Below, piece after piece: positions 1 to 57,075 of a stretch of 57,075 nt of DNA (position 1 is the stretch's first letter; each line of letters begins with the position of its first letter). The notes under the pieces are model-generated. The model saw only the letters and a program-made list of their open reading frames with translations, had not been told where the DNA came from and did not search any database. Both the position numbers and the translations under genes were made by a program. Origin of the DNA: a virus (Duplodnaviria > Caudoviricetes); the IMG/VR virus record IMGVR_UViG_3300030382_001515, positions 1-57,075 of that record; one strand, given 5' to 3'.

Positions 1-255
1 GGTCATAGTCTTGTGTGTAGAGAAAAGGGTTGGACTCCTAGCCCATCTTTAGATAAACTAAGGAAAGCAACAATTAATTGGGTTCTTCAACCTTTAGGAG
101 ATTCAGAGGATCGCTATCTAAACAAAAAGTTTTGGTTAGATCAAAGTGATAATCTCATGTATCGTGGTAAGGCTGAAGGCTTAGCTGATACTAGGAGAGC
201 TAGGGTTCCTGCTTTCTTTGAAACCTCTAATAGTGATTTACCGAGTTACGCATAA
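1..255 (+). CDS. nrdB: Ribonucleotide reductase class I beta subunit, 3' part (5'-truncated by window edge)
   Basis: Translation matches the C-terminus of the full 242-aa ORF at 43185-43913 apart from one R/K change. Confidence 0.85.
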   Translation, partial: GHSLVCREKGWTPSPSLDKLRKATINWVLQPLGDSEDRYLNKKFWLDQSDNLMYRGKAEGLADTRRARVPAFFETSNSDLPSYA

Positions 256-947
256 TGGGTTGGTGGAATAAAGTTTGGAAAACAGTTACTGCCCCAGTTA
301 GGGCAGTTGCAAACGTCGTTAAAGATGTAACTAAAACTGTTGTAAACGTAGCTAAAGATGTAGTAGATAAAACTGTAGATATAGCTAAAGATGTTGTAGA
401 TACAACTGTAAAAGTTGGTGAAAACATAGTTAGAGGCGTTAAAGATGTAGGTAAAGGTATTGCTCGTGTAACTAATGAAGTAGTTGAAACTATATCAGGT
501 GCTAAAGAGCGTAGAAAAGCTAGAGAAGATTTAGCTAGAGCAGAGGCAGAACAAAGAGAAGCTCAAGAAGCTTATGACGCAGAAACTAAAAGAATAGAAG
601 CAGATTTAGCAGAGCAAAAGCGTTTATCTCAAACAGCTCAAGCAGAACAAGATGCTGCTCAAGCTGAAGCAACTCGTATAGAACAAGAAACACAAGAGAA
701 AACACGTATAGCTGCGCTTGAATCTAAAAGAATTTCAGCTTCGTCTACAGTACAAGCGAGAATTACAGAAGCTAGAGAGTTAGCTGCACAAAGAGAGGCA
801 GCTTTAGCTGCTGAACTTGAAGTACCAAAAGAAGAAGGTGATGTTTCTCAACCAACTATCACGAGAACACCTATTTCAACACCGTCTCCTGGGGGTTATG
901 GTGGTACTGATCCTGGTGCTATTAACCCAACTGGTTTGAATATATGA
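255..947 (+). CDS. Putative virion-associated protein (V/K/D amphipathic repeats, coiled coil, C-terminal GLNI)
   Basis: 230-aa ORF coupled to nrdB (TAATG); homolog at 43913-44608; lies before the portal like T7 gp6.7/gp7.3. Confidence 0.7.
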   Translation: MGWWNKVWKTVTAPVRAVANVVKDVTKTVVNVAKDVVDKTVDIAKDVVDTTVKVGENIVRGVKDVGKGIARVTNEVVETISGAKERRKAREDLARAEAEQREAQEAYDAETKRIEADLAEQKRLSQTAQAEQDAAQAEATRIEQETQEKTRIAALESKRISASSTVQARITEARELAAQREAALAAELEVPKEEGDVSQPTITRTPISTPSPGGYGGTDPGAINPTGLNI

Positions 948-1117
948 TTCCTACTATTGATGATCAATTAATAGCATATTTAGAGGAGGTCTATCCAGAT
1001 AAGGCTCCAGATATTAGTATGGAAGAGAAACAAATATGGTTTAATGCTGGACAAGTGGCGGTTGTACGTCATTTGAAGGATCAGTTTAGACTACAAGAAG
1101 AAACTAAGTACAACTAA
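944..1117 (+). CDS. Conserved hypothetical protein, 57 aa (MIPTIDDQLIAYLEEVYPDKAPD...), absent from ORF track
   Basis: ATGA overlap with upstream gene; same length and near-identical at 44605-44778. Confidence 0.85.
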   Translation: MIPTIDDQLIAYLEEVYPDKAPDISMEEKQIWFNAGQVAVVRHLKDQFRLQEETKYN

Positions 1118-1120
1118 AAT

Positions 1121-1630
1121 ATGGCAGAACCTGTATCAACCACCGCTATTCTTATTGGTTCAGCCATAGTTGGTGGAGCCACAATATATTCAGCACAAAA
1201 GCAAGCTGCTGCTGCTAGAAGAGCTGCTAAACAAGCGAGAGAGAACGCTAAACAAGCGAGAGAGCAATCTGATAAAGAGATTGCACAGATGCAGTCTCAA
1301 TCTAGACAGAATAAATTACAGTTTGAAACTAATTTAGCGGAAACTCGACGGCGAACCCAGTTATCTGTTGATCAAGCTAATCAAGCACAGCAATCTGCTG
1401 TTAAACAGATTAATCAACAAAGAGCTGCTTCTCGACTAGCTATTCAACAGTCAAACTTACAAGCTAGAATCCAACAACAAGCTCAAGCAGCGAACGTTGG
1501 TAGGAAATCTAGAAAGAGAGTTGGTACACCTAGATCTCTAAGGACTAAGATTGAAACTGGTTCTGCTTTAGCTATGGGAGGAGGTACTGGTGGTACGTCA
1601 CAAACAGGGACTGGTGGATTGAATGTCTAG
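1121..1630 (+). CDS. Putative tail assembly/virion protein (T7 gp7.3-like position)
   Basis: Hydrophobic N-terminus, Q/A-rich coiled coil, basic patch, Gly-rich GGLNV end; directly upstream of portal. Confidence 0.65.
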   Translation: MAEPVSTTAILIGSAIVGGATIYSAQKQAAAARRAAKQARENAKQAREQSDKEIAQMQSQSRQNKLQFETNLAETRRRTQLSVDQANQAQQSAVKQINQQRAASRLAIQQSNLQARIQQQAQAANVGRKSRKRVGTPRSLRTKIETGSALAMGGGTGGTSQTGTGGLNV

Positions 1631-3215
1631 CACAACAGCTCAAGCTCTCTACTCTTTTTTAGAGGCAGAGAAGAATATTTATTTGGATAGGGCTATTGAG
1701 TGTAGTAAATACACTCTTCCTACACTTGTTACTGATGCTGATAGAAGCAGCGGTAAGAATCTATACACAAAAGTTAACACTACTTATCAGGGGCTGGGTG
1801 CTAGGGGTGTTAATAACTTAGCAAGTAAGCTTTTAATTGCTCTTTTACCTCCAAACCAAGCTTTTTTTAGGTTATCTGTAGATGATATGAAGCTCCAACA
1901 GGAGCTAGATAACTATAAAGAAGTTCAATCTGAATTTGATCAACAGCTGTCTCTCATGGAGAGATCAGTAATGAGAGATATAGAGGAGTCAGGAGATAGG
2001 ACTGCTCTATTTGAAGCTCTTAAGCACCTCATTGTTAGTGGTAACGCAGTATTATATGTAGCTGAAAACGGCACTAGAGTTTATCCTCTTAAATCTTTCT
2101 GTGTAAAAAGAGATCCAGAAGGAAACGTTTTAGAAATTGTTATTAGAGAAGAAGTTAGTACAGATGTTTTACCTGAAGGTTCAGCTCCTAAAAATTCAGA
2201 TGGTAAGTTTACAGATCAAACTACTTTCTTATTTACTCACGTTAAATGGGACTATAAATCTAGTAAGTGTGTTTGGTATCAAGAAGTATATGGTAAAAGA
2301 GTAGGTAAAGAGGGCTCCTCTCCTATGGATAAGTGCCCGTTCATAGTGTTAAGACTTTTCCGAGTAGCTCATGAAGCCTATGGGCGTAGCTTCTGCGAAG
2401 ACCTATTAGGAGATCTTAAATCTTTAGAGTATCTCTCAAAAGCAATTGTAGAAGGTTCAGCAGCTGCGGCTAAGATAATTTTCTTATGTAACCCAAATGG
2501 AACTACAAGACCCGATGCGTTGGCTAGAGCTAGCAATGGTTCTATTGTGGCTGGCAATCCTAATGATGTAGCACCGCTACAAATGAATAAACAGGCAGAC
2601 CTCACGGTTGCCTTGAATACTATTGCTCGTATAGAACAACGACTTAGTTTTGCTTTCTTATTGAATAGTGCCATCCAAGCTGGTACTCAAGGACGTGACC
2701 GCGTCACCGCGGAAGAGATCAGAATGGTTGCACAGGAATTGGAGACAGGATTAGGTGGAGTTTATTCCATACTTTCTGTAGAACTACAGCTTCCAATGGT
2801 TAGACGCAAGATGGCAATGATGGAACGTCAAGGTAGATTACCCAAATTACCGAAGAACGTAGTGAAGCCTCGTATTACGACAGGTCTGGATGCTCTTGGT
2901 AGGGGTAACGATAAAGCTAAACTAATTGAATTTATTACAACCCTAGCTCAGACCTTAGGTCCTGAGACTATGACTAAGTTTGTTAATAACCGAGAGATGA
3001 TAACAAGACTGGCTGCTTCTGATGGTTTAGATACTTATAAACTTATCAAATCAGAAGAAGACTTAATGGCAGAAGAGCAACAACAAGCTATGATGATGCA
3101 ACAGCAAGCTCAAGGACAGGACCCACAAAATGATCCTGCAAAACAAGCCGCCCTCATCAAAGCAGAAAATGACTCAGTCAGGACCCAACAAGAAGTCGCA
3201 ACCGCCCAAGGCTAA
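1623..3215 (+). CDS. Head-tail connector (portal), T7 gp8-like
   Basis: 530 aa; YQGLGARGVNNLASKL and RVTAEEIR...ELE..LGGVYS motifs typical of T7-like portals. Confidence 0.95.
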   Translation: MSSTTAQALYSFLEAEKNIYLDRAIECSKYTLPTLVTDADRSSGKNLYTKVNTTYQGLGARGVNNLASKLLIALLPPNQAFFRLSVDDMKLQQELDNYKEVQSEFDQQLSLMERSVMRDIEESGDRTALFEALKHLIVSGNAVLYVAENGTRVYPLKSFCVKRDPEGNVLEIVIREEVSTDVLPEGSAPKNSDGKFTDQTTFLFTHVKWDYKSSKCVWYQEVYGKRVGKEGSSPMDKCPFIVLRLFRVAHEAYGRSFCEDLLGDLKSLEYLSKAIVEGSAAAAKIIFLCNPNGTTRPDALARASNGSIVAGNPNDVAPLQMNKQADLTVALNTIARIEQRLSFAFLLNSAIQAGTQGRDRVTAEEIRMVAQELETGLGGVYSILSVELQLPMVRRKMAMMERQGRLPKLPKNVVKPRITTGLDALGRGNDKAKLIEFITTLAQTLGPETMTKFVNNREMITRLAASDGLDTYKLIKSEEDLMAEEQQQAMMMQQQAQGQDPQNDPAKQAALIKAENDSVRTQQEVATAQG

Positions 3216-3393
3216 GGTTGTAATCTCAGAACCAGTAGACATAGCTCCTCCTAAAAAGGAACTGACTGAGATGGATCTTCGTATTGAAGAGCTTAAGGAA
3301 AAAAGCCCTCAAGTTTATGAAGAGTATGTCAACGCTATTAAAAGTAAGAAACGTGCCACAATAGGTCCTGATCTATCTTTACGTGTTGGTTAA
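3169..3393 (+). CDS. Hypothetical protein overlapping the portal 3' end (alternative start 3130)
   Basis: Conserved in copy B (46787-47059), both ending KRATIGPDLSLRVG; fills the portal-scaffold gap. Confidence 0.7.
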   Translation: MTQSGPNKKSQPPKAKVVISEPVDIAPPKKELTEMDLRIEELKEKSPQVYEEYVNAIKSKKRATIGPDLSLRVG

Positions 3394-3396
3394 ACT

Positions 3397-4038
3397 ATGG
3401 AACTGAATACAGCTGAGGCTACTCAGGAGACTGGTCCGTATAGTGAAGCAGATCAGCAAGTACTTCAACAAGAAGAAGGTGAAGGTCAACAACAGGAACA
3501 ACAACCATCTGAGGATCTTATTGGTGGCAAATTTAAAAGTGCTGACGATCTTCTCGAAGCTTACCAGGCGCTTGAGAAGAAACTTGGAGAGCGTTCGGGC
3601 TACCAACAAGCTGATGGAGAAGAGGAGGTTCAGGAGACAGAGGCGGATAAACCTCAAGAGACCCCTGTTTTAGGTAAAGAAGATGAGGATGCAATCCTTG
3701 AAAGTATCGGGGGTGAAGAGAGTTTTAAAAGGATTCAGGAATGGGCTAAAGGCTCGTTAAATGAAGATGAGCTTGAGGCTTACAATAGAGAGGTAGGTAG
3801 TGGTGATTATTTCAGAGCTCGTAATGCCCTTCATTCAATGACGTATGCTTATCGCGAAAGTAATGGCTCTGAACCAGAATTGATAGGAGGCAAGCTTTCA
3901 TCTCGTACTAGCGATGTATTTAGATCTAATCAAGAAGTTGTAGCTGCTATGAGTGATCCTCGTTACTTAAGTGATGATGCTTATACCAAAGATGTTGAGG
4001 AGAAGCTCAACCGTAGTGACGTATTAGTACCTAATTAA
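3397..4038 (+). CDS. Capsid assembly scaffolding protein, T7 gp9-like
   Basis: Acidic; GGKFKSADDLLEAYQALEKKLG and AMSDPRY..D.AY..DVEEKL motifs; between portal and capsid. Confidence 0.9.
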   Translation: MELNTAEATQETGPYSEADQQVLQQEEGEGQQQEQQPSEDLIGGKFKSADDLLEAYQALEKKLGERSGYQQADGEEEVQETEADKPQETPVLGKEDEDAILESIGGEESFKRIQEWAKGSLNEDELEAYNREVGSGDYFRARNALHSMTYAYRESNGSEPELIGGKLSSRTSDVFRSNQEVVAAMSDPRYLSDDAYTKDVEEKLNRSDVLVPN

Positions 4039-4065
4039 GCTATTATTAAGGTAGCTTATGTAAAA

Positions 4066-4094
4066 ATTGTTGCCTCTGAGGAGATAACAGCAGT
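4066..4094 (+). promoter_or_regulatory. Conserved stem-loop in the major capsid leader
   Basis: ATTGTTGCCTCTGAGGAGATAACAGCAGT identical at 47746-47774 although flanks differ; can fold ATTGTTG/CAGCAGT plus CTC/GAG. Confidence 0.6.
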
Positions 4095-4132
4095 AGAAGC
4101 GTGAGCGTTTTTTACATTTAATCTTTAAATCG

Positions 4133-5545
4133 ATGCCAGATTTTTCGAGCATCTCCAGGTTAGGTGGTATTAACGGCGTTCAGTATAACGCTGGTAGTGC
4201 TGCTGGTAACTACGAAAAGGAGAATGCTAATTTTATGAAGTTGTTTGCGGGGGAAGTACTTACAGTCTTCAATCGTGAAACAATTTTCAAAGATCTAACC
4301 CAAAAGCGTACCATATCATCGGGAAAATCCGCAGAATTTCCAATTACGGGTCGTTTTTCTAGCCGCTACCATCGTCCAGGCGATTGGATAACAGGTCAGG
4401 GAAACAAAGGGATGACAGGATCCAAGATTGTAACGATCGACGATCTACTTATCGCTGATGCTTCAATCTATGACCTTGATGAGGCCAAGCTTCATTGGGA
4501 CGTTAGATCAATCTACAGTAAGGAATTAGGTAGGGCTTTATCAAGGGCCTATGACCAGCGTCTAGTCCGTACACTTCAAACAGCTTCCGAGTCTGATGGA
4601 CGTGTTAAGGACTGGGATTCTAAGAGATTCCAAATCGCAGGTGGTACGTATGCTTCTGTAAGTACAAACACAGTTACTCTTTCTGCTAACTTCGCAACAG
4701 CTGAGCTTTCATACTGGGCTGTAGGTGAAGTGGTATATGGTGAGGACTCAGGTGCTTACGCTGTTATCACTACTGCTCCTACTAACGGTGCTGCAACCTT
4801 TGTTATTAACCCAATCGGTTCTATCGGTACTGGTACTAATGCAGGGTTCAAAGTTGGAGAACGTCTATTCGTTCTAAACGCACTACCAGGCGGAACAGCA
4901 ATTACAACCTCAACTCTTAACGCAACTAGAGCAACTAGAGGCGATGAGATTGTTGAGTACTTCTACCAGGCTTGCCAAGCTCTAGATGAGAAAGATGCCC
5001 CTCGCGATGGTCGTGTCGCAGTGGTTGGACCAGGCGCATACTATGACTTGATTGCTTCTTCAAGGGCTATCAACACTGACTGGAACTCCGGCGGTGGTGA
5101 GAACGGCTCCTTCAAAGGTAATAGAGTTCTTAGTGTTGCTGGTTTCGACATCAAGGTATCTAATCACCTTGGTGACAACGCTTACAACTCAGCTCGTCAG
5201 GGCTATGTTGGACAAGCTAACCAAGCTGCTACAACTCGTGGTGAGCGTCCTAACTACATCAATGGTAAGGATGGTTCCGACGGAACTGCAGCATCAGGTA
5301 CTAACGACTACTGGCAGGATGAGCAAGGTAATACCTCAAGTGTTGCTAACTTGTTTGCTCTATGCTTCACAAAAGAAGCAGTCGGTACAGTCGCTCTCAA
5401 GGATCTGAGTATGCAGATGACTGGTTCTGAGTACAAAGCAATGACTCAGAGCACCATGATGGTTGCTTCCTACGCTGTTGGACACGGTATACTCCGTCCC
5501 GACTGCTGCGTTAGCATCAAGCATGACGGTACAAACCGCTGGTAA
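4133..5545 (+). CDS. Major capsid protein, T7 gp10-like, with inserted domain
   Basis: KLFAGEVLTVF, RTISSGKSAEFP, TIDDLL, YSKELGRAL and YAVGHGILRP motifs; 470 aa. Confidence 0.95.
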   Translation: MPDFSSISRLGGINGVQYNAGSAAGNYEKENANFMKLFAGEVLTVFNRETIFKDLTQKRTISSGKSAEFPITGRFSSRYHRPGDWITGQGNKGMTGSKIVTIDDLLIADASIYDLDEAKLHWDVRSIYSKELGRALSRAYDQRLVRTLQTASESDGRVKDWDSKRFQIAGGTYASVSTNTVTLSANFATAELSYWAVGEVVYGEDSGAYAVITTAPTNGAATFVINPIGSIGTGTNAGFKVGERLFVLNALPGGTAITTSTLNATRATRGDEIVEYFYQACQALDEKDAPRDGRVAVVGPGAYYDLIASSRAINTDWNSGGGENGSFKGNRVLSVAGFDIKVSNHLGDNAYNSARQGYVGQANQAATTRGERPNYINGKDGSDGTAASGTNDYWQDEQGNTSSVANLFALCFTKEAVGTVALKDLSMQMTGSEYKAMTQSTMMVASYAVGHGILRPDCCVSIKHDGTNRW

Positions 5546-5570
5546 TTAATCTCTTAATTACGAATACAAT

Positions 5571-5598
5571 AAGGGGAGGCGTAAAGTTTCCCCTTTTT
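5571..5598 (+). terminator. Intrinsic terminator after capsid gene (T-phi position)
   Basis: AAGGGGAGGC-gtaaa-GTTTCCCCTT then T run; conserved at 49256-49282. Confidence 0.8.
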
Positions 5599-5607
5599 GT
5601 TTAAATA

Positions 5608-6246
5608 ATGGCAACTACAAAACTACAAGCAGTTAATACACTTCTTTCCATCATTGGGGAAGCACCTGTCAATTCTTTGGTTCCTCCTTTAACTGGAGAT
5701 ACAAGTCTTGCAGACAGTGTACTTGATGAAATAAGTAAAGAGATCCAAGGTGAAGGTTGGTCTTGGAACACAATGTTATACGATCAAATTCCTTTAGATA
5801 CTAATGGGCATAGTTCTCTTCCTAGTAATACTCTTGCTATAAGGTTTAATCCAGTTTCATATCCTTCCCAACGGTTTGTATTAAGGGGTGTTAAACTTTT
5901 TGATCGAGTTAGAAATACTTATGACTTAAGAGGAAGTCTTGGAGTAGCTTTAACAGGTACTACTCAAAGTGATTTAGTTGCTGAAGTTGTTGAGGAACTT
6001 GCTTGGGATGATGTACCTGAGACTGGTAAAAGATATATAATGATCCGATCTGGAAGAATATTCTCTAATAGAGCTATAACTTCAACTAGCATAGAAGCTT
6101 ACACCCAAGAAGATGAGGAGAACGCTCGTCAAATTCTGAAGCGTACAGAAGATATGGCTCAGAATAATAACTTCATTAGTGGTCCTGATGATTTATATGA
6201 TGGACGGGTAATGACTGTCTTTGGTCCTGATATCCTTAACCGCTAA
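5608..6246 (+). CDS. Tail tubular protein A (adaptor), T7 gp11-like
   Basis: AVNTLLSIIGEAPV and EIQGEGWSWN motifs; follows capsid gene. Confidence 0.92.
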   Translation: MATTKLQAVNTLLSIIGEAPVNSLVPPLTGDTSLADSVLDEISKEIQGEGWSWNTMLYDQIPLDTNGHSSLPSNTLAIRFNPVSYPSQRFVLRGVKLFDRVRNTYDLRGSLGVALTGTTQSDLVAEVVEELAWDDVPETGKRYIMIRSGRIFSNRAITSTSIEAYTQEDEENARQILKRTEDMAQNNNFISGPDDLYDGRVMTVFGPDILNR

Positions 6247-9200
6247 TGTCTAAAGAAATTTTTAGTCAGATAATTGGTCCACTTAATAAAGGAGTGAACC
6301 AACAGGCAGATAGCTTTGTACTTCCAGGTTTTGCTAAGACTCTTGAGAACGCTAACTGTGATCTTGTAGAAGGTCTTAAGAAGAGACTAGGGTCTGTACC
6401 TCTTAAACAAGTAGATACTCTTACTAAGAATGCAGGTGGTAATACCTTAGTAGGAACTATTAAGTGGGATGAAGCTTGGGTTTATGTTTACAACAGGAGT
6501 ACCGATGAAAGGTTCATACTTATTATTGCTGATGACAGCAGGACTGTTACTAAAACTGTTACTACTGTCAATAACTCTGCGGTGGTTACTGTAAGTTCAG
6601 GCGGTGTAACTGATTTATTCGTTGGCTCAGAAGTAAGTGGTACTAACATTCCTAGTGGATCAAAAATTGTTGAGATTGGTGCAACCACCTTTACTCTGGA
6701 TAAGAACGCAACAGCAGCAGGTTCTAGTATTACTGCCACTATTGAATCTAACTACACATTCACTGCAGGAGTTTCTAATGTAGAACCTATTAGTGGGACA
6801 TTACCTAGTGTTGTACCAGTTGAGCAAACTTTTGCAAATATAACTAATACTAATCTTGAATATCTTAGAGGTTCAGGTAGAGCTAGAGATAGATTCAGAG
6901 CAACATCATTTCAAGATTATGTATTTATAACTAATATCCAGAAGAAGACTGCTTACGACAGTTCAGAGACTTTAACAAGATTTAATATTGGATCTATAAG
7001 CAATGTTTACCAACCTATAAAGGCTCAAGTTTGGGTCAAACTAGTTGACTACAATACACAGTATTCAGTTGATATTGAGTTAGACGACGGAGATAAGATA
7101 AACGGTCATTATATGACTCCTACTCTTACAGACTCTGCTGGTAATTCAAACATTGTCAGTTCTGCCACTATTGCAGAAAGACTAGTTACTTATACAACCA
7201 CTATTACAGGTACTACTGCTAACGGTAATGCAAATATTACCAGTGTTAGCACTACTTCAGGTACAGGAGATATTTGGAAAGTCCACGGTGGGGAACTCAT
7301 TACTGGTACAGGTATACCATCTAACACTTTTGTTAAAGAAGGAAGCGTTGATACTACAGCGGGTACTTTTACTCTTGCTAATGAAGCTGGGTCTAATGTA
7401 AACGCTACAGCTAGTGGAGCTGTAACACTAACTCTTAAGCACGGTCTTGATGATGTAGATATAAATAACAAACTTACGTTTGAAGTAAAAGACTCTCAAA
7501 TATTAATAGGCTGTGCTAGTGCTTCTAGATATATCAAAAGCTTTGTAGCTTCTGACGCTAGAGGTAACAGCTTAATGTCTGGTTACTCTAGTCAGGTTAC
7601 TTCTATTGTTGATCTTCCTACTACATCTTGGGAAGGTTACACAGTACTCGTAGCTCCAGATGGTACAGCAGATAAGAGTTCTTATTATTTGAAGTTTAAC
7701 GCTGAGAACACTACTGTTGCTGGTACTTATGGTAGAGGTACTTGGGAGGAGTCAGGAGGTTGGGGAGCTAGAGGAAAGCTAGATGACAACACAATGCCTC
7801 ACGCTTTTGTTTATTATAAAAACGATGACGGCTTAACTCGTTTTACTTTCCAACCTTTCAGTGGCAGTAACTACACAGATGGTTCTACAACTGTTGCAAT
7901 ACCTGGATGGGTTGTAAGGTTAGCAGGTGATGAAACAGAACAGCCAGGCCCATCCTTCTTAGGTTTTACTATTAGTGATCTTGTGTTCTTTAAGAACCGT
8001 TTAGGGTTCATTAGCGGAGAGAACGTAATACTCAGTGAAGCTGGTTCTTATTACAACTTCTGGCAGCAATCAGCTTTAAAGGTTATAGATAATGATCCTA
8101 TAGATTTAACTGCTGTTAGTAATGATGTAGCTGTACTTAACTACGCTCTACAGCAGCAGGATGAACTAGTACTATTTTCTAATGAGAACCAGTTCCGACT
8201 CTATTCAGGTGACAACGTAACGTTTAGTCCTGAAACAGCTTCTGTAGGTAGGATTAGTTCCATCACTATGGAAGCAAAGGTCAAACCACAGCAGGTAGGA
8301 CCTCAGGTAATTTTCCCAGTTAGAGAAGGTGACTTCACTGGGATGCACACCTTCATTACTACAGACAGAACAGTAGGAATAAACCTAGGTCAAACTGCTG
8401 TTATTACAGAGACAATACCTAAGTACATCCCTAAGAATATAGATTCTTTAGCTGTAAGTAGGACTGATCAGTACTTAGTAGCTCTTAGTGGTGATGATCC
8501 AGATGCTTTATATGTATATCAATTCTTCTGGGAAGCTACTGGTGGCTCACTAACTAACAGACAGAACGCTTGGTCTAAGTGGACATTCCCTAACAAGTCC
8601 GTACACTGGTGTGACTTTGTTGAGGGTACCCTGCTTACACTAAATAAGTACACAGAGAACAGTACTGTTAAGTATTACCTAGAAGGTATTAATGCTTCTA
8701 GACCGCCTCAAGATGAAAAGGATTTGTTCCTACTAGATAGGCAGTTATCTAGTTCTATTACTACAGACTTAGGTGTTGTAACTTTCACCTATAGCGGTCT
8801 TACCAACAAAACAACAGTTAACCTTCCCTATTACACTGTTAACCCAAGTCAATTTGCAATCATCAAAGTTGATAAAACAGATGCTAACGAGTCTGCGAAA
8901 CGCTGGATTGTGGCTGCAAGTGTTCCTGCGGGGGTTAACACTTTTGTTTGCGATAGCTTGGGAGATTTTAGTGGAGCGAACGTTTCTTGGGTCTTTGGGG
9001 AGAAAGTTGCGTTCAAGTTTACTCCGCCTCAGCTCATGCCCTATAGCAAAACTGCGACAGATAATACTTTTATTGGCAATCGTACTGGTCGCCTTCAGCT
9101 ACGATATGTGGACGTTTACTACAATGATGCAAGATACTTCACCATAGATGTAACACCAGATTTTAGAGATAAGAAAACTTACGAATTTGATAGGAGAGAT

Positions 9201-9386
9201 CCTCTTAACGCAAACATCGTGTTAAGCCAAGCATCTAATTTTGATGAAAGTAAGTTCAGAGCCTATATCCAAAGTAAGAACGACCAAGTTACAGTAGAAG
9301 TAGTAAACGACAGCATTGATCAAGCCAAGTTCGTCGCTTTAGAATGGACTGGTTTGTACTTTGATGTAGCGAGGAAGTACGGCTAA
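6246..9386 (+). CDS. Tail tubular protein B (nozzle), T7 gp12-like, with two inserted beta-rich domains
   Basis: GVNQQAD, GLKKRLG, FFKNRLGFISGENVILS, QNAWSKW and GRLQLR motifs; 1046 aa. Confidence 0.92.
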   Translation: MSKEIFSQIIGPLNKGVNQQADSFVLPGFAKTLENANCDLVEGLKKRLGSVPLKQVDTLTKNAGGNTLVGTIKWDEAWVYVYNRSTDERFILIIADDSRTVTKTVTTVNNSAVVTVSSGGVTDLFVGSEVSGTNIPSGSKIVEIGATTFTLDKNATAAGSSITATIESNYTFTAGVSNVEPISGTLPSVVPVEQTFANITNTNLEYLRGSGRARDRFRATSFQDYVFITNIQKKTAYDSSETLTRFNIGSISNVYQPIKAQVWVKLVDYNTQYSVDIELDDGDKINGHYMTPTLTDSAGNSNIVSSATIAERLVTYTTTITGTTANGNANITSVSTTSGTGDIWKVHGGELITGTGIPSNTFVKEGSVDTTAGTFTLANEAGSNVNATASGAVTLTLKHGLDDVDINNKLTFEVKDSQILIGCASASRYIKSFVASDARGNSLMSGYSSQVTSIVDLPTTSWEGYTVLVAPDGTADKSSYYLKFNAENTTVAGTYGRGTWEESGGWGARGKLDDNTMPHAFVYYKNDDGLTRFTFQPFSGSNYTDGSTTVAIPGWVVRLAGDETEQPGPSFLGFTISDLVFFKNRLGFISGENVILSEAGSYYNFWQQSALKVIDNDPIDLTAVSNDVAVLNYALQQQDELVLFSNENQFRLYSGDNVTFSPETASVGRISSITMEAKVKPQQVGPQVIFPVREGDFTGMHTFITTDRTVGINLGQTAVITETIPKYIPKNIDSLAVSRTDQYLVALSGDDPDALYVYQFFWEATGGSLTNRQNAWSKWTFPNKSVHWCDFVEGTLLTLNKYTENSTVKYYLEGINASRPPQDEKDLFLLDRQLSSSITTDLGVVTFTYSGLTNKTTVNLPYYTVNPSQFAIIKVDKTDANESAKRWIVAASVPAGVNTFVCDSLGDFSGANVSWVFGEKVAFKFTPPQLMPYSKTATDNTFIGNRTGRLQLRYVDVYYNDARYFTIDVTPDFRDKKTYEFDRRDPLNANIVLSQASNFDESKFRAYIQSKNDQVTVEVVNDSIDQAKFVALEWTGLYFDVARKYG

Positions 9387-10279
9387 TGACTACAGGCGCA
9401 TTACCATCTAATTATGGGAAGACTGAAGCAGCGGCTTTTTCTACGGCTGCGTCACATCAAGAACAGATTGGTTCTTTAAACAATGGAAAAGGCCAAGGAT
9501 GGGCTTCTCCAGGTACTCTTTCTCTTATTAACGGAGCCGTAGCTGTAGCTGGGGCTTATTACGGAGGAAAGATAACACAATATGAATCTGAGCGTAAACA
9601 CTATGTAGCTCAAGCTCAGTACTATAGAAAAATTCTTAATCAAGAGAAAGCTAATTACCGTCAATATGAAGTATCTCTAAATAACTGGTACAGAGATGCT
9701 GACTGGGTAGAACAGCGTAGAGCTTATGAAGAGAAAAGAAAGGAGCTTCAAGCTGCCTATAAAGGAGAAGCAACGATAGCTGCTACTCAGAATTTTGAAA
9801 GAAACATAGCTAATGTTGAAGGCCGCTTCTATGAAGAAGAAGCGATGGATATTATTGAGATGGATAATATCAGGACTCAGATGGTTGGTGAAGCTGTTAA
9901 AAAGGTAGCTTCAGGTCAAGTTGGTCGTACTGTCCAAGCAATGAGTCAACAGTATGAACAGCAGTATTTAGCTAATCTAAGTAATCGTCAAATTACTAGG
10001 AGATTTAGAATACAAGATAAAGAGAATCAAAAGGTAGCTATGGATGTTGCTAGAGAAAACGCTGTGAATCAAGTAAGGTTCTATGAACCACAACCTATAG
10101 CTGATCCTGTTAAACCTTTAGCACCTTTACCTGTACAAGGTGTACCACCAACAGCTCCTTCTCCTGTAAGTGGTATAGCTATTGATGTAGGTTCTAAAGT
10201 TCTTGGAGCTGCTATGGACTATATGGATATGCAGCCTAAAGATTCAGATAGACCCAATCGAGGTACCGTAGAAACCTAA
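9386..10279 (+). CDS. Internal virion protein (gp14-like position)
   Basis: 297-aa helical Q/A-rich protein after nozzle; homolog at 53066-54022. Confidence 0.65.
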   Translation: MTTGALPSNYGKTEAAAFSTAASHQEQIGSLNNGKGQGWASPGTLSLINGAVAVAGAYYGGKITQYESERKHYVAQAQYYRKILNQEKANYRQYEVSLNNWYRDADWVEQRRAYEEKRKELQAAYKGEATIAATQNFERNIANVEGRFYEEEAMDIIEMDNIRTQMVGEAVKKVASGQVGRTVQAMSQQYEQQYLANLSNRQITRRFRIQDKENQKVAMDVARENAVNQVRFYEPQPIADPVKPLAPLPVQGVPPTAPSPVSGIAIDVGSKVLGAAMDYMDMQPKDSDRPNRGTVET

Positions 10280-10281
10280 TT

Positions 10282-13200
10282 ATGGCAACTGATCGTTTTC
10301 AAATTAAACCAGCTCGTTCTAGGTTTGATAATTTAGTAGCTGGTCCAGAACCTGTTCCAGATATTAAACCACCAGCTCAACCTAACCGTGAGCAGGTTCA
10401 ACAGGGTGGACAGCTTCTTGATGCTTCTTCTTTTCAACCTGGAGATTCTAGTGCAATAAATCAGATTGAAGATTTCTTAAAAGAAGGTGGATTATTAAAT
10501 AGATCTAAAGAGTTTGGTATGCAAGCTTGGAAAGATAGAGCTAGAGAAAACGCTGATAACTACCGTAGAGCTAGAAGATGGTTTGAAGCTGCTGAAGATG
10601 CAAACCTCAAGGCTGAAAGAAGAACAGAAATAGTTGATGAACTAAGAAAGAAGGGCTATACAAAAGAAAGTATGGATGTAGCTCTTAGTGACCGTTGGAC
10701 TAAGTTTTACATAGATGATAACGATGCTTTTAACGCAGGTGTAAACGCAGCAATCAAACTAAAATCTCGTATTAATGATGATTTAAATTTTGTAGCTGGT
10801 TTACCTGATGTTGAAAGAGGTATCTATATACAAAAACAGGCTGATAATTTACTTGTTGGTACTGAGCATTTACCCCAAGCTGCTGTAAACGCCAGAATAG
10901 ATCCGCTTATAGCTCAAATAAGTGCAGAAGCTAAAGCTAACGCTCAAGAAAGAGCCTTACAGTTAGAAGCTAACAAGATAACTATAAAAACTAGAAATAG
11001 TTTTATGGGTTCTTTAATGCGTGTCTCTTCTCTTACAAAGATTAAAGGAGAAGGAGCTGAAACACCTATTACTATTGACCAAGCCTTTTTAGGTGAGCAT
11101 AAGAGTTTAACGCAGAAACACGGTAAAACCTATCATGATGCTACAGACATTATAGTTGGACTTATCAAAGAAAATATGTATGTTGATAATGATGGAGATA
11201 CTTTAAACGACTTTGGTCAAGATGGTGCTTTAAGTCTTACAACTATATATAAAGCGTTAGAAGGTAAGAAAACAGCTCCTGGTCAGCCTCTCTTTCTAGA
11301 TCTCACGACTTCTGATGGTAAAACATCTATTAGAAAAGCGTTAATGGATGCGGCTCATGATGCAACTCAAAAGAATAGCGCTAGAAGTAAACAAGCAGCG
11401 ATTGAAGCTAATGGTAAATTATTTAGTTTTAAAGCAAGACTACAAAGAAACGCTAAACAAAAATGGCTCTCTTTACCTGAAAATTATACCCTTGATGATG
11501 TTCAAAAATTAAGGACACAGCTAGAAGAAGAAATAGCTGCAATGGACGATAATACTATTCCTGATGGTTGGACAGTAAAATCACAGCGTACCTTTTTAGA
11601 TAATAATTTACCCCTCACAGGTACTACATCTCCTGATGGATCAAAAGAATTAATGAAAAGTTGGGCAGAACGTTTAGTTAAAGAGAAAAAGATATTTAAT
11701 ATTGAAGATACTCCTGAAGATTTTCAAGCAGCACTAAGGGATCCAAGTGGTCATTACTATGATTTTTATGGTGATGTAGTAGGTGTATTTGCTAAAGCAG
11801 AGACAGCACAGACTCAAGAACGTATTGCAGAACTAGATAGAATTATACCTACTTATATTACTAACGCTAAGAAACAGTTAGAAAAATCTATTTGGGAGAA
11901 AGATCCTACAATAGTAGCTTTAAGAAAAGTTAATACTCAAGAATCTAGGAACGAGATTAAAAGGTATAAAGAAGCTGTTATGGCTAATATCTCTGAAATG
12001 TTCGCAGCAGAGGCTGATACAGAATTAAGAGCACTTTTTGCTGATGTAAAAGATCTAGACGACAAGATAGCAGTTAACGGGGTTTTTCAGAATTATATGG
12101 AAAGTGTTAAAGATAACCCTATGTGGTCTGATATAGATACTTGGTTAGAAGTTAACCCAGCTAATCCAAAGTTAAGAACTGTTAGAGAGATAGGTCAACG
12201 TGGTAACGTTCAGCTTGGTTATAAACGAGTTGTAGACAGTAGAGGAGGGGTTACTTATGAGCCTACCGCTAAACACATTATAGAAATTAACGATCCTTAT
12301 AACGGTAGATCTTTTGGTACTTATCTACAAAGTAAATTTGCAGGTGATAAAGATAAATATTTAAATGAGTATCTAAATGGCACAATTGTTTTAAGCCAAG
12401 ACAGTCTTGATGGTTGGACAGCAGCTTTAAGTGGTGGAGATTTATCTCTCATTACTAAAGATATGAGAGAAGAATTAGCAAATATGAGTACGTTAGCTAC
12501 TGACGGAGCTGTAGCTCCTTGGCAAGTACTTGAGAAGACTCTTCAACTATACGAAGGTAACGGAGATAAACATAGAAGAAAATGGATGTACCCAAACTCC
12601 GCTGCTCTTCAACAAGCTATGAAACGAATGGCTGCACTTACAAACACTGTTGATGGTATAGACGCTGAGCAAGGTGCTTTAGATAGAGCTAGTATTAAAG
12701 GTTTACCTTTTACTACCGTTAAAGATGGTGAGGAAAACTTTAGTACACGTTATCGAATACAGAAAGGTTCAGATCTACAAGGAGGTAACGAGGTTAGTTC
12801 TCCTGTAAATGGTCAAATAGTTGAAGTAGGTAACAATAAAACTAATGGTAACTACGTTGTAGTACAAGCTAATAGTCAAGGTAGTTACTGGGCAAAAGGA
12901 GATTTAATTAAGATATCTAATTTAGCAAATGTAAGTTCAGTTGAAGGAGAGCAAATAACACGAAACGGAGTTGTAGGTCTTCAAGGAAACGATTCAGAAC
13001 TAGGAAGCACTGAGTTATCTACTACAGGTACAGGTATTACACCAGGAGAAATTGATATACAAGTAATGAATAAAGATGGTGAACAGTATGGAGCTAATAC
13101 ACAAAGAAACTTCTACAACGGGGCTGTTGTTAGTTTGATTCAACCTGTAAGTGAACTTGGAGTTTTAAGTACAGAACAAGTTATTCCTATGGGTAATACA

Positions 13201-13590
13201 CAGAGAGTAGCTATAGAGACGGCTTTTAGAACTATGGGCGTTAATCTAAATTTAAAAGATCTACAAATACACGGATCTCGTATTGTTAATTATATGGATG
13301 CCAACGACGGTGATTTAGGTCCTCCTGATGAGTTTACCTGGAGTGGTCCCGCTAAAGGTTCAAGATATACACAAGCTAAGAAAGAGCACGCATCATTAGT
13401 AGAACAGTGGACTAGTTTACAAGAGGTTGTTAGACCTAAACCAACCTTCAGAGGTAAGGAGTTTATTCCATCTAAAAACATATGGGAAGTCAGAACTAGG
13501 TCTAAAAAGAGAGGAAGAGTTAAAATAACTGAATATAGTAATGACGGTGGTAAAACCTGGACCACTGAGAAACCACCATCTACCAAGTAA
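10282..13590 (+). CDS. Internal virion protein (gp15-like position) with C-terminal degenerate M23 peptidase-like domain
   Basis: 1102 aa; synteny; SPVNGQIVEVG...GNYVVV...SNL...EGEQI..NGVVGLQG resembles the M23 pattern. Confidence 0.7.
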   Translation: MATDRFQIKPARSRFDNLVAGPEPVPDIKPPAQPNREQVQQGGQLLDASSFQPGDSSAINQIEDFLKEGGLLNRSKEFGMQAWKDRARENADNYRRARRWFEAAEDANLKAERRTEIVDELRKKGYTKESMDVALSDRWTKFYIDDNDAFNAGVNAAIKLKSRINDDLNFVAGLPDVERGIYIQKQADNLLVGTEHLPQAAVNARIDPLIAQISAEAKANAQERALQLEANKITIKTRNSFMGSLMRVSSLTKIKGEGAETPITIDQAFLGEHKSLTQKHGKTYHDATDIIVGLIKENMYVDNDGDTLNDFGQDGALSLTTIYKALEGKKTAPGQPLFLDLTTSDGKTSIRKALMDAAHDATQKNSARSKQAAIEANGKLFSFKARLQRNAKQKWLSLPENYTLDDVQKLRTQLEEEIAAMDDNTIPDGWTVKSQRTFLDNNLPLTGTTSPDGSKELMKSWAERLVKEKKIFNIEDTPEDFQAALRDPSGHYYDFYGDVVGVFAKAETAQTQERIAELDRIIPTYITNAKKQLEKSIWEKDPTIVALRKVNTQESRNEIKRYKEAVMANISEMFAAEADTELRALFADVKDLDDKIAVNGVFQNYMESVKDNPMWSDIDTWLEVNPANPKLRTVREIGQRGNVQLGYKRVVDSRGGVTYEPTAKHIIEINDPYNGRSFGTYLQSKFAGDKDKYLNEYLNGTIVLSQDSLDGWTAALSGGDLSLITKDMREELANMSTLATDGAVAPWQVLEKTLQLYEGNGDKHRRKWMYPNSAALQQAMKRMAALTNTVDGIDAEQGALDRASIKGLPFTTVKDGEENFSTRYRIQKGSDLQGGNEVSSPVNGQIVEVGNNKTNGNYVVVQANSQGSYWAKGDLIKISNLANVSSVEGEQITRNGVVGLQGNDSELGSTELSTTGTGITPGEIDIQVMNKDGEQYGANTQRNFYNGAVVSLIQPVSELGVLSTEQVIPMGNTQRVAIETAFRTMGVNLNLKDLQIHGSRIVNYMDANDGDLGPPDEFTWSGPAKGSRYTQAKKEHASLVEQWTSLQEVVRPKPTFRGKEFIPSKNIWEVRTRSKKRGRVKITEYSNDGGKTWTTEKPPSTK

Positions 13591-13596
13591 ATTTAA

Positions 13597-16500
13597 ATGC
13601 CATACATACCACAGAAAGACGGTAAAACCATTTGGGTTGAAGAAGAAGACGCAGCTCAACAACAGTTTCGGGATTCTTGGGGCTCTGAATTACCAGAGCA
13701 AACTTTTGGTGGAATCAGTCAAGCACCTAATGAACCTGAAAAAGACAAGGCTGGAATCTTTGAGCCTGTAAGAGTTGTAACCCACGGTCTTACAGCTATA
13801 CCTGGAGACCTTTATGGTTTAGGTCAAAAGATGGGTACTTGGTTAAAGCAAGAAGGACGCATAGGAGAAGCTATAGGAACAATGGGTATGGATGATGAAG
13901 AGAAAGAATCATATAGATCTAACGCTAGATATGAGATGGAAGCTCTTCAGAATCTAGGAGTACAAGGAGATGGGTCAGCTTTTGGACTACCAAAGTCTTT
14001 TGGATTATGGAGTACAGATAGTCAATTTAGAAAGGATTGGTTAAAACCTAGAACAGGTCTTGGAAGGCTTGGTTCTGATATCGTCTCTGTAATAGGATCT
14101 GCCAAAATTACTGCAGCAGCAAAGATACCAGGAGTAGTTGCAAAAAGTAATATAGCTTTTAAACTTGCTAACTCTATGAAGTTACCTGGAGGATCAGCAG
14201 GTATTAAAGGTGCTTTAAGAGGGGCTGTAATTTTTACAGTTAAAGATCTTATACCTAACGCTTTAGAAGATATAGCTTATTTCCAGCCAGATGCTAATCC
14301 AGAAGTATCAGGTGCTTTAAAAGAGATAGCTAATTTACCTATAGAACAGAGACACTTAGCAGTAAAAGCTTTATTAGCTGAAACAGATTCTGAGTATAAC
14401 TACTATATGGAGACCATCGAAGAAGTAGCTGGTGGTGCTGTAGCTGTTATAGGGCTTAGATCTATCTTTAAAATTGGTCGTAAAATTCTAAAATCTAAAA
14501 CAGATGAACTTGCTAAAGGTGGTAAACCAGAGGATATTAATCAAAGAATTAATCAACAATTAGAGTCAGCTCTTGATGAGGAGCTTCCTAACGTAGTTGA
14601 TGATATAGATGCTGTTAAAGCAACTGAATCTGTTCAATACGGTGATCTACAGCTAAGTAAGTTACAAAAAGATTTTAGAGATGTAACTGATAATCTCTCT
14701 AGAGATACTTCAATGGGGGCTCACGCTGTAGGTGAGAACTTCCTTAATAAATCACTAGGATCACCCGTATTAGATGATTCTTTAAGACTTCAAGAATTAG
14801 CAGATGATATAGATGGTTTTACACCTTTAACTAATATTGAAGGTGAATTAGCAAGAATTGAGAAAGCTGCTAAAACTAGTGACCCTAAAGAAATTAAATC
14901 TCAGTTAAATATATTAAGAAAAACACTAGCTGGTTATGAAAGTAAGATAGAAGCTAACCCTATTCAATACACTACTGGTCCAAGAGGTGGTAAAAAGAAA
15001 GTACCAGGAACAGGATGGGAAAGCCAAAGATCACAAAAATTAGGTGGTAAGCAAGGAGTATATAACTCAACATTAGTTAAGCAAGTTAGACAAGCAATAG
15101 AAGAGCTTGAAAAATGGGAAAATTTACAAGAAAGAAAAACAAAGTATGAAGGAGGTAGAACAACTAAACAAGCTGAAAGAGACCGTATTAGTAAAGAACT
15201 TTTAGATTACTACGGTGAAGGAGAAGAGGGTTTTAGAAAGTTTATAAACTCTATACGTCAAGGTTTTAACGAAACAGATAATATTTATAGAAACCTCTTA
15301 GAAAAGCGTGGTAATCAGAACTCTCTGTTAGAACAGATGGGTCGTAATGATGAAGTTATTGAACAACCTATAGACGAGTTCACTAGGAAGCATCAAGCTT
15401 TAAGAGAGTTACTAGAAGAAGCAGAAGGTAAGAGTAATTTTGATACTGATTTTATTGAACAGTTTGTAAAACGAGCTGATGATATCCATGAGGGTATTAT
15501 TAAAGCTGGTGGTGTAGCCCCAACAAAAGGCGAAGCTGTAGAAACTCTTAGACAGTTAGATCTACCTACAGATACAGATCTAGAAAAACTTGGTAAGGAT
15601 TTAGATCCTAAAGTTGTAGCGGCTAATCAAGCTCAAATGGAGGAAGGAAACTCCTTATTAGCTGAACTGTATTTAGAAGGCTCAGAAGAATCTAAACAAC
15701 TTTTAGCTGAAAAGGGTGCTGAAGAATTTAAGGTGCCTGTAGAAAAGTTCCGTGAAATTATAGATGATACAGAAACTCTTGATGAGTTCTTTGAAATCTT
15801 TGGTATAAAATCACCAGAAGTAGGTGGTGGTAAGGCTGATCCAGGCGATATTATACCTCCAAGAACTACTGAAATTGTTAATCAAACACCTCTAAAAACT
15901 ACTCCAAATGGAGGAGTACAGGTCAATACTGATCAAGTTAACTTAAGAAGAGCCTCAAAAGCTGTTCCTGCAGAGGAGATGAACATACCTATTGTTGAAT
16001 CTGTAGCACGTTTAAATGAAGAAAACTTTATATACCAACCAGTTAAAACTGAAAAAAGCATAAGAGCTTTAGCTAAACGATATGCTGATGCTGCTCAAGA
16101 GATGCAAAGGTACGCAGAAGAGGGTAAAAATATCAAGGAATTTACTCCTTGGTTCAGGTCTAACGTTCTTACTTATGTACCTGATGCTGACATAGCTGCT
16201 GTAGTTGAAGAAACAGTAAAAATTCTAGGTAAAAGAGGGTTCAAAATAGAGCGTCACTCTTTAATGGCTTCGACTCAGATGCTGATTGACGCTGCTAATA
16301 ACCCAGAATATGTCAATGATTTAATTGGTGAAGCTGCTGAATATGCAAAAGGAGTTAAAGCTGGACTACCTTTTATTACAGTTGCAACCTCAATGCTTAG
16401 AAATAACGCTTTACAAGCTTTAAAGGCTTCTAAAGAGTTACAAGATATCAGGAGAACAGGAGCTCTAAAAGGCGGTTATTCAGATAGACAAGCTTTAGTC

Positions 16501-19431
16501 AACTTTAAAAACTCTTTTACAAGAGTAATGAATAACGTTCACGCTGTTAGCGATTTATTTGAAGGGTTTGGTAACGGTTTACGCTTAATGAGAAAGCAAA
16601 ACCGTCTTCAGTTTGAGGAAGGTAGACCTGGAGTTGTTATTGAATCTTTTGGGCGTATAGCTGAAAGATGGGGTGATGCTGCTGACTTTGGTGAAGAGTT
16701 AGCTAAAGCTACTCAAAAGGGTAAAGAAACTGTTACAGAAAGGTTTAACGAATTTATATCTAAAGTAGATAGCGATGATCCTTTAACAGAAGCAGATTGG
16801 GAAGGTATTGATAACTTGGTTGGTAGAGTCTTTGATTCTCAAGGTGATCTAACAAAGCTAAAAGAGTTAGAAGTTACTGGACCATCATTACTAAGAAGAG
16901 TTCAAAGCGCGGCTCTAATATCTAGTCCTATGACTTTTTCCTCTATTCCGCCACAGGCAGCAATGGAGGGTATGCTCAGACACGCTGGTATCACAGGTTC
17001 ATCTTACGCTAACGCTGCTGTAGAAAGGTTTATAAAAAGAAACACAGGAGATGAATATGTAGAAGCTCTTCGATTAGCAAGACAGAATCATAGAATGTGG
17101 TTGGAATATAAATATGGATTGCAAGAAGCTTGGGAAGATACTAAAGCTAGATGGTTCTACGGAAGATCTATATCAGATCCTGGTGTTTTTAACAGAGCTG
17201 CTGAGATATCTAAAGCTGGTGTTCTTAGAGAAAGTAAAATATCAGATGAACTAAAAGCTACTCAAATTAAGATACCTTTTACAGATTTAATTCTAAAGAA
17301 AGAAGATTTTGAGAAAGAAGCAATTTTCAACGCTTTAAATGAAATTCGTGTAGGTCTTAAGGTTTTCCATGACTACGCCATAGCTGGAGAGGCTTGGGAG
17401 AAAAGAAGCTGGCAAGCTAAATGGCTTTTAGCTCCTGCAGTTACTGGAGCTAGAAAGATCCCAGGGCTTAAAAATTTAGGTACTAAGAGTTATTACCCTA
17501 ACGGAGAAATGGTCAACATGACTGCTCCGTTCCAGTTTGCAGCTCTTGGGGATGAGTTTATGACTTCTTTTATCTCTAACGCTGCTGTTAAAGCAAATAT
17601 AGAAGTAAAAGTAGATGAAATGATTGCTTCTGGAGCTTTAAACGTAGCAGACAGAGCAGAAGAAGTTAAGAAACTTCTAGATAAAGGTAATAGAGATTTC
17701 TATGAACCAGTAAGAGCTGGTATGGATGATGAGATTATTGGTCACACTGTTATCAATAAGCAACTAGAAAACGTTATGCAGTTTACTAGGGAAGTCAATC
17801 GTACTGAGGAACTGACTGGACCTTTTGCTGCTGCAGGAAAATGGATTAACTGGGGTAGATACCACGAAGGTGAAGGTTATAGCCCTTATCTAAATATGTT
17901 TGCTAACACAATGGCAGGCGTTGTTACTTCTCCTCTTAACTCAATTAAATGGGGTTTACGTTGGGGTCTTGGTACTGATATACCACAATCACTTCATGAT
18001 GCAACTCGTATAGGGATAAGAAGTCTTGGTGAACATTTACCAGATGAACTACAAAAGCGTGTTACTCAAAATAACTTATGGAAGAGACACTTAACTGAGT
18101 TTGAAAGTAAGTATTTCAGTAAAGACTTAAATACAAGAGTTAAGGCTCAAGGAGCTCTTGCCACTGCTGTAGGTATGCACACTATGGCTTGGATGCAAAT
18201 GATGGACCCAGAACTTGAAGTTACTGGTGGTCTTGAAAACACTTATAGATCAGAGCAAGGTCAAGTAGGTTTATATACGATGAAAATTTCTACGCCTTGG
18301 GGAGGCTTTAGGTTCCCATATAGGTGGATACCTATTTATGGAAACGTCATGGCTATTCAAGCCACTATGAGGGATATAGAGGAGTTTGGTGTTAAAAGAT
18401 CTGAAGGTTTCGATCTTATGGGAGCTGTAGCTTCAGTCACAGCTAACTACATCATGGAGACTCCAGGTTTAGCTAGCTTTGATCGCTTCTTTAAAGCTAT
18501 CGATCAAGCAGCTAAAGGAGACCCAAGTACTTTTAGTAATTTCTTTGGTCAAGCTATAGCAGGAGCTGGTGAACCTTATTATCAATTTAGGAAGTTTGTG
18601 GCAGAAGGTTTTGATCCTAGAAAGCCTGCCAATTTAGGTGCTAAGTATTCTTCACAACAATTCTGGTTAGATAACCCAGAAGCACCAGATAATCCAATCT
18701 TTGCAACGCTTAGAGCAGGTAAAGATTCAATTGGAAGTACACTAGCTTATAACTTTGAATACTCTAGTTTCGGTTTTCTTGCTGATGAAGTAGTCAACGT
18801 ATTAAACGGCCATCCAGAAGGTAGAAGCCGTAGAGCTCTTTGGTGGGGTAAACCAGGTGAAACAGTTAATGTCCGTGGGGGTGGTAAATATAACGCCCTT
18901 AGAGCTGTAATGGGACGCTATATGCCGTTTCCTGATGACTTAGATGTAGTAGGTAGAGAAATGGTTACTAACTTAATTCAACCTCCTAGAGCAGATCTTT
19001 ATAGCGGTAAGGAGTATAATATACGTGGCGTTAATAAAACTGTTCTTAATGATTTTAATCACTTCTTAAATCAAGAGTTTAGATACTATGATTCAACTAC
19101 AGGAATCTTACACGTAGGAATACATTCAGCTCTTAAAGATTTAATAGAAAGTGGCTATTATAAGAACTTACCAGGAGTAGATAGCCCTTATGCTTCTTCT
19201 GGGTATAGCATATTACCAGGGATAAAAGCACCGCTATCTCCTACACCACCTAATTGGGAAACTAAAAACAACGAAAAAAGAACTATTTTGGCTAATTATG
19301 TTCAATCTTTGTTCAATAAAGCTAAAGAAGATTTTATGATGGGAGAATACGAGAACCAGCAGTATAGAGCTCCTGAGGCTTTAAAAGAAGCTGTTCTAAA
19401 ACATAGAAGAAGTCTTCTTGGAGGTCTTTAA
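13597..19431 (+). CDS. Large internal virion protein (gp16-like position)
   Basis: 1944-aa helical protein directly before the tail fibre; call rests on synteny and size. Confidence 0.7.
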   Translation: MPYIPQKDGKTIWVEEEDAAQQQFRDSWGSELPEQTFGGISQAPNEPEKDKAGIFEPVRVVTHGLTAIPGDLYGLGQKMGTWLKQEGRIGEAIGTMGMDDEEKESYRSNARYEMEALQNLGVQGDGSAFGLPKSFGLWSTDSQFRKDWLKPRTGLGRLGSDIVSVIGSAKITAAAKIPGVVAKSNIAFKLANSMKLPGGSAGIKGALRGAVIFTVKDLIPNALEDIAYFQPDANPEVSGALKEIANLPIEQRHLAVKALLAETDSEYNYYMETIEEVAGGAVAVIGLRSIFKIGRKILKSKTDELAKGGKPEDINQRINQQLESALDEELPNVVDDIDAVKATESVQYGDLQLSKLQKDFRDVTDNLSRDTSMGAHAVGENFLNKSLGSPVLDDSLRLQELADDIDGFTPLTNIEGELARIEKAAKTSDPKEIKSQLNILRKTLAGYESKIEANPIQYTTGPRGGKKKVPGTGWESQRSQKLGGKQGVYNSTLVKQVRQAIEELEKWENLQERKTKYEGGRTTKQAERDRISKELLDYYGEGEEGFRKFINSIRQGFNETDNIYRNLLEKRGNQNSLLEQMGRNDEVIEQPIDEFTRKHQALRELLEEAEGKSNFDTDFIEQFVKRADDIHEGIIKAGGVAPTKGEAVETLRQLDLPTDTDLEKLGKDLDPKVVAANQAQMEEGNSLLAELYLEGSEESKQLLAEKGAEEFKVPVEKFREIIDDTETLDEFFEIFGIKSPEVGGGKADPGDIIPPRTTEIVNQTPLKTTPNGGVQVNTDQVNLRRASKAVPAEEMNIPIVESVARLNEENFIYQPVKTEKSIRALAKRYADAAQEMQRYAEEGKNIKEFTPWFRSNVLTYVPDADIAAVVEETVKILGKRGFKIERHSLMASTQMLIDAANNPEYVNDLIGEAAEYAKGVKAGLPFITVATSMLRNNALQALKASKELQDIRRTGALKGGYSDRQALVNFKNSFTRVMNNVHAVSDLFEGFGNGLRLMRKQNRLQFEEGRPGVVIESFGRIAERWGDAADFGEELAKATQKGKETVTERFNEFISKVDSDDPLTEADWEGIDNLVGRVFDSQGDLTKLKELEVTGPSLLRRVQSAALISSPMTFSSIPPQAAMEGMLRHAGITGSSYANAAVERFIKRNTGDEYVEALRLARQNHRMWLEYKYGLQEAWEDTKARWFYGRSISDPGVFNRAAEISKAGVLRESKISDELKATQIKIPFTDLILKKEDFEKEAIFNALNEIRVGLKVFHDYAIAGEAWEKRSWQAKWLLAPAVTGARKIPGLKNLGTKSYYPNGEMVNMTAPFQFAALGDEFMTSFISNAAVKANIEVKVDEMIASGALNVADRAEEVKKLLDKGNRDFYEPVRAGMDDEIIGHTVINKQLENVMQFTREVNRTEELTGPFAAAGKWINWGRYHEGEGYSPYLNMFANTMAGVVTSPLNSIKWGLRWGLGTDIPQSLHDATRIGIRSLGEHLPDELQKRVTQNNLWKRHLTEFESKYFSKDLNTRVKAQGALATAVGMHTMAWMQMMDPELEVTGGLENTYRSEQGQVGLYTMKISTPWGGFRFPYRWIPIYGNVMAIQATMRDIEEFGVKRSEGFDLMGAVASVTANYIMETPGLASFDRFFKAIDQAAKGDPSTFSNFFGQAIAGAGEPYYQFRKFVAEGFDPRKPANLGAKYSSQQFWLDNPEAPDNPIFATLRAGKDSIGSTLAYNFEYSSFGFLADEVVNVLNGHPEGRSRRALWWGKPGETVNVRGGGKYNALRAVMGRYMPFPDDLDVVGREMVTNLIQPPRADLYSGKEYNIRGVNKTVLNDFNHFLNQEFRYYDSTTGILHVGIHSALKDLIESGYYKNLPGVDSPYASSGYSILPGIKAPLSPTPPNWETKNNEKRTILANYVQSLFNKAKEDFMMGEYENQQYRAPEALKEAVLKHRRSLLGGL

Positions 19432-19434
19432 TTA

Positions 19435-22400
19435 ATGGCTTATTCAACTCGAACCTATACACCTAGCGGTTCAACAACAACGTTTGCTCTTACTACCTCT
19501 GGTGGTAGTCCTATTGGATATATTCAAGAGTCAGATATTAAAGTAACAGTTAACGGAACTGTATACACCAACGCAGCTAGTGGTACAAGTACTTATCAAA
19601 TATCAGGTAGTAGTACTGTTGAACAGCCTAACGGCGGTAACGTAGTCTTAAACGCTGGTGTAACTGGAACAGTAATCTTAGAAAGGACAACAGCAATACA
19701 AAGTGCAACAGTTACTTATACAGCAGGTTCTACCCTTACAGCTAGTGATCTTAACAACGCAGATAACCAGATTAGATTTGGACTACAAGAGTTCTCAGAT
19801 GACTACGCAGCTTTATTAGGTACAGGAAATCTAACAACTTTAGGTTCGTTCCTTGGTGGTTCAGATACTTGGGTTAGTAACGATGCCAAAGCTGCCACTA
19901 CAGCGGCTATTGACGGTCAAATAGATACTAAAGCAACAGCGAAAGTAAAAGACGACATAATTGCTACAGCTCCAGTATCCATAGCAGATGACAGCCCTAG
20001 TGCTGGGAAGATCACTATTTCTGTTGATGCTGAGCTAACAGAACTGGCAACAATGCCAATAGCTACAGCTCAATCTTTAGCTGATCTAACCAGTACAGAA
20101 GTACAAATATTAGACGGGGCTACATTATCTACTGCTGAACTTAACTATGTAGATGGAGTTACCTCTGCAGTTCAAACCCAGATAGATGGTAAACAACCTT
20201 TAGATGGAGAACTTACAGAGCTAGCCACAATGGCTAGTGGTACTGCAAGTGCTCTTGCTGATCTCACTCAAGCAGAAGTAGAGATACTTGATGGAGCAAC
20301 TCTTACTACTACAGAACTGAATTATGTAGATGGTGTCACTTCTAATGTCCAGACTCAGCTAGACGCAAAGCAGACTTTAGATGCTGAGTTAACTGAGTTG
20401 GCTACTATGTCAACTGGTACTTCTGAAGCATTAGCTGATTTAACTCAAACTGAAGTTCAAATACTAGATGACGCTACTGTTACTACCGCAGAACTTAATG
20501 TTCTAGATGGAATACCAGGAACTTTAACAGCTACAGAGCTTGGATATGTAGACGGTGTAACTTCATCAATTCAAACACAGCTAGGAGCTAAACAACCTCT
20601 TGATGCAGACCTAACCACTCTTGCTGGAATGCAGGGTGCTACTGCTTCAATCCTTGCAGGTGGTACAGCTCTTACTTCAACCCTAACTGAGCTTAACCAG
20701 ATTGATGGTAAGACTATTGGAGAGACTTCTCTTACTACTAACAGCAACACAGCGATACCAACTTCTAAAGCAGTAGCTGATCACGTATCTGGATCTGTAA
20801 CAGCACTTGGTGGTTTCGTAGCTATAGCAACTGAAGCAGCTTTCCCAGCTACAGCTTCAATGCCAGCCTCTGGTGTAGTAGTCAGTATTAGTGATGCTGG
20901 AGGAGTGGTCGTTAATGGTTCAGGTGCATCAACCACTGGTAGGACTACTGATGGTTCACCTGCAACTGTAACTATTAACAGCTTCCCTAGTTCTCTATAC
21001 AGTGAGACACTAGCTGCTGGAGTAGGTCTACAAGTACTCTCTACAGGATCAAGTAATACTTATACTTACCATAAAGTACTAGCTGCTGAAACTGATGTTA
21101 AACAGTTATCAGATGATATAAACGACTTCAACGCTAGATACCGTACAGATACTAGCGACCCAGGAAGTAATAACGACGAAGGTGACCTCTTCTTTAACAA
21201 GACCTCTAACACCATGAAGGTGTATGACGGTTCAGCTTGGGGAGAGGTTACATCAACTGGAGACTTTAAGTTCCTATTCCTATGTCCTACAGGTGGTTCA
21301 GGTGCTCCAACTATTGATGGTTCTATTGATACCTATGACTTAAGAGAAACAACTAACTCAGGTACAGGAGCTAGTGTTACCAATGCTGCTCAACTTGTTG
21401 TATCGGTAAACGGAGTTATCCAACAACCAAATGCAGGTACATCCACTTCAGGCTTAGATGGCTTTGTAATGACTGATGCGAACACTATTAAGTTCGCTGC
21501 AAACTTACAAACTGGTGATGATGTATTTGTTATACAGATAGGTTCAGCCGTAACCCTTAACGCTCCAGCTAATAACACAGTATCTACTGATGTCCTTCAG
21601 AACTTAGCAGTTACAAATGGCAAGATAGCTGATGACACTATTGCAGAAGTTAAGTTAGATATTAGTAACGCACCTGCTGATGGTAAATACCTACAATATA
21701 AAGACTCTTCAGACAAACTAACCTGGTCAACAGTCTCTACAACACCCACCACAACTCGTGGTGATATTATCTACAGAGCTGCTAGTGCTGACGCAAGGTT
21801 AGCTAAGGGTACATCCGGTCAATATCTTAAGATAGGAGCCAACGACCCTGAATGGGCTGATGTTGTAGCAGATTTAGTAAACGATACTTCACCACAACTT
21901 GGTGGTGATCTGGATACTAATTCATTTGAAATTAGTTTAGACGATTCTCATAAAGTAAAATTTGGAGATAGCTCTGACCTAGGGATCTACCATGATGGAA
22001 CAGATTCAATAATTAGTAATTTATCAGGTGAAACACGTATACAATGTGCCAACATATTTAAAGTTACTAACTATGGGAATAGTGAAACATATATAAAAGG
22101 TGGGCTTAATGCTCAAGTAGAACTCTATTACGACAACAGTAAGAAGTTTGAGACTACTTCAAATGGAGTAAAAGTAACTGGAACATTAGAAGGACAAACA
22201 GATTCCGCAACTTCAACACATACACTACCTGTTACTGTTAACTCTTGGGGATGGAGGTTCTATCAAAACTCCTCATCTTCTCCTTATGGGCTAGAGATTA
22301 AATACTCTGGTATGACTAGAGATGATAGTGTCGGTGAATTTCTTAATTGCTTAGATACTACTGCAGTTAGATTTAAAGTATCTTCTGATGGAGATGTATG

Positions 22401-22752
22401 GAACCATGATGATTCTTATAGTGGTTCTGACCAAACTTTAAAAGAAAATATTGTCGATGCTAGTTCTAAATTAGAAGATGTAAAGAAGTTAAAAGTTCGT
22501 AATTTTAACTGGAAAGCTGATAAGTTTCCTGAGAAATCTAAGAAAAAAATGCTTGGATTTATAGCTCAAGAAGTTGAAGAAGTATTCCCTAGTCTAATAA
22601 AAGAATATAATATAACAGGAGATAACGATAATCCTGTTATGAAGAAAGCTATTAAGCAAGCTTGGGCACCTATTCTAGTAAAAGCTTTACAAGAAGCCGT
22701 AGCTAAAATTGAGGTACTTGAAACTAAAGTAGCAGCACTGGAGGCAGTCTAA
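19435..22752 (+). CDS. Tail fibre with T7 gp17-like N-terminal anchor and C-terminal S74 intramolecular chaperone
   Basis: N-terminal YIQESDIKVTVNG...ERTT...LTASDLN; C-terminal SDQTLKENI...LKVRNFNWK...GFIAQEVE and coiled-coil end. Confidence 0.9.
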   Translation: MAYSTRTYTPSGSTTTFALTTSGGSPIGYIQESDIKVTVNGTVYTNAASGTSTYQISGSSTVEQPNGGNVVLNAGVTGTVILERTTAIQSATVTYTAGSTLTASDLNNADNQIRFGLQEFSDDYAALLGTGNLTTLGSFLGGSDTWVSNDAKAATTAAIDGQIDTKATAKVKDDIIATAPVSIADDSPSAGKITISVDAELTELATMPIATAQSLADLTSTEVQILDGATLSTAELNYVDGVTSAVQTQIDGKQPLDGELTELATMASGTASALADLTQAEVEILDGATLTTTELNYVDGVTSNVQTQLDAKQTLDAELTELATMSTGTSEALADLTQTEVQILDDATVTTAELNVLDGIPGTLTATELGYVDGVTSSIQTQLGAKQPLDADLTTLAGMQGATASILAGGTALTSTLTELNQIDGKTIGETSLTTNSNTAIPTSKAVADHVSGSVTALGGFVAIATEAAFPATASMPASGVVVSISDAGGVVVNGSGASTTGRTTDGSPATVTINSFPSSLYSETLAAGVGLQVLSTGSSNTYTYHKVLAAETDVKQLSDDINDFNARYRTDTSDPGSNNDEGDLFFNKTSNTMKVYDGSAWGEVTSTGDFKFLFLCPTGGSGAPTIDGSIDTYDLRETTNSGTGASVTNAAQLVVSVNGVIQQPNAGTSTSGLDGFVMTDANTIKFAANLQTGDDVFVIQIGSAVTLNAPANNTVSTDVLQNLAVTNGKIADDTIAEVKLDISNAPADGKYLQYKDSSDKLTWSTVSTTPTTTRGDIIYRAASADARLAKGTSGQYLKIGANDPEWADVVADLVNDTSPQLGGDLDTNSFEISLDDSHKVKFGDSSDLGIYHDGTDSIISNLSGETRIQCANIFKVTNYGNSETYIKGGLNAQVELYYDNSKKFETTSNGVKVTGTLEGQTDSATSTHTLPVTVNSWGWRFYQNSSSSPYGLEIKYSGMTRDDSVGEFLNCLDTTAVRFKVSSDGDVWNHDDSYSGSDQTLKENIVDASSKLEDVKKLKVRNFNWKADKFPEKSKKKMLGFIAQEVEEVFPSLIKEYNITGDNDNPVMKKAIKQAWAPILVKALQEAVAKIEVLETKVAALEAV
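20026..20630 (+). repeat. Intragenic tandem repeats in tail fibre (59-aa unit)
   Basis: D[AG]ELTELATM...LADLT..EV.ILD units start at 20026, 20203, 20380 (177-nt period); degenerate fourth unit at 20602. Confidence 0.85.
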
Positions 22753-23991
22753 ATGGCATTAACACAAATAAAAGCTGATGGCTTAACAGCTGATCTCATT
22801 GATGAAACCAAACTTGCCGATAACTCTATAGACTCTGAACATTATAATGATGGGTCTATAGATAATGCCCACTTAGCAGCCAACTCTGTAGACAGCGATA
22901 ATTATGTTGATGGGTCTATAGATAATGCTCATCTTGCAGATAATGCTGTAGATACTGATGAAATTGCAGATGATGCAGTTACTCTTGCTAAGATGGATGC
23001 TCTTGCTAGAGGTAAACTTATAGTAGGAGACTCCTCTGGTAATCCTTCAGCTTTAGCAGCTGGTAGTGATAACTATGTTCTTACTATGGATGCCAATGGT
23101 GATGCCGGTTGGGAAGCTGCAGCTGGAGGTGGAGCAACAATTAATAATGCAACAGCAAACGAATTAGTTACAGTTGCATCCACTACTACTCAATTAGATG
23201 CAGAAGCTAATCTTACTTTTGATGGTACTTCTCTCGTCTTAACTGGCGATCAGATGATTAAAGCTAACGATGCTGCTGCGAAACTTAAATTCAAAAGTGG
23301 TAACGTAGCTAGTGATGATGAAGAACTTGGAAGTGTAACTTGGCAAAGTTCAGCAGATAATGTAAATGCATCTATTGCAGCTCATAGAGCAACTTGGGCT
23401 AATGATGGTTATTTAGTTTTTAAAACTGCATCTAGTGGTACTTTAAGTGAACAACTACGTATAGACAGGTTTGGTAATTTAGATGTAGCTAGAGGTAATA
23501 TAGAAATTAAAACAGCTGGTAAAGGCATTGATTTTAGTGCTACTAGTAATAGTGCTGGCACTATGTCTTCAGAGCTCTTAGATGACTATGAAGAAGGTAC
23601 CTTCACAGGTACTTGGACTGCTTATACAAGTGGTTGTAGTACTACACAAACATCTACTAATCACTATACAAAAATTGGTAGACAAGTTACTTGTTGGATT
23701 AATGCTTCCAATATGTCTCTTGTTGGAGGTAGTGGACCAGTAAAAATGGAGGGATTACCATTCGCTACTTCTTCTAGTTTAGGAGGAGGAGCAACTGGTA
23801 CTGCACCATTAACATATAAAGTCGGTTTCGATACCGATATGCATTACACATTTTATACTTGGCAAAGTGTAAGTTTCTTCCTTGGATATCGCTCTAGGAA
23901 TGGTACAACTTGGCAAGCTTGGGATATTACTGAATGGGATACTGCTGGTGCTTATTGCCAAATGACTTTCACATATTTTACAGACTCTTAA
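22753..23991 (+). CDS. Second tail fibre / receptor-binding protein
   Basis: N-terminal DGSIDNAHLA repeats; GKGIDFSAT...SELLDDYEEGTF and YTKIGRQV..W fibre motifs. Confidence 0.8.
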   Translation: MALTQIKADGLTADLIDETKLADNSIDSEHYNDGSIDNAHLAANSVDSDNYVDGSIDNAHLADNAVDTDEIADDAVTLAKMDALARGKLIVGDSSGNPSALAAGSDNYVLTMDANGDAGWEAAAGGGATINNATANELVTVASTTTQLDAEANLTFDGTSLVLTGDQMIKANDAAAKLKFKSGNVASDDEELGSVTWQSSADNVNASIAAHRATWANDGYLVFKTASSGTLSEQLRIDRFGNLDVARGNIEIKTAGKGIDFSATSNSAGTMSSELLDDYEEGTFTGTWTAYTSGCSTTQTSTNHYTKIGRQVTCWINASNMSLVGGSGPVKMEGLPFATSSSLGGGATGTAPLTYKVGFDTDMHYTFYTWQSVSFFLGYRSRNGTTWQAWDITEWDTAGAYCQMTFTYFTDS

Positions 23992-24052
23992 AGACCGCAA
24001 TTCAGTCTATAAACTAAGTACCTAAACCTGTTTAATTCGGAGAATTATCCTA

Positions 24053-24337
24053 ATGGCCCTAACAAAAACAACAATTGAAGATAAAATAGAAGTAGTCGGT
24101 GACTACAAGCATATTCAAATTAGAACCGCGACGGTTATTAAAGAAGATGGAGTAGAACTAAGCCGCTCGTTTCATCGAAAGACATTAGACCTAGGAGTTC
24201 TTGATGCCTCTGACAACTTGGTAGATAGAGACATAAGTTCTGAATCTACAGAAGTAAAAGGAATAGCAGCTACTGTTTGGACTCAATCAGTAAAAGATGC
24301 TTGGAAGGCACATTTAATTGCAAATAAACCATCATGA
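24053..24337 (+). CDS. Conserved marine-phage hypothetical protein (fibre-associated)
   Basis: 94 aa, DKIEVVG...QIRTATVIKEDGVELSRSFHR; GGAG RBS upstream. Confidence 0.8.
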   Translation: MALTKTTIEDKIEVVGDYKHIQIRTATVIKEDGVELSRSFHRKTLDLGVLDASDNLVDRDISSESTEVKGIAATVWTQSVKDAWKAHLIANKPS

Positions 24338-24549
24338 GAAAAATCATTGATGGAATTGCAATTGCTTCAGGCGTTGGAGTCATAGCAATTCTTGGTGGCG
24401 GGGCGTATGGCTTCTTCTGGTTCCAAGGGAACAAGGATGCCTTGATGGATAAAGCAATTGAACAAGTCACAAAATCCATAAAACTACCTGCACTGTCTAG
24501 TCCAGCACTACCTACCAGCAAACCAAAATCAGGAAAATTACCACTTTAA
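24334..24549 (+). CDS. Small membrane-anchored hypothetical protein
   Basis: ATGA coupling; one hydrophobic segment, Pro-rich tail. Confidence 0.7.
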   Translation: MRKIIDGIAIASGVGVIAILGGGAYGFFWFQGNKDALMDKAIEQVTKSIKLPALSSPALPTSKPKSGKLPL

Positions 24550-24555
24550 AACTAA

Positions 24556-25260
24556 GTGGATAAAATTCCAAAGATAAATGCACCTGTTATTGAACAGTGG
24601 AAGGTAGAACCTCCACAAGTTTTAAACATACCAGTACACGTAACAGTACCTTTAGGCTTTCCAATAATTGATATGCCTGGGTGTGTAGTTAGTAGAAAAA
24701 GCAATAGGGAAAATAGCGCATTAATTAATAACGATCCCGATGGTAATGTTGTTTTATGTCAAGCGGAGTATCCAAGTTATGACGCAATGGACTACACCCC
24801 AGAGGAACTTTTATACACACAAGAGGCTGAGCCACAAAGATATCCACAACCGCCAATCCCAGCCGCAGAGCCACCGCCCCCCAAGGAATTTGAGGATTGT
24901 CCGCCTGCAGGAGCGGCTGAAGTCGGAGCTAAAATTGAAGATGGACGGAAAGAGATAACTGGATATCAACTAATAGGCAATCGCTGTGTTACGCAATATA
25001 AGAAACTAACAGTACAGCAGCAAGTTATTAATGCCATACCTACTGCTCCTCAAGTTGTTAGCACTACTGGGATAACACTCATAGCAACGAGTGCTGCATT
25101 AGCTACGCCGCTACTTCTCAAGGTCGTCAAACCGATAGTCAAACAGATAATTAATAAGATTAAAAAGAAACTTGGTAAGCCTGTTAGAGCATTAACTCCT
25201 TCAGAAAAGAGAGCTAATTCTTATCGCGAGAAGAAGGGTTTACCACCTCTAAAGGTTTAA
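24556..25260 (+). CDS. Hypothetical Pro-rich protein with Cys pairs and C-terminal hydrophobic helix
   Basis: 234-aa ORF, GTG start, in operon with upstream genes. Confidence 0.7.
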   Translation: MDKIPKINAPVIEQWKVEPPQVLNIPVHVTVPLGFPIIDMPGCVVSRKSNRENSALINNDPDGNVVLCQAEYPSYDAMDYTPEELLYTQEAEPQRYPQPPIPAAEPPPPKEFEDCPPAGAAEVGAKIEDGRKEITGYQLIGNRCVTQYKKLTVQQQVINAIPTAPQVVSTTGITLIATSAALATPLLLKVVKPIVKQIINKIKKKLGKPVRALTPSEKRANSYREKKGLPPLKV

Positions 25261-26005
25261 GTGTATGCCTATGCGGTAAAACCTGCCCTGGCTTTGCTCT
25301 TACAATTACATCCTTACATATATCTATATAAGGACTATTAGGAGCAAACTCTATACCACGTAGTTTTAAATCCCCACAATTTTTCAAACGAGTTAGCTCA
25401 AAATCTAAACGCTTAAAGTTATTGACTTCTTCCATTAATTTCAACTGTCTATCTACAGCAGCCTTACATCTACTCTGCATCCCACCATCTAACGGAATTG
25501 AGAAGTTAGCGGATACTCCTAAGTTCAAGGCAAAGTTATCTTTCTGCCCTGTACGTGTAGCAACATGGTGGCTCAAAGATCCATCGTCGTTATACGAAGG
25601 TGCATCATACCAATACTCCCTTGGTGTACTATAACTATGGCTATCTGTGACGAAGGGAGATATAGTTAGCATCGGTCCTTGACATATAATATTCCCTCCA
25701 TAATGGTTGGTAACACTGTTACCTGGAAGGTTCTGAATTCCCATATTGGTTACCGAACCAGAGGAATTTGCGACGGGCGCTGCTGTGGAAGAGGTCTGAG
25801 AATACGCAGGTAAAGTTATAAATAGTGACGCAATTACTGGGAGAAAACTGACGTTGTTTCTGTGACGCTTTCTATGTTCGTGGTCCTTTGGATGTTCGTT
25901 ACATTCTGAAGTGAAGGTCCACGGTAAGTTTCTACGAATTGGAAGCTTGCACCAGGATTGGTGATCGTGACGTTTCCTCTTGAGTTGATGTCTAATCCAG
26001 TCCAT
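25214..26005 (-). CDS. Putative exported protein (start uncertain)
   Basis: Signal-peptide-like FLPVIASLFITLPAYS about 50 aa after the only in-frame ATG; beta-rich middle; four Cys in mature part. Confidence 0.7.
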   Translation of the reverse strand: MDWIRHQLKRKRHDHQSWCKLPIRRNLPWTFTSECNEHPKDHEHRKRHRNNVSFLPVIASLFITLPAYSQTSSTAAPVANSSGSVTNMGIQNLPGNSVTNHYGGNIICQGPMLTISPFVTDSHSYSTPREYWYDAPSYNDDGSLSHHVATRTGQKDNFALNLGVSANFSIPLDGGMQSRCKAAVDRQLKLMEEVNNFKRLDFELTRLKNCGDLKLRGIEFAPNSPYIDICKDVIVRAKPGQVLPHRHTLKPLEVVNPSSRDKN

Positions 26006-26259
26006 GTTTGAGTTTGTCCTCCAACAGTTCCTGTAGTTGTTGTTGGATCAGGTGCAATGGAGTTACCATCAACAGAGATATTAGAGCCATTCAGGGAATA
26101 CTGGTAGCCCGAATAATCGTGGGACACAATCGATTCTGTTACTACAGAGGTAGTTCTTGTAGTGGATTGCATAGTGCCTGCGGAAAAATTGGGCACTACG
26201 GGGACTCCATAAGCAGGGGAACCTATAAACAGTAAAAGCGGCCAAAGCCTCTTCATCAC
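25834..26259 (-). CDS. Putative secreted Thr/Ser-rich protein
   Basis: Signal peptide MMKRLWPLLLFIGSPAYG; ATGA coupling with upstream gene. Confidence 0.75.
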   Translation of the reverse strand: MMKRLWPLLLFIGSPAYGVPVVPNFSAGTMQSTTRTTSVVTESIVSHDYSGYQYSLNGSNISVDGNSIAPDPTTTTGTVGGQTQTWTGLDINSRGNVTITNPGASFQFVETYRGPSLQNVTNIQRTTNIESVTETTSVFSQ

Positions 26260-26744
26260 TTAATAGTTATAGCGCTTTCAATACTTGATATTGCCGAAGT
26301 CCCAGCACCTCCAGCCGTAATGCTATTCACTGAGGCTGAAGTTACTGATCCAGCTAAACTTCCAGCAACTCCTAAAGCAGTAGAAGTCACATTAGAAAAA
26401 TTCCCTACAGCTCCTACCGCTGGGGCAGAAGTGGGAACCGCATCAGCTTGAATAAATGAAGCCGAGTACGAAAAACTCTCTCCAGAAGTTGCATTCTGAG
26501 TCGCTGCAATGGTTCCTGGGGAATACACTCCACTGCTAATAGTTCCTGCAGAGATAGTCCCAGCAGTCGTACCGTCAGTTACATCGACCCCTGTGCCAGC
26601 CGCACTGAAGGTTGACCCGATTCTTTGGGCCTGTGTTGCTGCGGCGTTAACATTTAACTGAACACTAGAAGTTATAGCGTGGTGTATGTCAGCCTTAACT
26701 GGTGATGCTGCTAATAACAACACTAATAGTAAGTACTTTTTCAT
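26256..26744 (-). CDS. Putative secreted Ala/Ser/Thr/Gly-rich protein
   Basis: Signal peptide MKKYLLLVLLLAASPVKA; ATGA coupling with upstream gene. Confidence 0.78.
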   Translation of the reverse strand: MKKYLLLVLLLAASPVKADIHHAITSSVQLNVNAAATQAQRIGSTFSAAGTGVDVTDGTTAGTISAGTISSGVYSPGTIAATQNATSGESFSYSASFIQADAVPTSAPAVGAVGNFSNVTSTALGVAGSLAGSVTSASVNSITAGGAGTSAISSIESAITIK

Positions 26745-27082
26745 ACTTTCGTAACCTTTTTAGAGTCAACTCCTTCGATCTTAATAGGAGTTTCTATGAT
26801 TATAGTTTGTGTAGCCCCATTAGTTTTGTCTTTATGTTCTTTCTTCTTGGCTGTATCAATCCCAAAGGTAGCTAAAGCTGAAGTAAAAACGAAAGTTATG
26901 AAAGTTATATCATTGTTCTGCTTATTATCTACACCTGGCAAGGGAACATAATTTAAGCTTATGATAAACCCAGACCACACAACGACTCCAAGACGCACGA
27001 AAGTACCAAGGACTTGAAGTTGCTCCTCCTTATCAGCAACTCCATCCTTAAGTTTACCTATTAAGCTCTTTTCTTCTGCCAT
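26741..27082 (-). CDS. Two-transmembrane-helix hypothetical protein
   Basis: Hydrophobic segments VLGTFVRLGVVVWSGFIISL and ITFITFVFTSALATFGI; first gene of the minus operon. Confidence 0.75.
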   Translation of the reverse strand: MAEEKSLIGKLKDGVADKEEQLQVLGTFVRLGVVVWSGFIISLNYVPLPGVDNKQNNDITFITFVFTSALATFGIDTAKKKEHKDKTNGATQTIIIETPIKIEGVDSKKVTKV

Positions 27083-27209
27083 GCCTTTTAAATCTGAAAA
27101 ACAGAAAAAATATCTCTATGCTAATAAGCCTAGCGTAGCTAAGAAGTTTCAAAAAGATTCTAAATCTAAAAAAGGTGCCAAAATGAATACAGGGTATAAA
27201 TACAAGTAA
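27081..27209 (+). CDS. Small basic protein, 42 aa (MPFKSEKQKKYLYANKPSVAKKF...), absent from ORF track
   Basis: Open frame ending 1 nt before the next ATG; N-terminus resembles small phage proteins recalled from memory. Confidence 0.65.
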   Translation: MPFKSEKQKKYLYANKPSVAKKFQKDSKSKKGAKMNTGYKYK

Positions 27210-27210
27210 A

Positions 27211-28203
27211 ATGGCTGAACTTGGATACGAATTAAAAACAAACCGTAGAGGCCGTAAGGTTAAGGTCACTACAGGTAAAACAAAAGTAAAAACCCCTACA
27301 AAGCTTACTGGTGGTACTGAAAAAGGAAACATAGTAGGAGGTTGGAATAGAACTGGTAGAAGAGTTAGACAAGGAGCTTCTCAAGCTACTGAGAGAGGAA
27401 AAATAACTTCAAATCAGCAATTAGGACCTAATCCACGGCAAAACGTTACTCGTTATAAGTCAGGACAAATAGTTAAAAGCCCTTCAGGAGCTTTAACAAT
27501 TACTCCTCCTAGTAAAGGTGGAGCTTTAACTATTCAATATGAACCATATAAACCAGGACCAAGATCAGTAAAACCTGATCCGTTTAAACGCTCAGGAACA
27601 GTCTTAAGTGAAGGTAGGCAGAAATTTAGAACACATTCTTCAGACATGATGGAGAAAATTCAAAATTGGGAAAGAAGTGGAGCTACAGACGGAAAGGCTT
27701 CTACACCTGGACCTCAAACTTCTAGAAGAGGCTTCTCAGGACCTCAATCAGGACTAAGAGGTGACGTCTCAACAGCAAACGAATGGGTAGGTAGAACTGA
27801 TGGTGGAGATGCTAAACCGTTTAGACAAACAGGAGGAGAATATAGAAAAATACCTACAGATTCCGGTGGTCCCAATAAGAGCTCACCACTCTTTGATCCA
27901 GCTACTAGAAAAGCTGTTGGAAACAAAGTAGGTGCTGCTATGCGGTTCCTAAGAGTGTTAGGCCCTCAGATTCAAAACTTTGCTCTCTCTGGAAAACTAG
28001 ATGCTTATGCACTAACAGCAGGAAGCATTATTAACGATGTTTGGAATAACCCTGTAGGACCTGTAGATGAATACGGTAACCCTATTGATGAAAGACTTCT
28101 TATGGAAGCTTCACAAAGTAGCGATCCTGCACAAGCTCATGAAGAACTAATGTCTGGACAGTGGAGTGAACAGAAAAAAGAACATATACTAAAGAATAGA
28201 TAA
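27211..28203 (+). CDS. Hypothetical basic, low-complexity protein
   Basis: 330-aa ORF rich in G/K/R/S/T/P. Confidence 0.65.
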   Translation: MAELGYELKTNRRGRKVKVTTGKTKVKTPTKLTGGTEKGNIVGGWNRTGRRVRQGASQATERGKITSNQQLGPNPRQNVTRYKSGQIVKSPSGALTITPPSKGGALTIQYEPYKPGPRSVKPDPFKRSGTVLSEGRQKFRTHSSDMMEKIQNWERSGATDGKASTPGPQTSRRGFSGPQSGLRGDVSTANEWVGRTDGGDAKPFRQTGGEYRKIPTDSGGPNKSSPLFDPATRKAVGNKVGAAMRFLRVLGPQIQNFALSGKLDAYALTAGSIINDVWNNPVGPVDEYGNPIDERLLMEASQSSDPAQAHEELMSGQWSEQKKEHILKNR

Positions 28204-28218
28204 TTATCAGAACTAAAA

Positions 28219-28407
28219 ATGTCTGAAATGGATTACGCCGCCCGCGAGGGTGCTAAAGAGAGAGAACGTTTAAGACAGGTTCCCTGGGAGAACTACAAAA
28301 AAAGTAAAGAATGGGCTGATACGAAGAAAAAGATCTTACAAAAAGAGCGAGAAGATAGAGGCTCTACACCAGTAAGAACTAAAACACCTAGCGTCACTAA
28401 AGATTGA
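28219..28407 (+). CDS. Hypothetical charged protein
   Basis: 62-aa ORF in operon context. Confidence 0.55.
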   Translation: MSEMDYAAREGAKERERLRQVPWENYKKSKEWADTKKKILQKEREDRGSTPVRTKTPSVTKD

Positions 28408-28745
28408 AATTCTCCCTACGTGATGTAGCTACCTACTACTCTGGTCAGCTTCATCAGAAGGAGGCTCTCGATATGATTCAGATGTACATTCCTGAGTCGA
28501 TCGAGGAGCGCTTCGCTGAGATATGGTGTAGTGGACCGAAGAATGTAATTCCGACTCACGTTTCTTGGCACGAGAAACTAAAGCTTCTTCTTGAAGCCGA
28601 AGCTCAGCTTCCCGAACGGATGGACATTGAGAGTGTGTATCTTCTATTTGCGGAACTCCTAATTCAACAGAGTAGTAATGCTGATCCTGAGTACGCTTCT
28701 AAACTTTTAGACCTAATAGCACTTAAACGAGCAAAAAAGGAGTAA
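28404..28745 (+). CDS. Hypothetical protein
   Basis: 113 aa, TTG start overlapping upstream stop (TTGA). Confidence 0.6.
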   Translation: MKFSLRDVATYYSGQLHQKEALDMIQMYIPESIEERFAEIWCSGPKNVIPTHVSWHEKLKLLLEAEAQLPERMDIESVYLLFAELLIQQSSNADPEYASKLLDLIALKRAKKE

Positions 28746-28770
28746 CCTAGCTACAGCTTAAATTTTTCTA

Positions 28771-28953
28771 ATGGTTCTCCTAGTTAAGCCTATTCTTTTC
28801 GCGTTTCTAAAATCTGACAGCGTTAAACAGCTGATCGTGGATATGCTTACAAAGCTTGTCGAATCCACTGACAATACTATAGACGATACAGCTGTAGAGT
28901 TAATAAAAAGAAACCTGTTCCCAAACAAAAAGGTGACCGTGAACAATGGCTAG
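28771..28953 (+). CDS. Small conserved cyanophage-type protein (possible holin position)
   Basis: KPILFAFL...K.LIVD.L....STDNTIDD.AV; immediately before terS, where T7 has its holin. Confidence 0.65.
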   Translation: MVLLVKPILFAFLKSDSVKQLIVDMLTKLVESTDNTIDDTAVELIKRNLFPNKKVTVNNG

Positions 28954-29200
28954 AAGAAAAGCACAAGGTATGGCTACTGAAGAAGAACTTCAGAGTCTCC
29001 ACAGGTTGGTAGCTACTAAACTCGTCGATCAACTACATAGAGATGATGTAAAGGCTTCTGACCTAGCAAACGCAATTAAGTTTCTCAAGGATCAAGGCAT
29101 AACCCTCGATAAGAACGGTGATGTCTCTGCAATCACTGAGATGATCTCTAATCTTCCTGAGATCGATATGTCTAAAGTTAAATCTTATATAAGTGCCTAA
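28946..29200 (+). CDS. terS: Terminase small subunit (gp18-like)
   Basis: ATEEEL..LH.LV...L and ASDLANAIKFLKDQGI; directly upstream of terL. Confidence 0.8.
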   Translation: MARRKAQGMATEEELQSLHRLVATKLVDQLHRDDVKASDLANAIKFLKDQGITLDKNGDVSAITEMISNLPEIDMSKVKSYISA

Positions 29201-30941
29201 TGATAATCACAAACAAATTATTAAGGAAGCGCTCAGTAGCTTTCCAGTTTTTGCTACTCATCTCTGGCACTTTCTAAGGCTTCCTAGCCCTACTCCTGTT
29301 CAGTACCAACTTGCAGACTATTTGCAGAACGGTCCTAACAGAAGAATCATCATGGCGTACCGAGGTTGCGGTAAGAGCTTCCTCACAGCAGGCTACGTGC
29401 TCTGGAGACTGCGTAAAAACCCAGACACGAAGGTTTTAGTCATATCAGCCGCACAAGACCGTGCAGACGCTTTTAGCGTGTTCTGCCACGATCTCCTTAG
29501 AAACTGGTTCATGGTCAAGGATCTGTTTCCTAGTGACACTCAGAGGTTCTCTAAGGTTGCTTTTGACGTGTTTGGCGCTAAGCCCGATCAGAGCCCCTCA
29601 GTGCGCTCTAGTGGTATTTTCGGGCAGATCACTGGGTCGAGGGCAGATCTGATCGTAGCGGACGACGTAGAGACCCCTCAGAGCTGTGAGACGCAGCTTA
29701 TACGTGACAAGCTTAGAGAAAGTATTAAAGAGTTTGACTCAGTTATCAAACCAGGTGGAGAGATCGTATTTCTAGGAACTCCCCACACTCAGGACAGTAT
29801 CTACGCCAAGCTTGAACTAGCTGGCTATTCTCCTCGAATCTGGCCTGCCCTATATCCTACTGCGGCTAAACTTAAAAACTATTACGGAGACAGATTAGCT
29901 CCAAAAATATTAAGTGATTTAAAAGAAGATTCTAGTCTGGCTGGGCACCCTACAGACTCTGGAAGATTTGGTTGGGAGGAGCTGGAGGCTCGTCAGGAAT
30001 CAATTGGAAGGTCAACGTTTAACCTCCAGTTCCTTCTTGATATTAGCCTATCTGACGAAGAGAGATATCCTCTCAAACTGATGGATCTATGCGTATTTAG
30101 ACTCAATCGTGAACAAGGTCCAGATAAAGTTATTTGGATGGCTAACGGTGATAAAGCTCTTGATTTACCGTCCGTAGGTCTTCACGGGGATCTCTTTTAC
30201 AAACCCGCCCAAATCGGGTCTGAGTTTATTGAGTACACAGGGGTCGTACTCGCTATAGATCCCTCCGGTAAAGGAAGTGATGAATTGGGATACGCTGTAG
30301 TCGCCTACCTCAACGGTAACCTTTTTCTCCTCGCTTCTGGAGGACTTAGAGGTGGTTACAGCGAGGTCAACCTCAAAAAGCTTACGCTCATTGCCAAAGA
30401 GTACAAAGTCAAAGAAATAATTGTAGAAAGTAACCTCGGACTCGGTATGTTCAGTGAACTTCTTAAGCGTTACCTTGGGACTATATACCCGTGCTCCGTT
30501 GAAGAGGTTAGACATACAAAACAGAAAGAGACAAGGATTATTGATACCCTTGAGCCTGTCATGAACCAACACAGATTGATGGTTGATACGGATGTAATCA
30601 GTAAAGATATCTCTACAACAGAATGCTACCCAGGCGAAACTAGAAGCCAGTATCAACTGTTCTGGCAGCTTACCCGCATAACCAAAGAGAAAAATTCCAT
30701 CAGACACGACGATAGGTTAGATGCTTTAGCTATGGCTGTTCAATATTTTACGGAGAATATGGCTCTCACAGAAACTAAAGCTATAAAAGCTAGGGAACGT
30801 GAACAGTGGGAACTTGAAAGACGGTTCATACAAGGAGAGGGTGGTCTTAACGTTGGGGTCCTTGGATACGCTAGGACCTTAGAGGACCTTCAGAAGGCCG
30901 CTAATGCCTCTACAAGTTACGCTAACTGGCTTGACTCATAA
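29193..30941 (+). CDS. terL: Terminase large subunit (gp19-like)
   Basis: AYRGCGKS Walker A, GSRADLIVADDVE Walker B, IDPSGKGSDE and HDDRLDALA nuclease motifs. Confidence 0.96.
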   Translation: MPNDNHKQIIKEALSSFPVFATHLWHFLRLPSPTPVQYQLADYLQNGPNRRIIMAYRGCGKSFLTAGYVLWRLRKNPDTKVLVISAAQDRADAFSVFCHDLLRNWFMVKDLFPSDTQRFSKVAFDVFGAKPDQSPSVRSSGIFGQITGSRADLIVADDVETPQSCETQLIRDKLRESIKEFDSVIKPGGEIVFLGTPHTQDSIYAKLELAGYSPRIWPALYPTAAKLKNYYGDRLAPKILSDLKEDSSLAGHPTDSGRFGWEELEARQESIGRSTFNLQFLLDISLSDEERYPLKLMDLCVFRLNREQGPDKVIWMANGDKALDLPSVGLHGDLFYKPAQIGSEFIEYTGVVLAIDPSGKGSDELGYAVVAYLNGNLFLLASGGLRGGYSEVNLKKLTLIAKEYKVKEIIVESNLGLGMFSELLKRYLGTIYPCSVEEVRHTKQKETRIIDTLEPVMNQHRLMVDTDVISKDISTTECYPGETRSQYQLFWQLTRITKEKNSIRHDDRLDALAMAVQYFTENMALTETKAIKAREREQWELERRFIQGEGGLNVGVLGYARTLEDLQKAANASTSYANWLDS

Positions 30942-31022
30942 AAGACTTTAAGGGCTATCTGAGGACCTTCTAGGCCCCTTACAGAGATGGTGGGATTCTC
31001 TGGTTTTGTACCACTTTAAAGA

Positions 31023-31116
31023 AGAACCATCCAGTTATAATAGTTATATAACTGTTAAAACAGTTCCTTTAACTGTTTCTTTTACTGTTGTTACTGTTGT
31101 TACTGTCCCTTTACTG
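31023..31116 (+). repeat. Left arm of long imperfect inverted repeat with ACTG array
   Basis: AGAACCATCCA (31023-31033) and TTACTGTTGTTACTGTCCCTTTACTG (31091-31116) are exact reverse complements of 35244-35254 and 35167-35192. Confidence 0.85.
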
Positions 31117-31144
31117 CCCTACTATATACATACAATAGGTAATT

Positions 31145-31360
31145 ATGACTAGGAACTATCGTAAAGAATACGACAACTACCAAGGTAAACCTCAGCAAAG
31201 AGCTAACAGGAGTAGTCGTAATAAAGCTAGAAGAAAGCTGGCTAAGTCCGGTTATGCGTTAAAAGGTAAAGATGTAGATCATAAGGATGGTAATCCTAAA
31301 AACAACAGTAGAAGTAATCTTCAAGTAAGTTCTAAGGGGTATAACAGATCTAAGAAGTAA
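31145..31360 (+). CDS. Small HNH endonuclease-like protein
   Basis: RNYRKEY...DVDHKDGNPKNN..SNL...NR. Confidence 0.8.
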   Translation: MTRNYRKEYDNYQGKPQQRANRSSRNKARRKLAKSGYALKGKDVDHKDGNPKNNSRSNLQVSSKGYNRSKK

Positions 31361-31692
31361 TGGACTTTCCTTGTACTGGCTGCCTTTGTTGCTGCCATAG
31401 TATGGGTTTGATACTTGAAAATATAGATAAACTAGAACCTATGAAACGCTTTATAGCTAGTAAATTTCCTTATGAAGTTGATGAAAATGGTTGCTGTACT
31501 CAACTGAATGAAGATGGTAATTGTAATGTCTATGATCACAGACCAGTGTTATGTAATGTTCGTTTAATGTCTAAGTTTAGTGGTGAGTCAGAGCTTGAGT
31601 ATTTTAAAAAGTCTGCAAAGGCTTGTAATCAGATTATGGATGATTGGGGTGTTGAAGAAGAGTACCGAATTAATCTTGAAGAAAGCTTTTAA
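31360..31692 (+). CDS. YkgJ-like cysteine-cluster (CxxCxxCC) protein
   Basis: FPCTGCLCCC...C..L.EDGNCNVYDHRPVLC. Confidence 0.8.
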   Translation: MDFPCTGCLCCCHSMGLILENIDKLEPMKRFIASKFPYEVDENGCCTQLNEDGNCNVYDHRPVLCNVRLMSKFSGESELEYFKKSAKACNQIMDDWGVEEEYRINLEESF

Positions 31693-31807
31693 GAAGCTTA
31701 TTAAGCTTAATGTGAAAGCTGAGAAGTGTTTAACTAGAGAAAAGGCCCAGAAGCTGCTTAGAAAGGCTGAGAAACAGCACCAAAAGATTTTTACTTCAGA
31801 TTTTTGA
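31676..31807 (+). CDS. Small basic hypothetical protein
   Basis: TTG-started 43-aa part of track ORF 31580-31807 (KKLIKLNVKAEKCLTREKAQKLL). Confidence 0.5.
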   Translation: MKKAFKKLIKLNVKAEKCLTREKAQKLLRKAEKQHQKIFTSDF

Positions 31808-31830
31808 GCACCAGTTAGTAAGGTGACGGC

Positions 31831-31839
31831 TGTGGAAAA
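31831..31839 (-). promoter_or_regulatory. DnaA box (TTTTCCACA)
   Basis: TGTGGAAAA on plus strand; TGTGGAAAAC recurs at 33848. Confidence 0.45.
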
Positions 31840-31867
31840 CCCCCGGTGGGGTATAAATCGCCTCTTA

Positions 31868-31884
31868 TTGAGAGTATTTCTCAA
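31868..31884. promoter_or_regulatory. Fur-like 7-1-7 palindrome
   Basis: tTGAGAGT-A-TTTCTCAa, one mismatch per arm from TGAGAAT-N-ATTCTCA. Confidence 0.4.
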
Positions 31885-32113
31885 AAAGAAGAAAGACTAT
31901 ATATAAATCCTTAAGCTGCCACCAAATTGCTGTGTTTTTATTTTTTTATTTATCCATGACCAAGGCCACAACAAAATAAGAGAATAAATCTTAAGAGTTT
32001 ATATCAATATGTTAAGACAGCTTAAGGACCTACTAGTCATATCAAGGGCTCTAGCAATAATGGGAGAGCTCTAAGCAATTAGAGCACTTGTTCACTCAAT
32101 CACCCTTTCAACT

Positions 32114-32467
32114 ATGACCTTTGATCACATCAATGCTTCAACTGGGAAGCCTTGGTCACGTCAAGAACTCTGGGAGGAGTTAGAGACAGTTAAAGCTGTT
32201 CTAGCTGCTACAGATGATGAGAACGCCTTACTACGTAAGAAGTGCTCAACACTAGCCAAACAACGTGATCACGCTGCTGAAAGTTTCTTAACTGTGAAAC
32301 AGTATCTAACTGATTTCAAACTAAGAGTTAAAGAACACAATAAGCACTTCACTGAGGCAGTCATCGATGTTAAAGCGTTAGGAAGGCAAGCAAGGATAGC
32401 TTCTGAACCAGCACTCGCTAAGTTCTCAAGTTTCTACGCTTCAACCTCCGACAGTTTTAAGAAGTAG
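32114..32467 (+). CDS. Early hypothetical protein
   Basis: 117-aa ORF, first after presumed terminus. Confidence 0.7.
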   Translation: MTFDHINASTGKPWSRQELWEELETVKAVLAATDDENALLRKKCSTLAKQRDHAAESFLTVKQYLTDFKLRVKEHNKHFTEAVIDVKALGRQARIASEPALAKFSSFYASTSDSFKK

Positions 32468-32470
32468 AAG

Positions 32471-32508
32471 CACTCTCTAAGGGCTGAGTAATCAGCCTTT
32501 ACTGAGTG
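32471..32508 (+). promoter_or_regulatory. Intergenic stem-loop (possible RNA processing site)
   Basis: CACTC..AAGGGCTGA-GTAA-TCAGCCTTT..GAGTG with GNRA loop. Confidence 0.5.
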
Positions 32509-32546
32509 ACTCAACATCACTCAACCTTTCACTAACTACTAACAAA

Positions 32547-32807
32547 ATGCTCAAGTATTTTGAACGTTGGTTTCCTGCTTTAACAATCAGGAGAGCAGCT
32601 AGATTCTCTGGACAATTAGAGGATCAAACTGGATATCAAATCCACGTAGTTGATTCAGATGGAACTTTATGTTTCTTCTTGATTGATCCTTATGGTGACC
32701 CTCAAGAGCCTGATCCTTATGCCTTTGATGCTGACTTCTGGGATGACCTAGATGATTGCATCTCTGATCTTTCTTACTTCAACGGTTACGAGGTTAATTA
32801 TGTTTGA
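32547..32807 (+). CDS. Early acidic hypothetical protein
   Basis: 86-aa ORF. Confidence 0.65.
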   Translation: MLKYFERWFPALTIRRAARFSGQLEDQTGYQIHVVDSDGTLCFFLIDPYGDPQEPDPYAFDADFWDDLDDCISDLSYFNGYEVNYV

Positions 32808-32952
32808 TCCTGATTCTCATTTCCTAGCCATTGAACAACAGTACTACCAAGAACTAGATGAACAACATCAGTACGAAGTAGCACTAGATCAGTGGGTTAA
32901 AGGGGAGATTAAAGTCAAACCTGAACAGCCTTTTACTGTGTTCATTCAATGA
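32800..32952 (+). CDS. Early hypothetical protein, 50 aa
   Basis: ATG at 32800 overlapping upstream end (track ORF 32752-32952). Confidence 0.55.
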   Translation: MFDPDSHFLAIEQQYYQELDEQHQYEVALDQWVKGEIKVKPEQPFTVFIQ

Positions 32953-33125
32953 ATAAATCATCTGATCTACTAGCAGGAATAGAAATGATCTATTCACTTG
33001 CTAAAGAAAAGAGTTGGACTTCTGATCAACTTAATTCTCAAGTTCAGTCATTCATTAATGATTGGAAAGATAGAAGATCAAGTGATCTAAGTAAAAGACA
33101 CGGAGGGGATCTTGACGCTATCTAA
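32949..33125 (+). CDS. Early hypothetical protein, 58 aa (MNKSSDLLAGIEMIYSLAKEK...), absent from track
   Basis: ATGA coupling, open frame to TAA at 33123-33125. Confidence 0.6.
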   Translation: MNKSSDLLAGIEMIYSLAKEKSWTSDQLNSQVQSFINDWKDRRSSDLSKRHGGDLDAI

Positions 33126-33456
33126 AGAAACTAAGGCTACTCTCGACGTTATAGTCGAGGGTAAACCTCTTAATTTAAACAATAGCTTTTTTGCTATTGA
33201 GAGGTTGTATCAATGGGCAGACAATGCCGATGAAAGCTGTACTCTTTGGAATCTTTATCTAGATCTAATTGGATACAGTGAAGAGGTCTATGGCTGCTCA
33301 CTCCTTCACCTTGATGTTTACTCTGTCTCCCAAGTTCTTGGATATCAAGAGCTGTGCCACTTAGGTGATGCACTCAAAGTATTCGAGGATGATGGCTATG
33401 AATCAGTGTATAAATACATTGATCACCTAATTAGTACAGGTGAGAATGAAGACTAG
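33112..33456 (+). CDS. Early acidic hypothetical protein (start uncertain)
   Basis: 114-aa ORF, TTG start with GGAGG upstream; hairpin at 33138-33163 inside its 5' end. Confidence 0.6.
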   Translation: MTLSKETKATLDVIVEGKPLNLNNSFFAIERLYQWADNADESCTLWNLYLDLIGYSEEVYGCSLLHLDVYSVSQVLGYQELCHLGDALKVFEDDGYESVYKYIDHLISTGENED

Positions 33457-33529
33457 TTACTACATCCTTGTGATGTTATGGCCAGTTATTATCTCTGTTC
33501 TTATACAACTCTCAGCCTCCTCAAATTGA
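33446..33529 (+). CDS. Possible 27-aa hydrophobic peptide (MKTSYYILVMLWPVIISVLIQLSASSN)
   Basis: Overlaps upstream stop; single-TM-like; ends within terminator. Confidence 0.4.
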   Translation: MKTSYYILVMLWPVIISVLIQLSASSN

Positions 33530-33541
33530 GGGGGCTTTTTA
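33514..33541 (+). terminator. Intrinsic terminator ending the early operon (possibly bidirectional)
   Basis: AGCCTCCTCA-aat-TGAGGGGGCT then T run; between convergent genes. Confidence 0.8.
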
Positions 33542-33545
33542 TTAT

Positions 33546-33695
33546 TTAACTAAGCAATGTTTGTCTTAGTGCTTGAGCTAAATCTCTATAAGAACAAGCA
33601 ACAAATAGCTGTCCTCCTAATACTGTGAGGGTAGCGATTGACCAGAAGATGTAGTAATACCTCTGCTTATGTTGAAGTGGAGGTGTACTAGGCAT
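33546..33695 (-). CDS. 49-aa single-TM protein (MPSTPPLQHKQRYYYIFWSIATLTVLGGQLF...), absent from track
   Basis: Open frame with TM segment; overlaps upstream small ORF; converges on terminator. Confidence 0.7.
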   Translation of the reverse strand: MPSTPPLQHKQRYYYIFWSIATLTVLGGQLFVACSYRDLAQALRQTLLS

Positions 33696-33768
33696 GAGGA
33701 TTATAAAATCTAATGATTAAATAAACTAAGATAATCATTGCTAATAAAACAGCAATAGTATCAATCAT
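33688..33768 (-). CDS. 26-aa membrane peptide (MIDTIAVLLAMIILVYLIIRFYNPHA), absent from track
   Basis: Hydrophobic open frame overlapping next gene's start. Confidence 0.55.
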   Translation of the reverse strand: MIDTIAVLLAMIILVYLIIRFYNPHA

Positions 33769-33779
33769 GATTAATTGTT

Positions 33780-33798
33780 GAGAATGAGAATCAATAGC
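33780..33798. promoter_or_regulatory. Fur-box-like site
   Basis: GAGAATGAGAATCAATAGC matches 15 of 19 positions of GATAATGATAATCATTATC. Confidence 0.5.
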
Positions 33799-33802
33799 AG
33801 AG

Positions 33803-33834
33803 TAGTACAGGTGTACTATAGTACAAACATACTA
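33803..33834. promoter_or_regulatory. Tandem cyanobacterial LexA boxes
   Basis: Perfect palindrome TAGTACA-GG-TGTACTA (33803-33818) abutting TAGTACA-AA-CATACTA (33819-33834); first fits RGTACNNNDGTWCB. Confidence 0.7.
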
Positions 33835-33847
33835 GGTAATAATACCC

Positions 33848-33856
33848 TGTGGAAAA
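33848..33856 (-). promoter_or_regulatory. DnaA box (TTTTCCACA)
   Basis: TGTGGAAAA on plus strand, 14 nt from the LexA boxes. Confidence 0.5.
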
Positions 33857-33988
33857 CTTGAGTACAGCTAGCCTCCCCTCTCAAAGAAGGGCCACGGGAT
33901 GATGGGAGTTGTACTATCACGTCTTCGTGATGATGCTTATGCAAACTCATCTTGATTTAAACTGCTAGTAGGTAGCTTACTGGACAGT

Positions 33989-34369
33989 ATGGCAAGTAAA
34001 GCAGCAAAAGAGAAGTTCTATGGACCACTTAAGCAAGTGGCTAAACAGTACCTACCTATGCTCATGGCACGGCTGAAGGTCCTTGAAGATCGCTCACTCA
34101 ACGCGATGGACTTCTTGGATGCAGAAGCTGATACAGAGCACGAGTTTGTGTGGGAGTTTGATGAGGCTGAAAGGATCTCCTCAGTAGCGGAAGCACAGAC
34201 AGACCTGCACACAGCAGTATTAGAGGCAGGAACGTGTCAGTCTTTGGTCGGGGCATTTATAGACCTATTACAAGAGGATTATCCAAAGATAAGAGATAGC
34301 AGCTGCTTCTTTGTTGGTCCTGATGGTAGACACGTATCACTGTATGAGGGACAGCATCCTAATCAATAA
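33989..34369 (+). CDS. Hypothetical protein
   Basis: 126-aa ORF, divergent from the 33768 operon. Confidence 0.7.
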   Translation: MASKAAKEKFYGPLKQVAKQYLPMLMARLKVLEDRSLNAMDFLDAEADTEHEFVWEFDEAERISSVAEAQTDLHTAVLEAGTCQSLVGAFIDLLQEDYPKIRDSSCFFVGPDGRHVSLYEGQHPNQ

Positions 34370-34517
34370 CTTGTTTCTTATACATTGTGTCAAGACCATC
34401 TAGAAAGCCTTCCCAATAGTCTTTATCTCTGTCTCCTATAGCGTCTTTGTATTGCTGTTTGGCGTACTCATAGGTCTCAGTGAGGTACTCAATGTCAAAC
34501 GTCACGTACTCTTTCAT
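34359..34517 (-). CDS. Hypothetical protein, 52 aa (MKEYVTFDIEYL...)
   Basis: ATG at 34517 with AGGA upstream; longer track start overlaps the riboswitch unit. Confidence 0.6.
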   Translation of the reverse strand: MKEYVTFDIEYLTETYEYAKQQYKDAIGDRDKDYWEGFLDGLDTMYKKQVID

Positions 34518-34524
34518 CAGTCCT

Positions 34525-34559
34525 AAAAAGTATAAAGGCTCCTGGTTAAAGGAGCCCTT
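34525..34559 (-). terminator. Terminator after riboswitch-controlled peptide
   Basis: Minus strand AAGGGCTCCT-ttaacc-AGGAGCCTTT-atacTTTTT. Confidence 0.65.
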
Positions 34560-34564
34560 ATATC

Positions 34565-34615
34565 TTAATGTGCCTTCCTGTAATAGACGACACCACGGTA
34601 GACGAGTTTGGTCAT
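34565..34615 (-). CDS. Downstream peptide, DUF4278-like, 16 aa (MTKLVYRGVVYYRKAH)
   Basis: LxYRGVxY motif, AGAGGA RBS, directly 3' of the riboswitch motif. Confidence 0.85.
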   Translation of the reverse strand: MTKLVYRGVVYYRKAH

Positions 34616-34632
34616 GGGTTGATCCTCTTAAC

Positions 34633-34685
34633 ACCTATTCCCCGTTCCTTGAATAGGTTGCCTGCGTCCCTTTATGGGATGAACG
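34633..34685 (-). ncRNA. Downstream-peptide RNA motif (glutamine-II riboswitch)
   Basis: Minus strand CGTTCATCCC-ataaa-GGGACGCAGGCA-ACCTATTC-AA-GGAACG-GG-GAATAGGT: P1 CGTTC/GAACG, P2 TCCC/GGGA, pseudoknot ACCTATTC/GAATAGGT. Confidence 0.88.
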
Positions 34686-34726
34686 TAAGCTAGAGGTTAT
34701 CAGATCTGGTAGCCGTTGCTACTAAC

Positions 34727-34735
34727 AGTATACCA
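34727..34735 (-). promoter_or_regulatory. Extended -10 promoter (TGgTATACT) for the riboswitch unit
   Basis: Sigma70-type TGn plus TATACT about 40 nt upstream of the aptamer. Confidence 0.5.
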
Positions 34736-34750
34736 CTCTGTAATGTGTCA

Positions 34751-35122
34751 CTAGAATTTATACTTAGCCCCGACTTTAGAACCCCAAGTATTATCAGTGT
34801 CATCAACAGTGACCATTGATAACTCACCATAGACATCAAGCTTCTCGGTAGCAGCTACGCTAAGGCCAGCCTTACCACTGAACTGAGTATCGTTGTCAGA
34901 AGTACCGTCAGTACTAATAACTGCTGGTCCTCCTTGAATGTAGTATCCGAGGTTGTCCTTTCCCAGATCCCCTTCGTATCCAAGATGGATATCTGTTGTG
35001 GAGCCTGTAAAATTAGAGCCTGTGTTTGAGCCATTGTATTCAACGTTTGTATAGAAATCACCAGCAAGGGCAGGAGCTGAGCCTACACCTAGCAGGGCAG
35101 CTAGAGCTATTGCGAACTTCAT
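34751..35122 (-). CDS. Small outer-membrane beta-barrel (porin-like) protein
   Basis: Signal peptide ...APALA, amphipathic beta strands, C-terminal GAKYKF beta-signal. Confidence 0.75.
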   Translation of the reverse strand: MKFAIALAALLGVGSAPALAGDFYTNVEYNGSNTGSNFTGSTTDIHLGYEGDLGKDNLGYYIQGGPAVISTDGTSDNDTQFSGKAGLSVAATEKLDVYGELSMVTVDDTDNTWGSKVGAKYKF

Positions 35123-35166
35123 TAGTAATAAATGTTACGACCTTTGTAGCTTAACAGTTAATAGAT

Positions 35167-35254
35167 CAGTAAAGGGACAGTAACAACAGTAAAGAAAACA
35201 GTAAAAGGACAGTTATTAAACTGTCTACCTTAAGGTATACAATTGGATGGTTCT
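35167..35254 (-). repeat. Right arm of long imperfect inverted repeat with CAGT array
   Basis: Reverse complement of 31023-31116 elements; CAGT at 35155, 35167, 35178, 35187, 35199, 35210. Confidence 0.85.
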
Positions 35255-35292
35255 CTGTCTAACTGTATTAGTCCTTTCAACTATCACGCCTT

Positions 35293-35883
35293 ATGGCATA
35301 CGAAAAGCTTAAAGTATGTGGAACACTAGAAGGTTGGATTCCTAACTTCTTTGAGGAACCTACCTATAAGAATGAGCCTTGCGATTTCCGTCTAAAGATC
35401 AGGGTTACTGAGGATGCTGATGAACTCAGAGAGATCTTAAGAGACAACTACGAAAGTCTCTGTGAGTGGTATCGGAAAACAAGTGGGAACAAGCGCTTCT
35501 TTGCTGAGCCTTGGATAGAGAATGAGGATGGTTCTGTTACCGTTCGTGTTACTGCCAAGCCTAGGTATCAAGAGTTTCCGTTTCCAGTAGTAGATGGAGA
35601 ACTAGAAGCTGTAGATGAGAATCTCAACCTAAAAGAGGGTACAACTGTACTAGTCAGCACTGTTCTAATGCCTTACTCACCTAAGAGTCCTCAAGGTGGT
35701 ATGAGGATCAGACCTCGTGCTATCCAGATCATTGAAGCTGTGACTTATGATGCTTCAGACAGTGGTGAGTTGGACCTAGAAGAGGAGTTCACAAAGACTA
35801 AGGGTTATAAGAAATCAAAACCCAACGTCAAGAAATCTACTAAGAAATCTGATAACGTACCAGACGAAGACGAAGATTTCTAA
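35293..35883 (+). CDS. ssb: Single-stranded DNA-binding protein, T7 gp2.5-like
   Basis: First replication gene; AIQIIEAV motif; acidic tail ending DEDEDF. Confidence 0.8.
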   Translation: MAYEKLKVCGTLEGWIPNFFEEPTYKNEPCDFRLKIRVTEDADELREILRDNYESLCEWYRKTSGNKRFFAEPWIENEDGSVTVRVTAKPRYQEFPFPVVDGELEAVDENLNLKEGTTVLVSTVLMPYSPKSPQGGMRIRPRAIQIIEAVTYDASDSGELDLEEEFTKTKGYKKSKPNVKKSTKKSDNVPDEDEDF

Positions 35884-35887
35884 GTAA

Positions 35888-36283
35888 ATGGCCCGACGAT
35901 TTCACAAGTATGGACGACGTACAAGAGATGGATTTAGATCGGGCTTTGAATCAGAAGTAGCTCACGACCTCAAGCTAAACGGTATTAACTACGAGTACGA
36001 AACTCAAAAGTACGATCTAGTAATACCTAGAAGCTATACCCCCGATTTCATTCTTGATAACGGTAGGGTTGTTGAGGTTAAGGGCTATTTTGATTCTGAA
36101 GATAGGAGACTCATTAGGATTTTTAAAGAACAACATCCTGATGTAGATATCCGTATGTGTTTTCAAAAGCCACATCAAAAGTTGTCTAAGACAGCCAAGA
36201 TGACTTACGCAATGTGGTGTGACAAACACAATATTCCCTGGTGTAAGGGGCCTCACTTGCCACACCGCTGGACTCTGTTATAG
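35888..36283 (+). CDS. Endonuclease I (Holliday junction resolvase), T7 gp3-like
   Basis: FRSGFE, YTPDFIL, VEVKGYF..EDR and TYAMWCDKH motifs. Confidence 0.93.
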   Translation: MARRFHKYGRRTRDGFRSGFESEVAHDLKLNGINYEYETQKYDLVIPRSYTPDFILDNGRVVEVKGYFDSEDRRLIRIFKEQHPDVDIRMCFQKPHQKLSKTAKMTYAMWCDKHNIPWCKGPHLPHRWTLL

Positions 36284-36312
36284 TCCGATTGGTAAGTGAA
36301 AGGGTTACCACT

Positions 36313-36344
36313 ACCTCCAGGGATATCCCCACCTGGAGGTTTTT
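36313..36344 (+). terminator. Terminator-like hairpin immediately before primase start
   Basis: ACCTCCAGG-10 nt-CCTGGAGGT-TTTT, 2 nt before ATG 36347. Confidence 0.6.
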
Positions 36345-36346
36345 AA

Positions 36347-37957
36347 ATGTCTTCAATTAAATCACCATGCCCTAAATGTGGTAGTAGAGATAATAAAGCA
36401 ATCTTTGAAGATGGCAGTGAACACTGCTTTACTCCAGGTTGTAACTATCACGTTTTCTCAGACTCTTCTAAATCCTTTTCAACAATGGAAAACTCTTTCA
36501 CTGAAGTCCCTCTAATAGAGGGTGAGTACGTCGCTAATAAGAAGCGGTGTATACCTGCCTCAACACCTCAGTTCTTTGGAGAAGTGAGAGCTGTACACAA
36601 CGGAGAGAAGGCAGACTTTTGGCCTATCTATGACAACGAGAGAAGGCTTGTTGGATACAAAGTTAGAAAGGGTAAGAAGGACTTCTTTCAATTAGGTAAG
36701 AACATAGACAATAGGTTCTTAGGTCAAGAGAAGTGGAACGGAGGGAAGCTTTGTGTAGTTTTTGAGGGTGAGATGGATTGTAAGAGTTACCACGCTATTA
36801 GAAAGACGTGGCCTTGTGTCTCTCTTCCTAATGGATGTGAATCTGGTAATAAAACGATTAAAGCTCAGCTTGATTGGCTGCTCAAATTTGATGAGATCAT
36901 ATTGTGTTATGACAACGATGAACAAGGACAGAAAGCATCTCAACGTGACATCCAACTACTACCACCACGAAAGGCAAAGGTAGGAGTTATTGAGGGTTAT
37001 AAAGATGCAAGTGAAGCTCTTATGGATGGAAATGAGAAAGCTGTTCTCAATATGGTGTGGAACGCTAAGGAGTATGAGCCTGATGGAATTGTATGTGGTG
37101 ACAAGCTAAGAACTCAGGTACTTGAAGATCCTAAAGTAGACAGTGTTGAGTATGGTTTTCCTTTTCTTGATGAGAAGCTTCACGGCTTAAGGCGTGGAGA
37201 GCTCTGTACTATCACAGCGGGCACAGGTCAAGGTAAATCAACCTTTGTTAACGAAATCGCTTATCACTTAGCTATTAAACAAAATGAGCGTGTCGCTGTC
37301 ATATCCTTGGAGGAGAATAACCTTAGAACTGCGCGCCGATTTGTCGGCATTAAACTTAATCACCCTCTACATATTGACCGTGGAACCTTCACCGATGAGC
37401 AGATCGAGGCAGCATTCGATGAAACCCTTGGGAAAGGGGATGTCTATTTTTACGATCATTTTGGCAGCCTTGACAGCACCGTTCTTCTTAATCGTATACG
37501 GCATTGTGTTATTGCTTTGGGTTGCAGCTTTGTTATTTTTGATCACTTATCAATTTTGGTGTCGGGTATGGACCAAGCTCAGGATGAACGCCGCGCGATT
37601 GACCAAACGATGACAAAGCTCCGCAGTTTTGTAGAAGAAACAAACTGTGGAATGATATTGGTCAGTCACCTTAGAAGACCTTCAGGAGATAAAGGACATG
37701 AAGATGGTCAACAAACGAGTCTTTCTGGTCTTCGCGGTAGTGCAGCTATCGGCCAGCTCAGTGACATTGTCCTTGGCTTGGAACGCGACCAACAAGGATC
37801 CGACAGTAGTGAATGTAGAGTCCGTGTACTTAAGAATAGATTCACAGGATGGCTTGGAGTTGCAGGAACTGTGAAGTATTACGAGAAAACTGGCAGAATG
37901 TTACCGCTGGATGATATTGCTGTGATTACAGATGATTTTATTGAACCCGATTTTTGA
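36347..37957 (+). CDS. DNA primase/helicase, T7 gp4-like
   Basis: Zn finger CPKCGSRD...HCF..GC, TOPRIM FEGEMD and YDND, Walker A AGTGQGKST, DHLSI, LVSHLRR, LRGS, LKNRFTG. Confidence 0.96.
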   Translation: MSSIKSPCPKCGSRDNKAIFEDGSEHCFTPGCNYHVFSDSSKSFSTMENSFTEVPLIEGEYVANKKRCIPASTPQFFGEVRAVHNGEKADFWPIYDNERRLVGYKVRKGKKDFFQLGKNIDNRFLGQEKWNGGKLCVVFEGEMDCKSYHAIRKTWPCVSLPNGCESGNKTIKAQLDWLLKFDEIILCYDNDEQGQKASQRDIQLLPPRKAKVGVIEGYKDASEALMDGNEKAVLNMVWNAKEYEPDGIVCGDKLRTQVLEDPKVDSVEYGFPFLDEKLHGLRRGELCTITAGTGQGKSTFVNEIAYHLAIKQNERVAVISLEENNLRTARRFVGIKLNHPLHIDRGTFTDEQIEAAFDETLGKGDVYFYDHFGSLDSTVLLNRIRHCVIALGCSFVIFDHLSILVSGMDQAQDERRAIDQTMTKLRSFVEETNCGMILVSHLRRPSGDKGHEDGQQTSLSGLRGSAAIGQLSDIVLGLERDQQGSDSSECRVRVLKNRFTGWLGVAGTVKYYEKTGRMLPLDDIAVITDDFIEPDF

Positions 37958-38174
37958 TGTACATCTTAGAAAGATAAACAGAGTTAAAGTATCTGCTTTC
38001 GCTGCTACTGAAAAAGCTAAACGATCCCTTTCCACTTTCTTTAAAGCTAATGACTTTGTACACACGTTCAATGAGCCTCAAATCAAAGAGCTCATCAAAT
38101 ACTGTTATTCTGAGAAACTCAAAGTCCACATCGATGAGAGTCTTCGACATAGAAACGAACGCTCTGAAGATTGA
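37932..38174 (+). CDS. Hypothetical protein between helicase and polymerase
   Basis: 80-aa ORF overlapping both neighbours. Confidence 0.6.
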   Translation: MILLNPIFDVHLRKINRVKVSAFAATEKAKRSLSTFFKANDFVHTFNEPQIKELIKYCYSEKLKVHIDESLRHRNERSED

Positions 38175-39945
38175 CGACATCACAAAGATTCATTGCTGTG
38201 TAGTTGGTACACCCTGTGGTCATACTGTTCTGCATACTGATCCAGAGAAGTGGCTACCCATACTGGAGAACTGTGAAATACTTGTTGGACATAACATCAT
38301 TCAATATGACATTCCAGCAATCCAGAAGCTTTATCCAAACTTCAAACCTAAAGGAAGGCTTATAGATACTCTGATATGTAGCAGGATGTTTTGGCCTGAC
38401 ATATTAGATATTGACTTTAAGCATAAATGGGAGACGATGCCTATTCAACTGTATGGCCGACACAGCTTAGAAGCTTATGGTCACAGGATGAAGAAGCATA
38501 AGAAACACGCGGATCTTGAAGATTTCTCAAAATTAACCAAAGAATTAGCAGAGAGATGTGTTTGTGATGTCGAAGTAACAGCTACACTTTGGCGTAGGTT
38601 GCAACCTAAGGTTGATGCTAATCCCGACGCTATTAACCTTGAGATGAGATTTGCAACTCTTATCTCGAAGCAGGAACAGTCTGGCTTTCATTTTGACGTT
38701 AAGGGAGCGCTTGAATTGGAAGCCCACTGCGTAAGTCAACTGAATACTCTCGATGAACGATTGAGACAACGGTTCCCGTTCATTGACGGAGGGCTCTTCA
38801 CCCCTAAGCGAAACGATAAAAGTCGAGGATACGTAGCTTCATCACCTATGTGTCGTCTGACCCCCTTGAATCCAAACTCAAGGGATCATATTGCTTGGGC
38901 ACTAAAGAATCATCTGAATTGGAAAGCAGAAGTTTTCACCGAGACTGGTAAACCCAAGATCGATGAGAAGATTCTTAAGAAGATTCCTGGAGCTGAAGAT
39001 TTCGTATCTTCTCTTACGTTCCAAAAAAGACTAAGCCAACTAAGTACTGGCAAAGGTGCTTGGTTGAAACTAGTAGGTAAAGACAATCGTATTCATGGCA
39101 GCGTGATTACGGTTGGCTGTGCTACTCAGAGATGTGCCCACGTCAACCCCAATATGGCCCAGGTACCTGCCGTTAGGTCAGTCCTGGGACCGGAGTGCCG
39201 AGCTCTGTTTGGACCTAACAACCTGTCAAATTGTTCACCCCGAAGGGACGGTGTAGTAAGGACAGTCAAACAGGTTGGCGTGGATCTCTCTGGTATCGAA
39301 GCACGGTGTTTAGCTCATTACTTAATGCCTCTTGATGGTGGTAAATTTGCACGAGCAGTTATCGATGGAGATATCCATTCTGCGAATCAACGGGCTGCTG
39401 GTTTACCAACTAGGGATATGGCGAAAACTTTCCTATATGCCCTAATCTATGGGGCAGGTTCAGAACGCATAGGTGCAATCGTTAGTGAAAAAGGTTCAAC
39501 AAAAAAGCAGAGAATGTCTAGAGGATATAAGTTAAAGCGTAAGTATTATAAAAATTTACCAGCCTTAGAAGAACTTACTAAAAAGATAACAGCTAAAGCA
39601 GAGTCTGAAGGGTTTATCAAAGCTATTGATGGTAGACCTATTAAAATAAGATCACCTCATAGCGCTTTAAATTTCTGTTTACAGTCAGCTGGTGCAATAA
39701 TATCTAAACTCTGGTACATCATCTGCTACGAAGAATTAAGTAGAAAAGGTTTTGTATATGGGAAAGATTGGAGCTTCTTAGCACACGTACATGATGAGAT
39801 CCAATTTGCAGCTAAAGATTCTATTGCTGAAGATGTGGCGAAAGTTGCAGTACTCTCGTCTGAACTCGCAGGGGATCGTCTTAGAATGCGAGTTAAGATC
39901 GAATCAGAATATAAGATTGGAGACAACTGGGCAGAATGCCACTAA
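38134..39945 (+). CDS. polA: DNA polymerase family A, T7 gp5-like (start probably MRVFDIET; track start 38050)
   Basis: Exo motifs FDIET, GHNIIQYD; motif A DLSGIEAR; motif B KTFLYALIYG (Tyr at the T7 Y526 position); motif C HVHDEIQ. Confidence 0.96.
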   Translation: MRVFDIETNALKIDDITKIHCCVVGTPCGHTVLHTDPEKWLPILENCEILVGHNIIQYDIPAIQKLYPNFKPKGRLIDTLICSRMFWPDILDIDFKHKWETMPIQLYGRHSLEAYGHRMKKHKKHADLEDFSKLTKELAERCVCDVEVTATLWRRLQPKVDANPDAINLEMRFATLISKQEQSGFHFDVKGALELEAHCVSQLNTLDERLRQRFPFIDGGLFTPKRNDKSRGYVASSPMCRLTPLNPNSRDHIAWALKNHLNWKAEVFTETGKPKIDEKILKKIPGAEDFVSSLTFQKRLSQLSTGKGAWLKLVGKDNRIHGSVITVGCATQRCAHVNPNMAQVPAVRSVLGPECRALFGPNNLSNCSPRRDGVVRTVKQVGVDLSGIEARCLAHYLMPLDGGKFARAVIDGDIHSANQRAAGLPTRDMAKTFLYALIYGAGSERIGAIVSEKGSTKKQRMSRGYKLKRKYYKNLPALEELTKKITAKAESEGFIKAIDGRPIKIRSPHSALNFCLQSAGAIISKLWYIICYEELSRKGFVYGKDWSFLAHVHDEIQFAAKDSIAEDVAKVAVLSSELAGDRLRMRVKIESEYKIGDNWAECH

Positions 39946-40336
39946 GAACTGTAAGATCTGTGGCAAACAAAAAGATATAACTAAGTTCTATAAGAACGGG
40001 ACTTGGACTAGACCTGAATGCGCTGTATGTACTAGAGAGACACAAAAGAACTATCACGAAATAAGGAAGAAACATAAAACTCCACCACTTGGTACTCCTT
40101 GTGAATGTTGTGGTAAGACAGATGAAAAACTAACTTGGGATCATTGTCACAACACTACCAACCATAGGGGTTGGCTTTGTCATAACTGCAATACAGGTAT
40201 AGGGAAGTTAGGTGACAATCTTCAAGGTGTCACCAACGCTATGAACTACTTACTCCGACCCCGTAGGATTGCTTCAGATACAAAAGGGGATCATGAAAAC
40301 GACGAAGGATTGGGACTGTCTTCAAGACTGCACTGA
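39917..40336 (+). CDS. Recombination endonuclease VII-family protein (track start 39791)
   Basis: CKIC...CAVC, CECCG, WDHCH...RGWLCHNCNTGIGKLGD. Confidence 0.85.
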   Translation: METTGQNATKNCKICGKQKDITKFYKNGTWTRPECAVCTRETQKNYHEIRKKHKTPPLGTPCECCGKTDEKLTWDHCHNTTNHRGWLCHNCNTGIGKLGDNLQGVTNAMNYLLRPRRIASDTKGDHENDEGLGLSSRLH

Positions 40337-40472
40337 AGAACAAACAGCTTTCTACAACGAAACAGTTAAGTTACTTAAAGAGGCTGAACGGAGAGGAGGG
40401 AATTTAGAAAAATTTTTAAAGGAAAGAGGGGATGGTCTATATATACCGAAACGTAGGGAAACTTCCTCATGA
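40269..40472 (+). CDS. Hypothetical protein (start uncertain)
   Basis: 67-aa ORF with ATGA coupling to exonuclease. Confidence 0.5.
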   Translation: MLQIQKGIMKTTKDWDCLQDCTEEQTAFYNETVKLLKEAERRGGNLEKFLKERGDGLYIPKRRETSS

Positions 40473-41254
40473 CTTGGCTCTTAGTCGACGCCGATATGCT
40501 TCTATTTCAAGCCTGCTGTGCTTGTGAAGTAGAGGTAGAATGGCAAACAGACATCATCACAACACACCTTCCTGTTAGGGAAGCGTTGATGATATTTGAA
40601 GACTTGCTAAGCATTAAAAAGCAGCAAGTTAAAGCTGAATGGGTAACCCTCTGCTGGACTGGGGTGGATAACTTTCGTAAGAAGGTTGACCCATCCTATA
40701 AAGCAAATAGGAGAGCTACGAATCATCGGATTAAACCTGTTGGTTTTAAAGAGGTTCGTAGACGGCTGGAAAACAGCTACAAGTCAGAATGCTGGTATCG
40801 TTTGGAAGCAGACGATGTATTAGGAATTCTTGCGACTCGACACAGAGACAAGACTCCTGTTATATGGTCTGGAGATAAGGATCTTCAACAGATTCCTGGC
40901 TTTCACCTTAATAAAGAAGGTGACATTGAATTAATTACGGAGGATCAAGCTGATGCCTATTTTTTACAGCAGTGTCTCAGCGGCGACACTGTCGACGGCT
41001 ATTCTGGCTGCCCTGGTGTGGGGCCGAAAACGGCGAAGAAGCTCATTCCTGTGGAACGGTTCTCACTTGCCTCCTCATGGAGAGTTGTAGTTCAACAGTA
41101 TGAGAAGAAGGGTCTCAGTGCAGATCACGCCTTGAAACAAGCACGGTTGGCCCGTATATTACGGGACACTGAGTACACCTACGATGACATTGAACTATGG
41201 GAACCCCCGACACTACCAACCCTAGTTACTACGGATTCGGAGACGAGGCCGTAA
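40469..41254 (+). CDS. 5'-3' exonuclease, T7 gp6-like
   Basis: LVDAD, YKANR, LEADDVLG, SGDKDL.QIPG and GDTVDGYSGCPGVG motifs. Confidence 0.94.
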   Translation: MTWLLVDADMLLFQACCACEVEVEWQTDIITTHLPVREALMIFEDLLSIKKQQVKAEWVTLCWTGVDNFRKKVDPSYKANRRATNHRIKPVGFKEVRRRLENSYKSECWYRLEADDVLGILATRHRDKTPVIWSGDKDLQQIPGFHLNKEGDIELITEDQADAYFLQQCLSGDTVDGYSGCPGVGPKTAKKLIPVERFSLASSWRVVVQQYEKKGLSADHALKQARLARILRDTEYTYDDIELWEPPTLPTLVTTDSETRP

Positions 41255-41526
41255 TTGAATGTATTGACTACATTAGTAGTCATGGTTTTGACTTCCTTGA
41301 GGGAAACATCATTAAGTATGTGACTCGTTATGAAGGAAAGAATGGGGTTGAAGATCTTAAGAAAGCCTCTTGGTATCTTGACCGCCTCATTAAACGTGAA
41401 GAGGGTAAGGCTAAGTCTTATGATTCTTCCTTATATCAATCCATTAAAAATGCCAAGGCTCAGGACATCCAATTCACGCCTAGTCCAGTTATGGATGAGG
41501 AGTGCTGGTCAACTTGCGACACCTAA
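41197..41526 (+). CDS. DUF3310 / T7 gp1.7-like protein
   Basis: NPSYY...ECIDYI...FLEGNIIKYVTRY..KNGVEDLKKA.WYL. Confidence 0.85.
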   Translation: MGTPDTTNPSYYGFGDEAVIECIDYISSHGFDFLEGNIIKYVTRYEGKNGVEDLKKASWYLDRLIKREEGKAKSYDSSLYQSIKNAKAQDIQFTPSPVMDEECWSTCDT

Positions 41527-41803
41527 TGATGAAGAAGCTTGCAATCTCCAAATGGTTTTCATCGAAGAGGAGTTCTATGAACTTCTTCATGCTCACAGTA
41601 ATCTCAAACGTGAAGATGTCATTAAAGAAGCCTGTGATTTAATCTGGGTTACTTACGGACTACTACACTCAATGGGTGTAGATGTTGATACCGCTTTTGG
41701 AAAGGTGTCAGATTCTAATATGACAAAACTACCCTTCACTTACAAAGAAGGGAAGGTACAGAAAGGACCAAACTACAGAAAACCTGACTTATCAAAACTA
41801 TGA
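41450..41803 (+). CDS. MazG-like NTP pyrophosphohydrolase (track start 41330)
   Basis: IEEEFYEL...KEACDL.WV.YG...V..SNMTK...GKVQKGPNY..PDL. Confidence 0.85.
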   Translation: MPRLRTSNSRLVQLWMRSAGQLATPNDEEACNLQMVFIEEEFYELLHAHSNLKREDVIKEACDLIWVTYGLLHSMGVDVDTAFGKVSDSNMTKLPFTYKEGKVQKGPNYRKPDLSKL

Positions 41804-43197
41804 AACTTAAAGAAGCTTATACCTCACTTGCCATGACTGGCAGGGTAAAGAGCTGGTTGAAAGATCCAGCTAGACGCTACCCCGTGTCGTGTTGTGTCAT
41901 GGTTGTTGACGACACGATGGATGAGTCTGAAGACTCTATTGAACAGTCCTTTATCTTTGCTTCTAAAGCACTTCGTTATGGCGCAGGAGTCTCCTTACAC
42001 CTCTCAAACCTCAGACCAAAAGGAACTGAGAACGAGCACGGAATGGTTGCTAGCGGTCCTTGTGGATTCATGGAGATCTACTCCAAGTTCAACGAAATCC
42101 TCAGACGTGGGGGACAGTACAGAAATGGGGCGATCGTGGCTCATTGCGACTGGGACCATAGCGACATTATTGAGTTCATCAATTATGATCGTGCTCGCAT
42201 ACCGTGGCTTAAGCGCTGCGTCAATGTTGATCCAGAGGTAATCAACAAGCCTTCTATATTGAATGCGATTATGGAGGGAGCCCGTAAAGGTGACCTTTGG
42301 CTTGTTAAGAAGCAGTACGACTCAAATGGTGAGAGAATTTACCATAACGTATGCCAGGAGATCTTAATTAAATCTAGAGATACCTGCCTCTTAAGTCATA
42401 TAAATTTAGCTGGTACTAATAGTGTTAGTGATATACCTGAAGCCTTTGTAAAAGGTATGGAGTTTCTTTGTGACCTTTACAAAAGAACTGGAGTTAATAG
42501 ATCTGGTATCTACCGTAAGAAAGATAATCAGGTAGGTCTAGGTGTACTTGGTCTGTCTAATCTTCTAGCTATTGAGAATGTATCTTATAAAGATTTTGTC
42601 TCAGCTATGAGGAGAACTAATTTAGGTGTTCGTATAGAAGAAGTGACTATGGCTGACTCTATAGCTCTAGCTATTCATCACGGTATGCAAGCGGCGGCTA
42701 AGGTGGCTGAAGAAAATGGTATGACTAGAGCCTTTACCGTAGCTCCAACTGCTACTTGTTCTTATAACTATGTAGACAGAGAAGGTTACACAACAACACC
42801 TGAAATTTCTCCACCAATCTCACGTGAGGTAGATCGTGATAGTACTACTCTTGGTGTTAAATCATATAAGTATCATCCAAAGTGTGAGACTGCTGAAGAA
42901 GTAGGTTGGGATACTTTCTTTGAGTTGAATTGTGAATGGCAAGTCATGATGGATAAAACCAAGAAGGCACACGCTATCTCCATGAATTGGTGGTCTGACT
43001 TAATAAATTTTGACAGACAGTTTATGTCTAGATGGTTAAATTCTCCGTTGAAAAGCCTATACTATTCTTTACAGGTCATGCCGGATACGCAAGATAAAAC
43101 AGATGTGTATGCCGCTTTAGGGGATACCGATGTTGACGAGTATCTCAGTGAAATTTTGACCGATGATAACCCAATAACTTGTGATTGTGCAGAATGA
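41800..43197 (+). CDS. nrdA: Ribonucleotide reductase class I alpha subunit, minimal form
   Basis: PVSC, NVCQEI catalytic loop, VGLGVLGL, VAPTATCS, KSLYY, C-terminal CDCAE; no ATP cone. Confidence 0.9.
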   Translation: MKLKEAYTSLAMTGRVKSWLKDPARRYPVSCCVMVVDDTMDESEDSIEQSFIFASKALRYGAGVSLHLSNLRPKGTENEHGMVASGPCGFMEIYSKFNEILRRGGQYRNGAIVAHCDWDHSDIIEFINYDRARIPWLKRCVNVDPEVINKPSILNAIMEGARKGDLWLVKKQYDSNGERIYHNVCQEILIKSRDTCLLSHINLAGTNSVSDIPEAFVKGMEFLCDLYKRTGVNRSGIYRKKDNQVGLGVLGLSNLLAIENVSYKDFVSAMRRTNLGVRIEEVTMADSIALAIHHGMQAAAKVAEENGMTRAFTVAPTATCSYNYVDREGYTTTPEISPPISREVDRDSTTLGVKSYKYHPKCETAEEVGWDTFFELNCEWQVMMDKTKKAHAISMNWWSDLINFDRQFMSRWLNSPLKSLYYSLQVMPDTQDKTDVYAALGDTDVDEYLSEILTDDNPITCDCAE

Positions 43198-43913
43198 TGA
43201 GACAGCATCCATACAAACAGCTTCTGGAAAGGAAGCGTACCTGGACTCCCGTGCGTCCAACAGCAGGAAAGCTGAAGGAAGGCTCTGAAGAGACTATTAA
43301 ACGTGCTCTATCTATAAGACACCTTGAACTACCCGTAGGAGGGTTCATCAAGGCGGCTCTTGAAGATATCCCAGTTTTATCTAAGGAGCTTCTAGAGGAC
43401 AACGTAAGAGATGAGGATAGGCATGATATAGCCCTCAATTATATTGCTGAAGCTCATGGTGTAGATGAGAAAGCTGAGGCTGAAGCTTTTAGACTTCAAG
43501 CAGCTTGGAAGGCTCACCCTGATCCCACAGTTTTAAAAGCTCTTGTAATTGAGAAAGCTATCTTTTTTGTGTTGCTGCCTTTCTTCAGATTCAACGGAGA
43601 CACTGGGATGAGGGTTACATCAGCGGATATCAGCCGTGATGAGACCATCCACGTAAGTGGTCATAGTCTTGTGTGTAGAGAAAAGGGTTGGACTCCTAGC
43701 CCATCTTTAGATAAACTAAGGAAAGCAACAATTAATTGGGTTCTTCAACCTTTAGGTGATTCTGAGGATCGCTATCTAAACAAAAAGTTTTGGTTAGATC
43801 AAAGTGATAATCTCATGTATCGTGGTAAGGCTGAAGGCTTAGCTGATACTAAGAGAGCTAGAGTTCCTGCTTTCTTTGAAACTAGCAATTCCGATTTACC
43901 GAGTTACGCATAA
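43185..43913 (+). CDS. nrdB: Ribonucleotide reductase class I beta subunit, minimal ferritin-like
   Basis: LELPV, DEDRH, IEKAIFF and DETIH dimetal ligands; adjacent to nrdA; C-terminal Tyr. Confidence 0.85.
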   Translation: MCRMMRQHPYKQLLERKRTWTPVRPTAGKLKEGSEETIKRALSIRHLELPVGGFIKAALEDIPVLSKELLEDNVRDEDRHDIALNYIAEAHGVDEKAEAEAFRLQAAWKAHPDPTVLKALVIEKAIFFVLLPFFRFNGDTGMRVTSADISRDETIHVSGHSLVCREKGWTPSPSLDKLRKATINWVLQPLGDSEDRYLNKKFWLDQSDNLMYRGKAEGLADTKRARVPAFFETSNSDLPSYA

Positions 43914-44608
43914 TGGGTTGGTGGAGCAGAGCTTGGAAAGCAGTTACTGCCCCAGTTAGGGCAGTTGTAAACGTTGCTAAAGATGTAACTAAAAAGGTTG
44001 TTAATGTAACTAAAGATGTAGTTAAAGTTACAACCCAAGCAGCTAAAGATGTAGTTAAAACTACTACAAAGGTAGTAGGTAACGTAGCTAGAGGTGTTGA
44101 CGATCTTCAAAAAAACGTCCGAAAAAATGTTAACAACGTTGTAGAGGACTTATCAGGAGCTAGAGACCGTAGAAAAGCTGCAGAAGATTTAGAAAGGGCT
44201 GCTGCTGAGCAGAGCGAAGCTCAAGAGGCTTACGATAAACAAGCTGCTGAGATTAAAAGGCAGACAGAAGATCAGAAAGCTCAAATGGCTGCTGCTACAG
44301 CAAAGCAAACAACAGCTACTCAAGAAGCTCAAAGAATAGAAGCTGAAACTATAGAGAAAACTAGAATTGCTGAACTTGAATCTAAACGTTTAAGTGCTTC
44401 TACTAGAGTTCAAACTCAAATAGACGCAGCTACAGCAGCTAGACAAGCTCAAATCGCAGAGCAACAGGCTATTGCAAGTCTTCCAGAGGAAGATGATGAT
44501 ACTGGAGCAGGACCAACTGTTACAAGAACACCTATAGCAACACCCGTTCCTGGGGGTTATGGTGGTACTGAACCTGGTGCTATTAACCCAACTGGCTTGA
44601 ATATATGA
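43913..44608 (+). CDS. Putative virion-associated protein, copy B
   Basis: Homolog of 255-947. Confidence 0.7.
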   Translation: MGWWSRAWKAVTAPVRAVVNVAKDVTKKVVNVTKDVVKVTTQAAKDVVKTTTKVVGNVARGVDDLQKNVRKNVNNVVEDLSGARDRRKAAEDLERAAAEQSEAQEAYDKQAAEIKRQTEDQKAQMAAATAKQTTATQEAQRIEAETIEKTRIAELESKRLSASTRVQTQIDAATAARQAQIAEQQAIASLPEEDDDTGAGPTVTRTPIATPVPGGYGGTEPGAINPTGLNI

Positions 44609-44778
44609 TTCCTGTAATTGATGAGCAATTAATTGAATATTTAGAAGAGGTCTATCCAGATAAGGCTCCAGATATTAGTATAGAAGAGAAGCAAATATGG
44701 TTTAATGCTGGACAGGTGGCGGTTGTACGTCATTTGAAGGATCAGTATAGACTACAAGAAGAAACTAAGTACAACTAG
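44605..44778 (+). CDS. Conserved hypothetical 57-aa protein, copy B
   Basis: Homolog of 944-1117. Confidence 0.85.
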   Translation: MIPVIDEQLIEYLEEVYPDKAPDISIEEKQIWFNAGQVAVVRHLKDQYRLQEETKYN

Positions 44779-44780
44779 AT

Positions 44781-45287
44781 ATGGCCGCTACTGCTACCGC
44801 TATTCTAATTGGTTCTGTCTTAGCTGGTGGAGCCACAGTTTACGCAGCTCAAAAGGCTGCCTCAAATGCTAGAAGAGCTGCTAAACAAGCTAGAGAAGAT
44901 GCACGTTTAATGCGTGAGCAATCTGATAAAGAGATTGCACAAATGCAGTCGAGTGCAAAACAGAATCAATTACAATTTGAAACTAATATAGCTGAGACTC
45001 GAAAACGAACACAATTATCTATTGACCAAGCTAGTGCGGCACAACAAACAGCACTTAAATCGATAGCTCAACAACGATCCACATCTCAGAGGGCTATACA
45101 ACAATCAAATTTACAAAGTAGAATCCAACAACAGCGGTCAGCTCATAACGTTGGTAGGAAATCTAGGAAGAGAGTTGGCACACCTAGAGCTTTAAGAACT
45201 AAAGTGGAGACAAACTCTGCTTTAGCTATGGGAGGTGGTACTGGGGGTGGTACAACTAAATCAGGTACTGGCGGTCTAAATGTCTAA
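44781..45287 (+). CDS. gp7.3-position virion protein, copy B
   Basis: Homolog of 1121-1630. Confidence 0.65.
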   Translation: MAATATAILIGSVLAGGATVYAAQKAASNARRAAKQAREDARLMREQSDKEIAQMQSSAKQNQLQFETNIAETRKRTQLSIDQASAAQQTALKSIAQQRSTSQRAIQQSNLQSRIQQQRSAHNVGRKSRKRVGTPRALRTKVETNSALAMGGGTGGGTTKSGTGGLNV

Positions 45288-46884
45288 AAACACAGCTCAG
45301 GCTCTTTATTCTTTTCTGGAGCCAGAGAAATCCATTTATCTCGATAGAGGTATTGAGTGTAGTAAATACACGCTACCTACTCTTATTACTGAGAATGATA
45401 AGAGTAGTGGGAGGAATCTCTATACAAAAATTAACACTACTTATCAAGGGCTGGGCGCTAGAGGTGTTAATCACTTAGCGAGCAAACTTTTGATTGCTCT
45501 ACTACCACCAAACCAAGCATTTTTTAGGTTATCTGTAGATGATATGAAGCTCCAGAAGGAGTTAGATAACTATAAAGAAATCCAATCACAATTTGATCAA
45601 CAACTTTCTCTAATGGAGAGGGCTGTTATGAGAGATATAGAGGAGTCAGGAGATAGGACTGCTTTATTTGAAGCTCTTAAACATCTCCTTGTTAGTGGAA
45701 ATGCTTTATTATATATAGCTGAAAACGGTACTAGGGTTTATCCTCTTAAGTCTTTCTGTTTAAAGAGAGATCCAGAAGGAAATATTTTAGAAGTAGTTAT
45801 TAGAGAAGAAGTTAGTACTGATGTTTTACCTGAAGGTACAGCTCCTAAGAATGGTGATGGTAAGTTTACAGATAAAACTACTTTCCTATTTACTCACGTT
45901 CAATGGGATTATAAGAAAGCTAAATGTAACTGGTATCAAGAAGTTTATAGCAAGAAGATAGGAAAACCAGGCTCTTCTCCTATGGATAAGTGTCCGTTCA
46001 TTCCTTTACGACTATTCCGAGTAGCTCACGAAGCTTATGGACGCAGCTTTTGTGAAGACCTATTAGGGGATCTTAAGTCTCTTGAGTATTTATCTAAAGC
46101 AATTGTTGAAGGATCTGCAGCCGCAGCTAAAATAATCTTCTTATGTAACCCAAATGGAACTACACGACCCGATGCGTTGGCTAGAGCTAGCAATGGTTCT
46201 ATTGTGGCTGGCAATCCTAATGATGTAGCACCACTGCAAATGAATAAGCAGGCTGACCTCACGGTTGCCCTGAATACTATTGCTCGTATAGAACAACGAC
46301 TTAGTTTTGCTTTCTTATTGAATAGTGCTATCCAAGCTGGTACTCAAGGTAGAGATAGGGTTACAGCAGAAGAGATCAGAATGATTGCACAAGAGCTTGA
46401 GACTGGTCTTGGAGGGGTTTACTCCATACTTTCTGTAGAACTACAGCTACCTATGGTTCATAGAAAGATGGCACTGATGGAACGTCAGGGCCGCTTACCG
46501 AAATTACCGAAGGATATAGTTAAGCCACGTATTACGACTGGACTAGATGCTTTAGGTAGAGGTAATGACAAAGTTAAACTAATTGAATTTATCCAAACCC
46601 TAGCTCAAACCTTAGGTCCTGAAGTTATGAGTAAGTTTGTTAATAACCAAGAACTTATTACAAGACTTGCTGCTTCTGACGGATTAGATACTTACAAGCT
46701 TATAAAATCTGAAGAAGATTTAGTGGCAGAAGAACAGCAACAGGCTATGATGATGCAACAACAAGCTGCAGGTCAGGATCCACAAAATGATCCTGCTAAA
46801 CAAGCAGCCCTTATTAAAGCAGAAAATGACTCAGTCAGGACGGGACAGGAAGTTGCAGCAGCCCAAGGTCAAGCTGGAGCCTAA
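45280..46884 (+). CDS. Portal protein, copy B
   Basis: Close homolog of 1623-3215. Confidence 0.95.
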   Translation: MSKNTAQALYSFLEPEKSIYLDRGIECSKYTLPTLITENDKSSGRNLYTKINTTYQGLGARGVNHLASKLLIALLPPNQAFFRLSVDDMKLQKELDNYKEIQSQFDQQLSLMERAVMRDIEESGDRTALFEALKHLLVSGNALLYIAENGTRVYPLKSFCLKRDPEGNILEVVIREEVSTDVLPEGTAPKNGDGKFTDKTTFLFTHVQWDYKKAKCNWYQEVYSKKIGKPGSSPMDKCPFIPLRLFRVAHEAYGRSFCEDLLGDLKSLEYLSKAIVEGSAAAAKIIFLCNPNGTTRPDALARASNGSIVAGNPNDVAPLQMNKQADLTVALNTIARIEQRLSFAFLLNSAIQAGTQGRDRVTAEEIRMIAQELETGLGGVYSILSVELQLPMVHRKMALMERQGRLPKLPKDIVKPRITTGLDALGRGNDKVKLIEFIQTLAQTLGPEVMSKFVNNQELITRLAASDGLDTYKLIKSEEDLVAEEQQQAMMMQQQAAGQDPQNDPAKQAALIKAENDSVRTGQEVAAAQGQAGA

Positions 46885-47059
46885 GGTTGTTATTTCAGAG
46901 GAGGTAGATACTGCACCTCCAAAAGTAGAGAATGAGATTGAACGACGTATTAGAGAATTAAAAGAACAAAAGCCTAATATCTATGAGGAGTATAAAAATG
47001 CTATTAAGAGTCAGAAACGTGCCACAATAGGCCCTGACTTATCTCTACGTGTCGGTTAA
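46787..47059 (+). CDS. Hypothetical protein overlapping portal end, copy B
   Basis: Homolog of 3130/3169-3393. Confidence 0.7.
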   Translation: MILLNKQPLLKQKMTQSGRDRKLQQPKVKLEPKVVISEEVDTAPPKVENEIERRIRELKEQKPNIYEEYKNAIKSQKRATIGPDLSLRVG

Positions 47060-47062
47060 ATT

Positions 47063-47716
47063 ATGGAGTTAAATTCTGGAGATGGCGCAGCTACGCAGGA
47101 AACTGGGCCGTATAACGAGGCGGATCTCGAAATTATCAAAGAGGGTGATCAAGCACAATCTCAAGAACAGCAACCACAAGAAGACCTTATCGGTGGTAAG
47201 TTCAAAACTGCAGACGACCTCCTTGAGGCTTACCAAGCGCTTGAAAAGAAACTTGGAGACCGTGCAGGCTATCAAAGGACTGAAGAGGAATCTAAGGAGG
47301 GAACAGAAGAGACTGAAGCGAAAGGAGCTGATCTAGATGATGGTCCTATTACTCAGGAAGAAGAGACTGCTATTTTAGAAAGTGTGGGAGGTAAAGAGTC
47401 TTTCACCAAGATACAAGAGTGGGCTAAAGGCGCTCTTAATGAAGATGAGCTAACCGTCTACAACAGGGAGGTTGCTAGTGGTGATTACTTCAGAGCGAGG
47501 AATGCGCTTCAATCTATGGCGTTTGCTTATACCGAAAGTAATGGCTCTGAACCAAACTTAATAGGAGGAAAACTAACAGGTCGTAGTACTGATGTATTTC
47601 GCTCTAATCAAGAAGTTGTAGAAGCTATGAGTGATCCTAGGTATCTTAAAGATTCTGCTTATACACAGGATATAGAAGAAAAGCTAGGACGTAGTGACGT
47701 ATTAACACCTAGATAA
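47063..47716 (+). CDS. Scaffolding protein, copy B
   Basis: Homolog of 3397-4038. Confidence 0.9.
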   Translation: MELNSGDGAATQETGPYNEADLEIIKEGDQAQSQEQQPQEDLIGGKFKTADDLLEAYQALEKKLGDRAGYQRTEEESKEGTEETEAKGADLDDGPITQEEETAILESVGGKESFTKIQEWAKGALNEDELTVYNREVASGDYFRARNALQSMAFAYTESNGSEPNLIGGKLTGRSTDVFRSNQEVVEAMSDPRYLKDSAYTQDIEEKLGRSDVLTPR

Positions 47717-47745
47717 GCTAATATTAAAGAAGCTTAAGTATTTAT

Positions 47746-47774
47746 ATTGTTGCCTCTGAGGAGATAACAGCAGT
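47746..47774 (+). promoter_or_regulatory. Capsid leader stem-loop, copy B
   Basis: Identical to 4066-4094. Confidence 0.6.
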
Positions 47775-47811
47775 GGTGTACTAAGCATTAAGCATTTTAA
47801 CTATTAAATCG

Positions 47812-49230
47812 ATGCCAGATTTTTCGAGCATCTCCAGGTTAGGTGGCATTAATGGCGCTCAGTATAACGCCAACTCTGCTGCTGGCAACTACGAAAAGGA
47901 GAATGCAAATTTCATGAAAATCTTCTCTGGAGAAGTCCTAACGGTCTTCAATAGGGAAACTATTTTCAAAGACTTAACCCAAAAGCGTACCATCTCATCG
48001 GGAAAATCCGCTGAGTTTCCAATCACGGGACGTTTTTCTAGCCGCTACCATCGTCCAGGCGATTGGATCACAGGCCAAGGCAACAAAGGGATGACAGGAT
48101 CAAAGATTATTACAATCGACGATCTACTTATCGCAGATGCCTCGATCTATGATTTAGATGAAGCCAAACTTCACTGGGACGTTAGGTCTATATACTCAAA
48201 AGAATTGGGTAGGGCACTTTCAAGAGCCTATGACCAGCGTCTAGTTCGCACACTTCAAACAGCTTCCGAGTCTGATGGTCGTGTTAAGGACTGGGATTCT
48301 AAGAGATTCCAAATTGCAGGTGGTACTGTAGCTTCTGTTGCAACTGCCACAGGTGTTGTAACTATAAGCGCTAACTTCGCAACTGCTGAGCTTTCATACT
48401 GGGCTGTTGGTGAAAGTGTTTATGGTGAAGACTCAGGTGCTTACGGTGTTATCACTGCAGCTCCTACAAACGGTGCTGCTGTATTCACAATCAGTCCTGT
48501 TGGTGCTATTGGTACTGGTACTGATTCAGTCTTCAAGGTTGGAGAGCGTCTATTCGTTCTTAATTCACTTCCAGGTGGAACAGCCATAACAACAGGAACA
48601 CTTAGCGCTACGAGAGCTACTCGTGGTGATGAGATTGTTGAGCAGTTCTATCAGGCTTGCCAAGCACTTGACGAGAAAGACGCTCCTCGTGAGGGTCGTG
48701 TCGCAGTGGTTGGACCTGGCGCTTACTATGACTTGATCTCTTCTGCAAGAGCAATCAACACTGACTGGAACTCAGGCGGTGGTGAGAACGGTTCCTTCAA
48801 AGGAAACAAAGTTCTTAGTGTTGCTGGTTTTGATATCAGGGTATCTAATCACCTTGGTGACAACGCTTACAACTCAGCTCGTCAGGGCTACATCGGTCAA
48901 GCTAACCAAGCTGCTACAACTCGTGGTGAACGTCCTAACTACATCAATGGTAACGACGGTTCCGACGGTACGGCTGCTGCAGGTACTAACGACTACTGGC
49001 AGGATGAGCAAGGTAATACTTCAAGTATTGCTAACTTGTTCGCTCTTTGCTTCACTAAAGAAGCAGTGGGTACAGTAGCTCTTAAGGATCTGAATATGCA
49101 GATGACTGGTTCTGAGTACAAAGCGATGACTCAGAGCACCATGATGGTTGCTTCTTATGCTGTTGGTCACGGTATACTCCGTCCCGACTGCTGTGTAAGC
49201 ATCAAGCATGATGGCACAAACCGCTGGTAA
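47812..49230 (+). CDS. Major capsid protein, copy B
   Basis: Close homolog of 4133-5545. Confidence 0.95.
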   Translation: MPDFSSISRLGGINGAQYNANSAAGNYEKENANFMKIFSGEVLTVFNRETIFKDLTQKRTISSGKSAEFPITGRFSSRYHRPGDWITGQGNKGMTGSKIITIDDLLIADASIYDLDEAKLHWDVRSIYSKELGRALSRAYDQRLVRTLQTASESDGRVKDWDSKRFQIAGGTVASVATATGVVTISANFATAELSYWAVGESVYGEDSGAYGVITAAPTNGAAVFTISPVGAIGTGTDSVFKVGERLFVLNSLPGGTAITTGTLSATRATRGDEIVEQFYQACQALDEKDAPREGRVAVVGPGAYYDLISSARAINTDWNSGGGENGSFKGNKVLSVAGFDIRVSNHLGDNAYNSARQGYIGQANQAATTRGERPNYINGNDGSDGTAAAGTNDYWQDEQGNTSSIANLFALCFTKEAVGTVALKDLNMQMTGSEYKAMTQSTMMVASYAVGHGILRPDCCVSIKHDGTNRW

Positions 49231-49255
49231 TTAATTCCTTAATTACGAATACAAT

Positions 49256-49282
49256 AAGGGGAGGCGTAAGTTTCCCCTTTTT
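49256..49282 (+). terminator. Terminator after capsid gene, copy B
   Basis: AAGGGGAGGC-gtaa-GTTTCCCCTT plus T run. Confidence 0.8.
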
Positions 49283-49290
49283 GTTTAAAT

Positions 49291-49926
49291 ATGGCAACTA
49301 CAAAACTACAAGCAGTAAATACTCTTCTATCCATTATTGGAGAAGCACCAGTTAACTCATTGGTTCCTCCTTTAACAGGTGATACAAGTCTTGCAGACAG
49401 TGTTATTGATGAGATAAGTAAAGAGATACAAGGAGAAGGGTGGTCTTGGAATACTATGATGTATGATTCAATACCCCTAGATACGAATGGACATAGCTCT
49501 CTTCCTAGTAATACCCTTGCTGTAAGATTTAACCCAGTTTCATACCCAACCCAACGTTTTGTATTAAGAGGTATAAAGTTATTTGATCGTGTCAAGAACT
49601 CCTATGATTTAAGAGGAAGTCTTGGTGTGGCTTTAACTGGTAGTACTACAGATTTAGTTGCTGAACTTATAGAAGAATTAGTTTGGGATGAGGTACCAGA
49701 AACAGGTAAACGTTATATCATGATACGAGCTGGAAGAATCTTTGCTAACAGAGCTATAACATCAACCAGCATAGAAGCCTATACTCAAGAAGATGAAGAG
49801 AATGCTCGTCAGATATTAAAACGTACAGAGGATATGGCACAGAACTGTAACTTCATTAGTGGTCCTGATGATTTATATGATGGTCGTGTAAGAACTACCT
49901 TTGGTCCTGATATTCTCAACCGCTAA
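49291..49926 (+). CDS. Tail tubular protein A, copy B
   Basis: Homolog of 5608-6246. Confidence 0.92.
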   Translation: MATTKLQAVNTLLSIIGEAPVNSLVPPLTGDTSLADSVIDEISKEIQGEGWSWNTMMYDSIPLDTNGHSSLPSNTLAVRFNPVSYPTQRFVLRGIKLFDRVKNSYDLRGSLGVALTGSTTDLVAELIEELVWDEVPETGKRYIMIRAGRIFANRAITSTSIEAYTQEDEENARQILKRTEDMAQNCNFISGPDDLYDGRVRTTFGPDILNR

Positions 49927-52900
49927 TGTCAAAAGAACTTTTTAGTCAGATAATTGGTCCACTGAATAAAGGAGTGAACCAACAGGCAGATAGCTTTGTC
50001 TTACCAGGTTTTGCTAAGACACTTGAAAATGGTAACTGTGATCTTGTAGAAGGTCTTAAGAAGAGGCTTGGATCAGTTCCCGTAAAAAGGATTGATACTC
50101 TTACTAAGAATGCAGGAGGTAATACTTTAGTAGGAACAATCAAGTGGGATGAAGCTTGGGTATACGTTTACAACAGGAGTAGTGATGAAAGGTTCATACT
50201 TATTGTCGCTGATGACAGCAGGACTATTACTAAAACTGTTAATACTGTCAATAACTCTGCGGTACTTACTGTAACTTCAGGAGGGATGACTGATCTATTT
50301 GTAGGATCAATAGTCACAGGAACAGGTATAGGAGCTGGAGCAAAAATCGTAGAGATAGGAGCTAGTACTATTACTGTTGATAAGAACTCAACTGCAACTG
50401 CCTCAGGTATTACTGCCACCATTGAATCTAACTATACATTTACTGCAGGGGTATCCAATGTAGAGCCTATAAGTGGCACACTCCCCAGTGTGGTTCCTGT
50501 TGAACAGACATTTGCAAATATAACTAATACAAATCTTGAATACCTACGTGGGTCAGGTAGAGCTAGGGATAGGTTTAGAGCAACCTCATTCCAAGATTAT
50601 GTATTTATAACAAATACACAAAAGAAAACTGCTTATGACAGCTCAGAAACTTTAACGAGATATAATATCGGATCTATAAGTAGTGCTTACCAACCTATAA
50701 AGGCTCAAGTTTGGGTTAAGCTCGTTGACTACAATACAGAGTATTCAGTTGATATTGAGCTAGACGACGGAGATAAGATAAACGGTCATTATATGACACC
50801 AACTCTTACTGACACTAGTGGTAACGCAAACGTTGTTAGTTCTGCCACTATTGCAGAAAGACTAGTTACGTATACAAACACTATTACAGGAACTACAACC
50901 AGTGGCAACCCTACGATTACAAGCGTTAGTACTACTGCAGCTACAGGAGATATTTGGAAAGTTCACGGTGGAGAACTCATTACTGGTACAGGTATACCAT
51001 CCAATACTTTTGTTAAAGATGGAAGCGTTGACACTTCAGCGGGTACTTTCACTCTTGTTAATGAAGCTGGGTCTAATGTAAACGCAACAGCTAGTGGAGC
51101 TGTAACTCTTACCCTTAAGCACGGCTTAGATGATTGTGATATTAACAATAAACTTACATTTGAAGTAAAGGATTCTCAGATATTAATAGGATGTGCCAGC
51201 GCTTCTAGATACATCAAAAGCTTTGTAGCCTCTGACGCTAGAGGTAATAGTTTAATGTCTGGTTTTTCTAATCAGGTTACCTCTATAGTTGATCTTCCTA
51301 CCACATCTTGGGAAGGCTACACAGTACTTGTAGCTCCAGATGGTACAGCAGATAAGAGTTCTTACTATTTAAAATTCAACGCTGAAAATACTACAGTTGC
51401 TGGTACTTATGGTAGAGGTACTTGGGAAGAATCTAGCGGTTGGGGTGCTAGAGGAAAGCTAGATGACAATACAATGCCTCACGCTTTTGTTTATTACAGA
51501 AATGCTGATGGTCTTGTAAGGTTCACATTTCAACCCTTTAGTGGTAGTAATTATACAGACGGTACTATAACTATTGCGTTACCTGGCTGGGTTGAAAGAT
51601 TAGCAGGTGATGAGAGTGAACAGGAGGGTCCTTCTTTTGTTGGGTTTACTATTAATGATGTTGTGTTCTTTAAGAACCGTTTAGGGTTCATTAGCGGAGA
51701 AAACGTAATACTCAGTGAAGCTGGGTCTTACTACAACTTCTGGCAGCAATCAGCTCTACAGGTTATAGACAACGATCCTATAGATTTAACAGCTGTTAGT
51801 AACGACGTCGCTGTACTTAACTATGCTTTACAGCAGCAGGATGAATTAGTACTCTTCTCTAATGAGAACCAGTTCAGACTCTACTCAGGTGACAACGTAA
51901 CGTTTAGTCCTGAGACTGCCTCTGTAGGTAGGATTAGTTCCATCACTATGGAAGCAAAGGTTAAACCACAGCAGGTAGGACCTCAAGTAATTTTCCCAGT
52001 TAGAGAGGGTGACTTCACTGGGATGCATACTTTCATTACTACAGACAGAACAGTAGGAATAAACCTAGGTCAAACTGCTGTTATTACAGAGACAATACCT
52101 AAGTACATCCCTAAGAACATAGATTCTTTAGCTGTAAGTAGAACTGATCAATATTTAGTAGCCCTTAGTGGTGATGATCCAGATGCTTTATATATATATC
52201 AATTCTTCTGGGAAGCTACTGGTGGCTCACTAACTAACAGACAGAACGCTTGGTCTAAGTGGACATTCCCTAACAAAGACATCTATTGGTGTGACTTTGT
52301 TGAGGGTACTTTATTTACACTGGTTAAGTATACGGAGAATAGTGTTGTTAAGTATTACCTGGAAGGTATAAACGCTTCTAGACCTCCTCAAGATGAGAAG
52401 GATCTGTTTTTACTAGATAGACAATTATCTAGTTCTATTACTACAGATTTAGGAGCCCCAACATTTACCTATAGCGGCCTTACTAATAAAACAACAGTAA
52501 GTCTCCCTTACTACACCGTTAACGATAGTCAGTTTGTCATTCTCAAAAAGGATACAACAGATGCAACAGAGTCTGCGAAGCGTTGGATCGTGGCTGCTTC
52601 TATTCCGGCTGGGGTTAACTCTTTTGTTTGCGATAGCTTGGGAGATTTTAGTGGTGCGAACGTTTCTTGGGTCTTTGGGGAGAAAGTTACATTCAAGTTT
52701 ACTCCGCCTCAGCTCATGCCCTATAGCAAAACTGCGACAGACAACACTTTTATTGGCAATCGTACTGGTCGCCTTCAGCTACGATATGTGGATGTTTACT
52801 ACAATGATGCACGATACTTCACCATCGACGTGACTCCTGATTTCAGAGATAAGAAAACTTACGAGTTCGATAGAAGAGACCCTCTTAATGCGAACATCGT

Positions 52901-53066
52901 GTTAAGCCAAGCATCTGACTTTGATGAAAGTAAGTTCAGAGCTTATATCCAAAGTAAGAACGACCAAGTTAGAGTAGAAGTAGTAAACGACAGCATTGAT
53001 CAAGCTAAGTTCGTCGCTTTAGAATGGACTGGCTTGTACTTTGACGTAGCGAGGAAGTACGGTTAA
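49926..53066 (+). CDS. Tail tubular protein B, copy B
   Basis: Homolog of 6246-9386, same length. Confidence 0.92.
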   Translation: MSKELFSQIIGPLNKGVNQQADSFVLPGFAKTLENGNCDLVEGLKKRLGSVPVKRIDTLTKNAGGNTLVGTIKWDEAWVYVYNRSSDERFILIVADDSRTITKTVNTVNNSAVLTVTSGGMTDLFVGSIVTGTGIGAGAKIVEIGASTITVDKNSTATASGITATIESNYTFTAGVSNVEPISGTLPSVVPVEQTFANITNTNLEYLRGSGRARDRFRATSFQDYVFITNTQKKTAYDSSETLTRYNIGSISSAYQPIKAQVWVKLVDYNTEYSVDIELDDGDKINGHYMTPTLTDTSGNANVVSSATIAERLVTYTNTITGTTTSGNPTITSVSTTAATGDIWKVHGGELITGTGIPSNTFVKDGSVDTSAGTFTLVNEAGSNVNATASGAVTLTLKHGLDDCDINNKLTFEVKDSQILIGCASASRYIKSFVASDARGNSLMSGFSNQVTSIVDLPTTSWEGYTVLVAPDGTADKSSYYLKFNAENTTVAGTYGRGTWEESSGWGARGKLDDNTMPHAFVYYRNADGLVRFTFQPFSGSNYTDGTITIALPGWVERLAGDESEQEGPSFVGFTINDVVFFKNRLGFISGENVILSEAGSYYNFWQQSALQVIDNDPIDLTAVSNDVAVLNYALQQQDELVLFSNENQFRLYSGDNVTFSPETASVGRISSITMEAKVKPQQVGPQVIFPVREGDFTGMHTFITTDRTVGINLGQTAVITETIPKYIPKNIDSLAVSRTDQYLVALSGDDPDALYIYQFFWEATGGSLTNRQNAWSKWTFPNKDIYWCDFVEGTLFTLVKYTENSVVKYYLEGINASRPPQDEKDLFLLDRQLSSSITTDLGAPTFTYSGLTNKTTVSLPYYTVNDSQFVILKKDTTDATESAKRWIVAASIPAGVNSFVCDSLGDFSGANVSWVFGEKVTFKFTPPQLMPYSKTATDNTFIGNRTGRLQLRYVDVYYNDARYFTIDVTPDFRDKKTYEFDRRDPLNANIVLSQASDFDESKFRAYIQSKNDQVRVEVVNDSIDQAKFVALEWTGLYFDVARKYG

Positions 53067-54022
53067 TGGCAAAAGGACCAACCTATACACCATCTTTGGG
53101 TTCAGCTTATTCAGGAGCGAACTACGACTGGAGTGGTACGAGTAGTATTAGTTTTTCACAAGGAGCGAAACTTAATACTGGAAATCTGATAAAGAGCTCT
53201 CCTAACATATCGAGCAAGAACCAGTTCATGTCTCCTGGCATGATGGCAGGTCTTGATGCTGGGTTTGCGGTTGCTGGTATGTATTTCCAACACCAAACTA
53301 ATAAGTACGAAACTCAACGTCAAAACGCTGTAGCAGAACAACAGTACTACAGAGCAAAGCTTAATAAGGAGAAAGAGAACTACCGTAATTTTGCAGTAGA
53401 TCTACGGAACTGGTATAGAGATACAGATTGGGTAGAACAGCGTAGACAGTATGAACAGAAACGTAAGGAGCTTCAAGCTGGGTATAAGGGGGAAGTAACT
53501 ATTGCAGCTACTAAAAACTTTGAAAGGATGATGGCTAATATTGAAGGTAGGTTTTATGAAGAAGAAGCTAGAGATATCGTTCAGTTAGACAGCATTAGAA
53601 CTGAGTTTATATCTCAAGCAGTTAAGAAGGTAGCTTCTGGACAGGCTGGTAGAACAGTCAAAGCTTTAGGTAATCAATTTGAGCAACAGTGGTTAGCTAA
53701 CCTCAGTAACCGCAATATTACTCGTAGGTTTAGGATACAAGATAAGGAGAATCAAAAGGTAGCTGCAGACACAGCTAGAGAGAACTCAGTTAACGCTGTT
53801 CAGTTCTATACACCAACACCTCTTGCAGACACTGTGAAACCTATGATGCCTCTACCTGTTGAAGGTGTTGCACCTACTCCAGCTACATCAACTGGAGGTT
53901 TAGGAATTAAGATTGCTCAACAGGGTCTAAAATCCTATCAAAAATACATTGATGCACAGCCTTCTTACCCGAAGGGTGATGCTCCAAAACGTACTCCAGT
54001 TTCACTAGGCGAATCTAAATGA
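53066..54022 (+). CDS. Internal virion protein (gp14-like position), copy B
   Basis: Shared core with 9386-10279 (WYRD.DWVEQRR, NIEGRFYEEEA); different termini. Confidence 0.65.
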   Translation: MAKGPTYTPSLGSAYSGANYDWSGTSSISFSQGAKLNTGNLIKSSPNISSKNQFMSPGMMAGLDAGFAVAGMYFQHQTNKYETQRQNAVAEQQYYRAKLNKEKENYRNFAVDLRNWYRDTDWVEQRRQYEQKRKELQAGYKGEVTIAATKNFERMMANIEGRFYEEEARDIVQLDSIRTEFISQAVKKVASGQAGRTVKALGNQFEQQWLANLSNRNITRRFRIQDKENQKVAADTARENSVNAVQFYTPTPLADTVKPMMPLPVEGVAPTPATSTGGLGIKIAQQGLKSYQKYIDAQPSYPKGDAPKRTPVSLGESK

Positions 54023-57000
54023 CAAGTAGCGGTGGTAGAAACCAGTTTCAAATAACTCCTAAGAGGTCTCAATTTGAGGACTTAGCACCTCAAGCTGAAA
54101 AGCCTGAATTACCTGGAGCACCAGCTCAACCAAATAAAGAGCGATATCAAACTGGTGGGCAGTTATATGATAAGTCTTCCTTTCAACCAGATAACAGATT
54201 ACAATCTGCTGTTGATTCAATAGAAGCGTTTATAGATCCTCAAACTGGTGGTTGGACTAAATCTCAAGAGATGCTTCTTCAACATTGGAGAGGAGAATCT
54301 CAAAAGATAGCAGATTCAGTAAGACAGGCAGATTCTTGGTTGGATTCTGTTGATGCTGCTACTAAAAATGCAGAGAAAACTGCTGATGTAGTTAGGCTTT
54401 TAGAAAAGAAAGGTGAAATTGAATTAGCTAGAGAAACAGCTTTAAACGATAATACAAACGCTTTTTACTACTGGGATGCGGTTGCTTATGACGCAGGTAG
54501 AGATGCTGCAATTACTTTAAGAGATATAGGTGTTAAAGATTTACAGCATATAGCTTCTTTGGATGAAACTAAGAGAGGTTTATACATACAGAAACTTGCA
54601 TCAGGAGCACTTAAAGGAACAGAACATATACCTTCAGCAGCTAGAGCAGCGAGAATAGATCCACTAATGGCCTCTGTTACTGCTGAATTAAAAGCAGAAG
54701 CTAATAGTAGAGCTAGAGAATTTAAAGATGATATAGATAGACGTACCTCTACTCAATTGCTTAGAGGAGCAGTTAGTGAAACTTCTAGATTAATCTTCGC
54801 TGATAAAGATGGTCCAGTAGCAGTATCCAGATTAAGGTCTGGGCTTACGAACCAAAGAGGGTTCTGGATGATTACTAAAGGTAAAAGCGGTAAGTTTGCT
54901 ACTGAACAGTTATCTTTATCAATTCAAAATGGAGATCTATTTGTAGACGTTGCAGGAGCTACAGATTCACAAGGGAACCCTATAGGCGATTCTTGGAATG
55001 ATTGGGGGCAAGCTGGAGTAGGTATAGATGCTTCTTATTTTCTTAAGTCTTTAGATGGGATGATGGTTCCTGATGGTAACGGCGGAATGATAAACCAGTT
55101 AGAGGCTAAAGATTCTAAGGGTATAACTATAAGAGAGAGGATACAGGAGTATGGGAAAAAGCAGTCAGCATTATATACAGCTCATCTTAAAGCTAAAGAA
55201 ACATCTTTATCTGCAATAACGAAAAACTACAAACGTGGCATTGTAAATGAGTCTAATGACTGGGATGAAAAGAATCCAGGTGCTAGTTATCAACAGATAG
55301 AAACTCAAAGAAATAAGGTAAGAGCTTCTATTGAAAAAGATATGGAGAGTAACGGTACTCTTAAAGACCTATTTGGTGATGGTGATATAGAGAAGTTGTT
55401 AAATAGGGCTTATCCTCTTGATCTTTTAAAGACACCTGTTGAGCTAAGAAACGACGTATTAGACGCAGTAGAGTTGTCTATTTATGAAGACGGAGACTTG
55501 GAGATCCCTCCAGACATCATGAGGATGATGACAAATAATGACGGTAAACTTTACGATGTTTATAAAGATGTTCGTAAGACGTATAGAGATGCAAATAAAG
55601 AAGCCTTTAAAACTAACAGAACTTTAATAAAGAATCTTGTTAGGGAAAATGTAACCAGTTTAAAGGGTGAATTACCTGTAATACTAAGAGATCATCCAGG
55701 TTTAACAGATTTATATAACGGTTCTAATGAGGGTAAAGCTCACGCAAAAGATTTAGTAGATGCTGCGAAAGCTAAAATATTCCCAATATTAGAACCTAAG
55801 TTTAACGAACTTTTAAGGAAGAAATATAGAGCAGCGTTAGTTGCTAAGAAAGACATCAATAGTGAAGCAGTTCAAAAAGAGATATATAACTCAGCTCTTA
55901 ACGACCTTAAGAGTGATCCACTTCTAGGTGATATTGACTCATGGATCGTAAAAGTACCAGGAACTAACCAGTGGAAGCTTAGAAATATAGCTAAACCAGA
56001 GGGTGTAGTACTCAGCTACCCTAACGGTAGGTTTGTACCAGGGCAGATAAACACACCAACAGGTAATGGTAATAAGGCTAATTTTACATATAGCGATAAC
56101 GGTTTAAGCGCATCACTGTATTACCAAGGTGAGTTCGTAGGACCAAATGCTAGAAGTGCCTTTGATGAATTTACAAGAGACACTATTCTCATACCTGAAG
56201 ACCACTTAAAAGCTTGGTCACACGCAAGGACTCTTCTTTCTCAAGGGAAGCCCATACCTGACGGTCTCATCACCAACGATATGAGAGAGACTCTAACTAA
56301 TTTAAGTACTAGGGCTACTAACGGTGCAGTACAACCTTGGGAACTCTTAAAAAGATCGCATGAAGTTTTCTATGGTAATACAAAAATGAACGCATTAGGT
56401 CTTAGTGATGAAGACAATAAAGGTTTTTATCAACAGCTAGGCTCCTTAACAGGCTCAGTTAGTGCTTCTAATAATGCTGATGATTCTATGGATGCTTCAA
56501 GTATTACAGTTAAGCCTATGACAAGGCTTATATATGGGGTAAATAACTACGGTGTATCAGTATCTCTAACTAAAGGTAACGATCAACAGTTTTCAAATGA
56601 CGTACCTACACCTGTAAATGGTGAGATTGTTGAAGTTGGTAATAATAAGATTGATGGTAATTTCATAGTCATCAGAACGAATAGTAAATCTAATTACAAC
56701 GAAAAGGGTGACTTAGTTAAAATCTCTAATTTAGCTGAAACCAACGTTGAGGTTGGAGATGTGGTAGAGCCAGGAGAGCAGATAGGCTTACAAGGAGATG
56801 ATACAGACCTTAACAGTGGAGAAAGGTCTACCACTGGTCAAATAGTTTCTCCAGGGCATCTCACTGTTCAGATATTCCAAGGTGATACAGGAGAAGTAGG
56901 TACTGATACTCAATACAGTCAAGGTTATAACACAGCATTTGTTAACGGTATGTTCATACCTCTTTATACAGATGTGCTAGCAGCGGCTAATGAAGTACCT

Positions 57001-57075
57001 GCAACACCTATAAATACAGAAAAAGGGATTGGTTACTCACCAGATGATATTGATGTAGGTGGTGCAAAAACGCTT
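54019..57075 (+). CDS. Internal virion protein (gp15-like position), copy B, 3'-truncated; absent from track
   Basis: ATGA coupling; MTSSGGRNQFQITPKRSQFE... aligns with 10282 ORF; shares RIDPL, ATNGAVQPW and PVNGEIVEVGNNK. Confidence 0.75.
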   Translation, partial: MTSSGGRNQFQITPKRSQFEDLAPQAEKPELPGAPAQPNKERYQTGGQLYDKSSFQPDNRLQSAVDSIEAFIDPQTGGWTKSQEMLLQHWRGESQKIADSVRQADSWLDSVDAATKNAEKTADVVRLLEKKGEIELARETALNDNTNAFYYWDAVAYDAGRDAAITLRDIGVKDLQHIASLDETKRGLYIQKLASGALKGTEHIPSAARAARIDPLMASVTAELKAEANSRAREFKDDIDRRTSTQLLRGAVSETSRLIFADKDGPVAVSRLRSGLTNQRGFWMITKGKSGKFATEQLSLSIQNGDLFVDVAGATDSQGNPIGDSWNDWGQAGVGIDASYFLKSLDGMMVPDGNGGMINQLEAKDSKGITIRERIQEYGKKQSALYTAHLKAKETSLSAITKNYKRGIVNESNDWDEKNPGASYQQIETQRNKVRASIEKDMESNGTLKDLFGDGDIEKLLNRAYPLDLLKTPVELRNDVLDAVELSIYEDGDLEIPPDIMRMMTNNDGKLYDVYKDVRKTYRDANKEAFKTNRTLIKNLVRENVTSLKGELPVILRDHPGLTDLYNGSNEGKAHAKDLVDAAKAKIFPILEPKFNELLRKKYRAALVAKKDINSEAVQKEIYNSALNDLKSDPLLGDIDSWIVKVPGTNQWKLRNIAKPEGVVLSYPNGRFVPGQINTPTGNGNKANFTYSDNGLSASLYYQGEFVGPNARSAFDEFTRDTILIPEDHLKAWSHARTLLSQGKPIPDGLITNDMRETLTNLSTRATNGAVQPWELLKRSHEVFYGNTKMNALGLSDEDNKGFYQQLGSLTGSVSASNNADDSMDASSITVKPMTRLIYGVNNYGVSVSLTKGNDQQFSNDVPTPVNGEIVEVGNNKIDGNFIVIRTNSKSNYNEKGDLVKISNLAETNVEVGDVVEPGEQIGLQGDDTDLNSGERSTTGQIVSPGHLTVQIFQGDTGEVGTDTQYSQGYNTAFVNGMFIPLYTDVLAAANEVPATPINTEKGIGYSPDDIDVGGAKTL

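Follow-up and report, generated by a model that had tools for sequence, protein, structure and literature searches.

A virus record of 57,075 nucleotides, here called the window, contains a segment of 1.8 kb (positions 33446-35254) in which candidate sites for host regulators lie beside a riboswitch, several very small genes and a β-barrel gene. The question raised by this locus is whether these parts act as one system that senses the state of the host, as an earlier note proposed, or as separate units. We lean toward the view that the segment is mosaic, with five or more separate transcription units lying in an early or accessory region; two of these plausibly read host state, each independently of the other. 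Unit A would be the control region of p126 together with, in this phage, the divergent p26-p49 membrane micro-genes, and unit B would be a near copy of a host DUF4278/IF17-like leader; the OMP gene, p52 and a 27-aa ORF would be separate passengers. Cyanophages shape the ocean's main primary producers. To our knowledge, gene timing in phages wholly reliant on host RNA polymerase is poorly known, and we know of no clear reason why infections stall in stressed hosts.

The window is the record of a T7-like cyanophage of clade R (P-RSP2-like), a clade named in the available excerpt of PMC12695635. The ssb and endonuclease genes share 67% nucleotide identity with those of P-RSP2, and synteny is also kept. 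Searches of the record for a phage-type RNA polymerase and for a tyrosine integrase gave no match, in keeping with the description of an RNAP-less, lytic-type phage given in the earlier note, but the polymerase search was equally silent in every control genome. The phage plausibly depends on host RNA polymerase and looks lytic. The features of the segment are listed in Table 1.

Table 1. Features identified in and around the 1.8-kb segment (window coordinates)
Feature	Position	Strand	Remarks
114-aa gene, phrog_33275	33112-33456	+	End overlapped by 27-aa micro-ORF
27-aa micro-ORF, one hydrophobic segment	33446-33529	+	Last gene of plus-strand early operon
Terminator-like hairpin, then T run	33514-33536	+	10 pairs, 6 G-C
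p49, 49-aa membrane micro-protein	33546-33695	-	phrog_2000 match, 6e-16
p26, 26-aa membrane micro-protein	33688-33768	-	First gene of divergent minus-strand pair
Degenerate Fur-family (Zur-type) candidate operator TTGAGAATGAGAATCAATAGCA	33778-33799	none	Kept in relatives
Two abutting cyanobacterial LexA boxes	33804-33833	none	Consensus match, conservation, variants
LexA box 1 AGTACAGGTGTACT	33804-33817
LexA box 2 AGTACAAACATACT	33820-33833
DnaA-box-like 9-mer TTTTCCACA	33848-33856	-	Judged a chance match
Degenerate LexA box, right half-site intact (repeat D1)	33902-33920	+	Overlaps clade-wide ACTATCAC element
p126, clade-specific 126-aa protein	33989-34369	+	Structure model, 282 relatives
p52, 52-aa acidic protein	34359-34517	-	Convergent with p126
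Intrinsic terminator hairpin	34531-34562	-	Starts 3 nt past peptide stop codon
16-aa YRG peptide MTKLVYRGVVYYRKAH	34565-34615	-	Equals one LxYRGxxY repeat of host DUF4278
Glutamine-II (Downstream-peptide) riboswitch aptamer, RF01704	34633-34688	-	Covariance model
Predicted own promoter of riboswitch unit	34709-34735	-	Extended -10 and NtcA-type box
NtcA-type box GTAGCAACGGCTAC	34722-34709	-	Over expected start site
Extended -10 TGGTATACT	34735-34727	-
123-aa signal-peptide β-barrel, PF24653 Phage_OMP/phrog_417	34751-35122	-	Profile match
ACTGT-rich array	35159-35254	none	Upstream of OMP gene (I1, I2, I5)

Both strands carry genes, and the divergent intergenic region 33769-33988 carries the tandem LexA sites that the earlier note had placed there. 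The two boxes show 0 and 1 mismatches to AGTAC-N4-GTACT and fit AGTACWNWTGTACT; the cyanobacterial LexA consensus was taken from PMC3091678, Table 1 of which itself contains the reverse complement of LexA box 1. The junction of the boxes, GTACTATAGTAC, reads TACTAT on either strand. When the window was scanned with the LexA 16-mer at up to 3 mismatches, 15 matches were obtained against 5.4 expected, a number reached by none of 100 shuffles, and the sole perfect match of the record lies at the tandem boxes. The exact 20-base tandem pattern is, by our estimate, not expected by chance.

Enrichment in relatives was assessed in 45 dereplicated loci by comparison of the 250 nt upstream of p126 (11.25 kb) with 208 kb elsewhere. 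LexA boxes with at most 1 mismatch numbered 30 upstream of p126 and 14 elsewhere (2.67 versus 0.067/kb), and shuffles yielded a mean of 0.34 and a maximum of 2. At least one box was present in 17 of the 45 loci; some relatives have arrays of 3-5 boxes with a period of 16 bp, and the boxes of some copy the host lexA operator GGTACAAATGTATT. Given that no box was found in the other 28 loci, nor in cultured P-RSP2, though the riboswitch is present there, the boxes are not essential to the clade. Natural variant contigs carry changes at spacer bases 33811 and 33827 or a restored GTACT (33829), with the half-sites kept or improved. Tandem boxes were observed in 50 viral contigs; beyond the p126 loci they occur, often beside Zur boxes, in 45 contigs that lack a p126 match.

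The site next to the LexA boxes had been described as Fur-like and taken as an iron input. With the E. coli Fur 19-mer, no match within 3 mismatches was found at this site, for which a degenerate Zur (zinc) box is the better reading; by our count it agrees with the RegPrecise cyanobacterial Zur box at 14 of 17 specified positions. Its score with a host Zur-box matrix, 11.0 bits, lies under what shuffles of the window gave (maximum 11.9 on average, 16.7 at the highest), and the weight given to the site comes solely from relatives, in which the same 20-22-mer is conserved along with much better palindromes. Across the 45 loci, Zur-type boxes with at most 2 mismatches numbered 41 upstream of p126 and 12 elsewhere (3.64 versus 0.058/kb). 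When scored with a matrix built from host znu operators, 19 loci had a site that exceeded all shuffles, and the sites of relatives reached up to 27 bits. The same motif occurred 100 times in 101 picocyanobacterial genomes, compared with 31 for a reversed control. In genomes of at least 2.0 Mb the tally was, by our count, 60 versus 1; in small, AT-rich genomes of Prochlorococcus size the motif was barely above control (40 versus 30, and 29/28/21 versus 21/20/15 in another scan). Among 30 host sites fetched, 11 are found no more than 400 nt from the start of znuA, zur or znuC, 2 precede ferritin, and no good motif site was found upstream of host isiB (flavodoxin). A Fur/iron identity is not supported: the host motif marks the znuA-zur/znuC promoters and ferritin, not isiB. 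Zinc-dependent binding of Zur to such boxes in Synechococcus WH8102 is described in the available excerpt of PMC9337993 (Mikhaylina et al. 2022). The WH8102 znuA/znuC operator, as given there, has the same 7-1-7 palindrome; the boxes reported here differ in being phage-borne and arranged in arrays of 1-5 before p126, and the window copy is degenerate.

The position of these boxes relative to p126 bears on what they might do. The ACTATCAC element supplies a putative -10, TACTAT, for the p126 promoter, and an ACTATCA element was found in 41/45 loci, 66-128 nt upstream of the p126 ATG. In 6 loci a LexA box overlaps this element, and in 9 others its end falls 9-41 nt short of it; together these make up 15 of the 17 LexA-positive loci. 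In the window, 79 and 95 nt separate the ends of the two strong LexA boxes from the putative -10, a long way for the p126 promoter to be blocked by simple occlusion; the boxes may act on the divergent promoter instead, or through a loop. Upstream of p126, relatives carry strong Zur boxes (1-5), LexA boxes (1-5) or the two kinds together, and this patchy distribution amounts to no fewer than 8 gains or losses. The p126 protein itself was modeled (pLDDT 83) as soluble and helical, with two long helices and a small β hairpin; no recognizable fold family or function was found, and none of its 282 relatives is named.

Host regulators likely control p126 and the peptide of unit B, as judged from their predicted sites. 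In this phage, the operators of unit A would be the two strong LexA boxes, the half-site over the putative -10 and the degenerate Zur-type box. Upon phage entry, host LexA and zinc-loaded Zur would bind and hold the unit A promoters down. Self-cleavage of LexA, either after UV or in response to single-stranded DNA from phage replication or host DNA breakdown, would lift the block, and Zur losing its zinc would derepress unit A in the same manner. The result would be a host-dependent timer or condition gate for a polymerase-less phage. If this is true, SOS and zinc operators link host DNA damage (UV, high light) and trace-metal status with infection.

Cyanophage genes under host PhoB and NtcA regulators are known, and in both settings phage promoters would borrow host nutrient regulators; here the regulators would be LexA and Zur, and the make-up of the arrays changes between lineages. 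No description of LexA or Zur operators on cyanophage promoters was found in the literature searched. According to the available excerpts of PMC4551915 and PMC6182141, the temperate tectivirus GIL01 relies on the LexA of its host for repression, aided by a small co-factor, gp7. The present phage resembles GIL01, as described there, in having no CI-type repressor and in carrying SOS boxes in an early promoter beside a small phage protein; unlike GIL01, a temperate phage of Bacillus with Gram-positive-type boxes, it looks lytic, and boxes are found in 17/45 relatives. A more general proposal, tentative and on balance unlikely, is that marine cyanophages lacking an RNA polymerase or repressor borrow host LexA and Zur through interchangeable early-promoter arrays, gained and lost in at least two unrelated phage groups, and thereby gate lytic development or titrate the repressors. 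If gating were true, it would amount to a GIL01-like delayed or carrier-state infection without an integrase; if titration were true, host SOS and zinc uptake would be switched on.

Titration leads to an alternative for the arrays that we consider unlikely, namely that on the replicating genome they sponge LexA and Zur, so that host SOS genes (recA etc.) and znuABC are turned on to the benefit of the phage. Such a role fits the array sizes, which reach 5 boxes in clade R and 12 LexA-like boxes in a different viral contig, L275, and it fits the distance of the strong boxes in the window from the putative -10. The pairing of LexA and Zur boxes also recurs beside unrelated genes in 14/40 dereplicated contigs without a p126 match, and the phage primase starts, in our reading, with a zinc-finger-like CxxC...CxxC. 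However, many relatives have one box only, and the boxes of 15 of the 17 LexA-positive loci overlap or abut the -10-like element, which is the classic operator position. Decoy and switch roles could coexist. The zur gene has been mutated in Synechococcus WH8102, according to the available excerpt of PMC9337993, and P-RSP2 was isolated on Prochlorococcus MIT9302 (record; PMC4646655 Table 1). Given that the mutant and the cultured phage exist, tests look feasible.

It is distinctly unlikely that the 15-21-bp palindromes are sites for a phage protein, as origin iterons or phage repressor sites, with their likeness to Zur boxes due to coincidence or mimicry. Such sites would account for the iteron-like arrays (2-5 copies, start-to-start mostly 32-59 nt in the loci checked), which always adjoin clade-specific p126 a short way upstream of ssb, primase-helicase and DNA polymerase, and for other early intergenic copies (window 31868; P-RSP2 3366-3433 and 8270). 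Against this, host znuA-zur/znuC promoters share the 7-1-7 motif including the central G/C, no DNA-binding fold was recognized in the p126 model, and phages in which p126 has no match also carry the motif next to LexA arrays.

Unit B would read nitrogen status. The glutamine-II riboswitch named in the earlier note was confirmed, the aptamer reaching 54.7 bits over the full model (1-60), where the gathering score is 33, and the peptide ATG lies 17 nt downstream of it. The peptide core KL[VT]YRGxxY was found in 22/22 phage units, and the -10 varies only within TAnnnT. GTA-N8-TAC was present in 19/22 units, including a second, unrelated leader type, with inner positions that vary and GTA and TAC kept. 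Its fixed spacing relative to the -10 marks it as a candidate NtcA site; a small leader hairpin is a less likely reading. An NtcA box over the start site would repress when nitrogen is short and, combined with a glutamine-ON riboswitch, would restrict the peptide to nitrogen-replete, glutamine-rich cells. Both the candidate LexA sites and this predicted nitrogen input are well supported by conservation.

Host DUF4278/IF17-like genes, which are controlled by a type 2 glutamine riboswitch and NtcA (Klahn et al. 2018; available excerpt of PMC6212724), share the RF01704 aptamer and the order of -10, GTA-N8-TAC, aptamer and YRG ORF, and host DUF4278 units carry GTAGC-N4-GCTAC, nearly the phage GTAGCAACGGCTAC; in the MED4 gene, according to the same excerpt, an NtcA site lies over the start site. 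The phage ORF, by contrast, encodes 13-18 aa with one LxYRGxxY repeat, compared with 55-65 aa and three repeats in host proteins, and the unit is phage-borne with a terminator directly after the ORF. It also falls below the Pfam threshold: the DUF4278 (PF14105) profile gave no match in the window at E ≤10, and a 33-aa phage homologue scored 15.1 bits against a cut-off of 25.3 and 39-42 bits for host proteins. As the phage leader copy cuts DUF4278 to one 16-aa repeat, it may help to define the active part of the host family. Phage-borne glutamine aptamers as cis-regulators are reported in the marine phages S-CREM1 and S-SCSM1 and, in the available excerpt of PMC9004378, in Melnitz; those phages are myoviruses, with tmRNA controlled in Melnitz, whereas here a podovirus carries the host-type peptide unit whole.

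The three micro-ORFs with transmembrane segments described in the earlier note were confirmed. Kyte-Doolittle 17-residue maxima were 2.36, 1.69 and 2.86 for the 27-aa ORF, p49 and p26, respectively, and substitutions lean to third codon positions: 37/21/47 by codon position for the 27-aa ORF (homologues in L008, L011 and L012), 27/11/55 for p49 and 46/26/65 for p26 (8 distinct homologues). Regulatory wiring to tiny membrane proteins is not supported, given that the conserved neighbor of the operators is p126 and that p26 and p49 were detected in 8/80 and 4/80 related loci, respectively, which are lower bounds for such very short queries. Convergent p52 is widely kept in the clade (47/80 loci at E ≤0.01; substitutions 627/461/921). 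The mini β-barrel is an ordinary, full-length Phage_OMP (1e-37, 129.4 bits versus a cut-off of 27), with an N-terminal hydrophobic stretch ending ALAG and F as final residue; no difference from other members was seen. It is borne by a podovirus and adjoins the riboswitch unit without depending on it.

These distributions speak against the original proposal that Fur, LexA, DnaA, riboswitch, micro-ORFs and barrel form one integrated host-state-sensing module, which we now regard as very unlikely. All elements do lie inside 1.8 kb, and the near clade keeps both the OMP gene (23/24 near loci) and the riboswitch (19/20 near loci scanned). Among distant loci, however, the riboswitch was found in 2/20 and the OMP gene in 0/56; the latter is also absent from P-RSP2, and no glutamine riboswitch was found within 2.5 kb of two cyanomyovirus OMP homologues. 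Given that riboswitch, OMP, LexA boxes and micro-ORFs occur independently in relatives, one system is not supported; the units also have their own predicted promoters and terminators, the Fur site is Zur-like and the micro-ORFs were detected in few relatives. The replication input fails as well, with 6 matches to TTWTNCACA in the window against 6.24 expected, and none of 81 other loci (five with <100 nt examinable) has a DnaA box in the 400 nt that precede p126. What survives of the proposed reading of host physiology is, at the sequence level, sites that match host regulators and the metabolite sensor, without iron, DnaA or a single module.

That the regulator-like sites are functionless chance matches is extremely unlikely: this is true of the DnaA-like 9-mer and of the window Zur-type box judged alone, and bare GTA-N8-TAC is unenriched in the window (21 versus 17.5 expected), but the 40- to 60-fold enrichment upstream of p126 with no shuffle near it, the perfect palindromes in many relatives and the spread of tandem boxes among viral contigs argue against it.

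Elsewhere, the DnaA-like 9-mer gives a weak hint at most. The ACTGT-rich array upstream of the OMP gene is an inverted copy of 31023-31124, to which it is 88-91% complementary.

The most useful result from this region is a predicted operator array, conserved and lineage-variable, in which LexA and Zur-type boxes stand before the gene for a clade-specific 126-residue protein (p126). An earlier note had joined Fur, LexA and DnaA sites, a riboswitch and membrane micro-ORFs into one host-sensing module. The elements that it described are largely real and its idea that host sensors are borrowed holds in spirit; what does not stand is the integration of the parts, the iron and replication inputs and the target. 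The coding status of the micro-ORFs is supported by third-position-biased substitutions, and homologue counts from tblastn with queries of 26-49 residues are lower bounds; the membrane micro-proteins do not form a conserved target of the array.

Features of the region under study and of the surrounding record
Feature	Position	Strand	Remarks
Structural-module copies	1-13400, 43659-57075		
ACTGT/ACAGT-rich arrays	31023-31124, 35159-35254		~90 nt each; inverted pair
Second Zur-type palindrome	31866-31884		TTGAGAGTATTTCTCAA, 2 mismatches
114-aa gene (phrog_33275) and overlapping 27-aa hydrophobic ORF		+	End of early operon
Terminator after 27-aa ORF	33514-33536		
Membrane micro-genes, 26 aa and 49 aa (phrog_2000)		-	Divergent from 220-nt intergenic region
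LexA boxes	33804-33817, 33820-33833		
p126	33989-34369	+	Beyond 220-nt intergenic region
52-aa acidic protein (p52)	34359-34517	-	Converges on p126
Riboswitch unit with own promoter, 16-aa ORF and terminator		-	Converges on p126
Glutamine-II aptamer	34633-34688	-	54.7 bits (Rfam)
Phage_OMP barrel	34751-35122	-	PF24653, 1e-37; converges on p126

The two LexA boxes match the cyanobacterial consensus of PMC3091678, and the sole perfect LexA 16-mer of the whole record is located at this site. The first three relatives examined, Prochlorococcus phage P-RSP2 and the two closest loci, are without LexA boxes; the resulting impression that the boxes are unique to the window was overturned by a wider set of loci. 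When the p126 alignment was used as a search profile, 80 loci were returned; the box counts refer to 45 dereplicated loci, and loci with less than 200-250 nt of upstream sequence were excluded from the box counts and the tree (from the tree, L015, L055, L076 and L079). Across the 45 loci, 30 LexA boxes were counted in the 250 nt upstream of p126 (11.25 kb) as against 14 in 208 kb elsewhere, and shuffled controls gave a mean of 0.34 and a maximum of 2. At least one box was present at 17 of the 45 loci, four boxes at L008, and some loci carry three to five abutting boxes; the subclade of eight to which the window belongs has boxes throughout. Mapped on the p126 tree, the trait requires at least eight changes, six of them forced by well-supported branches. 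Variant DNA contigs from other samples differ only in the LexA spacer bases or by a change of ATACT to GTACT.

A clade-wide element, ACTATCA(C), was observed 66-128 nt before the p126 ATG in 41 of the 45 loci and would contain the -10 hexamer (TACTAT) of a p126 promoter. The nearest LexA box overlaps this element in six loci and ends 9-41 nt upstream of it in nine; in the window the nearest box is 79 nt away from the element, but the element itself is overlapped by a degenerate box whose right half is intact. The window also contains six plus-strand copies (at 33913, 35280 and four other places) and one minus-strand copy of ACTATCAC (expectation, ∼0.9 for each strand). Within a repeated CCTTTCAACTAT(C/G)AC, which also precedes the gene at 32114, one copy is situated 13 nt ahead of the start of ssb. 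At L006, L011, L034, L051 and other related loci, the sequence separating ACTATCAC from the start of p126, presumed to be the 5' leader of this gene, contains two copies of GCCACGGGG-type units.

The second component of the array had been read as an iron input through Fur. The window site, TTGAGAATGAGAATCAATAGCA, persists over 20-22 nt in the subclade and is seen again at distant loci, and clean palindromes of the form TGAGAAT-G-ATTCTCA are present in one to five copies in most relatives, L013 having perfect boxes in its upstream region; with two mismatches at most, 41 Zur-type boxes lie upstream of p126 and 12 elsewhere in the 45 loci. A promoter with TTGAGA as its -35 element was rejected, since no consistent -10 is found at 17-18 nt across relatives. 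The E. coli Fur 19-mer has no match at three or fewer mismatches, and no good site was found upstream of host isiB or of the two host Fur-family genes. Iron was dropped in favor of zinc because of the placement of the motif at znu promoters in host genomes. Enrichment is weak in three complete high-light Prochlorococcus genomes, in which the best conserved sites fall at a ferritin/Crp-regulator/ABC cluster and in the znuC-znuA spacer. In 101 host-family genomes, the motif occurs 100 times compared with 31 for a reversed control, and in those of at least 2.0 Mb the counts are 60 and 1, respectively. Among 30 host sites retrieved, 11 lie in a divergent znuA-zur or znuA-znuC promoter and two before ferritin. 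According to PMC9337993, this is the operator to which Zur binds zinc-dependently in WH8102; of the 17 positions specified in the RegPrecise cyanobacterial Zur box printed there, the window site agrees at 14.

Scoring with a matrix derived from 12 host znu operators gave values of up to 27 bits in relatives, with 19 of the 45 loci above every shuffle, and 11.0 bits for the window's own site. This difference suggests that the window box is a degenerate remnant and that LexA boxes dominate in the window phage; the reverse, with Zur-type boxes dominant, is seen in other lineages. Zur-type boxes alone were found at 22 of the 45 loci, LexA boxes alone at 10, both at seven and neither at six. Thus p126 is a likely candidate for control by host LexA and Zur, as the riboswitch-peptide unit is for control by a host regulator. 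The second Zur-type palindrome in the window lies within a 420-nt non-coding stretch ahead of the early operon, and the 11-mer CTGTGGAAAAC also occurs 29 nt upstream of it. Zur-type boxes are present in two further early intergenic regions of P-RSP2.

The p126 protein has 282 relatives, none of them named, on contigs of up to ∼43 kb. The structural model (pLDDT 83) predicts a long helical hairpin and a small β hairpin. Pfam gave weak, sub-threshold matches (PHD_like, 15.6 bits), and a PDB profile search, Foldseek against PDB and BFVD, and the ESM Atlas returned only its own P-RSP2 homologue.

Two abutting LexA boxes, searched for as an exact pattern, are present in 50 viral contigs, of which only five encode p126. 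In 14 of 40 dereplicated contigs lacking a p126 match, Zur-type boxes lie within 300 nt (25 in 25.3 kb near the LexA pairs versus 6 in 304 kb), with GP88-family and HNH genes among the neighbors. From this frequency, the pairing of predicted SOS and zinc operators is recurrent in marine viral contigs and no quirk of the window. Dense, interleaved LexA and Zur-type arrays by GP88-family/HNH genes were observed in five such IMG/VR contigs (L275, L268, L271, L264 and L287); L275 has as many as 12 LexA-like boxes, and L287 also carries two TGTGGAAAA repeats. For cyanophages, no description of LexA or Zur boxes turned up in the literature searched; supplementary material of PMC6212724 (Fig. S4 and tables) and of PMC9337993 (tables) could be relevant to the NtcA and Zur-box claims. 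The replication input proposed in the earlier note fell away, the DnaA 9-mer being at chance level in the window and absent upstream of p126 at all 81 other loci. The occurrence of TGTGGAAAA near LexA arrays on two unrelated contigs (three copies in 25 kb versus nine in 304 kb) is a weak hint of a DnaA link.

The Rfam scan for the glutamine riboswitch covered 40 of the 80 p126 loci together with the window, L002 (P-RSP2), L004, L005, L260 and L261. Matches were obtained in P-RSP2, in 19 of 20 near relatives and in two of 20 distant relatives; the sequence of the remaining near locus (L008) stops 41 nt past p126. Among 22 units compared, the peptide core KL[VT]YRGxxY is kept in all, and variation in the TG-extended -10 upstream of the aptamer is confined to TAnnnT. 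GTA-N8-TAC follows the -10 in 19 units, including the unrelated P-RSP2-type leader. This sequence could be read as a leader hairpin, GTAGC-aacg-GCTAC, or as an NtcA site. The latter is preferred because the variants GTAGCAACGACTAC, GTAGCAACGGTTAC and GTAACAACGACTAC disrupt or weaken the inner pairs while GTA and TAC stay, with the caveat that the arms are invariant in host copies.

Host Prochlorococcus units retrieved by the riboswitch pattern fall into two classes. In the DUF4278 class (Pfam, 9e-11), GTAGC-N4-GCTAC stands directly before the aptamer and is almost identical to the phage box. PMC6212724 reports that expression through the type 2 riboswitch rises after ammonium addition, that this riboswitch is found before IF17-like DUF4278 genes, and that the MED4 gene has a perfect NtcA site over its start site, implying repression. 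Given that the host leader order, box and riboswitch all recur in the phage unit, it appears to copy both layers of host control, NtcA and riboswitch. The LxYRGxxY repeat occurs three times in host DUF4278 proteins, and the phage peptide corresponds to a single repeat; because the peptide fails the Pfam DUF4278 test, it is termed DUF4278-like rather than a member. Its stop codon and the terminator are separated by 3 nt. Peptide-gated attenuation of p52 was rejected, as most riboswitch-bearing relatives have no p52 match. Glutamine-II riboswitch units with peptides like the phage 33-residue form were also seen on two short contigs filed as Chloroflexota and Dehalococcoidia MAGs (L146 and L151); wrongly binned DNA from phages or cyanobacteria may account for them.

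As to co-conservation across relatives, the elements occur apart: barrel, riboswitch and operators are distributed independently. The barrel is restricted to near relatives, being detected at 23 of 24 near loci and at none of 56 distant ones; the riboswitch unit is bounded by a promoter and a terminator of its own, and operators stand without a riboswitch in 18 of the 20 distant loci scanned. P-RSP2 has the riboswitch with neither barrel nor LexA boxes, and no glutamine riboswitch lies close to the barrel homologues of two cyanomyoviruses. In P-RSP2 (the two ends of whose record share a repeat of ∼515 nt), an unannotated 35-residue hli-like ORF and a lysine-rich 55-residue protein (154-260 and 316-483) replace the barrel upstream of the riboswitch. 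In the cyanomyovirus Synechococcus phage Sf-FR1 (L260), the Phage_OMP homologue is closely followed by a wcaG RNA motif (3001-3100, 93.9 bits).

The window spans an entire IMG/VR virus record (57,075 nt; G+C content, 40.3%). It comprises a genome of ∼43.66 kb and, after it, the structural module in a second, diverged version (74-95% identity in blocks of 100-300 nt); the assembly probably ran on into a co-occurring relative. The ssb and endonuclease region has 67% DNA identity to P-RSP2, and gene order agrees. P-RSP2-like phages form “clade R” of T7-like cyanophages (PMC12695635), and P-RSP2 is the outlier in cyanopodovirus phylogenies (PMC4646655). A search of the window for the phage RNA polymerase family was negative, which is weak evidence because the control matched in no control genome; no tyrosine integrase was found in the window. 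The two ACTGT/ACAGT-rich arrays are 88-91% complementary, and each lies upstream of a gene reading away from it (the plus-strand gene at 31146 and the barrel gene); the pair may represent a shared promoter or regulator module. Similar AACAGTT runs precede ssb in L004, L005 and P-RSP2.
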